Source: Candidatus Omnitrophota bacterium (GTDB lineage: Bacteria; Omnitrophota; Gorgyraeia; Gygaellales; Profunditerraquicolaceae). Taken from it: DNA of 64,000 nt. The stretch spans positions 296,793 to 360,792 of the forward strand of contig JAQUQW010000001.1 of NCBI GenBank assembly GCA_028716245.1, read 5' to 3'. Numbering within the stretch: position 1 is the first letter of the stretch; every line of letters starts with the position of its first letter. The notes under the pieces were generated by a model, which was not told where the DNA came from, searched no databases, and saw nothing but the letters and a program-made list of their open reading frames with translations. Positions 1 to 64,000 of this stretch are shown here, piece after piece. Made by a program: the position numbers and the translations under genes.

Positions 1-1
1 T

Positions 2-670
2 GAATATAATCGCGTTAATAGCGAAGGTACCCTTAATATGCTGGAGGCCTGCGCTAAAAACAGGGTTAAGCGGTTTGTCTTTGCTTCATCAAGTTCAGTC
101 TATGGAGAGGTTAACGATTATCCTGAAAAGGAAAATTTTATCCCCGGCCCTATTTCTCCTTACGCTTTAAGCAAATTAACCGGTGAGCACTATTGTAAGA
201 TATTTAGCCTATATTTTGGCCTGCCTACGATTGCCTTACGTTATTTTAATGTCTTTGGCCCGCGCCAGGGGCTGGATGATGATTACGCGGTGGTTATCCC
301 GAAGTTTATCCACTGCTTGTTAAAAAACCTGCGGCCGCCGATTTTTGGTAACGGTAAGCAGTCGCGGGATTTTACATTTGTCGAAAATGTAGTGCAAGCC
401 AATCTCAATGCCGTAAAAGCGAGCAAGGTAAAACACGGGGTTTTTAATGTTGCCGGCGGAAAAGATACCAGTATCTTGGATTTAGTCGGGGTTTTAAATA
501 AGATCCTGGGTAAAGAGATCAAGCCTTTATTTCTTCCTGTGCGCGCCGGCGATGTATTCAGGACGCTTGCCGACATAGGGGAGGCCAAAAAGAAACTCAA
601 CTATAAACCAACCGTTGATTTTAATGACGGATTAAAGGTAACCGTTGACTATTGGAAGGAAAATGCCTAA
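2..670 (+). CDS. NAD-dependent epimerase/dehydratase (nucleoside-diphosphate-sugar epimerase), C-terminal part; 5' end lies outside the window
   Basis: Reading frame is open from base 2 ([20 protein letters not shown]...). It contains the typical [20 protein letters not shown] and [14 protein letters not shown] epimerase motifs. The ORF-track entry 38..670 is only the internal Met. Confidence 0.8.
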
Positions 671-1595
671 AAAAACGGTTTTGATTACCGGCGGGGCCGG
701 ATTCATTGGATCGCATTTGATCCAAAAGTTGCTCAACTACGGTTATGCGGTAATCTGTTTGGATAATTTTATTACCGGCAGCCCGAATAATATTAAGCCG
801 TTTCTAAAGGATAAGAATTTTCGCCTGAATGTGTGTAATGTTGCCAATTATATCAATATCGCCGGTAAAATCGATTATGTTTTACATTGCGCTTCGCTGG
901 CCTCTCCCAAAGATTATTTGGATTTACCGATACAAACTTTAAAAGTCGGCTCTTTGGGCACGTATAACGCCCTGGGTCTAGCTAAAAAGAAAAAAGCCGC
1001 CTTTTTACTTTTTTCCACTTCGGAAGTCTACGGAGATCCATTTGTTCATCCGCAGAAAGAAAGTTATTGGGGAAATGTTAATCCGGTTGGTGTGCGCGGC
1101 TGCTATGATGAGTCCAAGCGTTTTGCCGAAGCAATCACGATGGCCTATCACCGCGTGCATAAAATAGACACAAAGATTGCGCGTATCTTCAACACTTATG
1201 GGCCCAGGATGCGCCATAGCGATGGAAGGGTAGTGCCTAATTTTATCGATCAGGCTTTAAAGGGAAAACCTTTAACGGTTTACGGTAAAGGGGAGCAAAC
1301 CAGAAGTTTTTGTTATATCGATGATTTGGTTGAAGGTTTATTCTGTTTAATGCGTTCAAAGGAAAACCAACCCGTAAATTTAGGCAATCCTTGCGAATTT
1401 ACGGTTATACAGCTGGCAAGGTTGGTTTTGAAATTAACTGCTTCAAAAAGCAAAATAGTCTTTAAGGACTTACCGCAAGATGACCCCCGGCAGCGCCAAC
1501 CGGATATCACCAGGGCCAGGAAATTTCTTGGCTGGAAACCGGCTGTCTCTCTGGAGGATGGCCTAAAGCGCACCATTTCCTGGTTTAAAGGGTAA
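663..1595 (+). CDS. UDP-glucuronate decarboxylase (UDP-xylose synthase)-like NAD-dependent epimerase/dehydratase
   Basis: Has the [14 protein letters not shown] Rossmann motif, YDESKRFAE catalytic YxxxK, and UXS-like FNTYGPRM and [14 protein letters not shown]. Likely start is the MPKK ATG at 663, preceded by GGAAGGA. Confidence 0.75.
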
Positions 1596-1613
1596 TTTTC
1601 AAGATCCCCTTCC

Positions 1614-1643
1614 TTGACAAGCCGCTCGAATATATGTTATACT
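1614..1643 (+). promoter_or_regulatory. sigma-70-like promoter upstream of cvpA-like gene
   Basis: TTGACA at 1614-1619, then about 18 nt, then TATACT at 1638-1643. An RBS GAGGAGG lies upstream of the ATG at 1679. Confidence 0.4.
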
Positions 1644-1678
1644 TTTTGATGAACTGAAAAATTGAGGAGGAGAGCGTA

Positions 1679-2257
1679 ATGATTAACGCAATTACACAGT
1701 TTAATTTTCTGGATGTTATAATCGTAATTATTTCACTTAGAATATGTTACGTTGCTTTTCAAATGGGTTTAGCCGTTGAGTTTTTTAAGCTTTCAGGGGT
1801 GATCCTGGCAACCTATCTCTCCTTGCATTATTATACCGGCCTTTCAGATATTATTCAGCGCCGATTTATCCCTAAAGGGATGCCTCTGGAATTTATGGAT
1901 CTTCTGGTTTTTATCATTTTAGCCGCAGGCGGATACCTGCTTTTTGTTGTTTTACGCAACTCCTTTTATCGTTTTATGAAATTGGAGGCTTCTCCTAAAA
2001 TCAGCCAATTCGGGGGGCTTACTTTGGGATTAGCGCGCCTGTTTTTTACAGTTGGGCTATTAATTTATATTTTAATGATCTCAGGCATAAAATACCTTAA
2101 TGATTCGGTAAAATATTCTTATTTAGGCAGCCGGAGCACATTAATTTCAAGCAATACCTATGGATGGCTATGGGGCAGTATTATCTCAAAGTTTTCTCCG
2201 AATGAGAAGTTTAATCCCACTGTTACCGAACTCCTGGAGAGATTCAACCGTAAATGA
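1679..2257 (+). CDS. cvpA: CvpA family membrane protein (colicin V production protein-like)
   Basis: The N-terminus has the CvpA signature (FNFLDVIIVIISLRICYVAFQMGL) and the protein has several predicted TM helices. Confidence 0.6.
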   Translation: MINAITQFNFLDVIIVIISLRICYVAFQMGLAVEFFKLSGVILATYLSLHYYTGLSDIIQRRFIPKGMPLEFMDLLVFIILAAGGYLLFVVLRNSFYRFMKLEASPKISQFGGLTLGLARLFFTVGLLIYILMISGIKYLNDSVKYSYLGSRSTLISSNTYGWLWGSIISKFSPNEKFNPTVTELLERFNRK

Positions 2258-3138
2258 AACTAATTAATTTTTATAATCAAGCGGTACATTTCGGTCGCTT
2301 GGCTGATCCGCGTAAAGATAAGTCCAAGATAAAAAACTTTGCGGATTCAGCCATTCTTTTTGGCAGGCCGGATCTGGAAGTTGAGAAGATAATGTTAGGC
2401 ATTGATATTGAAGTTGCCGATCTTCTGCTTGCTGACCATATCCGTCAAAGAGAAGGATTGGATTTGGTAGTCGCCCATCATCCGGAAGGAAAGCCTTTTG
2501 TGGATTTGCATGAGGTAATGAAGCTGCAGATTGACCTCTTGAGCCAGGCCGGGGTTGCCCGTAAAACAGCATCCAGGTTAATGGAAGAAAGGATGCTGGA
2601 AGTTGAGCGCAGGATCTTGCCGCAAAATCATACTCGCCCGGTTGATGCGGCCAGATTATTAGATATGCCTTTTATGAATGTGCACACTCCGGCGGATAAC
2701 CATGTTTACAGCTATCTAAACGCTTTTTTTAAGCGTAAGCTCAACAGTTTGTCTTTTCTTGAAGACGTAGTTAAAATATTGCTTACTATTCCAGAGTATG
2801 GGATGGCTAAAAAATTCAATACCGGGCCGCGGATAATTATTGGTAATCCCAAGAGGCGGGTTGGTAAGATCTTACTTGAGATGACCGGCGGCACGGAGGG
2901 TTCAAAAGATGTTTTTGACAAACTATATAAGGCCGGCGTCAGGACTTTAGTTTCTATGCATTTAAGCGAAGAGCATTTTAAGAAGGTCAAGGATGCCAAT
3001 CTTAATGTTGTTATCGCCGGCCACATTTCATCCGATACCTTAGGCTTGAATCTGCTTCTGGATAATATCGAAGTTTCCGCAAAACAAACTTTTCCTGTAG
3101 TGGCTTGCTCCGGTTTTACCAGAATTAAGAGAAAATAA
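2254..3138 (+). CDS. Nif3-like dinuclear metal centre protein
   Basis: VVAHHPEG metal-binding motif and a C-terminal VIAGHISSDTLG motif at the NIF3 positions. Its start overlaps the upstream stop by 4 nt. Confidence 0.6.
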   Translation: MKLINFYNQAVHFGRLADPRKDKSKIKNFADSAILFGRPDLEVEKIMLGIDIEVADLLLADHIRQREGLDLVVAHHPEGKPFVDLHEVMKLQIDLLSQAGVARKTASRLMEERMLEVERRILPQNHTRPVDAARLLDMPFMNVHTPADNHVYSYLNAFFKRKLNSLSFLEDVVKILLTIPEYGMAKKFNTGPRIIIGNPKRRVGKILLEMTGGTEGSKDVFDKLYKAGVRTLVSMHLSEEHFKKVKDANLNVVIAGHISSDTLGLNLLLDNIEVSAKQTFPVVACSGFTRIKRK

Positions 3139-3141
3139 AAA

Positions 3142-4908
3142 ATGGCTGGTCTTATTCCAGAAAATTTATTAGAAGATATCTTAAGCCGCGTGGATATCGT
3201 TGAGGTGATCTCCGGCTATATTCCGCTTAAGAAGTCTGGCCGTAATTTTAAGGCTAACTGTCCGTTTCACCATGAAAAAACAGCATCCTTTATGGTATCC
3301 GCGGAGCGCCAAATCTATCATTGTTTTGGCTGCGGTGAATCCGGTAATGCCTTTAAATTCCTTATGCGCCATGAGCGGATGGAGTTCCCTGAAGCGGTTG
3401 AGGTGCTGGCAAAAAAAACCGGGGTTATTTTACCTGAACAAAATAACCCGGCGGCGGCCAAGGCAGCCAGCTTAAGCAGCCAACTGCATAAAGTCAATGA
3501 GCTGGCAGTAAGTTTCTATGAGAATAATTTGCATGCTGCAAGTTCGGCTTCAGCATGTAATTATCTCTTAAATAGGGGCGTAAAACTCCAAACGGTAAAG
3601 GAGTTTCATTTAGGCCTGGCAACCAGCAACTGGGACAGCCTAATCAATTATTTAAGGTCAAAAAATATCGCTCTTTCGCTTCTGGAGCAGGCAGGCCTGG
3701 TCATGCCTAAAGATGCCGGGGGATTTTATGACCGTTTTCGCAACCGGATTATTTTTCCTATTTTTGATATTCGCAGCCGGGTAATCGGTTTTGGCGCCAG
3801 GGTAATGGACAATACCCTGCCTAAATATATCAATTCTCCGGAAACCCCGGTCTATACAAAAGGAAGGAATCTTTTTGGCTTGAATTTATCTAAAGATTTT
3901 ATCCGGGATGCCGATTGCGCGATAATTGTCGAAGGTTACCTGGATTTTATGATTCCTTATCAGGAAGGGGCCAAGAACATTGTAGCATCGCAGGGTACCG
4001 CCCTTACCTTAGAGCAGATCAAGTTGCTTAAGCGCTATACTCATAACGTAGTGATGATTTACGACGGGGATACGGCAGGGGAGATCGCCACCTTAAGAAG
4101 CCTGGATATCCTTATTGAAGAAGGCGTGAATGTAAAAGCAGTCCCGCTGCCAAAAGGGATGGATCCTGACTCCCTGGTGCGTAACCAAGGTATCGAAAAC
4201 TTCAAAGCCAAAGTCAATAATGCCAGCAGCTTATTTGATTATAAACTTAATGTTTTAAAGGGCCGTTATGATCTAAAGGAAGCCCACGGCAAAAGTAAGA
4301 TTGCCTCTGAAATGCTTTTGACGATTAATAAGTTTGATAATGCGATCCTGCGGGGAGAATACATTAAGAAATTAGCCGAGGAGATTAAAACTTCCGAACA
4401 TTATATTCTGGAGGAGCTGAACAAATTAAAATCGCCTGTTCTGGTGCGCCAGGCTGCTCCGGAAATTTTAGCGAAGAATAAATCCGAGATTAATCCGGCG
4501 GAAAAGCTTTTAATTAAATTCATGCTGGAGGAGAAAGAATTAATCTCAAGGATCATGCAGGAGCTTTCTCCGTCCGATTTCCAGGATTCCCGGACCGCTA
4601 AAATTGTTTCAGTAATGCATGATTTAGTCCTCCAGGGAAAAAATATCGCCCCCAGCATATTGATGAATTATTTTAGCGAAGATGACGCCAATCAGTTGGT
4701 TTGTGAAACTATGTTTATGCCCGAACTTTTAGATCAGGAAAGGGAAAAAGCCATTAATGACTGCATTGCGCGCATCAAAGTAGAAAGGCTAAAATCAAAG
4801 CGGGAACATTTACACGTGCAGATAAAAAGCGCCCAATTATTGGGGGATGAGCCGAAGTTAAACAGGCTCATTCAGGAATTTCATAATCTTATAAAGAAAG
4901 GCGACTAA
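3142..4908 (+). CDS. dnaG: DNA primase
   Basis: CHC2 zinc finger (CPFHHEKTASFMV...YHCFGCGESGN), TOPRIM region (IIVEGYLDF, DGDTAGE), and the conserved position ahead of rpoD. Confidence 0.9.
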   Translation: MAGLIPENLLEDILSRVDIVEVISGYIPLKKSGRNFKANCPFHHEKTASFMVSAERQIYHCFGCGESGNAFKFLMRHERMEFPEAVEVLAKKTGVILPEQNNPAAAKAASLSSQLHKVNELAVSFYENNLHAASSASACNYLLNRGVKLQTVKEFHLGLATSNWDSLINYLRSKNIALSLLEQAGLVMPKDAGGFYDRFRNRIIFPIFDIRSRVIGFGARVMDNTLPKYINSPETPVYTKGRNLFGLNLSKDFIRDADCAIIVEGYLDFMIPYQEGAKNIVASQGTALTLEQIKLLKRYTHNVVMIYDGDTAGEIATLRSLDILIEEGVNVKAVPLPKGMDPDSLVRNQGIENFKAKVNNASSLFDYKLNVLKGRYDLKEAHGKSKIASEMLLTINKFDNAILRGEYIKKLAEEIKTSEHYILEELNKLKSPVLVRQAAPEILAKNKSEINPAEKLLIKFMLEEKELISRIMQELSPSDFQDSRTAKIVSVMHDLVLQGKNIAPSILMNYFSEDDANQLVCETMFMPELLDQEREKAINDCIARIKVERLKSKREHLHVQIKSAQLLGDEPKLNRLIQEFHNLIKKGD

Positions 4909-4911
4909 CAC

Positions 4912-6465
4912 ATGAAGAAAAAAGAACGACCCACCAAAGATATGGAAAAATTGATTGCCTTGGGCAAACAGAAGGGTTTTCTTACTTACGATGAAGTCAA
5001 TGATCTTCTGCCCGAGGATCTTTCCAGCACCGTGGCCATCGACCATCTTTTTGAGTTGCTGGGCAATGAAGACATCCAGGTAGTTGAAGGCGAGGAGGAT
5101 GCCGGCTTGTCCGCAAGCCGGGCTGCCCAGGATAAACAAAATCTGGCTGCCAACCGGGAGGAGATTATTTGCGAACAGCTTAAGAGTGAAGAGCGTTTTA
5201 TGCCTTTAGATGATCCGGTAAAGATGTACTTGAAGCAGATGGGTTCAATTTCGCTATTGAGCCGGGAAAATGAAATCGAGCTGGCTAAAAAGATTGAGGA
5301 TGCCGAAGATAAATTCAAGCGCGCGGTCCTGGTGACTAAATTTGCCAGAAATGAGGTTTTAATTGTTGCCAATGATATCTTGGAAGACAAGATTAATATG
5401 GAAGAGGTGGTTAAAGAAGATATCCGGATAAAAAAAAGCAGCGTCCTGGGAAGGTTTAAGCGTATTTTAGCCAAAGCTAAGCAGACCCGCAGCGATAGTA
5501 ATGCGATTAATCTGATATTACAGCTTAACTTTACAACTTCCGTAATTGAAGCCGCGGTGCGTAAGCTGAGCCTTTTGATCCGGGAGCTTGATTATCTGAA
5601 GCGTTCGGGAAAAAGGAGTAATCTGCGCTGCCGCCAAATACTAAAAGAACTTGCTCAGCCCTACGGTAAAATTAAAGAGCAGATGAAGTTGATAAAATCT
5701 GCGCATCTTAAGTTTAGCCGCACGAAGAAAAAACTAGTAGAGGCAAACCTGCGCCTGGTTGTAAGTATTGCCAAAAAATATACTAATCGCGGCCTTTCCT
5801 TTTTGGATTTAATACAAGAAGGAAATATCGGATTGATGCGTGCGGTAGAGAAATTTGAATATAAACGCGGCTACAAATTTTCCACTTACGCAACCTGGTG
5901 GATCCGCCAGGCAATAACCCGTTCAATTGCCGATCAGGCGCGGACCATCAGGATACCGGTGCATATGACCGAAACGATCAATAAGATAATCCGTTTCTCA
6001 AGGGTCTTTGTCCAGAAGAACGGGCGTGAGCCCACTCCTGAGGAGATCGCCCATAAAATGCGTTTTCCGCAGGGTAAAATAAAATCCATATTAAAGATTG
6101 CGCAGGAGCCCATTTCATTACAGATGCCCATCGGGGATGAAGGGGATACGCATTTTGGGGATTTTATTCAGGATAAAAAAGCGGTTTCCCCCGCCAATGA
6201 AACCGTCCGTTCCATGCTCAAAGACGAAATGAATTCCGCTTTAAGTACCTTGACTGAAAGAGAGAAAAAAATCCTGGTTTTGCGTTTTGGTATCCAAGAC
6301 GGAGCCGCGCGCACTTTAGAAGAGGTAGGCAATGTTTTTAAGGTTACCCGCGAAAGAGTCAGGCAGATTGAGGCTAAAGCTTTAAAGAAACTCAGGCATC
6401 CGTCACGTTCGCGCAGATTGCGCACCTTTATGGATATGACATTGGCACACCAAAGGGAATATTGA
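4912..6465 (+). CDS. rpoD: RNA polymerase sigma-70 factor
   Basis: Region 2 ([28 protein letters not shown]), region 3 and region 4 ([29 protein letters not shown]). dnaG-rpoD synteny. Confidence 0.9.
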
Positions 6466-6494
6466 TTTTGGGGCTGTCCTTTTATTAATTAGAG

Positions 6495-8318
6495 ATGGAA
6501 AACCAAAAAGACAATAAAAAGGAAGAGGATAAGTCCAAAGATATCCGCGCCGAACTTGAGCTTAGGGTTAGGGTCAGGACAGCGGAATTGACCAGTTTAA
6601 ATGAAGAGCTGCGTAAAGAGATCAGCGAGCGCAAAGCAGTAGAAGCAGGGGCCGATACATTACATCAGCAGATTGGGTTTATTCTTGAGGCAACTAAGGC
6701 GGGTTTGGATATAATTGATAAAAATTATAATATTCTTTATGTAGATCCAAAACGGGCGCACCAGTATGGGGACTGGAAACAAAAAAAATGCTTTGAGTAC
6801 TTTATGGATCGCAAAAGCCCTTGCCTTGGGTGCGCTATCGATGAGGCACTCAAGACAAAAAAATCCATAGTTACTGAAAATGTACTGGCAAAAGAGGCTA
6901 ACCGGCCGATCCAGGTTACGGCAATACCTTTCCAAAATGAAAAAGGGGACTGGTTTATTGCCGAAGTAAGCGTCGATATAAGCCAGAAGAAGAAAGCTGA
7001 AGAAGAGTTGCAGCGTTACCGCAATCATTTGGAGCAGTTGGTGGAGGAACGCACGCAAGACCTTTTACAGGAGACGATCCGCTACCGGAATTCTGAATTT
7101 GAAAAAAGCAGGTTAAACCGCCAGCTGCTCAAAACTAATGAAAAATTAAAAAGCATCTCGCTTATCGACGCGCATACCGGTTTATTTAATTACCGTTACC
7201 TGCAGGATGCTATTGAAGTTGAGTTCAATCAGGCCAGGCGATACGCCCAGAATTTGGCCTTGCTTATGCTTGATGTCGATTATTTTAAATCCATAAATGA
7301 CGTATATGGGGTCGCTTTCGGGGATTTAGTTTTAAAGCAGCTGGCCGCTCAACTTAAGCGCATGGTCAGGCGTTATGATATCCTCATCCGCTATAGCGGA
7401 GAAGAATTTATCATTATCTCTCCCAGGTTAAACCGCAATACCGCCTTTAATATGGCGCAAAGGCTGCTTGAATCTCTGAATTTTATCAATTTCGGGAATA
7501 AAAAACACAGCGTTAAATTGAAATTAAGTTTTTCCGTGGTTTCTTTTCCCGAAGACAGGGTAAAGGGCGGAATAGATTTAGTCAATCTGGCCAATAGGGT
7601 GTTAAATAAGGTTAAGGAGAGCGGCGGCAACAGGGTATTTTCCGCCCTGGATATCAAAAGCCAGTTCAAGAAGGGGGTTGAAAAAATAACCAAAGCAGTG
7701 GGGGTAAAAACTTTAAAGAATACAATCAGTAAACTTAATAAGCAATCAAAACAGGGTTTGAGTGAATCCATTTTTGCTTTTGCCAAGACCCTGGAATTAA
7801 AAGACCATTACACCGGTGAGCATGTTGAAAACACGGTGCATTTTGCGACCGAGATAGCCAGGGAATTAAACTTACCTAAAGAGGATGTCGAATTGATCAA
7901 ACAGGCGGCAATGCTGCATGATTTAGGCAAGATCGGCATAAGCGAAAATATTCTGCTTAAGAAAGGCAAACTTAATAAGCGGGAGTTTAATGAGATCAAA
8001 AAACATCCGCAGATCGGCGCCGACATTATCCGGCCAATCCAGTTTTTACACGCCTTGATTCCGTTCATATTTTACCATCATGAGCGCTGGGACGGAAAAG
8101 GTTATCCCAGCGGAATAAGGGGAGAAGATATTCCTCTTGGGGCCAGGGTGATTGCGATTGCCGATGTCTATCAAGCCTTGATCAGCGACCGCCCCTATCA
8201 TAAAGCGTTTACTAAATCCGCGGCGATAGATATAATCAAAAAATCCTCGGGCACACAGTTTGATCCCCGTATCGTAAATACTTTTCTAAAGGTCTTGGGC
8301 CGGGAAAAGAAACCCTAA
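6495..8318 (+). CDS. GGDEF-domain (SGEEF variant) plus HD-GYP-domain c-di-GMP turnover protein, with N-terminal coiled-coil and a Cys-rich PAS-like sensor region
   Basis: Diguanylate-cyclase fold with RYSGEEF, followed by an HD-GYP domain (HDLGKIGI ... HHERWDGKGYP). The N-terminus has CFEYFMDRKSPCLGC. Confidence 0.8.
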   Translation: MENQKDNKKEEDKSKDIRAELELRVRVRTAELTSLNEELRKEISERKAVEAGADTLHQQIGFILEATKAGLDIIDKNYNILYVDPKRAHQYGDWKQKKCFEYFMDRKSPCLGCAIDEALKTKKSIVTENVLAKEANRPIQVTAIPFQNEKGDWFIAEVSVDISQKKKAEEELQRYRNHLEQLVEERTQDLLQETIRYRNSEFEKSRLNRQLLKTNEKLKSISLIDAHTGLFNYRYLQDAIEVEFNQARRYAQNLALLMLDVDYFKSINDVYGVAFGDLVLKQLAAQLKRMVRRYDILIRYSGEEFIIISPRLNRNTAFNMAQRLLESLNFINFGNKKHSVKLKLSFSVVSFPEDRVKGGIDLVNLANRVLNKVKESGGNRVFSALDIKSQFKKGVEKITKAVGVKTLKNTISKLNKQSKQGLSESIFAFAKTLELKDHYTGEHVENTVHFATEIARELNLPKEDVELIKQAAMLHDLGKIGISENILLKKGKLNKREFNEIKKHPQIGADIIRPIQFLHALIPFIFYHHERWDGKGYPSGIRGEDIPLGARVIAIADVYQALISDRPYHKAFTKSAAIDIIKKSSGTQFDPRIVNTFLKVLGREKKP

Positions 8319-8388
8319 CTTTTCAAACAAATTCTCTTGCCCCGATACAAATAATATGTTAAACTAAAAAAATTAAATATGTAAGTTA

Positions 8389-8462
8389 GGGCCCATAGCT
8401 CAGTCGGTTAGAGCAGTTGACTCATAATCAATTGGTCCGGGGTTCGAGTCCCTGTGGGCCCA
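8389..8462 (+). tRNA. tRNA-Met (anticodon CAU), elongator-like
   Basis: Manual fold. Acceptor stem GGGCCCA/TGGGCCC, D stem GCTC/GAGC, anticodon loop CUCAUAA, T loop GTTCGAGTC. It resembles the elongator Met tRNA. Confidence 0.85.
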
Positions 8463-8476
8463 GTATAATTTTTTAT

Positions 8477-8550
8477 GGGCGATTGGCTCAGTTGGTTAGA
8501 GCGCCACATTCACATTGTGGAAGTCAGGGGTTCGAATCCTCTATCGCCCA
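8477..8550 (+). tRNA. tRNA-Val (anticodon CAC)
   Basis: Manual fold. Acceptor stem GGGCGAT/ATCGCCC, anticodon stem CCACA/TGTGG with loop TTCACAT, T loop GTTCGAATC. Confidence 0.85.
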
Positions 8551-8581
8551 AATTTATAACCCTGAGCTTTAAGGAGTAAAA

Positions 8582-9301
8582 TTGGCAACAATTGATTTAA
8601 AAAAACAGATCATCGGTTTAGTAAAATTACAGGAATTAGACAGCGAAATTTACGCTTTAGGAAATGAAAAGGCGGCTAAACCCCAGGAGATTGCGGGGCT
8701 TTTGGCTTCTTTTGAAGCAAAAAAACAGGATTTAGCTGAACTGGAAAAAAAATCCCTGGAGATACAAAAACAACGCAAGGAAAAAGAACTGGAACTGGCA
8801 ACCAACGCCGAAGCGGTAAAAAAACTTCAAGGCCAGCTTTATTCTTTAAAAACAAATAAAGAATTTCAGGCTATGCAACAGCAGATTGCCGATAACCAAG
8901 CCGATGGGTCGGTAATCGAAGAAAAGATCCTTATTTCTTTCGAGGAATCGGATAAGATAAAAGCCAGGATTGAAGAGGAAAATTTAAAGTTAAAAAATGA
9001 AGAGAAAATTTTTTCCGAGCAGAAAAAAAAGGTAGAGGCCCGCGTAAAAGAAATAGATGAGCGTTTGAGCCAATTAGATGCCCAAAGAAAACAGGCCGTT
9101 GCGGATATTGACCCGAAGATGCTGCATGAATATGAACGGATCCTGCAGAGCCGTGATGGTTTGGCTATTGCGGCAGTTAAGGATAATTCCTGCGGTGGCT
9201 GCCACATGCTGCTGCCTCCTCAGGTAATTAATTTGATTAAAATGTATGAGCATATCATTACCTGTGAGATGTGCAACCGCATTCTTTACATTAACGAATG
9301 A
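8582..9301 (+). CDS. COG1579-type coiled-coil zinc-ribbon protein
   Basis: Long coiled coil with a C-terminal CGGCHMLLPP...CEMCNRIL zinc ribbon. TTG start with an AAGGAG RBS. Conserved neighbourhood with Nif3 and RNase H. Confidence 0.7.
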   Translation: MATIDLKKQIIGLVKLQELDSEIYALGNEKAAKPQEIAGLLASFEAKKQDLAELEKKSLEIQKQRKEKELELATNAEAVKKLQGQLYSLKTNKEFQAMQQQIADNQADGSVIEEKILISFEESDKIKARIEEENLKLKNEEKIFSEQKKKVEARVKEIDERLSQLDAQRKQAVADIDPKMLHEYERILQSRDGLAIAAVKDNSCGGCHMLLPPQVINLIKMYEHIITCEMCNRILYINE

Positions 9302-9723
9302 GCCATTTGAAAATTTACATCGACGGGGCATCGAAAGGTAATCCGGGCGAAAGCGGGGTGGGAGTTGTTATTTATCAGGATGACCGCATTATCAAAAAAA
9401 TTTCAGAATATATAGGGAGCGCTACGAATAACGCGGCTGAATATACGGCCTTAATCTATGCCCTTGAGGAGGCGTTATTATTAAAAGCCAAGAGTTTAGA
9501 GATTAACACGGACAGCCAGCTTTTGGCCAGGCAATTAAATAAGCTCTACAAGGTTAAACACGCGGGTATAAAAAATTTTTACAACCGGGTAACGCATCTT
9601 TTGACGGGTTTTGATAAAGCGCTGATTATTCATATTCCGCGGGAGCAAAATAAATTAGCGGATAAATTGGCAACCGAAGCGGTTAAAAAAAGCAGGCAGA
9701 ACGTGGCTGCCCTATTGAGATAG
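9298..9723 (+). CDS. rnhA: ribonuclease HI
   Basis: IYIDGASKGNPGESGVGVVI, TNNAAEYTALIYAL and DSQLLARQL catalytic motifs of RNase H type 1. Confidence 0.85.
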   Translation: MSHLKIYIDGASKGNPGESGVGVVIYQDDRIIKKISEYIGSATNNAAEYTALIYALEEALLLKAKSLEINTDSQLLARQLNKLYKVKHAGIKNFYNRVTHLLTGFDKALIIHIPREQNKLADKLATEAVKKSRQNVAALLR

Positions 9724-10025
9724 GGAGGAAAGTCCGGGCTCCAGAGGATAACGTAACGGGTAACCCCCGTCTCTTAACGCAAGTTAAGACGGATTCGAGC
9801 CACAGAGACGAGTAGCAGCTAAGGCTGCGAGGTGAAACGCGGCAATCTCTACGTGGAGCAAAGCAGAATAGGAGATGAGCGCTGATCCGGCGCGTTCCGT
9901 ATTTGCGGGAAATAATCTCGGGTAAGCTGCTAAAGTTCCGGGAGAAATTCCGGGATTGAGAGGAATAGCCACTAATCGATGCGCAGATTCGCATCAAGAC
10001 AGAACCCGGCTTATTCTGCCTGCTT
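9690..10025 (+). ncRNA. rnpB: RNase P RNA (bacterial type A)
   Basis: Universally conserved GGAGGAAAGTCCGGGCTCC at 9724-9742 and ACAGAACCCGGCTTA at 9999-10013. P1 helix AGCAGGCAGAA (9691-9701) pairs with TTCTGCCTGCT (10014-10024). The 5' end overlaps the last 30 nt or so of rnhA. Confidence 0.8.
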
Positions 10026-10047
10026 AATTATTAAAGAGGAGGAAGTT

Positions 10048-10803
10048 ATGTCAGGTCATTCTAAATGGAAGACAAATAAGGGGAAAAAAGGCATCGCTGA
10101 TGCTAAAAGAGGGGCAACCTTCACCAAGATTATCAAGGAGCTGGTGGTGGTGGCCAGGGACGGCGGCGGCAATCCCGATTCTAATCCCCGATTACGCGCA
10201 ATAATGCAGAAGGCCAAAGAAGCGAATATGCCTTCGGATAACGTGAAGATGGCAATTAAACGCGGAACCGGCGAGCTGCCCGGGGTAGTCTATGAGGCGG
10301 TAATGTATGAAGCTTACGGCCCGGGAGGCGTTGCGATTTTAATCGATTCGCTTACCGATAATAAAAATCGCACTACCGCCGAGCTGCGTAATCTTATGTC
10401 CAAAAGAGGCGGCAATATGGCCGGGGCAGGCGCGGTAAGCTGGATGTTTACGCAAAAAGGCTATATCTCGGTGGCTAAAGAAAAGATCAAGGAAGATGAA
10501 CTGATGAATATTGTCCTAGATGCCGGCGCCGAAGATATGAAACACGATAATAATCTCTATGAGATTTTCACTTCGATCCAGGATTTGGAAAGAGTAAAGG
10601 CGGCGCTGCAGGAAAAAGGGATCAAATGGGATGACGCGGAGTTAACCATGATTCCCTCATCCACGATTAAAGTTACCGGCAACGAAGCCAAGCAAGTGTT
10701 GGCTTTGATAGAATCGCTGGAGGAGCATGATGATGTGCAGCAGGTTTATGCTAATTTTGATATTCCGGATGAAATTTTAGATCAGGTTGCTTCTGAGCAA
10801 TGA
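10048..10803 (+). CDS. yebC: YebC/PmpR family DNA-binding transcriptional regulator
   Basis: MSGHSKWKTNKGKKGIADAKRGATFTKIIKEL is the canonical N-terminus. AAAGAGGAGG RBS. The ORF-track start at 9979 lies inside rnpB and is rejected. Confidence 0.9.
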   Translation: MSGHSKWKTNKGKKGIADAKRGATFTKIIKELVVVARDGGGNPDSNPRLRAIMQKAKEANMPSDNVKMAIKRGTGELPGVVYEAVMYEAYGPGGVAILIDSLTDNKNRTTAELRNLMSKRGGNMAGAGAVSWMFTQKGYISVAKEKIKEDELMNIVLDAGAEDMKHDNNLYEIFTSIQDLERVKAALQEKGIKWDDAELTMIPSSTIKVTGNEAKQVLALIESLEEHDDVQQVYANFDIPDEILDQVASEQ

Positions 10804-11282
10804 TCATTGTCGGTATTGACCCGGCTTTGGCGATTACCGGTTACGGTGTTATTGAGTCTAAAGGGAATTCTTTAGCTTTGATTGAGGCAGGGGTAATCCA
10901 AACTTCGGCCAAAGAGGCTGCTCCAAAAAGATTGGACCGGATATACCGCGGTGTACTTAAATTGATCAATGATGTAAAAGCTGATTGCCTGGTGCTTGAA
11001 AAAATATATTCGCATTATAAGCATCCGGCAACCGCCTGTATCCTGGGCCAGGCCAGGGGAGTTATCTGTTTGGCGGCCTCAACCAAAAGGATACCTTTTT
11101 TTGAATATGCGGCTACGCGCGTAAAAAAAGCTATAGTCGGAAAAGGCCTGGCTTCTAAGGCCCAAGTGCAGAGAATGGTTACCCATACCTTGGGGCTAAA
11201 AACTTTACCGGCTTATATGGATATTACCGATGCCTTGGCGTTGGCTATCGCGCATAGTTATATTATAAAAAGTAAATTATGA
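10800..11282 (+). CDS. ruvC: Holliday junction resolvase
   Basis: MIIVGIDPALAITGYGVIE; yebC-ruvC-ruvA synteny. Confidence 0.9.
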   Translation: MIIVGIDPALAITGYGVIESKGNSLALIEAGVIQTSAKEAAPKRLDRIYRGVLKLINDVKADCLVLEKIYSHYKHPATACILGQARGVICLAASTKRIPFFEYAATRVKKAIVGKGLASKAQVQRMVTHTLGLKTLPAYMDITDALALAIAHSYIIKSKL

Positions 11283-11905
11283 TCTCTGGAATTACCGGAA
11301 AGGTTCTGGAAAAAGGTTTAAATTATTTAGTCCTGGATTTATGCGGGCTAAGTTATGAGGTTTTTATACCCACTTGCGTTATGCAGGGGCTTGATAAATC
11401 CATGGCTTGCGATGGTAAGATCTCCCTGTTAACCTATCATTATTATCAGGTTGAGCAAGCCAAGAGTATTCCCGTATTAATCGGGTTCTTAAGCCAGGTG
11501 GAAAAGGATTTTTTTGAAATATTTATCACGGTTTCCGGTATCGGCCCGCGGGCGGCGCTAAAGGCCTTAAATAAACCCATTTCATTAATCGCTAAAGCTA
11601 TTGATGAAGGTGATTTAGTTTTTTTAAAATCCCTTCCCGGTATCGGCGAGCAAAGGGCAAAAGAAATCGTGGCTAAGCTGCAGAATAAAGTAGGTAAATT
11701 CGGCCTGATCAAAGATCACGGTATAGAAGAAAAAACCGCCTGTAAAGATATATCCGAAGAGGCTTTGGATGTTTTGTTGCAATTAGAGTATAAAAGATCA
11801 GAGGCGCAGGGCATGATTAAGAAAGTTTTAGAAATGAATTCCGGGGTCAGCACTACCGAGGAGTTGTTGAATCTAGTGTATAAGCAAAAACGGGCTGGCA
11901 GGTAA
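11279..11905 (+). CDS. ruvA: Holliday junction branch migration protein RuvA
   Basis: The N-terminal OB fold (GKV....YLVLD) and HhH motifs (GIGPRAALKAL, LPGIGEQRAKEIV). Confidence 0.85.
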   Translation: MISGITGKVLEKGLNYLVLDLCGLSYEVFIPTCVMQGLDKSMACDGKISLLTYHYYQVEQAKSIPVLIGFLSQVEKDFFEIFITVSGIGPRAALKALNKPISLIAKAIDEGDLVFLKSLPGIGEQRAKEIVAKLQNKVGKFGLIKDHGIEEKTACKDISEEALDVLLQLEYKRSEAQGMIKKVLEMNSGVSTTEELLNLVYKQKRAGR

Positions 11906-11907
11906 AG

Positions 11908-12498
11908 ATGGAAGAGAATAATTTAAAATCCGCTGTTGAAGCATTAATTTTTGCATCCGAAAGGCCCGTTACCTTAGAGCAGATAAAAAAGGTCCTGGGG
12001 ATTACGGATAATGCCAGCGTAAATAAAATTATTGAAGAATTAAGAAGCGAATACGAAACTCAAAATAGGGGTATCCGCGTAGTCGAGGTTGCCGGAGGGT
12101 TTCAGATGACCACCTGCGCTGTTTTTGCCCCCTTCTTAAAAAAACTATTTAAGAACCGTTACAGCGATAAGTTATCCCGGCAGGCTCTTGAGAGCCTGGC
12201 GATTATTGCCTATAAACAACCGTTGACCAAGGCCGAGATTGAATCTTTAAGGAACGTGAATGTCGATGGGGTGATGAAAAGCTTACTTGATAAAAATTTA
12301 ATCCGCGTTTGCGGAAGAAAAAAGATCCCCGGCAGGCCTTTTGTTTTTGGGACAACCCGGGAATTCCTGGAGCATTTCGGTTTAAAATCGCTGCAAGATT
12401 TGCCAAAGATCGAAGATTTCACGGTGATGGCGCAAAAAAAGGAAGAAGAGGCCGGTATAGAGCCGCTTAGCCAAACAGACCTGGAGGTTAAAGAATGA
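11908..12498 (+). CDS. scpB: segregation and condensation protein B
   Basis: EALIFASERPVTLEQI and winged-helix repeats typical of ScpB. Confidence 0.8.
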   Translation: MEENNLKSAVEALIFASERPVTLEQIKKVLGITDNASVNKIIEELRSEYETQNRGIRVVEVAGGFQMTTCAVFAPFLKKLFKNRYSDKLSRQALESLAIIAYKQPLTKAEIESLRNVNVDGVMKSLLDKNLIRVCGRKKIPGRPFVFGTTREFLEHFGLKSLQDLPKIEDFTVMAQKKEEEAGIEPLSQTDLEVKE

Positions 12499-13556
12499 GC
12501 CTGGATAGATTGCGTAACGAAATTGATTCGCTGGATTGTAAATTAATTAAATTATTAAATTTACGCGCCGAAGCGACCAAAAAGATCGGCAAAATCAAGA
12601 TTAATACCGGTAAAAGCATTTATACGCCGGAAAGAGAGATGGAAGTTTTACGTAAAATTATTTCTTTAAATAACGGCCCTTTAAAAAACGGGGCTCTTGA
12701 AGCCATTTACCGGGAAATTATGTCGGCGGGACTGGCTTTAGAGAAGCTTTTAAAAATTGCGTATATGGGGCCGCAGGCGTCTTTTAGTAATTTGGCCGCT
12801 TTAAAGAGATTTGGATCGCAGATGAGTTATATTGCCTGCGGAAGTATCCCGGAAGTATTTTTAGAAGTAGAAAGAGGCGCGGCAGATTACGGAGTTGTTC
12901 CGGTAGAGAATTCTATTGAGGGGGCAGTGACGCATACTTTAGATATGCTTGTGGATTCGGATCTAAAGATTTGCTCCCAGGTGATTTTGGATGTTTCACA
13001 TAATTTGCTGGCTAATTGCGCAAAAGATAAGATTCGCCGAGTTTATTCTAACCCGCAGGTTTTCGGGCAATGCCGAATCTGGCTGCAGAAAAATCTGCCC
13101 AACGCAGAGTTAGTGGATGTATCCAGCACAACCCGGGCGGCGGAAATGGCCAAGAAGGAAAAAAACAGCGCGGCTATCGCTTCGCTATTGGCTTCTAAAG
13201 TCTACGGTTTAAAAATAATCGCTTCCGGAATACAGGATTCTTTGCATAATATTACGCGTTTTTTAGTGGTTGGTAAAAATGTGGCAGCCAGGACCGGGCA
13301 TGATAAAACATCCTTGCTTTTTTCGATCAAGGACCATATCGGGGCCCTCTATGAGACGCTCCTGCCTTTTCGTAAATACGGGGTTAATCTTACCAAGATC
13401 GAATCCCGGCCGTCAAAAAAGAAAGCCTGGGAATATTATTTTTTTGTGGATATTTCCGGGCACAAAGATGACGCTAAAATACAGAAGGCGTTAAAGGAAT
13501 TGGAACATAAGTGTACTTACTTAAAAATATTGGGATCTTATCCGGTTGGAGAATAA
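12495..13556 (+). CDS. pheA: bifunctional chorismate mutase / prephenate dehydratase
   Basis: N-terminal chorismate-mutase helix (LRNEIDSLDCKLIKLLNLRAE), PDT domain (YMGPQASFS) and C-terminal ACT (FSIKDHIGALYETL). Confidence 0.85.
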   Translation: MSLDRLRNEIDSLDCKLIKLLNLRAEATKKIGKIKINTGKSIYTPEREMEVLRKIISLNNGPLKNGALEAIYREIMSAGLALEKLLKIAYMGPQASFSNLAALKRFGSQMSYIACGSIPEVFLEVERGAADYGVVPVENSIEGAVTHTLDMLVDSDLKICSQVILDVSHNLLANCAKDKIRRVYSNPQVFGQCRIWLQKNLPNAELVDVSSTTRAAEMAKKEKNSAAIASLLASKVYGLKIIASGIQDSLHNITRFLVVGKNVAARTGHDKTSLLFSIKDHIGALYETLLPFRKYGVNLTKIESRPSKKKAWEYYFFVDISGHKDDAKIQKALKELEHKCTYLKILGSYPVGE

Positions 13557-13562
13557 TTCAAA

Positions 13563-14660
13563 GTGAATAGTTTGGTTTGTAAAAGTGTTCTGAATGTTAA
13601 ACCTTATGTTCCTGGCAAGCCTATTGAGGAAACCAAAAGGCAGCTAGGGTTAAAAGAAGTAGTTAAGCTGGCTTCCAACGAAAATCCTTTCGGGCCATCG
13701 CCAAAAGCGGTCAAGGCAATGCAAAAAAGTTTATCCGGGGTTAACCGTTATCCGGATGCCCAGGGATTCTATCTAAAGAAGCGCCTGGCCAGGCACTTTG
13801 GATTAGCTGCGGAAAATTTTGTCCTGGGTAACGGTTCCGATGAAATAATCGATGTTTTGATCAAGACTTTTGTGGAAGCGGATGAAAATATCGTAACCAG
13901 CGATACAACTTTTCTTGAGTATGAGATTATCGCCCAGGTCAATAGCCGCAAGGTAAAAAAGGCGCCTTTGCGCTATTTTAAATATGATTTAGGGGCGATC
14001 CTGAAACTGGTGGATAAGAAAACCAAACTGGTTTTTATCGCCAATCCCAATAATCCTACCGGCACCTATGTTACCAAATATGAGGTTGCGGATTTCCTAA
14101 AGGCATTGCCCAAACGGGTCATTGTTGTTTTTGATGAAGCTTATGATACTTTTATTGATGTAGATGATTATCCGGAAAGTTTAAGTTACCTTAGAAGGAA
14201 AAAGAAGGTGATTATCCTCAGGACTTTTTCTAAAGCATATGGTTTAGCCGGATTACGTTTGGGATATGCGATCGCCGATCCGGAATTAGTTTCTTATATG
14301 GAGAGAGTACGCCAGCCCTTTAATGTCAATATCCTGGCCCAGGTGGCGGGACTGGCGGCAATCGCCGACCGGGATTTTTTAAAGAAAACCCGGCGGCTGA
14401 CCTTAGAAGGCAAGGATTTTATTTATCAAGCGCTAGCTAAAATGGGTTTAGGGTATGTGCCTTCAGTGGCTAATTTTATTTTAATTGACGTAGAAAAAGA
14501 CGGTCAGGAGGTATTTAAATCCATGCTTAAATTCGGGGTGATTGTCCGGGAAATGAGCCAGTACGGCCTTAAGAATTTTATTCGCCTGACTATCGGCAGC
14601 CAAAAAGAAAACCAGAGGTCAGTGCGCGTCTTAAGGAAAGTTTTAGCATCCCGCGCCTAA
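13563..14660 (+). CDS. hisC: histidinol-phosphate / aromatic aminotransferase (class II PLP)
   Basis: LASNENPFGPSP, the TFSKAYGLAGLRLGY PLP-lysine region, and a GTG start. The context suggests an aromatic-amino-acid role. Confidence 0.8.
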   Translation: MNSLVCKSVLNVKPYVPGKPIEETKRQLGLKEVVKLASNENPFGPSPKAVKAMQKSLSGVNRYPDAQGFYLKKRLARHFGLAAENFVLGNGSDEIIDVLIKTFVEADENIVTSDTTFLEYEIIAQVNSRKVKKAPLRYFKYDLGAILKLVDKKTKLVFIANPNNPTGTYVTKYEVADFLKALPKRVIVVFDEAYDTFIDVDDYPESLSYLRRKKKVIILRTFSKAYGLAGLRLGYAIADPELVSYMERVRQPFNVNILAQVAGLAAIADRDFLKKTRRLTLEGKDFIYQALAKMGLGYVPSVANFILIDVEKDGQEVFKSMLKFGVIVREMSQYGLKNFIRLTIGSQKENQRSVRVLRKVLASRA

Positions 14661-14672
14661 AGGAGAACATTA

Positions 14673-15692
14673 ATGATTATCGTCTTAAAACCTCAAGCAA
14701 CCGAAGCAGAAGTTAACCACATTATCGAAAAAGTAAAGTCTTTGGGCTTGACTCCGCATGTTTCTAAAGGTTCGGAGAGGACAATTATCGGGGTTATCGG
14801 CCCGGAGGACGTATTAAGGGTCACTCCTTTGGAAGCTTTTCCCGGGGTAGAAAATGTTATTCCGGTACTGGCGCCTTTTAGGCTGGTTTCCCGAGAGTTT
14901 AAGAAAGATGATTCGGTAATCGATCTGGGAAAAGGAGTAAAGATTGGCGGTAAAGAGATAGTGATTATGGCCGGACCCTGCACCATTGAAAATATCGACA
15001 GCCTTTTTGAGATTGCCAGGGAAGTGAAGAAAGCCGGAGCAACAGTATTGCGTGGAGGGGCTTTTAAGCCCAGGACATCTCCATATAGCTTTCAAGGTTT
15101 AGGCAAAGCAGGGCTGCAGATGCTTCGGGAAGTAGGTAATGAATTGAGCCTGGTTACGGTAAGCGAGGTAATGGATAGCCGCGATGTGGCCTTAGTTGCC
15201 GATTATGTGGATGTTTTGCAAATTGGCTGCCGGAACATGCAGAATTTCAATCTTTTAAAAGAGGTGGGAGCGACTAAAAAACCGGTAGTCTTGAAACGCG
15301 GAATGGCTTCTACAGTTAAGGATATGCTAATGTCGGCGGAGTATATTCTAAGCGCGGGGAACTTTTCGGTAATCCTTTGCGAAAGGGGAATTCGCACATT
15401 TGAAGATTCTACGCGCAATACTTTGGACATAAGCGCGGTGCCGGTTGCCAAGCAGCTTTCGCATCTGCCGATTATCGTTGACCCTTCGCATGCTGCCGGA
15501 AAATGGGGCTTGGTTCCGGCATTAGCTAGGGCTGGTATTGCCGCAGGGGCAGATGGCTTGATTATCGAAGTGCATAATCATCCCGAAGAAGCTGTTTCTG
15601 ATGGCGCGCAATCACTGGTTCCGGATAGATTTTTAAGCCTGATGGGTGAACTCAAAAGCATTGCCAATTCCATAGGAAGAAAAATTTCATGA
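14673..15692 (+). CDS. aroF: 3-deoxy-7-phosphoheptulonate (DAHP) synthase, type I-beta with N-terminal ferredoxin-like regulatory domain
   Basis: KDO8PS-like core ([27 protein letters not shown]) plus an 80-aa or so N-terminal domain, as in Thermotoga-type DAHPS. Confidence 0.8.
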
Positions 15693-16519
15693 AGATGTTT
15701 AATAAAGTAGTGATTATCGGTACCGGCTTAATCGGAGGGTCTCTGGGGCTGGATTTAAGAAAAAAGCATTTGGCTGGTCAGGTTATTGGCTTAAGCCGTA
15801 AAAAAGAAAACGCAAATTTAGCCAAAAGAAGCGGAGCGATTGATTCTGTCGGTCCATCTCTAGACGTAGTCAAGGACGCGGATCTGGTTATATTGGCTGC
15901 TCCGGTTGATGCGATTATGGATATGGCGCCTAAAATCGCCGATAAATTAAAAAAAGATTGCATAGTTATCGATGTTGGCAGCAGCAAAGAAAAAATAGTC
16001 TCCAAATTAAGCGCTCTTATCCCGAATTTTCTTGGCTGCCATCCTTTGACAGGCTCAGAGAAAAGAGGAGCCGCTAATCTTGGAGCGGGTATTTTTAGCG
16101 GTTCGGTTTGTGTTATTACCCCCACCCCTAAAACCGTCAAAAAAACATTAGAGAAAATCAAACTGCTTTGGCAAAAATTAGGATCTAGCGTGGTTATTCT
16201 TTCTGCGAAGAAACACGATCGGATTTTAGCTTCTACCAGCCACCTGCCGCATACGATAGCTTTTTCATTGATCGGCTCAGTCCCGAATCAATTCTTAAAC
16301 TTAAGTTCGGGGGGGCTAAAGGATACTACGCGAATCGCTTCTTCCGATGCCCGCCTTTGGAGCCAGATTTTCCTAAGTAACCGCGGTAATTTATTGGCCG
16401 CGCTTTCCTCCTTCCAGGTTAAACTCAACGCTTTAAAGCTTGCCTTAAAAAATAAGAATAAAAAACTTTTAACAAAAATTCTTGCATCTGCACAGAAAAA
16501 ACGAAAGAAACTAAGATGA
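15689..16519 (+). CDS. tyrA: prephenate/arogenate dehydrogenase
   Basis: [18 protein letters not shown]-binding motif and the HPLTGSE catalytic region. Confidence 0.8.
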
Positions 16520-17169
16520 TTATTGCTGTTGACGGCCCATCCGGGGCGGGAAAAAGCACGGTCGCCAGGATCTTAGCTAAGAAATTGGGATTTCTATATA
16601 TTGATACCGGAGCAATGTATCGGGCCTTAACCTTAAAAGCGTTAGAAAATAATGTGCCCATTAATGACCAGTCGCGGATTTTTAAGCTCGCCGAAGGAGC
16701 GAGGATAGGTTTACATAATAATCCCGATGGATCATTAAGTGTTATTTTAGACGGCAAAGACGTTTCTTTAGATATTCGCAGGCCCAGAATCACCCAAGTA
16801 GTTTCTGATCTGGCTAAGATTAAAGAGGTGCGCCAGGTATTGGTCAAGCTGCAGAGAGAACTTGGCCAAAAAGGGGATTGCGTTTTAGACGGCAGGGATA
16901 TTGGCACGGTAGTTTTTCCTGACGCGGCGAAGAAATTTTTTATCGATGCATCCCCGGAGGAGCGGGTAAACCGGCGCTTTAAAGAATTAAAAGGCTTAGG
17001 GCAGAATGTTTCAGAAAATGATGTTGCCAAAGATTTAGCCAATCGCGATAAGATCGATTCTACCCGCAAGGCTTCTCCATTACGTAAGGCAGAGGATGCA
17101 ATTTATATTGATACTACCAAACTTTCTATAGAGCAGGTAGTAGGTAAAATGATGGAATGTATAAGGTAA
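16516..17169 (+). CDS. cmk: cytidylate kinase
   Basis: [36 protein letters not shown]. Confidence 0.9.
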   Translation: MIIAVDGPSGAGKSTVARILAKKLGFLYIDTGAMYRALTLKALENNVPINDQSRIFKLAEGARIGLHNNPDGSLSVILDGKDVSLDIRRPRITQVVSDLAKIKEVRQVLVKLQRELGQKGDCVLDGRDIGTVVFPDAAKKFFIDASPEERVNRRFKELKGLGQNVSENDVAKDLANRDKIDSTRKASPLRKAEDAIYIDTTKLSIEQVVGKMMECIR

Positions 17170-18969
17170 ATGGATAAATCTCTCTTAAGGAATTTTTCGA
17201 TTATCGCCCATATTGATCATGGTAAATCTACTTTGGCTGACCGGATATTGGAGATAACCGGAGCGGTTGATCTGCGCCATAAAGGGGATCAACTGCTTGA
17301 TGATATGGAACTGGAAAAGGAACGAGGAATTACCATTAAAGCTTCAATGGTCAGGTTGAATTATTTTTCTAAAAAATTCAATCAAGAGTATACTCTAAAT
17401 CTTATTGATACTCCGGGGCATGTTGATTTTACTTATGAAGTATCTAAATCTTTGGCTGCCTGTGAAGGCGCTATCCTGGTGGTTGATGCCGGGCAGGGGA
17501 TTGAGGCCCAAACCGTCGGCAATTACTATCTGGCATTAGAAAATAACCTGCAGGTTATTCCGGTAATCAATAAAATTGATTTGATTTCCGCGGATATCCC
17601 TAAGGTAAAATCGCAGGTGGAAACCGTTTTAGGTTTTAAGGAGGAGGAAATTATCCTGGCATCAGCAAAGGAAGGGCGCGGTATTATTGAAATTTTAGAT
17701 AGAATTGTGGAAACGATTCCGGCTCCCGCAGGACAGGCGGATAATCCGCTTAAAGCATTAATTTTTGACTGCCGTTTTGATCCTTTTAAAGGCGTGGTAG
17801 TCTTTGTAAAAGTAATTGACGGGCAAATTTTCCCTAAAACCCAATTAAAAATGTTTAATGCCGGCAAAATTTATAAGATTGAAGAACTGGGGGTCTTTAA
17901 GGATTTAAAATATTCTGCGGTGGACTCCTTAACCTGCGGAGAGGTCGGTTATTTTACGGCTAACCTGCGTGACCCGCGAGAGGTGGTTATCGGAGACACA
18001 ATTACCGACCCTAAAAATCCCTGCGCTCAAGCTTTACCGGGTTACCGTAAAGTAAAGCCCCTGGTTTTTTGCGGAATTTATCCGGTTAATCCGGCGGATT
18101 TTCCGGAATTACGCGATGCTATGGATAAGTTAAAACTTTCCGATGCTTCTTTTGTGTTTGAGCCGGAAAATTCCCAATCATTCGGGACAGGTTTTCGCTG
18201 CGGCTTCCTGGGGCTCTTGCATATGGAGATTGTCCAGGAAAGGCTGGAGCGGGAGTATAACTTAAACCTTATCCTCACCGTGCCCAATGTAGTCTACCGC
18301 ATAAAAACAAAATCCGGAGAAGTTATCGAAGTAGATACGCCGGCCAAGCTTTGCGCTCCACAGGATATCGATGAGGCTCTTGAACCATATGCCAGTTTGC
18401 TAATGATCGTGCCGGTTGATTCTATCGAAGCGGTTTGCGATTTTAGCAAATCCCGCCGGGGAATTTTTATTTCAAATGAATATTTAGGCGAGGACCGCGT
18501 AAAGGTGGTGTTTTCTATACCTCTTTCTGAAATAATTGTCGATTTTTATGACCGGATAAAATCGATTACCCGCGGCTATGGCTCAATGGATTACGAAGTT
18601 AAAGAATATTTATCGACAAAATTAGTGAAACTGGATATACTGTTAAACGGCCAGATTTGCGACGCTTTTTCTTCCTTAATGTTTAAAGAAAAGGCCACCT
18701 CAAGGGCCCATCTTTTAGTAAGTAAATTGAAAGACCTGATTCCCCGGCAGCTGTTTGAAGTATCGATCCAGGCAGCGGTAGGAAGCCAGATTTTAGCTTC
18801 TGAGAAAATACGTTCAGTAGGCAAGCATGCCACAAGTAAGTGTTCTGGAGGGGATATTACGCGTAAGCGCAAACTCTGGGAAACCCAGAAAAAAGGCAAA
18901 AAAAGGCTAAAGCAATTCGGTAAGGTCGAGATCCCGCAAGAAGCATTTTTGGAGGTATTAAAAATATGA
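17170..18969 (+). CDS. lepA: elongation factor 4
   Basis: IRNFSIIAHIDHGKSTLADR, DTPGHVDF, and the LepA C-terminal domain. Confidence 0.95.
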   Translation: MDKSLLRNFSIIAHIDHGKSTLADRILEITGAVDLRHKGDQLLDDMELEKERGITIKASMVRLNYFSKKFNQEYTLNLIDTPGHVDFTYEVSKSLAACEGAILVVDAGQGIEAQTVGNYYLALENNLQVIPVINKIDLISADIPKVKSQVETVLGFKEEEIILASAKEGRGIIEILDRIVETIPAPAGQADNPLKALIFDCRFDPFKGVVVFVKVIDGQIFPKTQLKMFNAGKIYKIEELGVFKDLKYSAVDSLTCGEVGYFTANLRDPREVVIGDTITDPKNPCAQALPGYRKVKPLVFCGIYPVNPADFPELRDAMDKLKLSDASFVFEPENSQSFGTGFRCGFLGLLHMEIVQERLEREYNLNLILTVPNVVYRIKTKSGEVIEVDTPAKLCAPQDIDEALEPYASLLMIVPVDSIEAVCDFSKSRRGIFISNEYLGEDRVKVVFSIPLSEIIVDFYDRIKSITRGYGSMDYEVKEYLSTKLVKLDILLNGQICDAFSSLMFKEKATSRAHLLVSKLKDLIPRQLFEVSIQAAVGSQILASEKIRSVGKHATSKCSGGDITRKRKLWETQKKGKKRLKQFGKVEIPQEAFLEVLKI

Positions 18970-19541
18970 GTTTAAAAAAGAAATCGGTTTTGCGCGATTG
19001 GGTTGAATCAATTATCGTTGCCTTTATTTTGGCTATGGTGATCCGGACCTTTGTCGTCCAGGCTTTTAAGATTCCCACTGGGTCAATGCGCATGACCTTG
19101 TTGGAAGGAGACCTTATACTGGTAAATAAGTTTATTTACGGGGCAAAAGTCCCTTTTACTAGCCATCGCCTGCCCGCGGTACGCCAGCCAAAGCGGGGGG
19201 ATGTGGTTGTTTTTATTTATCCCGAAGATAAGAAAAAAGATTTTATTAAAAGACTGGTTGGCCTGCCGGGAGAAACCATTGAGATTAAAGGCGGTTCAAT
19301 TTATGTAAATGATAAACCGGCACCCGAGCCGATCTTTAATCAAATTTATTATTATAATCGGGGCGATTTTGCTTCCGAAGGCCAGAAGATCCGCGTGCCC
19401 GCTAACAGTTATTTTGTTTTAGGAGATAACTCTGTTTCTTCAAAAGACAGCCGTTATTGGGGTTTTGTGCCTAAAGACGACCTGTTGGGCCAGGCCTTGA
19501 TTGTTTACTGGCCGCCGCAGCGGATCAGGTTGATTAAATGA
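18966..19541 (+). CDS. lepB: signal peptidase I
   Basis: GSMRMTLLEGDLILVNK (Ser box), KRLVGLPGE, GDNSVSSKDSRYWGFV. Confidence 0.85.
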   Translation: MSLKKKSVLRDWVESIIVAFILAMVIRTFVVQAFKIPTGSMRMTLLEGDLILVNKFIYGAKVPFTSHRLPAVRQPKRGDVVVFIYPEDKKKDFIKRLVGLPGETIEIKGGSIYVNDKPAPEPIFNQIYYYNRGDFASEGQKIRVPANSYFVLGDNSVSSKDSRYWGFVPKDDLLGQALIVYWPPQRIRLIK

Positions 19542-20101
19542 ATATAGCCAATAAAATTTCGACATTTCGTATTTTAAGCGTGCCATTTTTTATTGCCTGC
19601 TTGCTATACTATGCGCCAGAAAGGGCCTATCTAAAAGACTTGGCCTTAGTCATATTTATCCTAGGAGTAATCTCTGACGGCTTAGACGGTTTTATCGCCA
19701 GAAAAGCCAAAATACAATCAAAGGCCGGATTGATTTTAGACCCGTTAGGGGACAAGTTTTTATTAATGAGCGCATTTATATTCCTGTCTCCGATAAGCAG
19801 ATTAGAGTTGAAGTTTCCGCTTTGGGTTAGTTTTATCGTGATTTCGCGGGACCTGATCATAATTATGGGGGCAGTGGTTATTTATATGGTCAAACAGTGT
19901 ATTGATGTTTATCCTACAAAATGGGGGAAACTTACAACTACATTCCAGATGCTTTCGGTTATTTGTATTTTATTACAATGGAGGCTGGTTGCCTTGATTT
20001 GGTGGTTGGCGGTGATTTTTACCGTTATTTCGGGGATAGATTACGTAAAGAGAGGATTTAAAATTCTATATGCTTTGGACAATCGCCGCGTTACTGCTTA
20101 G
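19538..20101 (+). CDS. pgsA: CDP-diacylglycerol--glycerol-3-phosphate 3-phosphatidyltransferase (CDP-alcohol phosphatidyltransferase family)
   Basis: DGLDGFIARK......GLILDPLGDK motif; multi-TM protein. Confidence 0.8.
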   Translation: MNIANKISTFRILSVPFFIACLLYYAPERAYLKDLALVIFILGVISDGLDGFIARKAKIQSKAGLILDPLGDKFLLMSAFIFLSPISRLELKFPLWVSFIVISRDLIIIMGAVVIYMVKQCIDVYPTKWGKLTTTFQMLSVICILLQWRLVALIWWLAVIFTVISGIDYVKRGFKILYALDNRRVTA

Positions 20102-20693
20102 TTATTTATTAGGCTCTATACCGACAGCTTATCTTTTTGGCAAGGCCCTGAAAGGGATCGATATCCGTAAAGTCGGTTCAGGTAATGTGGGAGCAACCAA
20201 TGCCTTGCGCGTTTTGGGAAAAAGGGCTGGGATTACAGTTCTGTTTCTAGATATATTAAAGGGTTTTGTCGCCATTATTTTACTGGGAGATTTTTTTGCG
20301 GATAAACCTCATTTATTGCAAGCACAGAACTTACGTATTTTCATGGGGTTATGTTGTATTTGCGGCCATAACTGGACGATATTTTTACAGTTTAAAGGAG
20401 GAAAAGGAATTGCCACTTCTTTTGGGGTATTGCTTGGCCTCTCAATGAGAGTGCCTGGATTAAACATAGTAATGGGATTAATAATTTTAACTTGGTTTCT
20501 CGTTTTTTTTAGCTTCAGAATGGTCTCGTTAGCTTCGATCATGGCAGCCTTAGCCCTGCCAATTTTCTGCCTCTTTTTCAAACAGCCGTTTTCGCTCACA
20601 TCCTTGAGCTTATTGCTTTGTATTTTCGTCATCATTCGACATTCAACAAATCTAACCAGGATATTCCAAGGTAAAGAACCCCGCCTTTATTAA
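20070..20693 (+). CDS. plsY: glycerol-3-phosphate acyltransferase PlsY
   Basis: LGSIPTAYLFGK...KVGSGNVGATNALRVLGK motifs. Overlaps the pgsA 3' end by about 30 nt. Confidence 0.85.
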   Translation: MLWTIAALLLSYLLGSIPTAYLFGKALKGIDIRKVGSGNVGATNALRVLGKRAGITVLFLDILKGFVAIILLGDFFADKPHLLQAQNLRIFMGLCCICGHNWTIFLQFKGGKGIATSFGVLLGLSMRVPGLNIVMGLIILTWFLVFFSFRMVSLASIMAALALPIFCLFFKQPFSLTSLSLLLCIFVIIRHSTNLTRIFQGKEPRLY

Positions 20694-20787
20694 AGCAAAC
20701 GCTTTCTTTTTTCGGCAAAATCGTATTGATTCGGCCGAGTTTTACCTGCATACTTTTCTTACCCATCAGCCACAGAGGGAAGCAAAT

Positions 20788-21126
20788 ATGCAGGCTCTGC
20801 TTTACAAAAACCTAACTTCTTCCGACCGCAGCCGTAAAATCATTACCAGTTCAGAGGTAACTGATAAAGAAGGCATCCACAGCGTGGTGCGCCGGCATTT
20901 TGCCTGTATGGTAAAGCAATTAGAAAACGAAAAAGCGGAAAAACAACAGCCTTATCTTTATGTCTTAAAAGAAAGGAATACCAAACAGAAGCGGGAGCAT
21001 TTCTTTTGCAAGATAAAGGGGGGCCTTCTGGCGGAAAACAAGGGAAAATTACTGCATATTGCATTCGTCCACACCTTAAGCGTTGAGCTTACCGCCTCGG
21101 AAAAATTAAGCGGACAAATCAGCTGA
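20788..21126 (+). CDS. hypothetical protein (112 aa), no recognisable domain
   Basis: An ORF with a weak GAGGGA RBS lying in an otherwise empty 475-nt gap. Not recognised. Confidence 0.3.
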   Translation: MQALLYKNLTSSDRSRKIITSSEVTDKEGIHSVVRRHFACMVKQLENEKAEKQQPYLYVLKERNTKQKREHFFCKIKGGLLAENKGKLLHIAFVHTLSVELTASEKLSGQIS

Positions 21127-21132
21127 TTTTTG

Positions 21133-21160
21133 TTGACATAAATTTCAAGTTGTATATAAT
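21133..21160 (+). promoter_or_regulatory. strong sigma-70-like promoter for the 909-aa outer-membrane protein gene
   Basis: TTGACA at 21133-21138, a 16-nt spacer, then TATAAT at 21155-21160. The ATG at 21170 is only about 10 nt downstream and has no Shine-Dalgarno sequence. Confidence 0.45.
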
Positions 21161-21169
21161 AATAGCAAT

Positions 21170-23899
21170 ATGAAAAAGCTATTATTCAAATACAGTGGCA
21201 GAGCGCTAGCAAGTTTGGCGCTTTTATCTTTATCGGCTGGTTTGGTTTTTGCCCAAAGCCAGGCGGCAGATTATCTTTGTGAATTGGGTAAAACTTTCTA
21301 TTCTTTAGGCAAGGTTGACGATGCCCTTTCCGAATTTCATAAGGCCCTTCTGGCGGATCCTGCCAATGAAACTGCCAAATTGTATATTAATAAAATTTTT
21401 AATCAAAACTTGAATTCTTCTTCTGAAAATATGGCCCCCGTAAGCGCTCCTGTCTTAGAAGCTAACAATTCAACTGAACCCAAAAAATATATGAGTAAAG
21501 AACAGGCTATGGATGAGGCGATGCTTAAGATGGAACCCAATACTGCCTCAAAAAAAGAGAGCAAAGGAATAAAGGCCGGGCCGCTTACCATAAGCGGACA
21601 GATGCAATTAAGCTTTGGCGTAACTGCCGATGATTTTATCTGGAAAAGGGCTAATTTTGATTTAAATGAAAAATCGAAAAGCTGGCGGATGAGTTCAGAG
21701 GCGGGTTTTAATAACCGGTTCAATACTTTTGATCCCCGGATCTACGATGGCTTAGCTGTTAATTTAGATACGGAAAATAAAGAAGGCTTCAATCTTCATT
21801 CCAATCTTACGGTTGACCCCTGGAGTTTTACCGGTAAGAGCAGTAAAACTACCATTACCAACGGTGGAGACCCCGCCGAAGTAGAATTATTATATTGGTC
21901 AAACACCGGGCTTGTGGTAAATCACACTGTTTACGGGGCGCTGAAAGGAACCACTCTTAATATTCCGGAGCTAAAGGTTGTTGATGAAAAAACTACCGCG
22001 ACCACGATTAATGGCTTTAATATCCCGAGCATGAAGATCCAGCGCCAGTTTCAGCCGGTGCGTGAATTATGGATGGATTACGCAAATGACCAGATAAAAT
22101 TCCGCGCTTTCCCCATGGGCCTGCAGGATCAGGCTTACAGTTCCGATGATCCTATGGGAATCAGCAATCACCATATCTGGTGGAAGGATAGCAGCTGGCT
22201 GCGTAGTTATACCCCCGGAGCGGCCCATTCCGGAAACACTCCCGTTGATTTTACCAAAGGCATTTGGGATGATTCCCTTTCATTTCTGACCAAAGATTCT
22301 ACCGGCAAATACCTTACGGCTTTAAGGGGCTTTTCTTTTAGCTTTTTACCGGATGAAAAATCTTCATTCGATACAACCTTTGCCACTCCTAAGCATCTCT
22401 GGCAGGATTACGGACAAGCGGATAACGTGATTAATGCCAGCCGTCTTAAACATTATTTCACTGATAATTTTATGGCTGGGGCAACCTTTACCAGCCGCAC
22501 GGGCTTTATCACTGAACCTAACCAGAAGCTAGACAGCCAGAATTATGTTGGCGGAGTAGATATTGGTTATGAAATGACCGAAGGATTAAAAGCACAGGCT
22601 GAAGTTTTATCCTCCCAATCTTTTTATGATATGAGTAATTCCGTTTTTAAGACACAGGCCCGCGGCAACGCCTATTATTTTTCATTTATCAGCCGTTACC
22701 CCCAGAAAAGTTTAATGGATTTAAAATACGGTTACGATGAGATAGCTTTGGATAAAGATGAAGATTACCTGCTGAAATCCAAATTTTACTTAAGCAGGAT
22801 GGACCGCGGATTTGATTCTTCTCTTTCCAGTTACCATGAAACCCGCCAGGATACCTTTTGGTCAAGGCATATTCATTTTCGTAAACCAATGGATTATTAT
22901 TCCGCAGGATTATACGATTCTACTACTAATTGGGGGGAGCTTAATTCAACACGGATTGGTGATGGCATTGATGCCGGCAGAAATACCATTGGTTTTCGCG
23001 TTGAATCATCCCTGAAAGATAAAGTCTATAACCTTTTCGACGTACGCAATGTCCATAATGTTAACGGTAAATTTATCGAGAATGTGGTGCGCGATGAAGC
23101 AACGGTAGGAGTTACGGATAAATTAAGCGCCAAAATTCTGGGTATTTACCAGAAACTTCCGCGTACCCTTGGCGGGACCGATCCGTTTATCTATGACGGC
23201 AATACCGGTAATTTTTTTCTCAATGCCGCTGTCCCCGATGGGAATAACCCGTCGATTATCACCGGATCCTTTGGCCTTAATTATGATTTCTTTGATTGGT
23301 TAAGTTTAAACGGTATTTACGAACGCACCAATGATTATTATCTGGCTTATGATGGTTTTCCGGCCAATACTTTACGCGACGATACCAATTTATTCGGTAG
23401 ATTTCATCAAAATGATAACCTTTACTCATTTAAACAGCCGTTTCTTTATAGCCAAGGCGGGTTTCCTCAAGCCCCATACGAATATTATAATGTTTTTAAG
23501 ACCGGCCTAAGAATAATGCCGATTAATAACCTGGAGCTTTACCTTGATTATACGCGTAATCAATTCGAGAGTGCCGCCCAAAACTCGGATGGGATGAACC
23601 ATGTTGGCATTGAAATGACTTATATGCCAACTAAGAAGTTCGGAATGGCTTTAAAATATACTTACTCCCGGTGGCAGGATACTGACCGGCTGGTTGCCGG
23701 CAACACTAACCCGCTTGGCCACCATAATTTCTTCGGTGAATTTAGATATCTGCCTTCCAGGGATGATGAATTTATCCTGCAATACGGAGAGGGCAATACC
23801 AGTAATTTAGGTAACTTTTCCCTTGATCCTTACGGAGGCACCTCCCTCACCATTGATACTGCGCATATCTTGCGCGCCTATTACCGCAGAAAGTTTTAA
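21170..23899 (+). CDS. large secreted outer-membrane beta-barrel candidate (909 aa) with N-terminal TPR-like helix pair
   Basis: Signal peptide (MKKLLFKYSGRALASLALLSLSAGLVFAQS), a beta-rich body with alternating hydrophobic residues, and a C-terminal YYRRKF ending in Phe (OMP targeting signature). Confidence 0.6.
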   Translation: MKKLLFKYSGRALASLALLSLSAGLVFAQSQAADYLCELGKTFYSLGKVDDALSEFHKALLADPANETAKLYINKIFNQNLNSSSENMAPVSAPVLEANNSTEPKKYMSKEQAMDEAMLKMEPNTASKKESKGIKAGPLTISGQMQLSFGVTADDFIWKRANFDLNEKSKSWRMSSEAGFNNRFNTFDPRIYDGLAVNLDTENKEGFNLHSNLTVDPWSFTGKSSKTTITNGGDPAEVELLYWSNTGLVVNHTVYGALKGTTLNIPELKVVDEKTTATTINGFNIPSMKIQRQFQPVRELWMDYANDQIKFRAFPMGLQDQAYSSDDPMGISNHHIWWKDSSWLRSYTPGAAHSGNTPVDFTKGIWDDSLSFLTKDSTGKYLTALRGFSFSFLPDEKSSFDTTFATPKHLWQDYGQADNVINASRLKHYFTDNFMAGATFTSRTGFITEPNQKLDSQNYVGGVDIGYEMTEGLKAQAEVLSSQSFYDMSNSVFKTQARGNAYYFSFISRYPQKSLMDLKYGYDEIALDKDEDYLLKSKFYLSRMDRGFDSSLSSYHETRQDTFWSRHIHFRKPMDYYSAGLYDSTTNWGELNSTRIGDGIDAGRNTIGFRVESSLKDKVYNLFDVRNVHNVNGKFIENVVRDEATVGVTDKLSAKILGIYQKLPRTLGGTDPFIYDGNTGNFFLNAAVPDGNNPSIITGSFGLNYDFFDWLSLNGIYERTNDYYLAYDGFPANTLRDDTNLFGRFHQNDNLYSFKQPFLYSQGGFPQAPYEYYNVFKTGLRIMPINNLELYLDYTRNQFESAAQNSDGMNHVGIEMTYMPTKKFGMALKYTYSRWQDTDRLVAGNTNPLGHHNFFGEFRYLPSRDDEFILQYGEGNTSNLGNFSLDPYGGTSLTIDTAHILRAYYRRKF

Positions 23900-23901
23900 A
23901 A

Positions 23902-23966
23902 CTAGGGAGCGCTTCTATTTTTCTTTCAGAACTATGTAACAAAAAAAATAGAAACGGTCCCTAGTT
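23902..23966. terminator. bidirectional intrinsic terminator hairpin between convergent genes
   Basis: CTAGGGAGCGCTTCTATTTTT at 23902-23922 is complementary, with 2 mismatches, to AAAAATAGAAACGGTCCCTAG at 23944-23964. It has T-runs on both sides. Confidence 0.6.
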
Positions 23967-23967
23967 T

Positions 23968-26900
23968 TTATTCAAGATAAATATCGATTTGCTTAATTTG
24001 GCGTGATCTTACTTTTTGGGCATAAAGCGGGCCAAGCGTTGCGGATTTTATTTCTATAGGGTGATCGTTTTCAAAAATGATTATTTTGGAAATTTTTGCC
24101 GCGTTTTTTCCAAAAGTATTTTTTCTTTTCGGATTATGGTAAGTTACCCGGATTTGGCTTAAGAAATTAAAAGCATATTTTCCATTCCTATCGAATAACC
24201 AGCCGGCCAGGTTTGGTTTAAATGTTAAATTAAGCTCTCCGTTATTATCTAAAGAAAATGGGCAGGCCCCGGCATTCATGATCAACCAGATATTCAGGAA
24301 TTCCGCGGTTGAGCCGGAGAGCCTGGCGACAAATCCGTTTCCGTGCAATTTTTTATCGGCAAACACGCTGCTTACCAGAAAAGAGGAATTTTCAAGTATG
24401 CTGCGCCCGTATCTTTGCGGGTCCTGGAAAGGGATGAGCACGTTTTTAAATTCCGCGTAAAATTCATCAATCAACCCGCCTTTAAGCAGCTCCAGGATAT
24501 ATTTATACTCCATATGCAGCCAGATGGATTCATTTTCCAGCCAACCGGGAGTGAATACCCGACATCTGCCGATTTCTTCCGGCATAGAACCAAGGTTGGA
24601 AGTCACTTTATACATTCTAAGTTTTTTATCAAAAAGCGCGCTTTTCTTGGTTGATTTATGCAAAGACAAGAGATGTTTTTTGTCTTCGGTAAGCCTTAAG
24701 GCATGCATTTGGCCTTCAAGAAAGAGAGGGACTGTTTTTTGGGTAAATTTTTTCGGTTTTATACGGTGATCATCAATCAAATCATATTCGGTAATCTCAT
24801 TAATAAAATATGAATTATAAATCCCTTGCCTGCTGTTAAAAGCTTTGCTTAATCCCAACTCAACTTTCTTTAATGCCGCGTCCACAAAACTAATAAGCTT
24901 GGCAACGGCCAAATTTACCGAAATCCCGGAAAAACCAAGGCGTATATTAGAACGGTATGTTTCTTTTAGCGCATTGCTCTTATCCCAATAAGTAAAATCA
25001 TCCTCAGAGAACAAGAGAGAGAGCCCCTCGATAAAATTAGAGATTTCATCGGCAAGTTCAATTTCATTAATCTTTGAATTTTCTAACGCCCCTTTGATCA
25101 TCTTAAGCAGGCGTTTTAGTTCAAAGGTTTCACAACTGGAGGAACCCAAAAGCGCCGGCAGCCCGTTAAGAGAATCAAACCAGTTAGGTTTATTGGCTTC
25201 CATCTCGATACCGGTACCAAAAGGGTCAAGGGAGGCCAATTTATTCGCCGCCAGGCACAGAAGTTTAGCGATAAGGGTAGTGTAATAGATTTGGCCGCTG
25301 CCGGACTGTGCCCTTAAAAGATGCGGATTATCCAAACGTTTGCGCAGTATTTCTTTTTTGGTGGCATCAAGCACAAGGGAGTGCAATTGGCGCGGCAGGC
25401 CGTTATAAAGGACGTATCTTTCGCTGCGCGGCCTGACTAATTCGGCGTTATCATAGAAGGAAAAAACTTTTCGGTGAAAGAATAATTCATTAAATCTTTC
25501 AGGGTAAATCCCCAGGTAACTGTCGATTAAGTCCAGGTTATAGGTCCAGTGGTCAGTCCAAAAGCCTTCAGCATGCTCAGCTTCCTGTGATTTTAGCGCG
25601 GAAGAGAGTATCAGATTTAGAAAATCATCATAAGAACATTTAAGTTTTATTTTATTATCTTCAATAAAGATAATTAACTCACCTGGGGTGAAGGTTTTTT
25701 TAAAAAAGGCGCTAAGTTTATCGATATCATTTTTTTCAGCCACGGCTGCCAGCAGCCTGTAAAGATCCAGGTTGTCTTTGAGCAGGAAACTTTCGCCTTT
25801 TACGATCAGGGGATTAAAACCGTCAGCCTGGATTAGATTCATGAAGAAGACAATATTTTCATCGTTTATCTCAGGATTAAACCAGGGATCATTGCGCCGG
25901 TTTTGGTTTGTATCGCGGTAATTACCGTTGCCTTGGGAAAAATAAGTCGGCTGGAGCACAAACTTATTGTAATCCCTTTCCAGGTCACCGTGTTTACGTG
26001 AATAAAGATAAAAAACCACCCCGGATTTAAAAACTTCCGGGTAGCCGCCGCGCATAATGTTATCCAGGTAAGTCTGTCCGGCGTATAAATCAAAAGCTTT
26101 AGAGCTGCTTTGAGTTAAAATATCATCTTTTAATTCCCGGATTAGTTTGGAACTTTCCTTCATTTTGGTTTCTATGTAACCGAATTTCATAATTTTTCCA
26201 ACCGAACTATTTAAAGTTTTGGTGTCGCGGACCTGGCCGATTACCGAATAAAATGTTTTTTGCTCTTTGGCCCCCAGCTCAAGGCTCATTAAAAGCAAAG
26301 CGCTGGGAGTTTTACTTTTGGTCATTTGCTGGGCAGGATATTGAAATTTATGCTTGGCCAGGAATTGGGCAGGGTAAGAGAAATCGGTTACTGCCCCAAA
26401 AACAGCTTCAGGGTCGACTATTGGCCGGATAAGTTGGGATTTGGTACCATTAAAATGAAAACCCATATAAAAATTCCCGTGCTCAATATGCACTACCTCC
26501 GGCCGGTCCGAAGGGTCAACTGCTAATTTATAAAAAGGGACATCATTATTCAGGTTATCGGTATTCATCCAGGCTTCGATAGTGCGGCCGAGTTTCTTCA
26601 GGAAAAAATTGTTCGTGCCAAAAGGGACAATCTGCGGCAGACCGTCAATAATCTCCATGGACCTGGGTTTAGGCGACGTATTTTCAATAGAAACGGTCCG
26701 GCTTAAGCCGGCGTAGGTATCATTAGGAATATTAAAATATTCTACGCGTGTTTTTATCCCTAATGTCCGGTTTTCTTCTTCCAAAATGAGTTTATCCGAA
26801 TCTATACGCATAGAGTTGGTTATCTGGTACTTTAAATTCAGGCAGCCGTTGTGAAACGGCTCGTAATAGAGAAGTTTTTTTGCGGATTTAATTTTAATGA

Positions 26901-27168
26901 AGGTGCGGAATCCTTGGGCAGAAACAAACTGCCAGGATTTATTCGCCGGAAAGAATTCTAAAATCGACTGGTCTTTATCCTTGGTGCCGAAGCTGCTGAT
27001 ACACTGGCCGCGGTTAACGTAGAAGACCCACATGGGGATCCCGTATTTTCCGGCAATCCCCGGAAAAAAGTTAGCGAAAGGTTTGGCGTAATTGTAATTT
27101 TGGATAACAAATTCGCCCTGTTTATTTAAATAATACTTTACTTTTGCTTGCTTAGATTTTATTTCCAT
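23968..27168 (-). CDS. GH94-like glycoside phosphorylase family protein (1066 aa; cellobiose / beta-1,2-glucan phosphorylase-like six-hairpin fold)
   Basis: N-terminal GH94-like beta-sandwich (FVIQNYNYAKPFANFFPGIAGKYGIPMWVFYVNRGQ), an NWFDSLNGL segment resembling the GH94 GDWNDGLN motif, and a size similar to long GH94 enzymes. Confidence 0.5.
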   Translation of the reverse strand: MEIKSKQAKVKYYLNKQGEFVIQNYNYAKPFANFFPGIAGKYGIPMWVFYVNRGQCISSFGTKDKDQSILEFFPANKSWQFVSAQGFRTFIKIKSAKKLLYYEPFHNGCLNLKYQITNSMRIDSDKLILEEENRTLGIKTRVEYFNIPNDTYAGLSRTVSIENTSPKPRSMEIIDGLPQIVPFGTNNFFLKKLGRTIEAWMNTDNLNNDVPFYKLAVDPSDRPEVVHIEHGNFYMGFHFNGTKSQLIRPIVDPEAVFGAVTDFSYPAQFLAKHKFQYPAQQMTKSKTPSALLLMSLELGAKEQKTFYSVIGQVRDTKTLNSSVGKIMKFGYIETKMKESSKLIRELKDDILTQSSSKAFDLYAGQTYLDNIMRGGYPEVFKSGVVFYLYSRKHGDLERDYNKFVLQPTYFSQGNGNYRDTNQNRRNDPWFNPEINDENIVFFMNLIQADGFNPLIVKGESFLLKDNLDLYRLLAAVAEKNDIDKLSAFFKKTFTPGELIIFIEDNKIKLKCSYDDFLNLILSSALKSQEAEHAEGFWTDHWTYNLDLIDSYLGIYPERFNELFFHRKVFSFYDNAELVRPRSERYVLYNGLPRQLHSLVLDATKKEILRKRLDNPHLLRAQSGSGQIYYTTLIAKLLCLAANKLASLDPFGTGIEMEANKPNWFDSLNGLPALLGSSSCETFELKRLLKMIKGALENSKINEIELADEISNFIEGLSLLFSEDDFTYWDKSNALKETYRSNIRLGFSGISVNLAVAKLISFVDAALKKVELGLSKAFNSRQGIYNSYFINEITEYDLIDDHRIKPKKFTQKTVPLFLEGQMHALRLTEDKKHLLSLHKSTKKSALFDKKLRMYKVTSNLGSMPEEIGRCRVFTPGWLENESIWLHMEYKYILELLKGGLIDEFYAEFKNVLIPFQDPQRYGRSILENSSFLVSSVFADKKLHGNGFVARLSGSTAEFLNIWLIMNAGACPFSLDNNGELNLTFKPNLAGWLFDRNGKYAFNFLSQIRVTYHNPKRKNTFGKNAAKISKIIIFENDHPIEIKSATLGPLYAQKVRSRQIKQIDIYLE

Positions 27169-27234
27169 TTTGGTTTAAGTTAATTAGTAGTATTTTACAC
27201 ATTTTAATGGATTTGTCAATCTCAAGATGTTAAT

Positions 27235-27272
27235 ACGACCCTATTTCCCGATTGGTTAGGAAATAGGGTCGT
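27235..27272. repeat. palindromic element (14-bp arms) in a divergent intergenic region
   Basis: ACGACCCTATTTCC ... GGAAATAGGGTCGT. It shares the AAATAGGG/CCCTATTT core with palindromes at 23902, 43681 and 44716. Confidence 0.4.
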
Positions 27273-27330
27273 TTGATGGAATCCAGGATGTTGACTTTTA
27301 ATAAAAGGGTGTTAGAATATTAAGAAATAA

Positions 27331-27420
27331 CACCCCGCGCTACCTGGCGTTTAATTGAATTGCGCCAGTATCCGCCTCGTGGCGGATTATAATGCGGGTG
27401 TGCCCTTGTGGGCAAGGAGG
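27331..27420 (+). promoter_or_regulatory. structured leader element copy A (ACCCCGCGC ... GCGGGTG family) immediately upstream of gatC
   Basis: CACCCCGCGC pairs with GCGGGTG, enclosing hairpins CTGGCG/CGCCAG and TCCGCC/GGCGGA. A terminal hairpin GTGCCC-TTGT-GGGCA abuts the SD AAGGAGG. It is homologous to the elements at 33631, 50851 and 61881. Confidence 0.4.
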
Positions 27421-27425
27421 TTCTG

Positions 27426-27713
27426 ATGCCAATAGATCAAGAAACGGTTAAACATATCGCGCATTTATCGCGTATCGAATTGCAGCCTAATGAGTTAGAA
27501 AAATTATCCGGACAGTTGGATGGCATACTGGGTTTCATCGATAAAATAAGTAATTTGAATATAGACAGGGTTAACCCTACAAGCCATATCTTACCAATCA
27601 GCAATGTGTTGCGGGAGGATACGCCCCGCGCTTCTTTATCCCCGGAAAAAGCTCTGGAAAATGCACCGAGCAAAAAAGGGAGCTTCTTTAGTGTCCCAAA
27701 GATAATCGAATAA
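27426..27713 (+). CDS. gatC: Asp-tRNA(Asn)/Glu-tRNA(Gln) amidotransferase subunit C
   Basis: [39 protein letters not shown] at 27426 with an AAGGAGG RBS. The ORF-track start at 27408 was trimmed. Confidence 0.85.
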
Positions 27714-27715
27714 TC

Positions 27716-29143
27716 ATGGAATTAAATCAGCTGACTGCCCACGAATTATTGGATAAACTCGCAAGTAAAAAGGCTACCCCGGAAGCCCTTTATGATTCTC
27801 TTTATGGCCGCATTCAAAAGACTGAAAGCCTGGTTAAGGCCTACGTCAGGGCCGAAGTTGACAGGCAGACAATTTTTAGCTCACCGGGTGCACTCAAGGG
27901 TTTGCCGATTACCATTAAGGATAATATCTGCACCGAGGGGCTAAAAACCGAATGTTGCTCAAAAATCCTCAAAGATTTTCGTCCGCCATATGATGCCACG
28001 GTTATTGCCAAATTAAAAAAATCCGGGGCCGGGATCTTTCCTCTAAAAGCGAATATGGATGAATTCGCTTTTGGTTCATCAACGGAAAATTCATTTTTCG
28101 GGCCCACGGCCAATCCCTGGAATTTAGCATCTGTGCCCGGAGGTTCTTCCGGAGGTTCAGCGGCTGCCGTGGCCAGCGATGAAGCGATCTGGGCTTTAGG
28201 CTCGGATACGGGCGGATCAATCCGCCAGCCGGCATCTTTCTGCGGTGTGGTAGGGTTAAAACCTACTTATGGCCGCGTTTCACGTTTCGGGTTAATCGCT
28301 TTTGCTTCCAGCCTTGATCAAATCGGGCCGATTACTAAAGATGTGGAAGACGCGGCAATCCTGACTAAAATTATTTCCGGTTACGATCCTAATGATTCAA
28401 CATCGGTTAATCTGGATGTTCCGGATTACACGCAAAGCCTGACTAATGATATTAAGGGTTTAAAGATCGGCATACCCAAAGAGTATTTTGTTGAAGGCAT
28501 AGACCAGGAGGTTAAAGCCGTTATCGAAGAAGCTATTAATAAACTTAAAAGCTTGGGCGCTGTTTCCAGGCCGGTTTCATTGCCGCACACAGAGTACGCG
28601 GTGCCGGTTTATTATATTGTTGCTACTGCCGAAGCCAGCTCAAACCTGGCAAGGTTTGACGGTGTCCAATACGGATACCGGGCAAAGTCGGATAATTTAA
28701 TCCAGATGTATAAGTTAACCCGCGCCCAGGGTTTTGGAGATGAGGCCAAGCGCAGGATACTTTTAGGTACATTTGTCTTGTCGCATGGATATTATGACGC
28801 CTATTATTTACGGGCTTTAAAAGTGCGGACATTGATCAAGCAGGATTTTGACCGGGCCTTTAGCGATTTCGACTGTATCGTTGCTCCGGTATCTCCGACT
28901 GCGGCTTTTAAAATCGGCGAAAGAACAGAGGATCCCCTAAAAATGTATCTTTCTGATATCTATACCATATCAGTAAACCTGGCCGGAATTCCGGCAATAT
29001 CTGTTCCCTGCGGGTTTACCAAAAAAGGCTTACCCGTAGGCCTGCAGATTATGGCCAAGCCATTTGATGAAGAGATGCTTTTCAGGGTAGCACATGCTTT
29101 TGAACAGAACACGCAATGGCATAAACTTAAACCAAAATTATGA
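27716..29143 (+). CDS. gatA: Glu-tRNA(Gln) amidotransferase subunit A (amidase signature)
   Basis: Amidase signature [12 protein letters not shown]...[12 protein letters not shown]; gatCAB order. Confidence 0.9.
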
Positions 29144-30573
29144 ACTACCAGACAGTCATCGGTTTAGAAGTCCACCTGCAATTAAAAACTAAAACCAAAG
29201 CGTTCTGCGGTTGCGCCATTGATTTTGGAAAAGCCCCTAATTCCGGCACTTGTCCGGTATGCCTGGGATTCCCCGGATCGCTTCCGGTTTATAATAAGGA
29301 GGCGTTAAATTCGGCAATCAAAGTGGCTTTGGCTTTTAATTGCCAGATACAGGAACACACGAAATTTGACCGCAAAAATTATTTTTATCCGGATTTACCG
29401 AAGAACTACCAGATTTCGCAATTCGACTTGCCTTTATCGCGCAACGGCCAGCTGATTATTTTCGACCAGGATCATCAGCCCAAGCGTATCGGCATTACCA
29501 GGATACATTTAGAGGAGGATGCCGGCAAGCTTATCCACGAAGCGGATTCCAGCCTGGTAGATTTTAACCGCACCGGAATCCCCCTGCTTGAAATTGTCAG
29601 TGAACCGGATTTAAACAGCCCCCAGGAAGCTTTTGATTATTTGAGCAGTTTAAAAAGCATCCTTGAATACCTGGATGTATCTGATTGCGATATGGAAAAG
29701 GGCTCTTTGCGCTGCGATGCCAATATATCTTTGCGGCCGCAAGGCGCCAAGGAATTAGGGGTCAAAACGGAATTAAAAAACATGAACTCTTTTAAAGGGG
29801 TTAAGGATGCTTTAACTTTTGAAGTCAAGCGTCAGACGGAATTGCTACAATCAGGGCAAAGTTGGCAGCAGGAAACCCGGCTTTGGGACGCGCAGAAAGG
29901 ACTGACCGTATCTATGCGCAGCAAAGAAGGGGCAAAAGATTACCGGTATTTTCCTGATCCGGACCTGGCAGTTTTTATCATCGATGCGCCGATGATTTCC
30001 CGAATAAAAGCCGGACTGCCGGAATTGCCTCAGGAAAAAATGCGGCGGTTTATGCAGGAGTATGCGTTATCCGAATATGACGCTAAAATTTTAACTTCTT
30101 CCAAGAAATTCGCCGACTACGCAGAAGAGTGCATGAAGATTTTCCCGGATAAAGACAAAAAGCCGATTGCGAATTGGTTGATTGGCCCGTTTACATCTGT
30201 TATATCCAATCTTGCCGATCAAGCCAAACAAGAATACATCCAATCAAAAAATCTTGTCGAATTGGTTGAACTGGTTGAAAAAAAACAAATTATTTCTAAT
30301 CTTACCGGTAAAATTGTTTTAGAAGAGATGTTCGCAACCGGGAACACGGCAAGGGCAATAATAACCGAAAAAAACCTGGCGCAGATTTCAGATACAGGCA
30401 GTCTTGAGATAATTGTGCAGGAAGTCATTAATGAAAACCCTAAGTCGGTGAGTGATTACAGCGCGGGAAAAACAAACGCGCTGATGTTCTTAGTCGGACA
30501 GGTGATGAAAAAGAGTGCCGGTAAGGCTAATCCTAAGGTGGTCACAGATCTGATAAAGAGGAGGCTGTCTTGA
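29140..30573 (+). CDS. gatB: Asp-tRNA(Asn)/Glu-tRNA(Gln) amidotransferase subunit B
   Basis: [15 protein letters not shown], the [12 protein letters not shown] zinc site, and the C-terminal YqeY-like tail. Confidence 0.9.
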
Positions 30574-31853
30574 TGCATAAAAAAATATTCATTGGGTTTT
30601 TATTTATTGTTCTTGTGCTTATCGGTACCAGGATCTCTTTTTCCGACAACAAGAATAAAAATAACGATGCGCTGTACAAACAGGTGGAACTATTTTCCGA
30701 TACCCTGGCAATTATCCAAAAGGAATATGTTGATGATACAAAACCCAAAGATTTGATTTATGGTTCATTAAAAGGCATGCTTTCTTCCCTTGATCCGCAC
30801 AGCCAATTTATGGATCCGGATACTTACAATGAATTAAAGGTGGATACCGAAGGAAAATTCGGCGGTCTGGGCATTGAAATTACCATCAAAGACGGTTTGC
30901 TCACCATAATTACCCCGATTGAAGATACCCCTGCCTGGAAAGCGGGAATAAAAGCTGGCGACCATATTGTAAAGATCAATGATGCCTTGACCCGCGAGAT
31001 GACCCTTACCGACGCGGTTAAGAAGATGCGCGGTGCGCCCGGAGAAACAGTTAATCTTACGATATTGCGGGATTCCGAAAATAAACTCCTGGATTTTAAA
31101 ATTACCAGGGCAGTCATTAAAATTGAAGATATAAAATATGCGCGTATTTTGGAGGATGGGATCGGTTATATCCGTTTGATTGAATTCCGCGAAAATACCT
31201 TGCAGGAATTCAATAATGCTTTAAGTTCTCTTGTCAAACAGGGAATGCAGGGTTTAATAATAGACTTGCGTAATAATCCCGGAGGGCTTCTGGATGTCGC
31301 GGTGAAAATCACCGGCCGGTTCATCGCACCCAATAAAATGATTGTTAATACCAAAGGCAGGCATAAAGAGCAGAATCTGGAGTTTTATTCTGACGCCAAA
31401 AACGCGCTTTTAGATTTACCTATGGTGATCCTGATTAATGGAGGCTCAGCTTCCGGCAGCGAAATTATGGCCGGGGCCCTTCAGGATTATAAACGCGCCA
31501 TAATTATCGGAACTAAATCTTTTGGCAAGGGCTCGGTTCAGACCGTTATACCTCTGGGGGATGGTTCAGCCTTACGCCTGACTACCAGCCACTATTTTAC
31601 GCCATCCGGTAAGATTATTAATGGTAAAGGGGTTACTCCGGATATTCTGGTGGAAGAGAATAAAGAGCCGGATCTTCTTAAAGACCAGGATGCAAAAGTT
31701 AAGAAACCAAATGAACTATTTAATGAGATTGAAAGTAAACAGCCTAAAAATAAGCCGATAGGAGAGGTTTTTAATTATAAGGATGATCTCCAGTTGATTC
31801 GCGCTCTGAATACCTTAAAAGCCATAGTAATTTATAAACAGTCAAAGTTGTAA
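30570..31853 (+). CDS. ctpA: carboxyl-terminal processing protease (S41 family) with PDZ domain
   Basis: PDZ (GGLGIEITIKDGLLTIITPIEDTPAWKAGIKAGDHIVKIND), the S41 catalytic region (LRNNPGGLLD ... SASGSEIMAGAL...GTKSFGKGSVQ), and a signal peptide. Confidence 0.85.
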   Translation: MMHKKIFIGFLFIVLVLIGTRISFSDNKNKNNDALYKQVELFSDTLAIIQKEYVDDTKPKDLIYGSLKGMLSSLDPHSQFMDPDTYNELKVDTEGKFGGLGIEITIKDGLLTIITPIEDTPAWKAGIKAGDHIVKINDALTREMTLTDAVKKMRGAPGETVNLTILRDSENKLLDFKITRAVIKIEDIKYARILEDGIGYIRLIEFRENTLQEFNNALSSLVKQGMQGLIIDLRNNPGGLLDVAVKITGRFIAPNKMIVNTKGRHKEQNLEFYSDAKNALLDLPMVILINGGSASGSEIMAGALQDYKRAIIIGTKSFGKGSVQTVIPLGDGSALRLTTSHYFTPSGKIINGKGVTPDILVEENKEPDLLKDQDAKVKKPNELFNEIESKQPKNKPIGEVFNYKDDLQLIRALNTLKAIVIYKQSKL

Positions 31854-31868
31854 AAGTATCTGTAAATA

Positions 31869-32645
31869 TTGCGGTCAATGAAAAATAAGCCTCTGATTGT
31901 TATCGCGGTAATTTTAGTTTTACTTTTATTCATTGCCCTTATTCTGACACCGATTTATAAAAAAGTGCCGGGCAAGAAAGTCTTTGCAAAGGCAAGAATC
32001 GCCATCGTAATTGATGATTGGGGTTATCATTTGGATAATCTGGCAATCATCAAAAAAATAAAGGTGCCTTTGACCTGCGCGATTTTACCGAACTTAAAAA
32101 ATTCAAGCCTTGTCGCCCAAAAATTGAATGGTTTTGGTTTTGAAATAATCCTCCACCTGCCAATGGAGCCTAAAGAAAAAATCAGGTTGGAAAGCAATAC
32201 CATCACCTCCGTTATGGATGCCGGCCAGATTCATGATATCCTGGATAAAGATTTAGCCTCGGTTATCTTTGCCAAAGGAATTTCTAACCACATGGGATCA
32301 CGGATTACCGAGGATAGAAAGATCAGCGCAATAGTAATGGCCGAAGTAAAAAAACGTAAGCTATATTTCCTGGATAGTTTTGTAACCGCTAAATCCGTCT
32401 GCCGGGAAATTTCCGCAAAGATAAAAGTAAGATTCGCCAGAAGAGATGTATTTCTGGATAATCAGGATGATCCGGTATATATAAGAGACCAGTTGATGAA
32501 ATTAATGAACCTGGCCAGAAGGCAAAAAACTGTAATTGCTATCGGCCATGATCGTAAAAACACTTTAACGGTATTAAATGAAATGCTTCCAACAATGAAA
32601 AAAGAAGGCTATAAATTTGTTTTTGTTTCGGAGATAGCTAGATGA
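31869..32645 (+). CDS. divergent polysaccharide deacetylase family protein (YibQ-like)
   Basis: N-terminal TM helix, then IAIVIDDWGY...LTCAILP...ILHLPMEP, typical of the YibQ/DUF610 family. Confidence 0.65.
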   Translation: MRSMKNKPLIVIAVILVLLLFIALILTPIYKKVPGKKVFAKARIAIVIDDWGYHLDNLAIIKKIKVPLTCAILPNLKNSSLVAQKLNGFGFEIILHLPMEPKEKIRLESNTITSVMDAGQIHDILDKDLASVIFAKGISNHMGSRITEDRKISAIVMAEVKKRKLYFLDSFVTAKSVCREISAKIKVRFARRDVFLDNQDDPVYIRDQLMKLMNLARRQKTVIAIGHDRKNTLTVLNEMLPTMKKEGYKFVFVSEIAR

Positions 32646-33625
32646 TTGTCTTAGGGGTTGAGAGTTCTTGCGATGAGACCGGGGTTGCCGTAGTCAGGGA
32701 CGGGAAGAAAATCCTGTCTAACGTAGTTGCCAGCAGCCTCAAGATACACAGTAAACACGGTGGAGTAGTTCCGGAGATTGCCTCGCGTATGCAGCTGGAA
32801 AGCATCGCCGGAGTTTTCTCTGAAGCAATTAAGATCGCCAAGATAAGACCGGAGCAAATAGATTTGATATCCGTAACCGCCGGCCCCGGATTGCCGGGAT
32901 CACTGCTGGTGGGGATTTCTTTTGCTAAAGCATTGGCATTAAGTTTGGACAGGCCGATACTGGGCATTAATCACATCCATAGCCATGTTTATGCCAATCT
33001 GCTTTGTCATCATAATATCAAAACGCCCTGCGTAGCTTTAGTTGTTTCCGGCGGCCACACAACTCTTTTTTATATAGAAGATTTCAGTAAAATTAAAATC
33101 TTGGGGCAAACTTGCGATGATGCCTGCGGCGAAGCTTTTGATAAAGTGGCAAAAATTATGGGAATGGGTTATCCCGGAGGCCCGCTGATTGAAAAATTAG
33201 CCAAGGGCGCAGATGGCCGTAAAATTAAGTTTGCCTGCTGCGGGACGGACAATGAGCTGGATTTTAGTTTTAGCGGCATAAAAACCGCGGTCTTATATTA
33301 TTTAAAGGATAAAAAAGCAGGAAAAAAAATAAAAAAGGATCTGGCTGCTTCTTTCCAGGAAAGCGCAGTCAATGCTTTGATCAGAAAATCGCTCCTTGCC
33401 TGCAAACGTAAAGGTGTTAAAAATCTTTTAATTGGCGGAGGCGTAGTTGCCAACAGTTGTTTGCGTCAAAAATTCGCGCAGAGCTCTAAAAAAAACGGGA
33501 TTAATTGTTTTTTTCCAAGCATCAATTTATGCCTGGATAATGCGGCTATGGTTGCCGGCCTAGCGGATTATCTCTATAAACAAGGTTTGAGAAGCAGTCT
33601 TAACCTGAATATGGAATTTAACTAA
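32642..33625 (+). CDS. tsaD: tRNA N6-adenosine threonylcarbamoyltransferase
   Basis: MIVLGVESSCDETGVAVV, the HSH metal-binding region (INHIHSHVYA), and GGGVVANSCLR. Confidence 0.9.
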   Translation: MIVLGVESSCDETGVAVVRDGKKILSNVVASSLKIHSKHGGVVPEIASRMQLESIAGVFSEAIKIAKIRPEQIDLISVTAGPGLPGSLLVGISFAKALALSLDRPILGINHIHSHVYANLLCHHNIKTPCVALVVSGGHTTLFYIEDFSKIKILGQTCDDACGEAFDKVAKIMGMGYPGGPLIEKLAKGADGRKIKFACCGTDNELDFSFSGIKTAVLYYLKDKKAGKKIKKDLAASFQESAVNALIRKSLLACKRKGVKNLLIGGGVVANSCLRQKFAQSSKKNGINCFFPSINLCLDNAAMVAGLADYLYKQGLRSSLNLNMEFN

Positions 33626-33630
33626 CTAAT

Positions 33631-33727
33631 ACCCCGCGCTAAAGACACCCGACGCTAAGAGGTATTGTGTAGGTGTGCGCTAAGTAGCGCAAATTGCGCG
33701 GGTGTGCGCTTTCTGCGCAAGGAGGAG
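33631..33727 (+). promoter_or_regulatory. structured leader element copy B (longest copy, with internal duplication) upstream of the mgtC-bactofilin operon
   Basis: ACCCCGCGC ... GGTATTGTGTAGGTGTGCGCTAAGTAGCGC ... GCGCGGGTG, then hairpin TGCGC-TTTCT-GCGCA, then AAGGAGG. The 3' module co-varies with copy A. Confidence 0.4.
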
Positions 33728-33730
33728 AAA

Positions 33731-34177
33731 ATGCCTACTGATTTAGAAATGGTTACGCGTTTATTATTGACTTTAACCTTAAGCGGATTAATTGGCCTTG
33801 AGCGGCAGGTCCACCGCAGGGATGCCGGCTTGCGCACGCATATACTGGTAGCTTTAGGTTCATGTCTTATAATGTTGACATCTATATATGTTTTTGATAT
33901 ATATAAAGACAGTGCTTCGCTGGATCCGGCCCGTATTGCCGCCGGGGTAATCACCGGTATTGGATTTCTGGGCGCTGGCGCCATAATCCGTGAACCTGAA
34001 CGGATCCGGGGGCTGACTACCGCTGCCAGTTTATGGGTAGTTGCCGGCATTGGTTTAGCGGTAGGAATCGGTTTTAATAAAGTAGCAATCTATACCACAA
34101 TTTTGGTATTAATCGTTTTGCATTTCTTGCGTTACGTGGAAGGATCGCTCACCAAGGAGGATAAACATGGCATTTAA
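33731..34177 (+). CDS. MgtC/SapB family membrane protein (N-terminal MgtC domain only)
   Basis: LIGLERQVHRRDAGLRTHILVALGSCLIML...AAGVITGIGFLGAGAI. ATG at 33731 with an AAGGAGG RBS. The ORF-track start at 33665 lies inside the leader element and is rejected. Confidence 0.7.
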   Translation: MPTDLEMVTRLLLTLTLSGLIGLERQVHRRDAGLRTHILVALGSCLIMLTSIYVFDIYKDSASLDPARIAAGVITGIGFLGAGAIIREPERIRGLTTAASLWVVAGIGLAVGIGFNKVAIYTTILVLIVLHFLRYVEGSLTKEDKHGI

Positions 34178-34670
34178 AAAGAAACTGGAGGAAAAAACTC
34201 TGGATGTGGACGCGGCAATGCAGGGGACTTTAAGCTTCAAAGATCCGGTTAATCTGCGTATTAATGGAAAATTCGAAGGAAATCTGGATACCCGCGGCAA
34301 CCTTACGGTCGGACCTACCGCCATAATTAATGCCGATATTATCGGGGATAATATTATTATCGGAGGCAAGGTTAAAGGTAAAATTACCGCCCGCGAACGG
34401 CTGACTCTCTTGCCGCAAGCCGTAGTTGAGGGCCATATTTATCCGGCAAAACTTAATGTTGCCGAAGGCGCTATTCTTGAAGGCCAATGTTCGATGCTCC
34501 ATGATTTTCTTAACTCCGAGCAGCTGGCAAAATACCTGGAAGTAGAATTAAGCTCGATCATGGAGTGGGCTAATTCGGGAAAGGTCCCGGCGAATAAAGA
34601 GAATGATGATTGGAAATTCGAACGTAAAGCCATAGACAGCTGGGTGGCTGCGGGTAAAATAGGAAAATAA
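34167..34670 (+). CDS. bactofilin (polymer-forming beta-helix protein) fused to a C-terminal excisionase/MerR-type HTH domain
   Basis: Bactofilin repeat pattern NLRINGKFEGNLDTRGNLTVGPTAIINADIIGDNIIIGGKVKGKITARERLTLLPQAVVEGHIYPAKLNVAEGAILEGQCSM, followed by SEQLAKYLEVELSSIMEWANSGKVPANKENDDWKFERKAIDSWV (HTH_17-like). Overlaps mgtC by 11 nt. Confidence 0.75.
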   Translation: MAFKKKLEEKTLDVDAAMQGTLSFKDPVNLRINGKFEGNLDTRGNLTVGPTAIINADIIGDNIIIGGKVKGKITARERLTLLPQAVVEGHIYPAKLNVAEGAILEGQCSMLHDFLNSEQLAKYLEVELSSIMEWANSGKVPANKENDDWKFERKAIDSWVAAGKIGK

Positions 34671-34683
34671 ACTTACGATAAAA

Positions 34684-34995
34684 ATGAGCGAAGAAAAAAT
34701 GCTGACAGTCAGGGATGTCTCGATTATACTGGGCATATCGGAGAAGGATGTTTTAGATCTAACTGAAAACGGAACGATTCCCGGTTATAAAATAGGAGGC
34801 GTATACTTAAGGTTTAAAAAAGAACAGGTTGAGCAGTATAAAAAAACCCAGCATCACCTGCACCCAAACGCGCTCAAACAGGAATCCGCAGGTTTTGGCA
34901 GCAAGATTTCCGATTTTTTCTATTTCCACGATTTCTATATCCTGGCCGCAATTCTTATAATCCTTTTAGGATATCTTGTTTACCGGGGCCTATAG
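34684..34995 (+). CDS. membrane-anchored excisionase-type HTH DNA-binding protein
   Basis: MLTVRDVSIILGISEKDVLDLTENGTIPGYKIGGVYLRFKKEQVEQY is an HTH_17 domain, followed by a C-terminal TM helix (FFYFHDFYILAAILIILLGYLVY). Confidence 0.6.
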   Translation: MSEEKMLTVRDVSIILGISEKDVLDLTENGTIPGYKIGGVYLRFKKEQVEQYKKTQHHLHPNALKQESAGFGSKISDFFYFHDFYILAAILIILLGYLVYRGL

Positions 34996-35000
34996 TTTAA

Positions 35001-35672
35001 ATGTCTGTGAAAAAAGGTTTTTGCGATTTAGGGTTTGCCAAGTTTGACATCGATAGAATAAAACGTAAAGGGTTTGCCGAAGTTATTTATTGTCCGGGTA
35101 AGGACCGGGCGCACTTAAAAGAAATTGCCAAAAAAATAACTAAGTCCAAACAAGACCTGTTGTTAACCAAGCTGGACAAAGCCACGTTTTCTTTTTTAAA
35201 GAAAGTTATTCCCGCGTTAAAATATAACCCTCTGGCAAAAATCGGCTATCTCTTAGCAAAACCTAAAATCCTCTCTAGAGGTTCGATTTTAGTGGTTTCC
35301 GCGGGCACCAGCGACATTCCTATAGCTGAAGAAGCGGCGCAAACCTTGGAAATTATGGGTAATCGCGTTGAAAGATTATACGATGTCGGCGTAGCCGGCG
35401 TACACCGCCTGATGGATAATATTGAGAAATTAAAACTAGCTCAGGTAATCATTGTTGTGGCGGGAATGGAAGGGGCTTTACCAAGTTTAGTCAGCGGGTT
35501 GGTCAAGGCGCCGATTATCGCGGTTCCGACCAGCTGCGGCTATGGCTCCAGTTTTTCCGGTCTGGCCGCGCTGCTGACGATGTTAAACGGATGCTCGCCG
35601 GGGGTCACAGTGGTAAATATAGATAACGGGTTCGGGGCGGGTTATTTTGCCAGTTTGATCAACAGGGGATAA
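35001..35672 (+). CDS. larB: LarB-like PurE-fold protein (nickel-pincer cofactor biosynthesis carboxylase family)
   Basis: PurE-like core (ILVVSAGTSDIPIAEEAAQTLEIMGNRVERLYDVGVAGVHRL...VIIVVAGMEGALPSLVSGLVKAPIIAVPTS) with an N-terminal extension of about 85 aa, as in LarB. Confidence 0.6.
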   Translation: MSVKKGFCDLGFAKFDIDRIKRKGFAEVIYCPGKDRAHLKEIAKKITKSKQDLLLTKLDKATFSFLKKVIPALKYNPLAKIGYLLAKPKILSRGSILVVSAGTSDIPIAEEAAQTLEIMGNRVERLYDVGVAGVHRLMDNIEKLKLAQVIIVVAGMEGALPSLVSGLVKAPIIAVPTSCGYGSSFSGLAALLTMLNGCSPGVTVVNIDNGFGAGYFASLINRG

Positions 35673-35674
35673 TC

Positions 35675-37006
35675 ATGGCGTTATCGGGTTTAGATATTTA
35701 TAAGTTATTACCTAAAACAAACTGCCGCCAGTGCGGATTTGCTACTTGCCTGGCTTTTGCCATGCAGCTGGCTAAAAAAGCGGTCACAATTGAAAAATGC
35801 CCTTTTATTTCGCCGGAAGCTAAAATGATTTTAGAGGCGCAAGCCCAGCCTCCGATTAAACCAATTATTTTAGGCAATAAGGAATCAAATTTTGAGGTCG
35901 GCAATGAAACAGTAATGTTCAGGCATGAAGAAAAATTCCGTAATCCGGCAGGAATCGGTTTTATTATCGAAGATAATCTAAGTGAGGCGGAAATAAAAGC
36001 CAGGCTTAAAGAAATCAATCAGTTAAAATTTGAACGGGTAGGCCAGCTGCTGGAAGTTAATCTGTTGGCTTTAAAACAAAATAAGGACGCTAAAAGTTTT
36101 CTTGAGGCGACTAAATTGTTCCTGGACAATACTCCTTTACCGCTAATGTTGATGAGCGGCGACTTAGCAGCTTTAAGGCAGGCAGCGGAAATCGCCAAAG
36201 ACCGTAAACCCCTGCTTTATTGCGCCACCAAGGATAATTTCGCCCAAATTGGAGCGATTGCCAAAGAGTTTGGGCTGCCGCTGGTAGCAACCGCGCAGAA
36301 TTTTGATAATCTCTCTGAACTTACCAAAGAACTTAACGCCTTAGGGGTACATAACCTGATTTTAGATACCGGGAAGAAATCCGTGACTGATAAAATCTGG
36401 GACTTAACGCAATTACGCCGCCAGGCGCTTAAAAAATCCAACCGGACATTGGGATATCCTGCTTTGGCGATCGTCGATAAAACCGATCCTTACGAAGAAG
36501 CTGTCGAGGCAACCGCTTATATCGCTAAATACGCCGGGATTGTTTTGATCAAAGGCACCGCGGCCTGGGAAATCATCTCTATTTTGACCTTAAGGCAGAA
36601 TATTTATACCGACCCGCAGAAACCCCTGCAGATCGAATCCAAGCTTTATCCGATAGGGCAAGTCAATCCGGATTCCCCGGTTTTAATCACGACTAACTTT
36701 TCCTTAAGCTATTTTACTGTTTTAGGAGAAGTGGAGGCCAGCAAAATACCGGCTTATATTTTAAGCGTGGATACTCAAGGCATGTCTGTGCTTACCGCCT
36801 GGGCCGCAGAAAAATTCAACGCCGAATGTATCACTAAATCCCTGGCTGACCATGGCGTTAAAAACGCGATCAAACACAAGAATTTGATTATCCCAGGGTA
36901 TGTGGCGATAATCAGCGGCGACCTTGCGGACAAGTCGGGTTTTGAAATAATCGTCGGCCCTAAAGAAGCGGCGGGGATCCCTGCGTTTCTAAAAAACCTA
37001 AACTGA
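35675..37006 (+). CDS. acsC: corrinoid iron-sulfur protein large subunit (acetyl-CoA decarbonylase/synthase gamma subunit)
   Basis: N-terminal 4Fe-4S motif LPKTNCRQCGFATCLAFAMQLAKK...KCP, a TIM-barrel pterin-binding-like middle domain, and a size of about 443 aa typical of AcsC/CdhE. Confidence 0.8.
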   Translation: MALSGLDIYKLLPKTNCRQCGFATCLAFAMQLAKKAVTIEKCPFISPEAKMILEAQAQPPIKPIILGNKESNFEVGNETVMFRHEEKFRNPAGIGFIIEDNLSEAEIKARLKEINQLKFERVGQLLEVNLLALKQNKDAKSFLEATKLFLDNTPLPLMLMSGDLAALRQAAEIAKDRKPLLYCATKDNFAQIGAIAKEFGLPLVATAQNFDNLSELTKELNALGVHNLILDTGKKSVTDKIWDLTQLRRQALKKSNRTLGYPALAIVDKTDPYEEAVEATAYIAKYAGIVLIKGTAAWEIISILTLRQNIYTDPQKPLQIESKLYPIGQVNPDSPVLITTNFSLSYFTVLGEVEASKIPAYILSVDTQGMSVLTAWAAEKFNAECITKSLADHGVKNAIKHKNLIIPGYVAIISGDLADKSGFEIIVGPKEAAGIPAFLKNLN

Positions 37007-38931
37007 TGCAAAAATTCAAAGTTACATTCTTACCGGATAATAAAACTGTTTCTGTCGATAAAGACTCAACCGTACTTTCGGCGGCAATCTCGGCAGGAGT
37101 CTATATCAATTCTACCTGCGGCGGAGATGGGATTTGCGGAAGGTGCAAAGTTGTCGTAAAAGGACAGGTTACCAGCCAGCCCAATGGGATAATTACTCCC
37201 GAGGAACGCAAGAATAATATCTATTTAGCCTGCCTGACAAATGTCCATGGAGACTTAGAGGTCCAGGTTCCCGATAGTTCACGGCTTAATTTTGATAAGC
37301 TTACTCCTGAAGAATTAGAGGAGCGTTTAAACGGGTTTTATTCAAAAGCAGAAGAGATCTCTCCGGTAAAAGCAAAATTTGAAGACCGGGTTTTTAAGCA
37401 TTCTCCATTTGCCACAAAATTATATCTTGAACTGCCTAAACCGACGATTAATGACAGTATCAGCGATCTGGAAAGGCTATACCGGGCCCTGAGGAATTTT
37501 GAAGAATTTCCCGTAATCCAGGCCGGCTTATTTAATATCCGCCAGCTGGGTGAATTATTGCGCGATTATGAATGGAAAGTTACCGTAACGCTGGGTAAAC
37601 GCAATAATACGGTTGAGATCGTGCTCATTGAGCCCGGCGATACAACGCAGAAGAACTTCGGGCTTTGTTTTGATATCGGCACAACTACAATTTCCGGCCA
37701 ACTGGTAAATCTAAATTCAAAAAAAATCCTGGGAACAAAAGCCGCTTATAATCAACAGGCGGCTTTCGGCAGCGATGTAATTACGCGCATAATTCACGCG
37801 GCAAAAAGCGATGGCTTGGAACAGTTGCATAATGCCGTTTGCGACACAATAAACCAGATTATCAAAGACCTGGTTTTAGAACACAAGGTGGATTTAAACA
37901 CGGTTAACTGCATTGTCTGCTCGGGGAACACTACAATGATACATCTGCTTTTAAATATGGATCCTTCCCATATCCACAGGGAACCGTATGTTCCGACGGC
38001 AAACTTCCTGCCGGTAGTGCGGGCCGCAGAAGCCGGAATAAATATTAACCCCAGAGGCCTGCTGGCTTGCGTTTCGGGGGTCTCTAGTTTCGTCGGCGGG
38101 GATACTACCGCCGGAGTTCTATCCAGCGGGTTATACCAAAAAGAAAAACCCTGCATATTAATTGATATTGGCACAAACGGGGAAATTGTTTTAGGTAATC
38201 AAGAATTCCTGGTTGCCTGCGCGGCATCCGCCGGCCCGGCTTTTGAAGGCAGCGGGGTCACCAGCGGGATGCGGGCAAGCAGCGGGGCGATCCAAAAAGT
38301 GCGCATCGATAGAAAAGATTTTAATGTTAAATATTCCGTGATCCAGGATAAAAAACCCAAGGGGATTTGCGGCTCGGGTTATATCGACCTGCTCAGTGAA
38401 ATGCTAGAGGCAAGGATAATTGATAAGAGCGGAAAAATCAAAGCCCAAAACCATCGGCGTATCCGCCAAACCGATCTTGGTTATGAATTTGTGGTTTGTT
38501 TTAAAGAAGAAACCGCTGCCGGCTCGGATATTGTGATTAACGAAGCCGACATTGAAAACCTTAAACGCTCTAAAGGAGCGATATATTCAGCCACCTCGAT
38601 TTTAGTTAAACATTTGGGTTTGGAATTTGCGGCAATCCATAAGTTTTATATTGCCGGAGGGTTTGGAACCTACCTGGACATTGAAAAAGCAATCAGGATA
38701 GGGTTATTACCGGATTTGGAACGCGCAAAGTTTGTTTTTATCGGGAACAGTTCCCTGGCAGGGGCAAGAGAGATACTTTTATCAAGCCAAGCGATGGAGA
38801 TGGGGGATAATCTTGCCTCGAAAATCACTTATTTTGAATTATCGGTTGAACCCGGATATATGGAGGAGTATAGCCAGGCTTTATTCTTTCCGCATACGGA
38901 TTTAACCAAATTCCCAACGGTGAAATTTTAA
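37006..38931 (+). CDS. corrinoid activation/regeneration protein (RACo; 2Fe-2S ferredoxin + ASKHA ATPase)
   Basis: N-terminal plant-type 2Fe-2S domain (CGGDGICGRCKV ... ACLT) followed by an ASKHA/DUF4445 ATPase domain (DIGTTTISGQLV, IDIGTNGEIV). About 640 aa, as in RACo. Confidence 0.75.
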   Translation: MQKFKVTFLPDNKTVSVDKDSTVLSAAISAGVYINSTCGGDGICGRCKVVVKGQVTSQPNGIITPEERKNNIYLACLTNVHGDLEVQVPDSSRLNFDKLTPEELEERLNGFYSKAEEISPVKAKFEDRVFKHSPFATKLYLELPKPTINDSISDLERLYRALRNFEEFPVIQAGLFNIRQLGELLRDYEWKVTVTLGKRNNTVEIVLIEPGDTTQKNFGLCFDIGTTTISGQLVNLNSKKILGTKAAYNQQAAFGSDVITRIIHAAKSDGLEQLHNAVCDTINQIIKDLVLEHKVDLNTVNCIVCSGNTTMIHLLLNMDPSHIHREPYVPTANFLPVVRAAEAGININPRGLLACVSGVSSFVGGDTTAGVLSSGLYQKEKPCILIDIGTNGEIVLGNQEFLVACAASAGPAFEGSGVTSGMRASSGAIQKVRIDRKDFNVKYSVIQDKKPKGICGSGYIDLLSEMLEARIIDKSGKIKAQNHRRIRQTDLGYEFVVCFKEETAAGSDIVINEADIENLKRSKGAIYSATSILVKHLGLEFAAIHKFYIAGGFGTYLDIEKAIRIGLLPDLERAKFVFIGNSSLAGAREILLSSQAMEMGDNLASKITYFELSVEPGYMEEYSQALFFPHTDLTKFPTVKF

Positions 38932-39684
38932 ATGGGTAAAATCATCGCGCTAGCCGGAAAAGGCGGGACCGGAAAAACCACGCTGAGCGCTTTAATTATC
39001 CGTTTGATTAAAGAAAAAAAATTGGGTTCGGTTTTAGCTATTGATGCTGACCCGAATAGTAATTTAGGGGAGGCGCTGGGGGTAAAATCCGAGGAGAGCA
39101 TCGGTAAAATACTTGATCTTATATGCACTGACCCGGATAAAGTTCCAACCGGTATGACCAAGGAGCGTTTTATTCAGCATCAAGTGCAATCGGCAATCCA
39201 GGAAGAGCAAGGTTTTGACATCTTAAGCATGGGTAAGCCGGAAGGCCCGGGTTGTTATTGTTACGTCAATAATGTCCTGCGCGGAGTAATCACCAAGCTG
39301 ATTCATGACTACGATTACATCGTAATCGATAATGAGGCCGGGTTAGAGCATTTGTCCCGGCGCACCACTCGCTTTGCCGACATACTCATTGTTGTTTCAG
39401 ATGCCTCCAGCGTCGGCTTAAAGTCGGCCAAAAGAATCATCGACTTAGTAAAGCAGCTGAAATTTGAAGTAAAAAAAAGTTTTCTTTTGATTAACCGTTT
39501 TAACAAAAACATCGATAATGAAAAAATCAAGGCAACCGGCCTGAATTATTTAGGCAATCTGCCCAATGATCTGGAAATCGAAAATTTAAGCCTTGAAGGA
39601 AAATCAATTTTTGAATTGAAATCAAACGCGCCGGTATTTAAGGCGCTTAATTTACTGGGAGAGCAAATATGGGAACGCAATTAG
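38932..39684 (+). CDS. cooC: CooC/AcsF-type nickel-insertion accessory ATPase (MinD/ParA superfamily)
   Basis: Deviant Walker A GKGGTGKTT and the CooC-like CxC motif region (GPGCYCYVNN). Confidence 0.75.
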   Translation: MGKIIALAGKGGTGKTTLSALIIRLIKEKKLGSVLAIDADPNSNLGEALGVKSEESIGKILDLICTDPDKVPTGMTKERFIQHQVQSAIQEEQGFDILSMGKPEGPGCYCYVNNVLRGVITKLIHDYDYIVIDNEAGLEHLSRRTTRFADILIVVSDASSVGLKSAKRIIDLVKQLKFEVKKSFLLINRFNKNIDNEKIKATGLNYLGNLPNDLEIENLSLEGKSIFELKSNAPVFKALNLLGEQIWERN

Positions 39685-40604
39685 TGCTCGAGAAATGGCC
39701 GGGAATTATCTCCACCGTAATCATCGGGGCCACCAAAGATGAAGGAGGTTCCCGGGCAAATACCGTAAAGATCGGCGGACAAAACAGTTTGCCTTTGTTA
39801 TTTAAAGAAGGGGATCTTCCCAATAAACCCAAAATCGCTTTTGAAATCTGGGACATTGCCCCGCAAGACTGGCAGGAGGAGTTAATTTCTGCCTACGGAA
39901 AAGCGGTAAATGATCCTTTTGCCTGGGCGGAAAAATGCGTCAATGAGTTTAAAGCGGAAATACTCTGCCTAAAATTGCAGGGAACGCATCCTGATTGCGG
40001 CAACAAAACTCCTCAGGAGTCAGCTAAATTCGTCTCGGCTTTATTAAATAAGGTCAAACTCCCTTTAATAATTATCGGAAGCGGCGACGATACCAAGGAT
40101 AACCTGGTTATGCCTGTAGTTTCAGAAGCGGCTAAGAAAGAACGCTGTTTGATTGGCTGCGCGGCACAGGATAATTATAAAACCTTAGTTGCCAGCGGAT
40201 TAGCCGACGGCCACAGCATTATTGCCGAAAGCCCCATCGATATCAATATTGCCAAACAATTGAATATATTGATTTCCGATATGGGATTAAGCTTAGAGCG
40301 CATCGTGATTAATCCGACTATCGGAGCATTGGGCTATGGCCTTGAATATGCCTACTCGATTATGGAACGGGCAAGATTGGCCGCTCTATCCGGCGATAAA
40401 ACCCTAGCTTCACCGTTTATTTGTTTTGTGGGGCAGGAGGCCTGGAGGACTAAAGAAGCCAAAGTCAGCCTGGAACAGGGAATTATGTGGGAGACAATTA
40501 CTGCCACCAGCCTCATTCAATCGGGAGCGGATCTTTTGGTTATGCGCCACCCCAAAGCAGTGCAGAAAGTGCACAATTTCATTGAAACATTATATCGAGG
40601 ATAA
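39669..40604 (+). CDS. acsD: corrinoid iron-sulfur protein small subunit (acetyl-CoA decarbonylase/synthase delta subunit)
   Basis: TIM-barrel AcsD-like sequence of about 311 aa, positioned between cooC and acsE as in acs operons. Confidence 0.7.
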   Translation: MGTQLVLEKWPGIISTVIIGATKDEGGSRANTVKIGGQNSLPLLFKEGDLPNKPKIAFEIWDIAPQDWQEELISAYGKAVNDPFAWAEKCVNEFKAEILCLKLQGTHPDCGNKTPQESAKFVSALLNKVKLPLIIIGSGDDTKDNLVMPVVSEAAKKERCLIGCAAQDNYKTLVASGLADGHSIIAESPIDINIAKQLNILISDMGLSLERIVINPTIGALGYGLEYAYSIMERARLAALSGDKTLASPFICFVGQEAWRTKEAKVSLEQGIMWETITATSLIQSGADLLVMRHPKAVQKVHNFIETLYRG

Positions 40605-40606
40605 GT

Positions 40607-41404
40607 ATGCTTGTTATTGGTGAACTGATTAATGGGATGTATCCGGAAATTGCTCTGGCAATTAAAGAGCGCGATAAGAAAATAGTGCAAAAATACGCGC
40701 TCCAACAGGTTGACTGCGGCGCCGATGCCCTCGATGTCAACTGCGGTCCGGCTTCGGCTAAACCATTATTGGATATGCCCTGGCTGGTTGAAATAATTCA
40801 AGAGGTAACCGATAAACCGCTGAGCCTTGATTCCAGTAAGCCTGAGGCCATTAAAGAAGGCTTAAAAGCCGCCAGGAATAAAACAATTATCAATTCTACC
40901 ACAGCGGATCCGGAAAAGCTGGACATTCTTGTTCCTTTAGCCAAACAGTATAATTCCAAATTAATCGGGATCACTATCAACTTAAAAGGAATCCCCCAAA
41001 ACAAAGACCAGCGCGTGGAATTAGCGGCAATAATCGTCGCCTATTGCCAAGAAAATGAATTCCCCATCGAAGATCTTTATTTAGACCCGATACTGTTGCC
41101 GATTAATGTCGCTCAGGGGCAAATGATTGATATTTTAGAATCTATCCGCGAATTCAAGATAATCTCCGAGCCAAGCCCCAAGACCATTCTGGGCTTAAGC
41201 AATGTTTCCCAGGGCACGCACACTCATAATACACATAGCCTGATCAACCGCACATTTTTAACAATGGCAGTTGCGTATGGCTTGGATTCTGCTATACTTA
41301 ATCCTGAAGATAAAGAGCTGATGGACAGCTTGATTACCGCAGAGCTTATTTTGAATAAAAATATTTACTGTAATTCGTATCTAGAGGCTTACAGAAAAAA
41401 GTGA
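40607..41404 (+). CDS. acsE: methyltetrahydrofolate:corrinoid iron-sulfur protein methyltransferase (pterin-binding, DHPS-like)
   Basis: Pterin-binding barrel (IGELINGM...DCGADALDVNCGP...LSLDSSKPEA...INSTT) of about 265 aa. Confidence 0.75.
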   Translation: MLVIGELINGMYPEIALAIKERDKKIVQKYALQQVDCGADALDVNCGPASAKPLLDMPWLVEIIQEVTDKPLSLDSSKPEAIKEGLKAARNKTIINSTTADPEKLDILVPLAKQYNSKLIGITINLKGIPQNKDQRVELAAIIVAYCQENEFPIEDLYLDPILLPINVAQGQMIDILESIREFKIISEPSPKTILGLSNVSQGTHTHNTHSLINRTFLTMAVAYGLDSAILNPEDKELMDSLITAELILNKNIYCNSYLEAYRKK

Positions 41405-41411
41405 TAGATTT

Positions 41412-41488
41412 GGCGGAGTAGCTCAGCCTGATAGAGCACGCGGCTCATACCCGCTTGGTCGGTGGTTTAAATCCACTCTCCGCCACCA
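41412..41488 (+). tRNA. tRNA with CAU anticodon (tRNA-Ile2/lysidine-type or Met); CCA encoded
   Basis: Manual fold. Fully paired acceptor stem GGCGGAG/CTCCGCC, anticodon loop CUCAUAC, T arm GGTGGTTTAAATCCACT. The body resembles E. coli ileX more than metT, and tilS lies 2.3 kb downstream. Confidence 0.8.
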
Positions 41489-41696
41489 TTTTTTAGCGAT
41501 TGTGTTTTGAAGTAAATCTCAGCAGTAAAATTAAATACCTAACTGTGTCACACTATCTATCAACATAAACTCTCTCGTTTGGCCTGTGGTTAGGACCCAA
41601 TAGGGAAGGAACCATAAAAAATCAATATAAATTAACTTATAACTTTTTGCAGTACAATAAGTTATAATCCTCAAAAAAGATAAATTCACCCCCCAC

Positions 41697-41725
41697 TTGA
41701 AAAGCCCTCCAGGATATGTTATATT
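41697..41725 (+). promoter_or_regulatory. sigma-70-like promoter upstream of lytic transglycosylase gene
   Basis: TTGAAA at 41697-41702, a 17-nt spacer, then TATATT at 41720-41725. Confidence 0.4.
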
Positions 41726-41783
41726 CCTTTTAATGTGCTTTTACACTCAGCAATACAAAATAAATAGCGCAAGGAGAGCGTGT

Positions 41784-42347
41784 ATGCAAAAAACCCTATT
41801 ATTGTCGCAAATTACTAAACACTTTATAAAAGTGTCTAAGTTAGTTTTGCTGATACTGCCTATTTTCTTTGTCTCTATCTTTATTTACCAGCTGTCTTTT
41901 GCCTTTATAGATTACAAGGCAATACTGCCGGCTGCGCCTGGATATGCGACCATCGAGGTTACGCCGGAATTGCTCGAAGCTCTTATTCAGGTAGAAAGCT
42001 CAAATAACCCCAGCGCATACAACCACTACACCAAAGCCAGGGGGCTTACCCAGATTACGCCGATTGCCTGGAGAGAATTGCGTAAACATTACGGCTCTAA
42101 ATACGCTAATCTTAACTTTTGGGAGGATATGTGTAAATCGCAGGTAGCCAGAGAAGCCGGAACAGACTATCTTTACCACCTGCAGAAGATTTTAAAAGCA
42201 AAACGCATTCCGGTAACCCTGGATAATTTACTTGCCGCTTATGTCTGGGGGCCCAACAACCTGGAAAAAAACGGCATACATAACGCCCCCCGTGTAGTCA
42301 AAAATTACGTATCGAAGGTTAAAAAATTGGCCCAAGCCAGCGATTAA
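41784..42347 (+). CDS. lytic transglycosylase (SLT/GH23 domain) with N-terminal membrane anchor
   Basis: EALIQVESSNNPSAYNHYTKARGLTQITPIAW (catalytic Glu and the ES..GLMQ motif). ATG at 41784 with an AAGGAGAG RBS. Confidence 0.65.
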   Translation: MQKTLLLSQITKHFIKVSKLVLLILPIFFVSIFIYQLSFAFIDYKAILPAAPGYATIEVTPELLEALIQVESSNNPSAYNHYTKARGLTQITPIAWRELRKHYGSKYANLNFWEDMCKSQVAREAGTDYLYHLQKILKAKRIPVTLDNLLAAYVWGPNNLEKNGIHNAPRVVKNYVSKVKKLAQASD

Positions 42348-42359
42348 ACCGGCTGAATC

Positions 42360-43640
42360 TTAACTACTACTTGAGATTTCTTTGGCGAGTTTTTCAATAA
42401 TCAGTGAAGTAAGAATAAATACACCTGCCTCAGTGAAGACCGTAGCTAATGCTGCCCCCACGTAAGAGAATTGATGTATAAGTATGAATATCAGCGGCAA
42501 ACCGATAAGCGCGGCGGCAACATGAATCTTAGCGTATAAATCCTGTTTACCGCAGACAAGCAAAAACTGTACCTTAAAGTTATTCGCGCCGACAAAAAAT
42601 ACCGCAGCCAACAGCAATCTTAAAGCAAGCACTACTTCTTTATAAGCAACCCCGCAGGTAATCTGGATAATCCAGGGAGCGATAAAATAGGCAATCGGCA
42701 GGCTGACTACAAAGCCTAAGGTTATGCCGTCCTGGATCCGAAACATTATCGCTACCGCCCGCTGTTTATTTTTCGCGAACACATTGCTGATCCTGGGGAA
42801 TACCGCCCGGGTAAATGAATCCATGGGGAAGGTCTGGATAATATTGGCGATCCTTTCGGCAATAGAATAGTATCCGGTAATCACGTTATTGGTAAGTAAC
42901 CCCACCGCAAAAACCCGGGTAGTCGTATAGGCGTTAACCGCCAGGATAGAAATAAAAATATCCCAGCCGGTTTTAAGTTCTTGTTTTATATGAACATATT
43001 TCAGGAAAACAAATTCCAGGCGGAATTTCCTAAAAGCGATATAGAGGCCAAGAATTCCGCTGATTATGGATAGCAGAGAGTTTAATAACGGCACCAAAAG
43101 GAAATCACCGGGGCCCTTTATAAAAACAAAAATACAAATTGCGTATACTATACCGCTGATCACGTTAACTGTGGCAATATAGCTCATTTTTTCTTTGCCC
43201 TGAAAAAACCAGACTGGAAATAAAGTGCTGCCGATTACGGCGCCGAAGCTTAAAGTATAAACCAACCAATCATTCCTGAATCTAGGCACAAAATAGAGGA
43301 TCGCGCAGAGGATTATAAAGCTCAATCCCGCGAATATCAGTTTTACGGTCATTACCGATGAAAATACCTTGCTGGTCTTTTCCTTATGTTCTCCGATAAG
43401 CGCGATTGTTTTAGTCGCTGAAAGGCTGAAACCGTAGTCGGTTAAAATCAGGAAATATTGCACCAGGCTCTGGGCAAAAGCGATCAGGCCGAATTTTTCC
43501 ATTCCAATTACCCGGATAAGATAGGGAAGGACGACTAAAGGAAGGATATAGCTGATACCTTGAAGGGTGGTCAGGGAAATGAAATTTCCCAGGACGATTT
43601 TTCTTTCTTTATGTGTTACGATTTTTTTACGCACCATCAT
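42360..43640 (-). CDS. Wzx-like polysaccharide/oligosaccharide flippase (MOP superfamily)
   Basis: 12 or more TM helices, with a Wzx-type N-terminus KKIVTHKERKIVLGNFISLTTLQGISYILPLVVLPYLIRVIGMEKFG. The start is set at the MMV codons (43640) rather than the ORF-track start at 43673, which abuts the palindrome. Confidence 0.6.
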   Translation of the reverse strand: MMVRKKIVTHKERKIVLGNFISLTTLQGISYILPLVVLPYLIRVIGMEKFGLIAFAQSLVQYFLILTDYGFSLSATKTIALIGEHKEKTSKVFSSVMTVKLIFAGLSFIILCAILYFVPRFRNDWLVYTLSFGAVIGSTLFPVWFFQGKEKMSYIATVNVISGIVYAICIFVFIKGPGDFLLVPLLNSLLSIISGILGLYIAFRKFRLEFVFLKYVHIKQELKTGWDIFISILAVNAYTTTRVFAVGLLTNNVITGYYSIAERIANIIQTFPMDSFTRAVFPRISNVFAKNKQRAVAIMFRIQDGITLGFVVSLPIAYFIAPWIIQITCGVAYKEVVLALRLLLAAVFFVGANNFKVQFLLVCGKQDLYAKIHVAAALIGLPLIFILIHQFSYVGAALATVFTEAGVFILTSLIIEKLAKEISSSS

Positions 43641-43680
43641 CCATAATTTACACTTTAAGATCCATAAAGTCAATATTTTT

Positions 43681-43728
43681 AATAGGGACAGCGACCATTT
43701 TTTTAAAAAAAATGGTCGCTGTCCCTAT
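43681..43728. repeat. perfect 24-bp-arm palindrome in the divergent spacer between the flippase gene and tilS
   Basis: AATAGGGACAGCGACCATTTTTTT | AAAAAAATGGTCGCTGTCCCTATT, with no loop. It fills most of the divergent intergenic space. Core shared with the other palindromes. Confidence 0.5.
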
Positions 43729-43750
43729 TTTCTATGGTAAAATAAGTTTT

Positions 43751-44710
43751 ATGAATAAATTCAAGGAAACAATCAAAAAATACAACCTGATCCAAAAAGG
43801 CGATAAAATCCTGGTTGGAGTTTCCGGCGGGCCGGATTCACTGACCCTGCTTTTGCAACTCTTTAACCTAAAATCAAAATTGGGATTGGCTTTACATATT
43901 GCCCATCTTGATCACGGCTTACGGAAAAATTCCGGCGCGGATGCTCTTTTTGTAAAGAAATGGGCTAAGCGGCTCAATATCCCCATGAGCATAAAACAAA
44001 TTGACCCCAAGCTCCTTAAGGAAAAAGGCTCTCTTGAGGAGCTTTGCCGAAACGCAAGGTTAGATTTTTTTATTAAAACCGCAAAGAAAATCAAAGTAAA
44101 CAAGGTTGCTTTGGGGCATAACCTTGATGACCAGGCCGAAACAGTCTTAATGCGCCTGTTGCGGGGAACAGGTTTATCCGGATTAAGCGGAATATCTTTA
44201 CAGCGGAAAATCAATGGGGTCACTTTTATCCGTCCGCTTTTGGAAACTTCCCGTTATGAAATTAATAAATATCTAAAACGCAGGGGAATAAAACCGCGCA
44301 TCGATTCAACGAATAAGGAAGAGGTATTCTTGCGTAATAAGATCCGCCACAATTTAATTCCCTTATTAAAAAGTAAGTACAATCAAAATATCGTTAGCGT
44401 CTTGGCAAATCTGGCGGAAAGTGTTTCTTATGATTATGAATACCTTGATCAGGCCGCCCGGCGCAGCCTAAAAGGTAATACCAGCCATCTCAATATTAAG
44501 AAAATCCTTAAATTGCACCCGGCAATTTTACGCCTTAAAATCAGGCAGAGTATCGGCTATCTTCAGGGGAATACGCGCCGGATAGGATTTGTGCACATCA
44601 AAGAAATAGAGGATTTACTAAATAGCCGGCCAAAAGGATCAATTGTCGATTTGCCTAAAGGAATCTCGGTACAAAAAACCCGCGCTTACCTGCGATTTTA
44701 TAAGCGTTAG
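43751..44710 (+). CDS. tilS: tRNA(Ile)-lysidine synthetase
   Basis: PP-loop VGVSGGPDSLTLL; tilS-ftsH synteny. The ATG at 43751 is the first one after the palindrome. Confidence 0.85.
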   Translation: MNKFKETIKKYNLIQKGDKILVGVSGGPDSLTLLLQLFNLKSKLGLALHIAHLDHGLRKNSGADALFVKKWAKRLNIPMSIKQIDPKLLKEKGSLEELCRNARLDFFIKTAKKIKVNKVALGHNLDDQAETVLMRLLRGTGLSGLSGISLQRKINGVTFIRPLLETSRYEINKYLKRRGIKPRIDSTNKEEVFLRNKIRHNLIPLLKSKYNQNIVSVLANLAESVSYDYEYLDQAARRSLKGNTSHLNIKKILKLHPAILRLKIRQSIGYLQGNTRRIGFVHIKEIEDLLNSRPKGSIVDLPKGISVQKTRAYLRFYKR

Positions 44711-44715
44711 AATCA

Positions 44716-44765
44716 GGGACCGTTTCTAGTTTTTTGGGGAAAAATAGAAACGTTCCCTAGTTTTT
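44716..44765 (+). terminator. intrinsic terminator after tilS (repeat-family hairpin)
   Basis: GGGACCGTTTCTA at 44716-44728 pairs with TAGAAACGTTCCC at 44745-44757, followed by TAGTTTTT. The right arm is nearly identical to the right arm at 23944-23966. Confidence 0.55.
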
Positions 44766-44767
44766 CC

Positions 44768-44796
44768 TTGATTTTACCTCCTTTAACCGCTATAAT
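44768..44796 (+). promoter_or_regulatory. sigma-70-like promoter for ftsH
   Basis: TTGATT at 44768-44773, a 17-nt spacer, then TATAAT at 44791-44796. Confidence 0.4.
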
Positions 44797-44833
44797 AAAA
44801 AATCTATTAACCATTTAACCTTGGAGAATTAAG

Positions 44834-46690
44834 ATGCCCCCGCAAAATAAACCTAAATCTAATAAGAACAATAAGTTTAAACGCTTCCCTTTTGGCTGGT
44901 TGCTGGCTTTTTTCCTGTTCATCATCCTGATGAACTTTTTCAGCAATATTCCGATTACCGGCGTCCCCAAAGAAATCACCTACAGTCAGTTTTATAAAAT
45001 TTTAAAGGATAATCCTGACCGCATAAAACATCTCGTTAAAACCGAAACCATTTTACAGGGCGATTACGCGGATAACTCAAAATTCTTTCTGAATATCCCG
45101 GAGAATGACCCGGAATTACTCGGCCTGATGCGGCAAAATTTAAAAAATTTTGAAGTTAAGCCGGCGCGCACATTCTGGGTTACTTTACTTTTCAATTTAG
45201 GGCCGATACTATTACTTATTTTCTTCTGGTGGATGATGGCCGCCCGGGGAGAACAATTGGGCAGTAAAATTATGACTTTTGGAAAAGTTAGATCTAAAAT
45301 CCAAAGTAATAATGAGAAGGCTACTTTTGATGATGTTGCCGGAGTTGATGAAGCAAAAGAAGAACTAAAAGAAGTAATTGAATTCCTTAAAGATCCTAAG
45401 AAATTCCAAAAGCTGGGAGGCAAGATTCCAAAAGGGGTACTTTTGGTCGGGCCTCCGGGATGCGGAAAAACATTGATTGCCCGGGCAGTTGCCGGTGAAG
45501 CCAATGTGCCTTTTTTCAGTATATCCGGCTCTGATTTTGTCGAGATGTTCGTGGGAGTAGGGGCAAGCCGGGTAAGGGATTTATTCGACCAGGGCCGTAA
45601 AGCCGGGATCGTTTCCGGTAAAGGGGCGATAATCTTTATCGATGAAATTGACGCGGTTGGCCGCTTGCGTTTTTCCGGAATCGGCGGAGGCAATGATGAA
45701 CGCGAACAAACCCTTAACCAGTTACTGGTTGAAATGGATGGCTTTGACAGCCAGCAGGGTTTGATCCTGATTGCCGCGACTAACCGTCCGGATACATTGG
45801 ACCCGGCGCTTTTGCGTCCGGGAAGATTTGACCGGACAATTATCGTCAACCTTCCGGATATAAAAGGGCGCGAAGAAATACTCAAAGTGCATACCCGTAA
45901 GATCAAACTGGCTCCTTCAGTTAATTTAAAATCCGTGGCCAGCCAGACTCCGGGTTTCTCCGGCGCGGATTTGGCCAATCTCTGCAATGAGGCGGCGCTG
46001 GTGGCTGCGCGTAATAATAAAGAAGCGGTGGAAGAAATCGACCTGGATAAATCCGTCGAAAGAGTGTTGATGGGGCCGGAGAAAAAGAGCCATATTATGT
46101 CTAAGAAGGAAAAGGAGATAACTTCTTTCCATGAATCCGGGCACGCTTTGCTTTCTTTGCTGCTGCCCGAAGTTAATCCTTTAAAGAAGGTCTCGATAAT
46201 CCCTAGAGGCTTGGCCGGAGGATATACTTTTACACCTCCGTTAGAAGACCGGCATTATTGGACCAAGGCGGAATTAATCGCCGAGATTACGATGATGCTT
46301 GGGGGCAGGGCTTCGGAAGAGTTAAACCTAAACGGGGTCACTACCGGCGCGCAGAACGATCTGGAGGTGGCCACAGCTATGGCCAGGCGAATGGTTACGC
46401 AATTTGGAATGTCGGAAAAGCTGGGAAATTTAACCTTAGGTAAAAGAGAAGGGCTGGTATTTTTGGGCCGCGATATTATGGAGGAGAGGAACTACAGCGA
46501 ACAAACCGCCCATATCATTGACGAAGAGGTAAAAAAAATAATTGATGATGCTTATGGAAAAGCAATCGAGCTATTAAAAAATAATCTGGATAAGCTTAAG
46601 CTTCTGGCAAGTAACCTTTTAGAGAAAGAAGTTTTAGGGGCAGAGGATGTAAAAAAATTACTGGGGATTGAAAAAAGCGACTTAGTTTAA
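44834..46690 (+). CDS. ftsH: ATP-dependent zinc metalloprotease FtsH
   Basis: Two N-terminal TM helices, AAA+ ([19 protein letters not shown]), and the zinc-binding HESGHAL. Confidence 0.95.
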
Positions 46691-46692
46691 AA

Positions 46693-47901
46693 ATGCGTAT
46701 TTTCCGGTTTACCGACCAAAACGAAGTAAGGAAGTCTATGCAGAATATCGGAGTTGATCCGTATGGTATCAAGATCATGCTGCCCAAGGCTCTTGCCTTT
46801 ACAATTCGCTTAAATGCCATAAACAATGTTACGGCTAATATCCTTAAGCAGGAGATGCTTTCTTTGGGAGGGGATGCGGCGGTTGCCAGAGGGTCGCTTA
46901 CCGGAAAAACTAAAAAAACCGATATTCTTCTTTTCGGCCAGCTCCGGCAGCTTAAATCCCTGGCGGATAAATTAAAATTCCAGCCTTTTGGCCTGCGTAA
47001 ACTTGGAGTTGAGCTGGATGAAAATATTGAAAATTACACCCGGGATAATTTTATTTTAGGATTAAGAGAACACACTTTGAATCTTAGCCAAAAAACCCAG
47101 ATTATGGGCATTATTAACTTAACTCCGGATTCATTTAGCGGGGATGGTTTATATAAGGCAAACCGCAAAGAACATCTCAAGCTGGTTTTAGAAAAAGCGC
47201 AAAAAATGTCCGCTGATGGGGCAGATATAATTGACCTTGGAGGACAATCCAGCCGTCCGGGCGCAAAAGCAATCAGCACTAAAGAAGAACTGCTGCGTAC
47301 TGCGCCCGCGGTAAAGCTATTGGCAAAAAAAATTACTACTCCTATTTCTATCGATACTACCAAGCCGGAGGTTGCCGAGGCTGCCTTAGAAGCCGGGGCG
47401 CAGATAATTAATGATATCTCGGGATTAAGAAATAAGCGCATGATTAAAGTAGCCGCCAAATATAAGGCTGCTGTAGTGATTATGCATATGCTTGGGTTAC
47501 CGGTAAATATGCAGAAAAAAATCGCCTACCATTCCTTAATTGATGACATTACCGCCTATTTAAAAACCGCGATTGAGTCTGCCTGCTCCGGTGGAATAAA
47601 TCCGGATAAAATCATTATCGATCCAGGGCTGGGATTTGGGAAAACCAAAGAACATAATCTTGCAATAATGCGGCATCTGGCGGATTTTAAAGTCTTAGGA
47701 AAACCTATCCTGATCGGGCCATCCCGAAAATCTTTTATCGGTAAAGTCTTAGGCACTGACGTTAAAAAAAGGACCGCCGGTTCACTGGCCGCCTCGGTAA
47801 TGGCAGCTCTAAACGGAGCAAATATACTCCGCGTGCATGATGTTAAAGAAACAAACCAATCCTTAAAAATTGTCGAGGCGATAAAAAATGCTGACGCATA
47901 A
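46693..47901 (+). CDS. folP: dihydropteroate synthase with about 120-aa N-terminal extension
   Basis: The C-terminal 280 aa carry IMGIINLTPDSFSGDG, DIGGQSSRPG and GPSRKSFIG. The N-terminal 120 aa are an unrecognised extra domain. Confidence 0.85.
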   Translation: MRIFRFTDQNEVRKSMQNIGVDPYGIKIMLPKALAFTIRLNAINNVTANILKQEMLSLGGDAAVARGSLTGKTKKTDILLFGQLRQLKSLADKLKFQPFGLRKLGVELDENIENYTRDNFILGLREHTLNLSQKTQIMGIINLTPDSFSGDGLYKANRKEHLKLVLEKAQKMSADGADIIDLGGQSSRPGAKAISTKEELLRTAPAVKLLAKKITTPISIDTTKPEVAEAALEAGAQIINDISGLRNKRMIKVAAKYKAAVVIMHMLGLPVNMQKKIAYHSLIDDITAYLKTAIESACSGGINPDKIIIDPGLGFGKTKEHNLAIMRHLADFKVLGKPILIGPSRKSFIGKVLGTDVKKRTAGSLAASVMAALNGANILRVHDVKETNQSLKIVEAIKNADA

Positions 47902-48646
47902 CCTGATTTTATACTGGAAACCGGTAGTTGAAATTTTAATCCTGTGGTTCTTTATTTACCACATCCTGCTTTTTTTCGTAGGGACACGGGCAATACAAGC
48001 TTTACGGGGAATAATCATACTGTTACTTGCTTTCTTAATTTTCCAAAAATTTGATTTTTTCGTATTAAATAGGTTATTCAAAGAACTCTTTGGCATATCG
48101 GTGATTGCGATCTTAATTATTTTTCATCCTGAGATCCGGCAAGGTTTAGCCTCCATAGGCAAAGGGCAGGTTTTCAAAACCAACCAGAAAGATGAGGGCA
48201 TCGACTTTATTATCAGCCAAATTACGCAGGCCTGTGAAAATTTAGCGCAAAATAAACTCGGCGCTCTGATTGCTATTGAAAAAAACGACTCCTTATCGGC
48301 ATATATCCAAAGCGGCGAGATCATCGACTCGCGCATTTGCGCCGATTTAATCGAAGCGATCTTTACCCCGAATAACCCGCTTCACGACGGCGCAATGATC
48401 ATCCAAAAAAGAAGGATCGCCGCCGCCGGATGTTTTTTCCCCCTTACGGCAAACCAGCAACTAAGCCGGATTTTTGGGACACGCCACCGCGCGGCCTTAG
48501 GTTTAAGCGAAGAGAATGACGCGGTATTAATTATTGTCTCCGAAGAAAGGCACGACATATCCATAATTTTCCGCAAGAAATTTTATAAGGATTTGGGCGG
48601 AAAACAACTGGAAGCAAAAATAAAGGAGTTGCTTTTAAATGAATAA
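47888..48646 (+). CDS. cdaA: diadenylate cyclase CdaA (DAC domain) with three N-terminal TM helices
   Basis: NPLHDGAMII and GTRHRAALG DAC motifs. Confidence 0.85.
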   Translation: MLTHNLILYWKPVVEILILWFFIYHILLFFVGTRAIQALRGIIILLLAFLIFQKFDFFVLNRLFKELFGISVIAILIIFHPEIRQGLASIGKGQVFKTNQKDEGIDFIISQITQACENLAQNKLGALIAIEKNDSLSAYIQSGEIIDSRICADLIEAIFTPNNPLHDGAMIIQKRRIAAAGCFFPLTANQQLSRIFGTRHRAALGLSEENDAVLIIVSEERHDISIIFRKKFYKDLGGKQLEAKIKELLLNE

Positions 48647-48761
48647 AACAGGTATTTTTTCCCGCATAGCCTCATTCTTTATCACCCACCCCTGGTTAAA
48701 ACTTATCTCCTTGCTGCTGGCGGTTATTGTCTGGTTTTACGTAAAAGGGGAGAAGATTTAA
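48639..48761 (+). pseudogene. 40-codon ORF resembling only the N-terminal TM segment of CdaR/YbbR (truncated cdaR remnant or mini-protein)
   Basis: MNKTGIFSRIASFFITHPWLKLISLLLAVIVWFYVKGEKI overlaps the cdaA stop (ATGA arrangement). Its N-terminus has the CdaR pattern, but no YbbR domains follow. Confidence 0.35.
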
Positions 48762-48769
48762 AGTCAAAT

Positions 48770-49483
48770 ATGCCTAAATTGGGAGTAAACATTGATCATG
48801 TAGCTACTCTTCGCCAGGCGCGCAGGGGAATCTTTCCGGATCCCGTATACGCGGCATTTTTATGCGAAGAAGCCGGCGCCGATAGTATCGTGGCGCATTT
48901 AAGGGAAGACCGCAGGCACATTCAGGATGAGGATATCCGCCTTCTGCGTAAAAAAATCAGGACTAAACTTAATCTGGAGATGTCCATTGCTCCGCAGATT
49001 CTAAAGATTGCCTGTAAAATTAAGCCCTACCAGGCTACTCTGGTACCCGAGAATAGAAAAGAACTGACTACTGAAGGCGGGCTGGACGTGATCGGCAACC
49101 TTAAAAAAATTACCTCTGCTTTAAAAAAATTGAAAAACTGCGGGATTCGGGTAAGTTTATTTATTGACCCGGATAAAGATCAGGTTGATGCGGCAAAAAA
49201 ATCCGGGGCCAAGATTATTGAATTGCATACAGGCGGCTATGCCGATGCAAAAAAAATAAAGCGGAAAAGAAAACTGCTTAATCAGATAAAAAATACTGTT
49301 AAATACGCAAAAGCCAAAGGCCTGATAGTTAATGCCGGCCATGGCCTGGATTACGCCAACGTCACAAATATTGCTAAAATTAAAGGAATAGAGGAGCTTA
49401 ATATTGGCTATTCGCTTATCTGCAAGGGGTTATACGTTGGTTTATTTAAAGCGGTTAAAGAGATGCGGAGGTTGATAAAGTAA
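48770..49483 (+). CDS. pdxJ: pyridoxine 5'-phosphate synthase
   Basis: LGVNIDHVATLRQARR and HLREDRRHI motifs. Confidence 0.9.
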   Translation: MPKLGVNIDHVATLRQARRGIFPDPVYAAFLCEEAGADSIVAHLREDRRHIQDEDIRLLRKKIRTKLNLEMSIAPQILKIACKIKPYQATLVPENRKELTTEGGLDVIGNLKKITSALKKLKNCGIRVSLFIDPDKDQVDAAKKSGAKIIELHTGGYADAKKIKRKRKLLNQIKNTVKYAKAKGLIVNAGHGLDYANVTNIAKIKGIEELNIGYSLICKGLYVGLFKAVKEMRRLIK

Positions 49484-49839
49484 TGTTTATCGGCACCGGC
49501 GTAGATATTACCGAGGTCCGGCGGATCCGCCAGGCGATTGAAAAATGGGGAAATGATTTTTTGCGCCGTGTTTTCACGGAAAGCGAGATTGAAAACGCCA
49601 AAACCAAAACTTCTTTCTATCAGCATTTAGCTGGAAGATTCGCGGCCAAAGAAGCAATTTTTAAAGCAGCGGGGGACAAAAAAATATCCTGGCAGGATAT
49701 ACAAATATTGAATAACCGTGAAGGTAAACCGGTCTGCCAGTTTTTAAATGGCCGGGGAAAGAATATTGCCGTGCATATTTCTATTTCACATGTTAAAACC
49801 TATGCGGTTGCCAACGCGGTTATTACGAAGAAAAGCTGA
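49483..49839 (+). CDS. acpS: holo-[acyl-carrier-protein] synthase
   Basis: IGTGVDITEVRRI...FAAKEAIFKA. Confidence 0.85.
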   Translation: MFIGTGVDITEVRRIRQAIEKWGNDFLRRVFTESEIENAKTKTSFYQHLAGRFAAKEAIFKAAGDKKISWQDIQILNNREGKPVCQFLNGRGKNIAVHISISHVKTYAVANAVITKKS

Positions 49840-50656
49840 TTCCCATAAAGTCAGCTATGGGCATATCTTGATTTTGGCCGGCTCAAGCAGGTTTTCCGGA
49901 GCCGGTTTGCTTTGCGCGGAATCAGCTTTACGTTCCGGAGCAGGATTAGTAACATTAGCTATACCCAAAAGTATTAACCTGGCGTTAATTAAAAATAAGG
50001 CAAATGAAATTATGACCTTACCATTACCGGAAACTAAAGAAGGAACATTGAGCCTTAAAGCTTTTACGAAGATAATTTCTTTTCTTAAAAACGCCGATGT
50101 GTTGATCATCGGCCCTGGGCTTGGAAAGAACGCGTCGACTTACGCGCTAATCAGAAAAATTATCAGAAAAACTAAACTGCCCATGGTCCTGGATGCTGAT
50201 GCGCTCAACGCTCTCAATAATCACTTAGAGATACTTAAAACCCACAAAGACAGCCTTATTTTGACACCGCACGAGAGAGAGATGTCTTTGCTCTTTGGGA
50301 TAGATCTTGATTTTATAAAGAAAAACAGGAAATTGGTTGCCAAAAAGTATTCAAAACATTATAATAATATAATTATCCTTAAAGGGCACAATAGCATTGT
50401 AAGTAACGGCAGCGGTCAGTGTTATATAAACAGGACCGGTAATCCCGGAATGGCAACTGCCGGAAGCGGGGACGTATTAAGCGGCATAGTTGGCGCATTC
50501 CTGGCTCAAGGCTTGGATGCGTTTAAGGCGGCAAAATTTGCAACTTATATTCACGGCTTAGCCGGTGACTTGGCAGCAAAAGATAAAACGCAAATGGGAT
50601 TAATTGCCTCGGATATTATCATTAGGATTCCGGATGCGATTAAAAGATGCAGTTAG
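49790..50656 (+). CDS. nnr: ADP-dependent NAD(P)H-hydrate dehydratase (YjeF C-terminal domain family)
   Basis: RKADSHKVSYGHILILAGS...GAGLLCAESALRSGAGLV...GSGDVLSG. The start is uncertain: 49748, 49790 or 49802. It overlaps the acpS 3' end. Confidence 0.7.
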   Translation: MLKPMRLPTRLLRRKADSHKVSYGHILILAGSSRFSGAGLLCAESALRSGAGLVTLAIPKSINLALIKNKANEIMTLPLPETKEGTLSLKAFTKIISFLKNADVLIIGPGLGKNASTYALIRKIIRKTKLPMVLDADALNALNNHLEILKTHKDSLILTPHEREMSLLFGIDLDFIKKNRKLVAKKYSKHYNNIIILKGHNSIVSNGSGQCYINRTGNPGMATAGSGDVLSGIVGAFLAQGLDAFKAAKFATYIHGLAGDLAAKDKTQMGLIASDIIIRIPDAIKRCS

Positions 50657-50657
50657 T

Positions 50658-50730
50658 GCCGGCGTAGCTCAGTTGGCAGAGCGGCTGTTTTGTAAACAGC
50701 GGGTCGGGGGTTCAATTCCTCTCGCCGGCT
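50658..50730 (+). tRNA. tRNA-Thr (anticodon UGU)
   Basis: Manual fold. Acceptor stem GCCGGCG/CGCCGGC, anticodon stem GCTGT/ACAGC with loop TTTGTAA. Confidence 0.85.
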
Positions 50731-50746
50731 TTTGATAAATAAAATC

Positions 50747-50833
50747 GGGCAGGTACCCAAGTTGGTCAAAGGGGACAGACTGTAAATCTGTTGCACTTGT
50801 GCTTCAGAGGTTCGAATCCTCTCCTGCCCACCA
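50747..50833 (+). tRNA. tRNA-Tyr (anticodon GUA), long variable arm, CCA encoded
   Basis: Acceptor stem GGGCAGG/CCTGCCC, anticodon loop CTGTAAA, and a long extra arm. Confidence 0.85.
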
Positions 50834-50850
50834 TTTTAATACTTTCGCAG

Positions 50851-50900
50851 CACCCGGCGCTAATAGGTATTGCGTCGGTGCGCGCTAGGTAGCGCGGGAG
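50851..50900 (+). promoter_or_regulatory. structured leader element copy C, inserted between tRNA-Tyr and tRNA-Gly; its 3' end merges with the tRNA-Gly acceptor stem
   Basis: CACCCGGCGCTAATAGGTATTGCGTCGGTGCGCGCTAGGTAGCGCGGGAG is about 85% identical to the central part of copy B (33631-33690). The terminal GCGGGAG is the first 7 nt of tRNA-Gly. Confidence 0.4.
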
Positions 50901-50964
50901 TAGTTCAGTGGTAGAACAATAGCCTTCCAAGCTATATATGGGGGTTCGATTCCCCTCTCCCGCT
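50894..50964 (+). tRNA. tRNA-Gly (anticodon UCC)
   Basis: Acceptor stem GCGGGAG/CTCCCGC, anticodon stem ATAGC/GCTAT with loop CTTCCAA, discriminator U. Confidence 0.85.
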
Positions 50965-50979
50965 AAAAAACCATCTATT

Positions 50980-52428
50980 ATGGATAGTGCTATAAAAGAG
51001 GTTCTGCCTAAATTAATTGAAGATGCCGACGTAATAGTGCTTTATTTAGACAACCAAGAAAATATTCTTCTCTGTAATAAAAAAGTCCGGGAATTAACCG
51101 GCCTCAAAGATACTGATATTATAGGCAAAAACTGGCTTAAGGTATTATTCAGGCATTCAGATAATAACATTAAGAGAGCTATGTTTAAAGCAGTAATGGA
51201 TGATTCTCTAACTTATAAAAGGCCAAAAGATTTTGAATGCCACATTTTAGATAATTCCGGTAAAAATCGCCTCATCTCCTGGAGTATTAACCCAATCTTG
51301 GACAAAGACAATAAAGTTGAAGCAAGCACGCTCTTTGGACAGGATATTACGGAAATAAAAGGAAGAGGGGCTGCGATAAAAAATATCGATGACTCCTTAA
51401 AAAATATCTTCTCCAGCATAAAAGAATATGCTTTATATGTGATTAATCTTGACGGGAAAATAACTTATGTCGGGATGGGATGCCTTGCCATGCTGGGTTG
51501 GGATAAGAAAGATATTATCTTTAAACATGCCAACATCCTGCATAATATTGAAGGAGAACTGCCTAATTTGGATTTCATCCTAAAACAGGTACGCTTATTG
51601 GGTAAGTACGAAACAGAAACTGAACTGGTTACTAAGGATGAAAAAATTATTCCGGTTATATTGACCGTCAACCAGTTTTTGGACCCTTCAGGTAAGCTTT
51701 CAGGCTTTATTTTTATCGCTAAGGACATGACCGAAAGAAAAAAACTGGAATACCAAATCTTCCAGGCTGAAAAGCTGGCGGCCCTGGGGCAGCTCTCCGC
51801 AGGGATGGCCCATGAGATCAATAACCCTCTTTTTGTTATTTCCGGCAGGTTGGAAATGCTCAAACAGGAAGAAGTCAATCAAAAGGTTAAAGATGCCCTT
51901 AGCTTAATCGGTTCTCAAACCGACCGTATCCGTAATCTCGTTGACAGGATCCTGAGGTTTTCCCGTAAATCAACCACAACTTTGGAACCAATTGACATCA
52001 ATGAGGCTATTGAAGCTGTCCTACCCTGGGTCCAATATAATAAATTGCCAAGCGCTGAAGTTGTCCTTGAGAAATCTTTTACAAAAAATATGCCTAAAAT
52101 CAAAGGAGACCTCCATCAGCTGCAAGAAGTTTTTCTGAATCTCCTGATTAACGCTTATCAATCAATGCCTAACGGAGGAAAAATTAAAATTATTACCAGT
52201 AAATTCGATGACCATTATGCCCAAATCCAGATTATCGATTCAGGGGTGGGAATCCCAGCGCATCATCTCAAAAATATTTTCATGCCTTTTTTTACAACCA
52301 AAAAAGAAGGCTTAGGCTTAGGGTTATCCATTTGCCATAATATTATTAAAAACCATAACGGTTCAATTGAGTTAACGAGTAAAATTAATCAAGGGGCGTC
52401 TTTTACCATTAAACTGCCTTTTATTTAA
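50980..52428 (+). CDS. PAS-domain sensor histidine kinase
   Basis: Two PAS-like regions, the HisKA H-box (GMAHEINNPLFVISGRLEML), and HATPase_c (DSGVGIP...GLGLGLSICHNII). The ATG at 50980 was chosen because the ORF-track start lies inside tRNA-Gly. Confidence 0.8.
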   Translation: MDSAIKEVLPKLIEDADVIVLYLDNQENILLCNKKVRELTGLKDTDIIGKNWLKVLFRHSDNNIKRAMFKAVMDDSLTYKRPKDFECHILDNSGKNRLISWSINPILDKDNKVEASTLFGQDITEIKGRGAAIKNIDDSLKNIFSSIKEYALYVINLDGKITYVGMGCLAMLGWDKKDIIFKHANILHNIEGELPNLDFILKQVRLLGKYETETELVTKDEKIIPVILTVNQFLDPSGKLSGFIFIAKDMTERKKLEYQIFQAEKLAALGQLSAGMAHEINNPLFVISGRLEMLKQEEVNQKVKDALSLIGSQTDRIRNLVDRILRFSRKSTTTLEPIDINEAIEAVLPWVQYNKLPSAEVVLEKSFTKNMPKIKGDLHQLQEVFLNLLINAYQSMPNGGKIKIITSKFDDHYAQIQIIDSGVGIPAHHLKNIFMPFFTTKKEGLGLGLSICHNIIKNHNGSIELTSKINQGASFTIKLPFI

Positions 52429-52440
52429 AAGGAGGTTGGC

Positions 52441-52827
52441 ATGCTCTATAAAATCCTGGTGGTTGATGACGAAGCACCGGTAAGAGAACTATTTGTAGAT
52501 TTATTTAAAAAAGAGGATTGCCAATCTGTCGCCTGCGCAACCGGAGAAGAAGCTTTGGAAATACTTAAAAAAGAAACTTTCGATGTCGTGTTGCTGGATA
52601 TCAAGCTTCCCGGGATGAGCGGCCTGGAGGTACTTAAAAATATCAGGGAGACTCATGTGGACCTTCCGGTGGTTATGATCACGGGGTTTGGGTTCGATGA
52701 GGAGCTGATCGCTAAAACCAAACAATTTGGCTGTGCCGGATATATCGGTAAGAATATGCCTGTGTCCCAAATTATAGTTACTTTCAAACAATTCGTTAAA
52801 ACCGCCAAAGAAAAAGGCTGCCTCTAA
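52441..52827 (+). CDS. single-domain response regulator (CheY-like receiver)
   Basis: ILVVDDE...VLLDIKLPGMSGLEVL has the receiver Asp and no output domain. Confidence 0.8.
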   Translation: MLYKILVVDDEAPVRELFVDLFKKEDCQSVACATGEEALEILKKETFDVVLLDIKLPGMSGLEVLKNIRETHVDLPVVMITGFGFDEELIAKTKQFGCAGYIGKNMPVSQIIVTFKQFVKTAKEKGCL

Positions 52828-53573
52828 TGGGTGAAGAATTCTTAAAACTGGTTTCCATAGATGCCTTTGACCTGGATGATGCCTGGTTTCAATGCCTATC
52901 AGCAATATTGGATAAGGGCCATGTTTATACCATTACCCGCGGAAGCTATGAAGGACAGAAGCGCCTGGAGTTTGATTTTATTTCAGTGCGGGTGCGCAAA
53001 CCCGCGCATCAGATCATTCCGATAATCCCTGAAGGCATGAATATTCCGGCTCCTACCGACATGGATTATATCCAAGGTTATTTAAGCTACCTGCTTACCG
53101 GGGCAAAAACCGAAACCGAAGATTATACTTATGGAGAAAGGTTAGTTGACCCTAAAGTCAAGATTAAACAAAACCGGGATGGCCAAGAATTGATCTTTGA
53201 GATGCCTTTAAATGTAAACCAGATTGAAGAAGTTATCAAGATGTATAAAGAAAAAGGGCATGGTACAAATCAGGCGGTTATGGAGATCGGCATGCCATCG
53301 GATATAAAATTGGCGGACCCGCCGTGTTTGAGGCTCATTGATACGCGGATACGTTACGGTAAACTGCATTTCATACTTTATTTTCGTTCCTGGGATCTCT
53401 GGGGTGGATTTCCATCTAACCTGGGAGGCCTGCAACTGGTAAAACAATATATGGCCGAAGAGATCGGGGTTGGTGATGGAGAAATTATTGCCGTAAGCAA
53501 AGGCCTGCATCTCTATGATTATGTATGGGATTTAGCCAAGTTAAGGACAAACAAAACCAAAGATTTAAAATAA
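52827..53573 (+). CDS. thymidylate synthase-like protein, short archaeal/methanogen-type ThyA fold
   Basis: PPCLRLIDTRIRYGKLHFILYFRSWDLWGGFPSNLGGLQLVKQYMAEEIG...KGLHLYDY parallels the ThyA core (Cys nucleophile, YQRSxD-like, HIY-like). About 248 aa. Confidence 0.5.
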   Translation: MGEEFLKLVSIDAFDLDDAWFQCLSAILDKGHVYTITRGSYEGQKRLEFDFISVRVRKPAHQIIPIIPEGMNIPAPTDMDYIQGYLSYLLTGAKTETEDYTYGERLVDPKVKIKQNRDGQELIFEMPLNVNQIEEVIKMYKEKGHGTNQAVMEIGMPSDIKLADPPCLRLIDTRIRYGKLHFILYFRSWDLWGGFPSNLGGLQLVKQYMAEEIGVGDGEIIAVSKGLHLYDYVWDLAKLRTNKTKDLK

Positions 53574-54572
53574 ATGATGAATAAATTACGCATTGGGATA
53601 TTAGGCGACGGAGGATGGGGAACAACACTGGCAATCTTACTTTCTAATAAGGGGTATCCGGTTACTCTTTGGAGCGCTTTTGAAAATTACGCCAAAGAGA
53701 TGGCTAAAACCAGGCTTAATCCTAAATTTTTACCGGGAATAAAGATCCCGCAAGAAATTAATATTACCGGAGACATCAAATCAGCGGTTAGCGATAAGGA
53801 GATTATTGTACTGGCAATCCCTTCACAATATAGCCAGTCGGTATTAAAAAAGGCCAAGCCCTGCTTTTCTAAAAAATCTATTTTTTTAAGCGTGACCAAG
53901 GGGATTGAAATCGGTTCACTAAAAAGAATCTCGGAAGTAATTTACGCAGAACTCGGGCAGGTCAAGCTGGCGGTGTTAAGCGGCCCGACTATCGCCCAGG
54001 AGGTAGCCAAAGGAATCCCGACTACCGCGGTAGTAGCTTGCGCTAATAAAAAAATACGCAAAACAATTCAGTCGGTATTTAGCAGTGAAAAATTCAGGGT
54101 ATATACCAACCCGGACCTGGTTGGTGTGGAGTTGGGCGGCAGCTTAAAAAACGTAATTGCGATCGCCTGCGGAGTTTCCGACGGATTAGGATTTGGGACA
54201 AACACCAAAGCGGCGATCCTTACCCGGGGGCTTGCCGAGATGTCCCGGCTGGGCGAGGCGATGGGGGCAAAATTAAAGACTTTTAGCGGAATTAGTGGGT
54301 TAGGGGACCTAGTTACCACCTGCATAAGCCGCCAGAGCCGCAATCGGATGGTCGGAGAACTGATCGGGCAAGGTAAAAGCTTAAAAGAAATTTACCGGCA
54401 TATGCAAATGGTTGCCGAAGGAGTACCTACGGCAAAATCCGCTTACGCGTTAAGCAAAAAATACAAGATCGATATGCCGATCACCAAAGAAGTGTATCGG
54501 CTGCTTTATATGCATAAATCTCCTCGCAAAGCGGTAAAAGATTTAATGACGAGGAAAAACAAAGAAGAATAA
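53574..54572 (+). CDS. gpsA: NAD(P)H-dependent glycerol-3-phosphate dehydrogenase
   Basis: IGILGDGGWGTTLA, NPDLVGVELGGSLKNVIAIA. Confidence 0.9.
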   Translation: MMNKLRIGILGDGGWGTTLAILLSNKGYPVTLWSAFENYAKEMAKTRLNPKFLPGIKIPQEINITGDIKSAVSDKEIIVLAIPSQYSQSVLKKAKPCFSKKSIFLSVTKGIEIGSLKRISEVIYAELGQVKLAVLSGPTIAQEVAKGIPTTAVVACANKKIRKTIQSVFSSEKFRVYTNPDLVGVELGGSLKNVIAIACGVSDGLGFGTNTKAAILTRGLAEMSRLGEAMGAKLKTFSGISGLGDLVTTCISRQSRNRMVGELIGQGKSLKEIYRHMQMVAEGVPTAKSAYALSKKYKIDMPITKEVYRLLYMHKSPRKAVKDLMTRKNKEE

Positions 54573-54584
54573 ATTACGGCAATA

Positions 54585-54661
54585 CGGGGCGTGGCTCAGC
54601 TTGGTAGAGCGCTTGAATGGGGTTCAAGAGGTCACAGGTTCAAGTCCTGTCGCCCCGACCA
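54585..54661 (+). tRNA. tRNA-Pro (anticodon GGG), CCA encoded
   Basis: C1-G72 acceptor stem (CGGGGCG/CGCCCCG), anticodon stem CTTGA/TCAAG with loop ATGGGGT. Confidence 0.8.
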
Positions 54662-54695
54662 AATTTAATATTGTAATTTAAAGAAATAAATTTTA

Positions 54696-56048
54696 ATGAA
54701 CAAAAAAATCATAACCTTAATCCTGATTACGGGTACAATTCTTGTTACTGGGCTCTCTCTTCGGGCATCGGCAAAAGAATCCACTAAAAATGAAGCTCAG
54801 AAAAGGCTTTCCCGGGTTAAGGTCGCCTCGCTTTATGAAAATATAACCGATGGGGTTGCCATTAGCAGAAGCATAGACGATACGGTTGGCATTCTCAAAG
54901 ATACAAAAACCGATTTAATATTCCGCGGATTTTGGAAATGGACACCGGTTGTTGATTCTCCGGACAATATCCCTGCGGAGTTACTTAAGCTGTCCGGGGA
55001 TAAAAATCTTAACCCAAAGCAGATTTCTGAAAATCTTAGAAGAAACGGTCATTATTACCAAGAGCTAAAAAGATGGATTTCCGCGATAAAGAATAAACTG
55101 CCTGACATTATCTTTGTTGGAGCAATTCCAGCGCAGACCCTCGGTAGAATCGAATACAATCCGGTTACGGGTAAAGTCTATCCTATGGAAGAGACCTGGA
55201 GGATGGCGCTTAACCCTGCCAAATGGGAAATAGAACAAAATGGTAAACTGGTAACCAAAGAGCAGTTCCAGGAATGGTTTTATGGTGTCCATCCCTACGG
55301 GGGAAAAGCAGAATCTGGCTATGATTGGCGCAAAGCGCCGGCGTTTTTTCCCGATATAACCAATCCCGATTTTCAGGGGCTGCTTTTAAGTTGGGCAAAA
55401 AAACAAATAGACTGCGGCGCGGATGCCATTTGGGTTGACATGCTTTATTACCAGGCCTCCCGCCTTGCCCAAATCGCAAGAGACCTGAACCATCCTTCAG
55501 TAAAAGAATCTGTTTATGCCGCTTCAAAAATCGTGGATGAAATCCATAATTACGGAAAGTCCAGGGGAAAATACATCTACGTAGGAAGCTGGCCCGGACC
55601 TTTTGTTTTAGCGGAATTTAAAGGTCGCAAATTTCCTTATCCTCTGCCTGATCTGGATTTTATCACCATATCCCCATTGAACAAGGAGGTTACGGACAAA
55701 AAACTGGATAATGCAAGATGGGAAAAAGGGATTTCCATCATCAGAAAGAAATTTGGCGATATTCCAATTTTTGCCTTTATAGACTGGGCATTTGATGAAT
55801 CACAAACGGTAATTTTCTCTCAAAAATTAAGCAAAGAGGAGCAAAGGGAAACACTAAAGACATTTGATGAGTCCTTTGCAAAAATGGGGGTGAATTTTAT
55901 TTATCCTATTCATGGCGGCTATATGGGCAGGGGAAAAATTACCACCAATCTTGCCTGGGATAAATACAGGATTTACGATGCCTTAGCTCCGGAATTTGAT
56001 ACCTATGCGACAATAAAGGAACTTGCCCAAAAGAAAACAGAAAAATAA
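54696..56048 (+). CDS. secreted hypothetical protein (450 aa), possible glycoside-hydrolase-like fold
   Basis: Signal peptide MNKKIITLILITGTILVTGLSLRASA. No recognised motifs. No SD upstream. Confidence 0.5.
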   Translation: MNKKIITLILITGTILVTGLSLRASAKESTKNEAQKRLSRVKVASLYENITDGVAISRSIDDTVGILKDTKTDLIFRGFWKWTPVVDSPDNIPAELLKLSGDKNLNPKQISENLRRNGHYYQELKRWISAIKNKLPDIIFVGAIPAQTLGRIEYNPVTGKVYPMEETWRMALNPAKWEIEQNGKLVTKEQFQEWFYGVHPYGGKAESGYDWRKAPAFFPDITNPDFQGLLLSWAKKQIDCGADAIWVDMLYYQASRLAQIARDLNHPSVKESVYAASKIVDEIHNYGKSRGKYIYVGSWPGPFVLAEFKGRKFPYPLPDLDFITISPLNKEVTDKKLDNARWEKGISIIRKKFGDIPIFAFIDWAFDESQTVIFSQKLSKEEQRETLKTFDESFAKMGVNFIYPIHGGYMGRGKITTNLAWDKYRIYDALAPEFDTYATIKELAQKKTEK

Positions 56049-56088
56049 AAAATGGCGGGCTTCTAACTAAAAACATAAGGGAGGACAT

Positions 56089-56448
56089 ATGACAAAGAAA
56101 TATGAAGGCGCGGAAAGAAGAAAATTTCCGCGGGTAGAGGGAAGGTTCATTGTTTCATATAGGATCATCCCGACTAATGATAACGCCGATATAACCCAAA
56201 CTAAGAACTTAAGCCTGGGCGGAATGCTCCTGACCACCAATTGCCAGTTTCCGGTCGGAACAAACCTGGCCCTTGAAATCCGCCTGCCTTTTGATCCGGA
56301 CCCGATTATGATTATCGCCAATGTCCTGGAGTCAAAAGAGATAACCAAGAATATAATCTATGATACCCGGCTGGTTTTTTTGGCAGTGGATGAAAAACAC
56401 CGTAAAGTAATCGCCGAAACCGTCGGCTATTATCTTAAGAAAGGGTAA
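56089..56448 (+). CDS. PilZ-domain c-di-GMP-binding protein
   Basis: RRKFPR (RxxxR) and NLSLGG (D/NxSxGG) c-di-GMP-binding motifs. AGGGAGG RBS. Confidence 0.7.
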   Translation: MTKKYEGAERRKFPRVEGRFIVSYRIIPTNDNADITQTKNLSLGGMLLTTNCQFPVGTNLALEIRLPFDPDPIMIIANVLESKEITKNIIYDTRLVFLAVDEKHRKVIAETVGYYLKKG

Positions 56449-56451
56449 TTT

Positions 56452-57747
56452 ATGAAGAAAATTAATCTTGGCCTGATTGGTTTCGGCAATATCGGCTGCG
56501 GAGTCGTAAAAATCCTGCAGCAAAGAAGATTATTTTTAACTCAAAAAATAGGGGTTGAAATCGTAATTAAAAAAATATGCGATAAGGATATTGCCAGAAA
56601 AAGAGATGTCCGGGTAGATAAAAATTTACTTACCCGTGATGCCAATGAAATAATCAATGATCCCCAGATTGATATCGTAGTCGAATTAATGGGCGGAATC
56701 AACCCGGCAAAAGAATTTATTCTGGCGGCTTTAAAAAAGGGCAAACATATAGTAACCGCCAATAAAGCCCTGCTTGCCGAGTGCGGAAACGAGTTGTTCA
56801 GGGAAGCTGCCGAACGGGGGAAAAATATTTATTTTGAGGCTTCCGTAGGCGCGGGAATCCCCATTATAAAATCAATAAAGGAAGGGCTGGTAGCTAATAA
56901 ATTCAGCTGCATTTTTGGTATTGTCAACGGCACGTCTAATTATGTGCTGACGCAGATGTCTAAAGAAGGCTGTTCTTTTGCCAACGCCATTGGCGCGGCT
57001 AAAGCTAAAGGTTTTGCCGAAAAGGATCCTACCCTGGATATTGAAGGGATTGACTCGGCGCATAAACTGGTATTACTTACTTATCTGGCCTATGGCAGGA
57101 TTGTCAGCGTAAAAGATATTTTTATCGAAGGAATCTCCCAGGTCTCCGCTGCCGATATCGCTTACGCCAAAGAGTTGGGGTACGCGATAAAATTATTGGC
57201 GATTGCTAAAAAGAAGGTTGATGAATTGGAAGTGCGGGTGCATCCGACTTTTTTACCGGTAAACCATTTACTTTCATCTGTGGACGGAGTTTTTAACGCC
57301 ATTTATGTTTCCAGTGACCTGGCAGGAAACCTTATGTTTTATGGGCCCGGAGCAGGGCAATTGCCCGCGGCTTCGGCGGTTGTCTCGGATATCGTTGATC
57401 TTACCCAGGATATCAAAGCGGGCCTGTTCCGGCCGACTTTAAATTCCATTGAAGACAACTCGATTAAAAGCTTGCGTAAGATAGATGAATTTGAAAATAA
57501 ATATTATATCCGCATTGCGGCTGTAGATAAACCGGGGGTATTGGCTAAGGTATCGGGGATCCTGGCAAAATTTGGCATCAGTATCGCTTCAGTAACTCAA
57601 AAAGAAAAATTAAGGGCTCAGGTTGTACCGGTAGTCATGGTTACGCATGAAGTAAAAGAAAAAAATCTGCGTAACGCTTTAAAGATGATCGATCAATTAA
57701 AGGATATCAAAGAAAAATCCATTGCCATAAGAATTGAGGACGTTTAA
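56452..57747 (+). CDS. hom: homoserine dehydrogenase with C-terminal ACT domain
   Basis: [16 protein letters not shown](P)-binding motif, the catalytic region, and C-terminal ACT ([28 protein letters not shown]). Confidence 0.9.
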
Positions 57748-58828
57748 AGTGTGTGAACAAGGCTATAAAGGGATAATCCAAAAGTACAAACGTTTCTTAC
57801 CGGTCAATGACCAGACACCGGTAATTACGCTAAACGAAGGGAATACTCCCTTAATTTATGCCGGTTATTTAAGTAAATTGGCCGGTGATAATATTGAAGT
57901 TTACTTAAAATACGAAGGGCTTAATCCTACCGGTTCATTCAAAGACAGGGGGATGACCCTGGCCATATCCAAGGCCTGCCAGGAGAAGGCTAGCGCGGTT
58001 ATGTGCGCTTCCACCGGAAATACATCCGCATCCGCGGCTGCCTATGCGGCACGGGCAGGAATAAAATGCATTGTACTTATTCCCAGCGGTGCGATTGCGC
58101 TGGGAAAACTTAGCCAAGCGTTAATTCATGGGGCAAAAGTCCTGGCGATTAAAGGTAATTTTGATGCGGCGCTGGATCTGGTAAAAGAAATTACTAAAAA
58201 ATACCCCATCGTATTGGTAAACTCTTTGAACCCTTACCGCATCGAAGGGCAAAAAACCGCCAGCTTTGAAATATGCGACTATTTAGGCGATGCGCCGGAT
58301 TTCCAAATCATGCCGGTAGGAAATGCGGGTAATATTACTGCCTACTGGAAAGGATACAAAGAATATAAAACACAAAACTTAAGCAAAAAGCTTCCGGTTA
58401 TGCTAGGCTTCCAGGCAGAAGGAGCCGCGCCCATTGTCAGAGGCAAACCAATCAAGAATCCGCAGACTATTGCTACTGCCATTCGTATCGGAAACCCGGC
58501 AAGCTGGAAAAGCGCGGTCGAGGCGCGTGATGAATCCGCGGGGTTAATTGACCTGGTTTCGGATGCCCAAATTCTTGAGGCTTATAGAATACTGGCTGAA
58601 AAAGAAGGGGTATTCGCTGAACCGGCTTCGGCAGCTTCGGTCGCCGGGCTTTTAAAATTAATCAATAACGGATATTTTAAAAAAACCGGCCTGAATAATA
58701 AATACCGGATCGTCTGCGTATTAACCGGGCACGGCTTAAAAGACCCTGAGCGGGCGATTAAAACAATTAAGCATCCGAAGGTTATCCGGGCGGATTTAAA
58801 AACAATAATTAAAGAAATTGGCTACTAA
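57734..58828 (+). CDS. thrC: threonine synthase
   Basis: PLP-lysine motif [11 protein letters not shown] and the GNAGN glycine loop. Follows hom. Confidence 0.85.
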
Positions 58829-59450
58829 AAAGATTCTTATTACTGCCGGGCCTAGCTGGGTGGCCATTGACAAAATCAGGGTAATCAGCAATATTGCTTC
58901 CGGTGAAACCGGATTTATCCTGGCAGAAAAATTTAAAAAACTTGGAGCCAAAGTTACTTTGTTATTGGGGCCGGGTTACTTTTGCGGGTCTCAAACCGGA
59001 ATAAAAATAATCCGTTTTAAGTATTTTTCGCAGCTGGCGCGACTTTTGAAAAACGAATTAAAAAAAGGAAAATACGCCGCAGTTATCCATGCGGCGGCAG
59101 TTGCGGATTATACGCCCAAAAAGGTAATCCGGCATAAAGTGAGTTCGCATCGGGCTAACTGGAGGATTGATCTGGTCCCAACTAAAAAACTGATTAATGA
59201 CTTGAAAAATTACGGAAAAGGATTATTTACCGTGGGTTTTAAGTTTGAACCGGATAAAGATGATGCCGGGCTTATTGAAAAAGGCAAAAAATTGCTTAAA
59301 CAGGCAAGGCTGGATCTAGTAGTTGCCAATTCCAATAAAAATGCGGTTTACCGCGCTTTTATACTTGATAGTAGAAATAAATACGGCCCTTTCCCAAGTA
59401 AAATAAAAATGGCTGCTTATTTATCCAGGCTGGTGGAGAAAAAAATATGA
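58818..59450 (+). CDS. coaB: stand-alone phosphopantothenate--cysteine ligase (CoaB-domain) homologue
   Basis: [47 protein letters not shown] and AAAVADY align with the Dfp C-terminal CoaB domain. Confidence 0.7.
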
Positions 59451-60661
59451 CAAAATTCATTGTACTGGTTGGAGACGGAATGGCGGATTATCCTATACAG
59501 GAGCTGGGAATGCGCACGCCTTTAGAGGCAGCGCGCATTCCCAATATGGACTTTATTGCCAAGAACGGATGCCTCGGTCAGGCCAAAACTATCCCGGATA
59601 AAATGACCCCGGCATCAGATGTAGCTAATCTTTCGATATTGGGATATGACCCCAAAAAATACTATACGGGAAGAGGGCCGCTGGAAGCGGCAAACCTGGG
59701 CATTGAATTAGAAGAAGATGATGTTGCTTTCCGCTGCAATTTGATTACGGCAACCGGCGATACCCTGCTTGATTACAGCGCCGGGCATATCAAATCGACG
59801 GAAGCTGAAAAATTGATTAAATTTCTCGATCAAAAAATAGGAACCAATAAAATGCGTTTTTATCCCGGAATAAGTTACCGCCATCTCCTTTTAGCCAAAG
59901 GCGCGGCCCAATTAAAACTCCATAATTTAAAATGCCTGCCCCCGCATGATATTGCCGGCCAAAGTATCAGCAAAAACCTGCCCAAAGGCGATAACGCGGA
60001 TTTAATCATTAAACTGATGCAGGATTCCCGGGAGCTTCTGGATAACCATGAAATTAATCATGTGCGCCTGGACTTAAAAGAGAACCCGGCAAATATGATC
60101 TGGCTCTGGGGGCAGGGCAGAAAGCCGGATATGCCTAAATTTATGGATAAATTCGGCCTATCCGGAAGCGTGATTTCAGCGGTAGACCTGATTAAAGGTT
60201 TAGGGCGCATCCTGGGCTTAGAGGTAATCAATGTCCCGGGAGCAACCGGTTATTATGATACCGATTATCTGGCTAAAGCAAAAGCGGCGATTAAATCCCT
60301 GAAGAAAAACGATTTTATTTTTGTGCATGTGGAGGCCCCTGATGAAGCCGGGCATAACGGTGATCTACGGGAAAAACTTACCGCGATTGAGAGGTTTGAC
60401 CAATTAGTGGTCGGCCCTCTTTTAGAATATTGTAAAACCAAGGATGATTTCCGGATAATGGTCTTACCGGACCACGCTACTCCGGTTGCCCTAAAAACGC
60501 ACACTGCCGAAATTATTCCCTTTGCGATTTACGGCAAAGATATACCCGCAAAGGATTTTCTTAATTACAGCGAAAAAGAAGCGCAGAAATCCGAATTATA
60601 TTTTGAAAATGGATATCAACTTATGGAATATTTTATTCAAGGGAGAATAAGCAATGCATAA
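59447..60661 (+). CDS. cofactor-independent phosphoglycerate mutase (archaeal ApgM-type) family protein; by context the probable non-canonical homoserine kinase ThrB2
   Basis: Alkaline-phosphatase-superfamily ApgM motifs (FIVLVGDGMADYP ... HVEAPDEAGHNGD ... VLPDHATP). Embedded between thrC and lysC, with no canonical thrB present. Confidence 0.75.
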   Translation: MTKFIVLVGDGMADYPIQELGMRTPLEAARIPNMDFIAKNGCLGQAKTIPDKMTPASDVANLSILGYDPKKYYTGRGPLEAANLGIELEEDDVAFRCNLITATGDTLLDYSAGHIKSTEAEKLIKFLDQKIGTNKMRFYPGISYRHLLLAKGAAQLKLHNLKCLPPHDIAGQSISKNLPKGDNADLIIKLMQDSRELLDNHEINHVRLDLKENPANMIWLWGQGRKPDMPKFMDKFGLSGSVISAVDLIKGLGRILGLEVINVPGATGYYDTDYLAKAKAAIKSLKKNDFIFVHVEAPDEAGHNGDLREKLTAIERFDQLVVGPLLEYCKTKDDFRIMVLPDHATPVALKTHTAEIIPFAIYGKDIPAKDFLNYSEKEAQKSELYFENGYQLMEYFIQGRISNA

Positions 60662-61874
60662 GGGTTTAGTTGTTCAGAAATACGGCGGATCATCGGTTGC
60701 CAACGTCCAACGCATTCAAAAAGTCGCCCAAAGGGTGGTCGGTTACAGCAAAAAAGGTTATCAACTGGTAATTGTTGTTTCAGCCTTGGGAGATACTACC
60801 GATGAATTAATTGCATTGGCGGATAAAATCAATCCCAATCCTTCGCAGCGGGAAATGGATATGTTGTTATCAACCGGAGAGCAGATCTCTGTGGCTCTTC
60901 TAGCCATGGCAATTCATAAATTAGGAGCCCGGGCGATTTCGTTTACCGGTTCGCAAGTCGGGATCATTACCGACACCAGCCACACCCAGGCCAGGATTAT
61001 CAAAATAAACGGGAATAAAATTAAAGAAGAGCTAAGAAAAGGCAATATCGTTATTGTCGCCGGTTTCCAGGGGGTAACTTTAAATCAAGATATTACTACT
61101 TTGGGCAGGGGAGGATCGGATTTAACTGCCGTAGCCCTGGCTAAAGAACTCAAAGCCGATTCTTGCGAAATTTACACGGATGTCGAAGGAATTTATACTA
61201 CCGATCCGCGGATTGAACCCCGGGCTAGAAAAATAAAAGAGATTACTTATGATGAGATGCTGGAAATGGCCTCACTCGGGGCCCAGGTAATGCAGGCGCG
61301 GTCCATCGAAGTAGCAAAAAAATTTGATGTGCCCTTGCATGTGCGTTCATCATTTAGCGATAAAAGCGGAACGATGATCATTAAGGAGGTAAAAAAGATG
61401 GAAGATGTGGTGGTCAACGGCGTAACTCTAAATAAAAATGAGGCAAAAATCACTCTTTGCGGGGTTCTGGATAAGCCGGGGGTTGCGGTAAAATTATTCA
61501 AGAACCTGGCAGACGCGGGGGTAAGCGTCGATATGATCGTCCAAAATGTAAGCCATACCCGCTCAACGGATATATCATTTACGATTGCCAAATCCGAAAG
61601 CGCCAAAGCCGCTAAAATCACTAAAATGGTAGCCAGGAAAATCAGAGCAGGAGAGGTCCTGCTGGATGAAGATATTGCCCAGGTTTCTATCGTCGGAGTA
61701 GGTATGAAATCGCACCGTGGTGTCGCGGCTAAAATGTTCGGGATACTGGCAGATAATAAAATTAACATTGAGATGATCTCTACTTCCGACATCAGCATAT
61801 CCTGTATTATCAAAAAAAAGAACGCCGAGATAGCGGTAAGAAAATTACATCAGGAGTTCGGGTTAAATAAATAG
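60654..61874 (+). CDS. lysC: aspartate kinase with two ACT domains
   Basis: VVQKYGGSSV, the TTLGRGGSD region, and C-terminal tandem ACT domains. Confidence 0.9.
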   Translation: MHKGLVVQKYGGSSVANVQRIQKVAQRVVGYSKKGYQLVIVVSALGDTTDELIALADKINPNPSQREMDMLLSTGEQISVALLAMAIHKLGARAISFTGSQVGIITDTSHTQARIIKINGNKIKEELRKGNIVIVAGFQGVTLNQDITTLGRGGSDLTAVALAKELKADSCEIYTDVEGIYTTDPRIEPRARKIKEITYDEMLEMASLGAQVMQARSIEVAKKFDVPLHVRSSFSDKSGTMIIKEVKKMEDVVVNGVTLNKNEAKITLCGVLDKPGVAVKLFKNLADAGVSVDMIVQNVSHTRSTDISFTIAKSESAKAAKITKMVARKIRAGEVLLDEDIAQVSIVGVGMKSHRGVAAKMFGILADNKINIEMISTSDISISCIIKKKNAEIAVRKLHQEFGLNK

Positions 61875-61880
61875 GTAAGG

Positions 61881-61930
61881 CACCCCGCGCTTAGCGGAAT
61901 TGTGCGGGTGTTGTCTCCGTAGACAAGGGG
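61881..61930 (+). promoter_or_regulatory. structured leader element copy D (minimal unit) immediately upstream of cimA/leuA-like gene
   Basis: CACCCCGCGC-TTAGCGGAATTGTG-CGGGTG, then hairpin TTGTCT-CCGT-AGACAA, then GGGG and the ATG at 61936. The 3' hairpin co-varies with copies A and B. Confidence 0.4.
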
Positions 61931-61935
61931 TAACC

Positions 61936-63498
61936 ATGCTTAAGGTAAAATTATACGATACCACGCTTCGTGACGGCTCACAGGCCGAAGGAATATCTTA
62001 TTCGGTAATGGATAAGGTCCGGATTGCCGAAGAACTGGATAAATTCGGTATTCATTTCATTGAAGGAGGCTGGCCCGGTTCAAACCCCAAAGACCGGGAA
62101 TTCTTTGAAAAGATAAGCAAGGCCAAACTTAAAAATTCCAAGATTGCCGCTTTTAGCATGACCCGCAGGCCAAATATCAAAGCTTCGCAGGATAGCAACA
62201 TCGGTGCCCTTTTAAAATCAGAAGCCCAAGTAATTACTATCGTCGGTAAAACCTGGGATTTTCATGTGGTTGAAGTTTTAAAAACTACGCTGGATGAAAA
62301 CTTGGAGATGATCAAAGATACCATCAGCTTTTTGATTAAAAAGGGTTTTGTCGTTTTTTATGACGCGGAGCATTTTTTCGACGCTTACCAGGCAAACAAA
62401 GATTACGCTTTAAAAACCTTGATTGCCGCCCAAGACGCAGGGGCTTCTGCCATCTGCCTTTGCGATACTAACGGCGGTTCCTTGCCAAACCAGATAACAA
62501 CTACAATCAGTGAAATCAAGCATAGGATTAAAGTTGATTTGGGTATCCACTGCCATAATGACGCCGGCGTTGCCATTGCCAATTCTTTAGCGGCCATCGA
62601 AGCCGGAGCAACCATCGTTCAAGGAACGATAAACGGCTACGGAGAACGCTGCGGAAATGCCGATCTGATCCCGATCATCGCGAATTTAAAGCTTAAACTA
62701 AAAAATAACTGCATTCCTGACCTGCAGCTAAAACAATTAACCCGCCTTTCGCATTTTGTCAGCGAAATCAGTAATATGCGCGTAAAAAATGAACAGCCTT
62801 TTGTCGGGGATTCAGCCTTCGCGCATAAAGGCGGGATGCATATTAACGCCATAATGAAAAATCCCTTAACTTATGAACATATCGACCCGTCCTTGGTCGG
62901 AAACCACCGCAGGATCCTGGTTTCCGAACTGGGCGGCAAAACCGGTATTTTGTTAAGGGCAAAAGATTTGAATTATGATTTAAGCAAAGGGGACCCGCAA
63001 ACCAAAAAAATCCTGGAATTAGTCCAAGACTTAGAGCATAAAGGATTCCAGTTTGAGGCTGCCGAAGCGTCCTTCCAGATATTGATGCAGAAGCATTTGA
63101 AAAAATTTAAGGGTTTCTTTGAACTTGAAGGATTTAAAGTAGTCATTGAAAAACGCCAAGATAAAAAGATCACATCGGAAGCGATTATAAAATTAAAGGT
63201 CAACGGAATCAAGGAACACACTGCTGCCGAAGGCGATGGCCCGGTAAACGCATTAGACAATGCCCTGCGCAAAGCGCTTAAAGACTTTTATCCGGCTTTG
63301 GCCAAAATGCACTTATCCGATTTTAAGGTGCGCGTTTTGGATGAAAAGGCCGGCACCGCGGCAAAAGTGCGGGTTTTAATCCAATCGCAGGATGAAAAAG
63401 ACACCTGGAACACCATCGGTGTCCATGAAAACATAATTGAAGCCAGCTGGCAGGCCTTAGTCGACAGCGTTGAATATAAACTTTTAAAAGATCAATAA
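61936..63498 (+). CDS. cimA: LeuA-family alpha-ketoacid C-acetyltransferase, most likely (R)-citramalate synthase
   Basis: [23 protein letters not shown]-like barrel and [12 protein letters not shown], with a C-terminal LeuA-dimer regulatory domain. Its length (about 520 aa) and its place in the Thr/Ile neighbourhood favour CimA over LeuA. ATG at 61936. Confidence 0.75.
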
Positions 63499-64000
63499 TG
63501 GCCGAAGCGCTCTCCAAGCAATATAATCCTAAAGAAACCGAGGATAAGTGGTATAAAATCTGGGAGGAGAATAATCTTTTCAGCGCCAAAGTTTCCCCGG
63601 ATAAATCACCCTACTGCGTAGTTATCCCGCCGCCCAATGTCACCGGTATCCTGCATATGGGCCACGCCCTGAATAACAGCATCCAGGACATTTTAATCCG
63701 TTATAAAAGAATGAAAGGATTTGAGGCTTTATGGATGCCGGGTACCGACCATGCCGGAATCGCCACGCAAAACGTAGTGGAAAAAGCCCTGGCAAAAGAA
63801 GGATTGAAGCGTCAGGATCTAGGCAGGGAAAAATTCATTGAACGGGTCTGGCAATGGAAAGAACAATACGGCTCAACCATAATTCATCAATTAAAAAAAC
63901 TGGGCTGCTCATGCGACTGGAAACGGCTGCGTTTCACTATGGATCAGGATTATTCGGCGGCAGTCACCGAAGTTTTTGTCAGACTCTATAATAAAAAATT
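63498..64000 (+). CDS. valS: valyl-tRNA synthetase, N-terminal fragment (continues beyond window)
   Basis: [48 protein letters not shown] (HIGH motif, class I). No stop before the window end. Confidence 0.85.

Follow-up and report, generated by a model that had tools for sequence, protein, structure and literature searches.

Which enzyme phosphorylates homoserine in an operon that lacks a recognizable homoserine kinase, and what is a ligase of coenzyme A (CoA) synthesis doing in the same operon? Both questions are raised by a threonine cluster of a Candidatus Omnitrophota bacterium, in which a stand-alone CoaB-like protein and a homologue of ApgM-type phosphoglycerate mutase (PGM) are encoded between thrC and lysC. 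We analyzed the cluster within a window of 64 kb, which is the whole stretch of DNA under study, and compared it with loci from across the phylum. In our reading, the ApgM-like protein acts as HomK in the threonine branch, and the CoaB-like protein is the housekeeping CoaB, relocated after fission of coaBC; we assign the two parts together a probability of roughly 0.78.

Organization and conservation of the cluster

The order hom, thrC, coaB-like, apgM-like, lysC and the coordinates proposed in a sequence-only reading of this DNA were confirmed: all five open reading frames lie on the plus strand, and their families were assigned by profile search (Table 1). The overlaps proposed there were borne out, with one caveat. 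The coaB gene starts with TTG within the final thrC codons, coaB and homK share an ATGA at their junction, and homK and lysC overlap by 8 nt. The caveat is that thrC may begin at an in-frame GTG (57749), 2 nt past the hom stop. With this start the length of ThrC would fit that of its relatives (355-360 aa), and the hom/thrC overlap would be lost while the tight packing is kept. Pfam scans and a motif scan detected no GHMP kinase in the cluster or in the whole window, which bears out the earlier remark that a canonical GHMP-type ThrB is missing.

Table 1. Genes of the conserved block, with positions in the window and the profile evidence for each
Gene and product	Position	Strand	Evidence and remarks
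PilZ-domain protein gene	56089..56448	+	PF07238 at 4.4e-09; directly 5' of hom; first gene of the conserved block
hom, homoserine dehydrogenase with C-terminal ACT	56452..57747	+	PF00742, PF03447, PF01842; NF004976 524 bits (cut-off 205)
thrC, threonine synthase	57734..58828 (start may be GTG 57749)	+	TIGR00260 334 bits (cut-off 167)
coaB, stand-alone, 210 aa, 4'-phosphopantothenate--cysteine ligase domain only	58818..59450	+	PF04127 only, 1.9e-38
homK (ThrB2), ApgM-like predicted homoserine phosphotransferase in ThrB's place	59447..60661	+	TIGR02535 556 bits (cut-off 446)
lysC, monofunctional aspartate kinase with two ACT domains	60654..61874	+	NF005155 592 bits (cut-off 346); PF00696, ACT_9
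cimA, citramalate synthase (threonine-independent isoleucine route)	61900..63498	+	TIGR00977 757 bits (cut-off 450)

We surveyed species-representative Omnitrophota loci, taking the best 80 of at least 537 CoaB relatives. Within this set, thrC stood directly 5' of the CoaB-like gene in 77 loci and homK directly 3' of it in 59, so the arrangement is not due to chance; homK was kept in the thr cluster in the 67 loci where it was visible. The thrC-coaB-homK position, with its coupled start and stop codons, persisted down to about 40% identity. Positional conservation of this degree is a sign of functional linkage in many systems. The PilZ gene was found 5' of hom in most Omnitrophota loci long enough to tell, and cimA was the conserved final gene of the block, followed by valS in relatives. 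We conclude that PilZ-hom-thrC-coaB-homK-lysC-cimA is a conserved housekeeping string of the Omnitrophota. The genes coaB and homK are not always neighbours: some relatives have three unrelated genes between them, one for LemA and two of unknown function, which argues against an obligatory pairing.

The ApgM-like protein as a probable replacement for homoserine kinase

The ApgM-like protein, with the domains PF10143/PF01676, scored 556.2 bits against TIGR02535 (cut-off 446.3) over the full length of the model. It also exceeded the cut-offs of NF003242 (571.9 vs 426) and TIGR00306 (536 vs 320), two models that do not discriminate between HomK and PGM. The catalytic serine and the six metal ligands are intact (D10, S57, D299, H303, D342, H343, H352); they are invariant in 64 HomK orthologues, and the same residues are found in the archaeal ApgM structures 2ZKT and 3IDD. 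The protein lacks the lysine at the PGM specificity position. In its place is Glu296, which aligns with the Lys of 2ZKT (K302) and of 3IDD and is Glu in all 64 orthologues. A Glu at this position instead of Lys has been proposed as the switch between HomK and PGM specificity, as E299 in BT2402 (bioRxiv 10.1101/2024.10.14.618325). We mapped the residue via the PDB homologues and took its equivalence to E299 from the spacing to the DH metal motif, 46 vs 47 residues.

Known members of the HomK/ThrB2 family, BT2402 of Bacteroides thetaiotaomicron and DET_RS08350 of Dehalococcoides mccartyi, complement E. coli thrB, and one family member that rescues thrB is classed as PGM by TIGRFAMs (bioRxiv 10.1101/2024.10.14.618325). 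The Omnitrophota protein resembles them in being an ApgM/alkaline-phosphatase-type metalloenzyme with the catalytic Ser, the metal ligands and the Glu, and in being encoded with hom and thrC. It differs in that coaB lies between thrC and homK, in that its activity is a predicted one, and in its host, a phylum that is not named in the sources consulted. It shares the fold and the metal-binding residues of archaeal ApgM (TIGR00306; E = 4e-64 to 2ZKT, full length), but has Glu296 where ApgM has a conserved Lys, three positions ahead of the metal-binding Asp, and is found in a threonine rather than a glycolysis context.

We weighed whether the protein might instead be a true cofactor-independent PGM, with an unrecognized kinase elsewhere phosphorylating homoserine. 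The scores against NF003242 and TIGR00306, archaeal ApgM as the closest solved structures and the absence of any other PGM from the window would fit this, although the last point is uninformative about the genome. This explanation is nevertheless very improbable in view of Glu296 in every orthologue, the TIGR02535 score, the hom-thrC-lysC context in nearly every sampled Omnitrophota genome and the rescue of E. coli thrB mutants by related proteins, including one classed as PGM. These results support the proposal of the sequence-only reading that the ApgM-family protein is a HomK/ThrB2 that would replace homoserine kinase. Since the family has already been described and complementation evidence exists, the assignment follows established knowledge and is not a discovery.

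The threonine branch would thus run from LysC through aspartate-semialdehyde dehydrogenase, encoded elsewhere, to Hom, HomK and ThrC. As a metal-dependent enzyme of the alkaline-phosphatase/ApgM fold, HomK would presumably pass through a phospho-Ser57 intermediate and transfer the phosphoryl group to homoserine at its hydroxyl, and Glu296 would recognize the amino group. The phosphate donor is probably not ATP; HomK has been argued to be a phosphotransferase with a non-ATP donor rather than a strict kinase (bioRxiv 10.1101/2024.10.14.618325).

Fold, residues and selection of the CoaB-like protein

The 210-aa protein matched PF04127 (DFP) with 132.6 bits (cut-off 22) as its sole domain. The N-terminal flavoprotein domain (PF02441) of bifunctional CoaBC (Dfp, TIGR00521) is absent. 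Its AlphaFold model (pLDDT 86.5) reached a TM of 0.85 to E. coli phosphopantothenoylcysteine synthetase (PPCS; 1U7Z), and in a fold search all 50 of the matches listed were PPCS structures, with 0.85 as the best TM. The residues R21, N25, A93-A94-V95, D97 and K107 are invariant in 79 thr-type orthologues. R21, N25, A94, D97 and K107 are equivalent to R206, N210, A276, D279 and K289 of E. coli CoaB, for which Kupke in 2002 reportedly described roles covering both half-reactions. In Mycobacterium smegmatis, R207, N211 and D281 and a K-X-K-K loop are active-site residues of CoaB, and the K-X-K-K motif is conserved 'with few exceptions' (PMC7794376). The dN/dS of 0.12-0.15 indicates purifying selection, and coaB evolves 2-3 times faster than its neighbour genes.

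Some features set the protein apart from fused CoaBC. The triphosphate-binding loop reads K-V-S-S instead of K-X-K-K, with two of its three lysines substituted, and the flap for 4'-phosphopantothenate counts 11 residues against 18, about 7 fewer. The scores stayed under the NCBIfam equivalog cut-offs of TIGR00521 (118 vs 219.7), NF005231 (79.8 vs 265) and TIGR02114 (62.7 vs 217.2); the shortfall for TIGR00521 is expected, because the protein is half of a two-domain model. K-x-x-S was present in 91 of 91 stand-alone Omnitrophota CoaBs. The substitutions specific to its clade, K-x-S-S, D309K, A328K and W at 199, are common to five stand-alone CoaBs whose genes overlap or abut coaC, so these substitutions are not specific to the threonine context. 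As coaC-adjacent CoaBs and the stand-alone CoaB of Streptococcus pneumoniae (2GK4) also have K-I-S-S, we treated the loop as a variant and not as a reason for exclusion.

Relative to the CoaB domain of CoaBC/Dfp (E. coli 1U7Z, M. smegmatis 6TGV), the protein thus retains the Rossmann-like CoaB fold and the residues for acyl-cytidylate formation and conversion, but differs in its loop and flap, in lacking a CoaC domain and in not being encoded at gmk-rpoZ. The stand-alone CoaBs of Streptococcus and Enterococcus (TIGR02114) and eukaryotic PPCS are likewise separate polypeptides with coaC as a gene of its own, and 2GK4 shares the K-x-S-S and G-F-K signatures. In overall sequence, however, the protein is closer to CoaBC-type domains (5INT 2e-13 vs 2GK4 2e-10); it also scores far under the TIGR02114 cut-off, and its gene is unlinked to coaC and lies within an amino-acid operon. 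In a neighbor-joining tree, the stand-alone Omnitrophota CoaBs formed one clade, with the rpoZ-linked split CoaBs as the next branch outward.

Separate coaC loci and the origin of the arrangement

A stand-alone CoaC of 179 aa is abundant in Omnitrophota (4583 matches), with its His, PAMN and LACGxxGxG motifs intact. Among 80 coaC loci, 50 had gmk-rpoZ-coaC without CoaB within up to 10 kb on each side, 10 had an adjacent split coaB and 20 had a fused coaBC beside gmk; split or fused coaBC at the gmk-rpoZ site belonged to more distant relatives. Conversely, 77 of the 80 CoaB loci (the same top-80 set of at least 537 as above) were embedded in the thr cluster without CoaC nearby, and no CoaC-like ORF was found in the window. 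Comparing the accessions of both locus sets gave no genome or MAG with both a thr-embedded coaB and a lone coaC, and we therefore infer the pairing from the complementary distributions. According to PMC10066038, the CoA pathway is present in over 75% of the species genomes of Omnitrophota.

The fold, the catalytic residues, the purifying selection, the signatures shared with coaC-adjacent CoaBs and the loss of coaB from gmk-rpoZ-coaC together suggest that the protein is most likely the housekeeping CTP-dependent 4'-phosphopantothenate--cysteine ligase of CoA synthesis, with no step in the threonine branch. The simplest reading is fission of coaBC followed by relocation: an ancestral fused coaBC at gmk-rpoZ would have split, coaC would have remained, and coaB would have moved to its place behind thrC and ahead of homK; there, the overlap of its start and stop codons with theirs may have retained it.

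This evidence runs against the suggestion of the sequence-only reading that a ligase had been recruited for a different substrate, a housekeeping copy being what that reading had itself named as a refutation, although its remark that the location is unexpected was fair, and the location proved to be conserved across the phylum. A neofunctionalized ligase would have as its substrate some other carboxylate or amine of the Thr/Lys pathway or its surroundings, with the true CoaB elsewhere or absent. The conserved and translationally coupled position, the altered loop and flap, the faster evolution and the low NCBIfam scores could be read in this way. However, the substitutions recur in coaC-adjacent CoaBs and the loop in 2GK4, the residues for both half-reactions are invariant, and no locus surveyed held a second CoaB. 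Moreover, a lone coaC with intact motifs requires a CoaB, and only one CoaB family was found in those lineages; the threonine pathway requires no extra ligase, and coaB and homK are split in some relatives. We regard a new substrate as distinctly unlikely.

Two CoaB paralogues might also coexist; a coaB-coaC pair would then lie elsewhere, and the copy in the thr cluster would be a redundant or specialized duplicate. Some Omnitrophota-labelled MAGs carry a coaB-coaC-rmuC pair, and a weaker second copy could be missed, because the species scan stopped at the 80 best relatives out of 537 or more. Such a duplicate is nonetheless unlikely: the tree places the coaB-coaC type as sister to the thr type, zero genomes occur in both sets, the abundant CoaC of the phylum is the rpoZ-linked one without an adjacent CoaB, and the complete chromosome CP070807.1 has one CoaB locus. 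It is highly doubtful that the conserved thrC-coaB-homK order reflects a functional link and not hitch-hiking, for example with the CoaB-like protein, whose triphosphate loop is altered and whose flap is short, supplying or regenerating the phosphoryl donor of HomK, or having a second aspartate-family activity beside CoA synthesis.

With the protein read as a relocated housekeeping CoaB, a single locus offers an evolutionary series from fused coaBC through split coaC and coaB to coaC alone. The ligase half, now in an unrelated operon, has lost some of the loop for which channelling of its product to CoaC has been proposed. It is a tidy natural case of gene fission and relocation and not a new kind of system. 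The names given in the style of public records are misleading for both proteins: HomK would appear as 'cofactor-independent phosphoglycerate mutase', and the ligase-only CoaB is entered as 'phosphopantothenoylcysteine decarboxylase'. Automated reconstructions that rely on these names could wrongly score Omnitrophota as auxotrophic for threonine or as having a broken CoA pathway; the host dependence of this phylum is under debate.

Gene cluster and its predicted homoserine phosphotransferase

A six-frame ORF list reproduced exactly the coordinates and order of hom, thrC, a CoaB-like gene, an ApgM-like gene and lysC given by the earlier sequence-only reading, and their families were confirmed with Pfam and NCBIfam. 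According to the junction sequence, the TTG start of coaB falls within the final thrC codons; coaB and the ApgM-like gene share an ATGA overlap, and the latter gene overlaps lysC by 8 nt. thrC may alternatively start at an in-frame GTG (57749), 2 nt past the hom stop, which would suit the ThrC length of relatives (355-360 aa). No riboswitch or leader was found in the cluster with Rfam. Between 52 and 64 kb, the numbers of promoter-like sites (31 vs 24±5) and terminator-like sites (16 vs 16±3) did not differ from those in shuffled sequence, and the scans were thus uninformative on operon boundaries.

Features of the window and of related loci
Sequence	Feature	Positions	Remark
Window	Second-messenger/signalling genes	6495-8318, 47888-48646, 50938-52827	
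Window	ORF, 909 aa	21170-23899 (+)	convergent with the next ORF
Window	ORF, 1066 aa	23968-27168 (-)	
Window	Wood-Ljungdahl corrinoid protein cluster	35675-41404	
Window	tRNA gene	54585-54658	
Window	ORF, 450 aa	54696-56048	hydrophobic N-terminus; between tRNA gene and PilZ gene
Window	PilZ-domain gene	56089-56448	precedes hom cluster
Window	hom	56452-57747	Pfam, NCBIfam
Window	thrC	57734-58828	NCBIfam
Window	CoaB-like ORF, 210 aa	58818-59450	Pfam
Window	ApgM-like ORF (homK), 404 aa	59447-60661	Pfam, NCBIfam
Window	lysC	60654-61874	Pfam, NCBIfam
Window	Citramalate synthase gene (cimA)	61900-63498	next after lysC
L001	coaB-homK insert	8639-10853	
L002	coaB-homK insert	8633-10898	
L004	coaB-homK insert	8636-10665	
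L085	CoaC protein P0121	10973-11539	LASGDEGEG
L091	CoaC protein P0141	5001-5537	LASGEVGEG
L103/L104	LAGLIDADG homing-endonuclease gene and 199-aa endonuclease/HTH-like ORF	5710-7379	between coaC and thrS

The ApgM-like protein scored 556 against the 'proposed homoserine kinase' model TIGR02535 (trusted cut-off, 446) and also exceeded the cut-off of two phosphoglycerate-mutase models; since both kinds of model were passed, HMM scores alone are not decisive. Two members of this family, BT2402 of B. thetaiotaomicron and the divergent DET_RS08350 of D. mccartyi, rescue E. coli thrB::kan, and the authors renamed the family HomK, identified a Glu as the proposed specificity residue (E299 in BT2402; Lys in true mutases) and argued for a phosphate donor other than ATP, possibly phosphoserine (bioRxiv 10.1101/2024.10.14.618325). 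The window protein retains Ser57 as the catalytic residue, together with the metal ligands D10, D299, H303, D342, H343 and H352. Glu296, three residues ahead of the metal-binding Asp299, aligns with the Lys of 2ZKT and 3IDD, two solved structures of archaeal ApgM that carry a mutase annotation; its equivalence to E299 of BT2402 is based on this Lys/Glu contrast and on the spacing to the DH metal motif. Ser57, the metal ligands and Glu296 are invariant across 64 distinct Omnitrophota orthologues. Neither a GHMP kinase, whose absence had been claimed earlier, nor a second mutase was found within the 64-kb window, a remark that applies to the window and not to the whole genome. These sequence features indicate that the proposed ThrB2/HomK identity is correct, for a family that is already known and experimentally backed in other members. 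The BT2402 metal ligands are listed as D274, H278 and H325 vs D346 and H347 (bioRxiv 10.1101/2024.10.14.618325, Appendix 3), and the numbering of the first three departs from the D..H..DH..H order of the window HomK and 2ZKT.

The PilZ gene (c-di-GMP receptor type) ends 3 nt upstream of hom, and PilZ is kept there in most Omnitrophota loci (L001-L084) long enough to show that spot, often preceded by a second PilZ gene. Signalling genes are abundant in the window, which also encodes GGDEF-HD and DAC (c-di-AMP synthase) proteins, a PAS histidine kinase and a stand-alone receiver. The 450-aa ORF had no Pfam or NCBIfam match; the closest relative, L006, lacks it, and L001 carries an integrase/primase element at the same position, which suggests that the tRNA gene marks a tRNA-linked integration hot spot. 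The 909-aa and 1066-aa ORFs, which lie in the middle of housekeeping genes that are otherwise well annotated, had no Pfam match at E <= 1e-5. The Wood-Ljungdahl cluster comprises CdhD/AcsC-like, RACo reductive activator, CooC-like ATPase, second CdhD-like and pterin-binding methyltransferase genes, and fits with the acetogenic Omnitrophota lineages of PMC10066038.

Identity of the CoaB-like protein

The CoaB-like protein matched only PF04127 (DFP/CoaB), without a flavoprotein domain. Its AlphaFold model was confident (pLDDT 86.5, pTM 0.85) and superposed on E. coli phosphopantothenoylcysteine synthetase (1U7Z) with a TM of 0.85, and all 50 matches listed in a fold search were PPCS structures. 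Across 79 thr-embedded CoaB orthologues, the residues that correspond to R206, N210, A275-V277, D279 and K289 in E. coli numbering are invariant. In the M. smegmatis enzyme, the active site includes R207, N211, D281 and a K-X-K-K loop (PMC7794376). The window loop reads K-V-S-S, retaining only the first Lys, and the flap above the 4'-phosphopantothenate site has 11 residues, whereas that of fused CoaBC has 18. K-I-S-S is likewise present at that loop in 2GK4, a stand-alone protein of S. pneumoniae.

The sequence-only reading had suggested that this protein might be a ligase recruited for a different substrate, and its position within the thr cluster is in keeping with that idea. The loop and flap deviations are not thr-specific, because in other MAGs labelled Omnitrophota the stand-alone CoaBs directly next to coaC have the K-x-x-S and other clade substitutions in common with the thr-type, and a shortened flap (14 residues) as well. 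Beyond position, the recruitment idea found no positive support: the fold is that of CoaB, the residues are invariant, and the gene is under purifying selection, with a dN/dS of 0.15 for the window coaB vs its closest relative (0.03-0.08 for cluster neighbours). We conclude that the window coaB most likely encodes the housekeeping ligase, as its predicted activity, in a position that is unusual yet typical of the phylum.

The protein is 100% identical to NCBI MDD5476961.1, encoded on a 649-kb contig, and the window thus derives from a Candidatus Omnitrophota MAG. Like its relatives, MDD5476961.1 is named 'phosphopantothenoylcysteine decarboxylase', an activity that belongs to the CoaC half, which it lacks; most records of the actual decarboxylase of Omnitrophota read simply 'flavoprotein' or 'hypothetical protein'.

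Locations of coaB and coaC in Omnitrophota

We scanned one genome per GTDB species for coaB, and the best 80 loci (identity 86% down to 39%) were all from Omnitrophota MAGs, some auto-labelled 'Planctomycetales'. thrC lies immediately upstream of coaB in 77 of the 80, and homK follows immediately in 59, after an insert in 8 and past the contig end in 10. Exceptions are the complete chromosome CP070807.1 (L074) and L078, where coaB is apart from the thr genes, and L085, where a stand-alone coaC comes next after coaB. The conserved string is wider (thyA-like, gpsA, PilZ, hom, thrC, coaB, homK, lysC, cimA, valS) and extends upstream to pdxJ-acpS-nnrD, so that the cluster is a mixed housekeeping block rather than an operon dedicated to one pathway. 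Among the 67 species loci with homK visible, 7 carry an insert of ~2.2 kb between coaB and homK, with three unrelated genes for a 240-aa and a 250-315-aa protein of unknown function and for LemA. The window does not have this insert.

Neither the window nor the thr-type loci gave a CoaC match, first by BLAST with an E. coli Dfp sequence as the probe and then with family HMMs. The L085 CoaC as a probe revealed stand-alone Omnitrophota CoaCs, in some lineages in the order coaB, coaC, rmuC. A larger family (4583 matches; 179 aa) retains the active-site His, PAMNxNM and LACGxxGxG. The Cys of this last motif, the substrate clamp, corresponds to C158, a catalytic residue of E. coli Dfp; it is Ser in P0121 and P0141, both encoded in loci of the coaB-coaC-rmuC type, and is retained in the remaining aligned CoaCs of that type (P0147, P0166, P0213) and in the rpoZ-linked family.

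The gmk-rpoZ region is the classic neighbourhood of bacterial coaBC. In L103 and L104, a coaC of the 179-aa type follows gmk-rpoZ, with CoaB absent nearby; the 199-aa ORF downstream of coaC in L104 was rejected as a hidden CoaB for lack of an HMM match and resembles a homing endonuclease or an HTH protein. A metagenome scan yielded 80 coaC loci, which we classified by arrangement, with identities measured to the CoaC-family protein P0240. Fifty have gmk-rpoZ-coaC alone, with CoaB absent from the locus, many of these loci covering 10 kb to either side (about 58-76%); 10 have an adjoining separate coaB (about 53-59%); and 20 have a fused coaBC, some 400 aa long, at gmk-(rpoZ) (about 53-59%; rpoZ probe match in 7 of 20). 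No thr-type coaB and rpoZ-linked coaC came from the same MAG or contig among the 10 CoaB and 10 CoaC accessions compared; as 120 of the 4583 CoaC matches were listed, this result carries no weight against their co-occurrence. In a neighbour-joining tree without support values, which is a rough guide only, stand-alone Omnitrophota CoaBs formed one clade, with rpoZ-linked split CoaBs as the next branch and fused domains furthest.

The simplest account would be fission and relocation. An ancestral coaBC at gmk-rpoZ would have split, coaC remaining there; in the main lineages of Omnitrophota, coaB would have come to lie directly behind thrC, and in others it would have moved jointly with coaC to a new location. 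Overlaps between start and stop codons would have held coaB after thrC since. We infer the pairing of coaB and coaC in one genome: a lone coaC with intact catalytic residues requires a CoaB, and no CoaB family other than the thr-type was found in those lineages. Loss of a proposed CoaB-to-CoaC channelling loop would agree with the shortened flap. The CoA pathway and the pathways for all 20 amino acids are reported to be encoded in more than 75% of Omnitrophota species genomes (PMC10066038). The analysis yielded, as by-products, a pattern of coaBC fission and relocation and the recognition that public names of HomK and CoaB proteins are misleading.

Follow-up and report, generated by a model that had tools for sequence, protein, structure and literature searches.

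The 50-nt element that precedes the citramalate synthase gene cimA in the 64,000-nt stretch of Candidatus Omnitrophota DNA analysed here (the window) is probably, at roughly two chances in three, one member of a phylum-wide Omnitrophota family of mobile or gain-and-loss palindromic repeats (REP/MITE-like) and not an amino-acid leader of cimA. The quoted sequence of this element, copy D, was verified at window positions 61881–61930 as an exact match. Members of the family recur, and their paired positions covary. They are present or absent at orthologous sites, nest in one another, sit in riboswitch loops, stand in sense orientation flush with SD sequences and show no target-site duplication. 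We infer that the family moves by a non-DDE route, probably one in which a single-strand hairpin is read, and that its role in the mRNA is passive or generic.

Copy D consists of two abutting hairpins (Table 1). In the first, P1, CACC pairs with GGUG to form the lower stem and CGCGC with GUGCG to form the upper stem; the second, hp2, leads directly into the SD of cimA. The first-pass annotation had described copy D as the minimal form of a motif whose core is a P1 helix, a box and an SD-proximal hairpin, and the consensus of the 189 covarying copies described below does consist of a P1 helix with its loop and a hairpin next to the SD. The "GGAATTGTG box" of that description is in fact two pieces: GGAAUU makes up the 3' part of the loop, and GUG opens the 3' strand of P1. 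The string GGAATTGTG/TTAGCGGAATT was likewise rejected as a signature of the motif, as exact TTAGCGGAATT occurs twice elsewhere in the window by chance, inside coding sequence and with the rest of the motif absent.

The gap between the aspartate kinase and cimA ORFs measures 61 nt, and the TAG stop codon of the kinase lies 6 nt 5' of copy D. A scan found no promoter-like or terminator-like sites near copy D or between the two genes, and copy D is thus intercistronic in an aspartate kinase–cimA transcript. In the centroid fold, both hairpins form and the SD is unpaired. Against shuffles, copy D had an energy z-score of only -0.5, so thermodynamics by itself is not significant, and the significance of the motif comes from its recurrence, not from its folding energy. 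Two candidate features of the element were discarded. Kissing between the P1 and hp2 loops is possible in copy D (GCGG with CCGU) but fails in other copies on inspection. A promoter within the element, for which TATAAG or TATAAT in some loops was considered, is inconsistent between copies, and the scan at copy D found none.

Table 1. Coordinates of repeat copies, their neighbours and other features (positions are those of the window unless a locus is named)
Feature	Position	Strand	Details
Copy D, hairpin P1	61881–61910	+	R1 score 59.4 bits, E 3e-13; 9-bp hairpin with bulged C
Copy D, P1 5' strand	61881–84, 61885, 61886–90		CACC, bulged C, CGCGC
Copy D, P1 loop	61891–61901		11 nt, UUAGCGGAAUU
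Copy D, P1 3' strand	61902–06, 61907–10		GUGCG (one G.U pair), GGUG
Copy D, hairpin hp2	61911–61926	+	UUGUCU-CCGU-AGACAA, 6 bp; abuts P1 on its 5' side and the SD on its 3' side
cimA ribosome-binding region	61927–61938	+	GGGG (SD) 61927–30, uaacc, AUG at 61936
Aspartate kinase gene	60654–61874	+	5' neighbour; AA_kinase and ACT (Pfam on orthologues)
Citramalate synthase gene cimA	61936–63498	+	3' neighbour; HMGL-like, HCS_D2, LeuA_dimer
Nested copy upstream of gatC (AUG 27426)	27331–27414	+	Folding z -3.3; outer P1 halves CACCCCGCGCU and UGCGGGUG; inner P1-like hairpin 27343–27369, second hairpin 27371–27388; hp2 UGCCCUUGUGGGCA, then AGGAGG
Nested copy upstream of MgtC-family gene (AUG 33731)	33630–33719	+	Outer unit UACCCCGCGCU...GCGCGGGUG, hp2 33705–19; complete inner unit inside the outer one, P1 33646–75, hp2 33676–91
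Copy in tRNA operon spacer	50851–50896	+	Thr-Tyr-[element]-Gly; P1 50851–80, hp2 50881–96
tRNA-Gly(UCC)	50894–50964
tRNA-Thr/tRNA-Tyr/tRNA-Gly cluster	50658–50964
Chance occurrences of TTAGCGGAATT	54283, 55608		Inside coding sequence
Weak partial P1-like hairpin	15412–15438	-	CCGCGCUUAUguccaAAGUAUUGCGCG, E 0.28
Promoter-like pair	27291–27318		TTGACT-16-TAGAAT
12-bp perfect hairpin	27237–27271		GACCCTATTTCC...GGAAATAGGGTC
Second repeat, TAGAAACGKTCCCTAG	23902–23964, 44713–44760		Inverted doublets with A/T tracts
Repeat remnant, L001	8387–8404		CACCCCGCGCUUAUAAGG
CIRCE-type repeat, L002	18580–18615		Upstream of groES
CIRCE-type repeat, L003	17975–18010		Upstream of groES
CIRCE-type repeat, L004	17960–17995		Upstream of groES
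Y1_Tnp gene, L120	5651–6142		163 aa; with flanking inverted repeats, 5600–6260
FMN aptamer with insertion, L133	4115–4328
FMN aptamer with insertion, L173	4252–4499
FMN aptamer with insertion, L174	10694–10862
FMN aptamer with insertion, L193	5413–5585
FMN aptamer with insertion, L083	4197–4316
FMN aptamer with insertion, L144	5166–5381
c-di-GMP-I-GGC aptamer, L207	407–535		Antisense copy
c-di-GMP-I riboswitch and terminator, L223	329–590		Antisense copies
Inverted duplication, L163	1984–2325

Further copies were found in the window. The pattern CACCCNNCGCT-N8-20-GNNGGTG matched three times, against 0.00 in 100 shuffles, and a looser search combined with the covariance model gave six P1 units in total, distributed over four loci that are without exception intergenic and on the + strand. 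Besides copy D, these loci are the gene starts of gatC and of a gene of the MgtC family, and a tRNA operon, where the last 3 nt of hp2 are nt 1–3 of tRNA-Gly(UCC). Rfam 15 gave no family match at any of the four loci, either at the gathering threshold or at E<=5–10. A weak partial P1-like hairpin on the opposite strand lies within a coding region and may be a chance match or a decayed intragenic copy. By eye, the gatC copy was seen to follow a promoter-like pair at a distance of ~12 nt, which would put this copy at the extreme 5' end of its mRNA; a 12-bp perfect hairpin lies just 5' of that pair. In the tRNA cluster, the repeat fills the Tyr–Gly spacer; the order of the cluster resembles that of E. 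coli thrU-tyrU-glyT-thrT-tufB.

A covariance model built from 17 copies detected 189 copies in ~0.94 Mb of Omnitrophota DNA (28 in the window and 15 loci, 137 in 100 metagenome loci, and 24 in 22 further loci, with none in two viral contigs). Beyond the seeded copies, about one extra copy was found per 17 kb. The consensus unit is ~46–50 nt long and GC-rich, and is composed of P1 (lower stem CACC/GGUG, a bulged C that is conserved, and a GC-rich upper stem of 5 bp) and the abutting hp2. P1 spans 30–31 nt including the conserved bulge and is extragenic and present in high copy number. Its loop of ~12 nt has the consensus UUAUAAGGAAUU, with G, G, and A conserved at 87%, 94%, and 73%, respectively, at positions that the search pattern had left free. 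The stem of hp2 (5–6 bp) is variable in sequence and its loop follows an NNGU consensus. There were 83 distinct hp2 sequences among 120, with near-perfect pairing, so something maintains the structure. Paired cells amounted to 94%, compared to 80% in shuffles and 28–56% in slid controls. Double changes were found in 12 of the 14 pairs, and every hp2 pair covaried; pair 6–86, for example, was CG in 66 copies, GC in 28, AU in 27, and UA in five.

The taxonomic range of the family was assessed by a genome scan with an exact pattern. About 109 of the 120 matches listed were chance occurrences inside genes of high-GC genomes; since this first pattern was too GC-rich, the pattern used for metagenomes was AT-anchored. 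The 11 true matches among those listed all came from low-GC MAGs, ten labelled Omnitrophota and one Planctomycetales, and the family is, by these 11 matches, confined to Omnitrophota-type MAGs. The CimA relatives with a source name (120 among the matches listed, 76–96% identity) were labelled Candidatus Omnitrophota/Omnitrophica or plain "bacterium". The genome thus belongs to Candidatus Omnitrophota (PVC group), and the Firmicutes and T-box framing in which the element had been discussed is not applicable. The accompanying statement that T-box sequence is absent was correct: Rfam gave no match at the gathering threshold in the window, and none at E<=10 in 61700–62100. Carriage by phages was rejected as well, as two pattern matches were obtained in 2.9 M viral contigs and neither was confirmed by the covariance model. 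Nothing in the literature searched describes an element of this kind in Omnitrophota, and the core sequence did not turn up in any relevant context. The dispersed double-hairpin repeat family is apparently new to Rfam and to the literature searched.

The position of the copies relative to genes was highly regular. An SD and a same-strand ORF start were located within a few nt of the model end for 98 of 165 copies, with the start codon 0–6 nt after the model end, versus only three copies with an antisense gene start beside their 5' end. AGGAG followed hp2 in most copies. The left flank was W-R-R, often the stop codon of the upstream gene. The 91 distinct downstream ORFs matched 110 Pfam families with no more than five members per family (ferritin, five; PilZ, five; L6, four; enolase, three; P-II, three; also S8, GroES/EL, SSB, GDH, and GS). 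Other copies immediately precede tRNA-Gly, -Arg, and -Pro, and their hp2 extends over nt 1–3 of the tRNA. The motif, which precedes genes of 110 Pfam families and tRNAs, is not tied to branched-chain amino-acid genes. Russian-doll nesting and direct tandem arrays were common, and a lone inverted pair was found between divergent genes. No copy was seen convincingly within coding sequence.

Copies were also found in riboswitches. The P3 loops of FMN aptamers held five copies antisense to the riboswitch and one in sense orientation, and one copy was located at the 5' edge of a cobalamin aptamer. In the FMN aptamers of several Omnitrophota, the repeat forms a 55–57-nt insertion in the P3 loop, and the Rfam gathering score is still passed. 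The aptamer with the sense copy in P3 (L144) has a second, 47-nt insertion in its last hairpin. An antisense copy lies inside a hairpin of a c-di-GMP-I-GGC aptamer. In a 5' UTR elsewhere, a c-di-GMP-I riboswitch and terminator are followed by three tandem antisense copies before the gene. On another contig, two inverted near-identical copies of a segment comprising the repeat, tRNA-Gly(GCC) and a downstream gene start were observed; this inverted duplication may be an assembly fold-back artefact, not biology.

Gain and loss of the element were examined at nine orthologous aspartate kinase–cimA junctions, the window included. The site was filled in the window (simple unit), L249 and L003 (degenerate); in L249, the outer unit and hp2 are the same as in copy D, and a further unit is nested in the loop. 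It was empty in L247, L248, L001, L002, L250, and L004, where the junction reads AAAUAAGAGGUAnnnAUG or the genes overlap. The genome closest to the window among these, L247 (92% nucleotide identity), is thus without the element at cimA. On a neighbour-joining tree of cimA, every filled genome has an empty sister, and presence does not follow the tree. The first-pass annotation had made its regulatory reading depend on conservation of the element upstream of cimA in sister genomes; it is missing in six of nine, and by this test of the annotation's own the regulatory reading for cimA is refuted. The three filled alleles have a common flank, so ancient allele sharing by recombination is possible as opposed to repeated insertion and excision.

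Filled and empty sites also delimit the element. The SD and spacer 3' of it are native at cimA: AGGGGUAAcc in the window matches AAGGGGUAAuu in L002. The same AAGGGGUAA/AAGAGGUA is present in genomes without the element, so the SD region of cimA lies outside the repeat. The idea that the SD is carried by the element was rejected on the basis of these comparisons. In each independent comparison of filled and empty sites, the right edge of the element was exactly the native SD.

Similar variation was seen at other sites. A copy identical to copy D at 45 of 46 positions, hp2 included, is located upstream of a PilZ gene in L001. The site 5' of aspartate kinase has a full copy in L002, only a 5' remnant in L001 and none in the window. 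In the groES/groEL region, the copy lies between the two genes in L002 and upstream of groES in L004. The L001 remnant is joined straight to the SD; it looks as if a deletion had fused the AAGG in the P1 loop with that in the SD, a hint that the repeat may be lost through microhomology. A CIRCE-type inverted repeat, TTAGCACTC-N9-GAGTGCTA, and a TTGACA/TATAAT-like promoter were observed upstream of groES. This inverted repeat, presumably the HrcA operator, is kept with or without the double-hairpin repeat.

The flanks of the copies bear no target-site duplication: the longest word shared by the two flanks averaged 3.41 nt versus 3.36 after permutation, and shared words of at least 5 nt numbered 10 versus 13.5 expected. 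GGTAA around copy D (AGGTAA around its orthologues) was rejected as a duplication because it is at chance level, with the flanks of the family sharing no more than permuted ones. A cut-and-paste DDE mechanism is therefore unlikely, and transposition is not proven by any footprint. A tblastn search of 0.98 Mb, with RAYT and IS200 TnpA sequences as queries, found a single Y1_Tnp gene (Pfam E 8e-17) in this sample. The protein is RAYT-like (HUH "NHVHL", "YIHNNP"), and its gene is located between ftsW and murG. On either side of this gene stands an inverted repeat, TAGAAACGGTC..., distinct from the CACC family, which points to a REP/RAYT-like system in the phylum associated with another repeat. 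No mobilising enzyme for the CACC-family repeat was identified in the 0.98 Mb sampled. Long-range pairing of unmatched half-sites around a transposase was considered and nothing was found.

A second repeat, TAGAAACGKTCCCTAG, was observed at two gene ends of the window, with four matches in the window versus 0.67 expected. The inverted repeats flanking the Y1_Tnp gene are very similar to it, and the second repeat and this gene together look like a REPIN/RAYT system in Omnitrophota.

Whether the structure is maintained in RNA or in DNA was addressed via mismatches. G.U and A.C mismatches were equally rare in P1 (nine versus nine of 1215 cells) and similarly so in hp2 (three versus four of 726 cells). 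The absence of a wobble excess fits young copies derived from paired masters or maintenance of a palindrome at the DNA level, and does not specifically favour selection acting on the RNA. Coding-strand bias within loci was 95%, so sense orientation is inseparable from replication-strand bias; 11 of the 13 minority-strand copies were antisense, non-SD copies. The predicted unpaired probability of the SD across the family was 0.51 with the native element, 0.49 with the element deleted and 0.46 with the element shuffled; at copy D, it was 0.45 native versus 0.54 deleted. On these predictions, the fold of the repeat appears to be self-contained and roughly neutral for the SD. A strong "insulator" effect on SD accessibility was rejected, as the effect is detectable statistically but small, and of opposite direction in copy D. 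The extreme bias towards sense, SD-flush placement goes beyond neutral selfish insertion and needs target specificity or selection at the RNA level.

The explanation we favour is that the family behaves as a REP/MITE-type repeat, non-autonomous and either mobile or subject to gain and loss. Copies are gained and lost at orthologous sites, and near-identical ones are found at unrelated sites. The nested and tandem arrays and the copies inside riboswitches and antisense in a 5' UTR are placements of a selfish type. Counting against this explanation are the extreme sense bias, the conserved loop GG and the maintained pairing of hp2, as well as the failure to find a duplication footprint, or a mobilising enzyme in the DNA sampled. 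The mechanism would be recombinational or would involve recognition of a single-strand hairpin, either being likelier than DDE cut-and-paste; enzymes of this kind read features such as the asymmetric bulge conserved here. At cimA, copy D would be co-transcribed in the aspartate kinase–cimA mRNA and fold as two hairpins that leave the SD single-stranded. Given the self-contained fold and the free SD, copy D would at most serve as a generic structure between cistrons, as an insulator or as a barrier to RNA decay, and would not act as an amino-acid sensor.

A more ambitious proposal, which we consider rather doubtful, is that the family is more than junk: either a mobile element that targets SD edges, tRNA 5' ends and hairpin loops without target-site duplication, or a domesticated expression module. 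If either were true, a large share of Omnitrophota genes would have one cis element in common. In the domesticated version, P1 would show an SD-like AAGGA and hp2 would stack on the true SD, with the ribosome or a global RNA-binding regulator as the reader.

An unlikely alternative to the mobile repeat is that the unit works as a generic RNA-level expression module, with mobility being secondary. The P1 loop would display the SD-like AAGGA, hp2 would present the true SD, and the reader would be a CsrA-like dimer (binding the loop GGA and the SD GGA) or the 30S subunit, for which the loop would be a standby or stabilising site. Arrays of tandem units would then be sponges or multi-site leaders. 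The ratio of 98 sense to three antisense copies at gene starts with start codons 0–6 nt past the model end, the coincidence of the right edge with the native SD in independent comparisons and the conservation of the loop GG (87–94%) and the next A (73%) at unconstrained positions all agree with such a module. So does the presence of ferritin, enolase, GroES/EL, ribosomal proteins, GDH, and GS among the downstream genes, all of which are usually highly expressed types. The SD was also slightly more open with the native element than with a shuffled insert, but this effect on accessibility is small, and with 95% coding-strand bias the sense orientation could equally be a replication-strand bias. 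Moreover, the unit also occurs 5' of tRNAs, where translation is irrelevant, antisense copies lie in riboswitch loops and 5' UTRs, close relatives lose copies without replacement, and G.U is not in excess over A.C. A GGA-binding factor would also leave the strict conservation of the CACC-C...GGUG stem unexplained.

It is very improbable that the unit is an RNA-processing signal or a small self-cleaving ribozyme that cuts polycistronic RNA at the hp2/SD or hp2/tRNA junction. Its location in intercistronic gaps and immediately before tRNAs, where hp2 extends over tRNA nt 1–3, would suit such a role, as would the conserved bulge and loop nucleotides and the optional extra stems, which give three-way-junction forms of the kind that recall ribozyme families. 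However, few single-stranded nucleotides are conserved, no Rfam ribozyme or other family matched even at E<=10, and antisense copies, nested copies and presence/absence polymorphism are unexpected of an essential processing site. A riboswitch or attenuator that controls cimA and branched-chain amino-acid biosynthesis in cis, by a mechanism unlike the T-box, has next to no probability: the element is structured, covarying and immediately upstream of the cimA SD, but it is missing there in most relatives, the 91 downstream genes lack functional coherence, the motif also precedes tRNAs, the site has no terminator, no promoter and no alternative fold in which the SD is masked, and the host lies outside the Firmicutes.

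For annotation, this means that the motif should not be labelled as a riboswitch or an amino-acid leader. At a density of about one per 10–20 kb in an uncultivated phylum, the repeat inflates predictions of intergenic structure and expands riboswitch aptamers. It is also a handy marker of recent genome dynamics in Omnitrophota populations.

Among known systems, the metabolite riboswitches differ from the repeat in having a coherent set of downstream genes and conservation at the orthologous position. The T-box shares with copy D a location upstream of an amino-acid biosynthesis gene, but copy D has no specifier loop, T-box sequence or terminator/antiterminator and is about one fifth as long. 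Integron attC sites, which have R/L boxes with an AAC...GTT core and separate mobile cassettes devoid of promoters, differ as well: the stems of the repeat are CACC/GGUG without the AAC/GTT core, and the genes on either side of it belong to the core genome and keep their synteny in all relatives. In CsrA/RsmA leaders and CsrB/RsmZ sponges, GGA in hairpin loops is combined with a GGA-containing SD 10–60 nt away or arranged in arrays of GGA hairpins. Copies with a GGA loop ~30 nt upstream of a GGA-containing SD resemble these leaders, as do the hairpin arrays. Unlike in CsrA leaders, GGA is not universal (many copies have GGU or UGA), the stem is far more conserved than the loop, and copies also precede tRNAs and occur antisense.

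Rickettsia palindromic elements and the GC clusters of yeast mitochondria are GC-rich palindromic modules in an AT-rich background, and the former insert in frame into protein genes. Like them, the Omnitrophota repeat is GC-rich against an AT-rich background and inserts in tolerant sites, including loops of structured RNAs and its own copies; hosts and sequences differ, and the Omnitrophota copies are not convincingly in coding sequence. Correia elements of Neisseria, enterobacterial ERIC/IRU and YPAL of Yersinia are dispersed, non-coding, strain-polymorphic and located near genes. They form stable hairpins in 5' UTR or intercistronic RNA and can alter mRNA processing or stability; they measure 100–170 bp, are bounded by terminal inverted repeats and target duplications, and are found in either orientation. 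The Omnitrophota repeat is likewise dispersed, polymorphic and near genes, with a hairpin in intercistronic or 5' UTR RNA, but it is ~50 nt long, shows no target-site duplication and is nearly always in sense orientation and SD-flush.

By definition (PMC3733652), REP sequences are extragenic imperfect palindromes of 20–40 bp, high in copy number, that carry a GTAG or CGTC tag, unpaired, at one of their ends. The REP/BIME/REPIN elements of Proteobacteria, associated with RAYT, share with our family the small imperfect palindromes in high intergenic copy number, often within operons (PMC3733652). Further likenesses are hairpins in mRNA, a conserved asymmetry of the stem, no target-site duplication and presence that varies between relatives. 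In contrast to REP, the Omnitrophota repeat lacks the unpaired tag, with GTAG seen only in some hp2 loop/stem junctions, and its first hairpin is accompanied by another whose sequence varies. REP sequences lie mainly downstream of coding regions, whereas the Omnitrophota repeat is flush with the 5' side of the next gene's SD, and its units are nested or in direct tandem instead of forming the inverted doublets of REPINs. Sense placement exactly flush with the SD, units nested within units and a bulge that is conserved in otherwise perfect stems are unusual among bacterial palindromic repeats and point to a targeted single-strand insertion mechanism or a shared post-transcriptional module.
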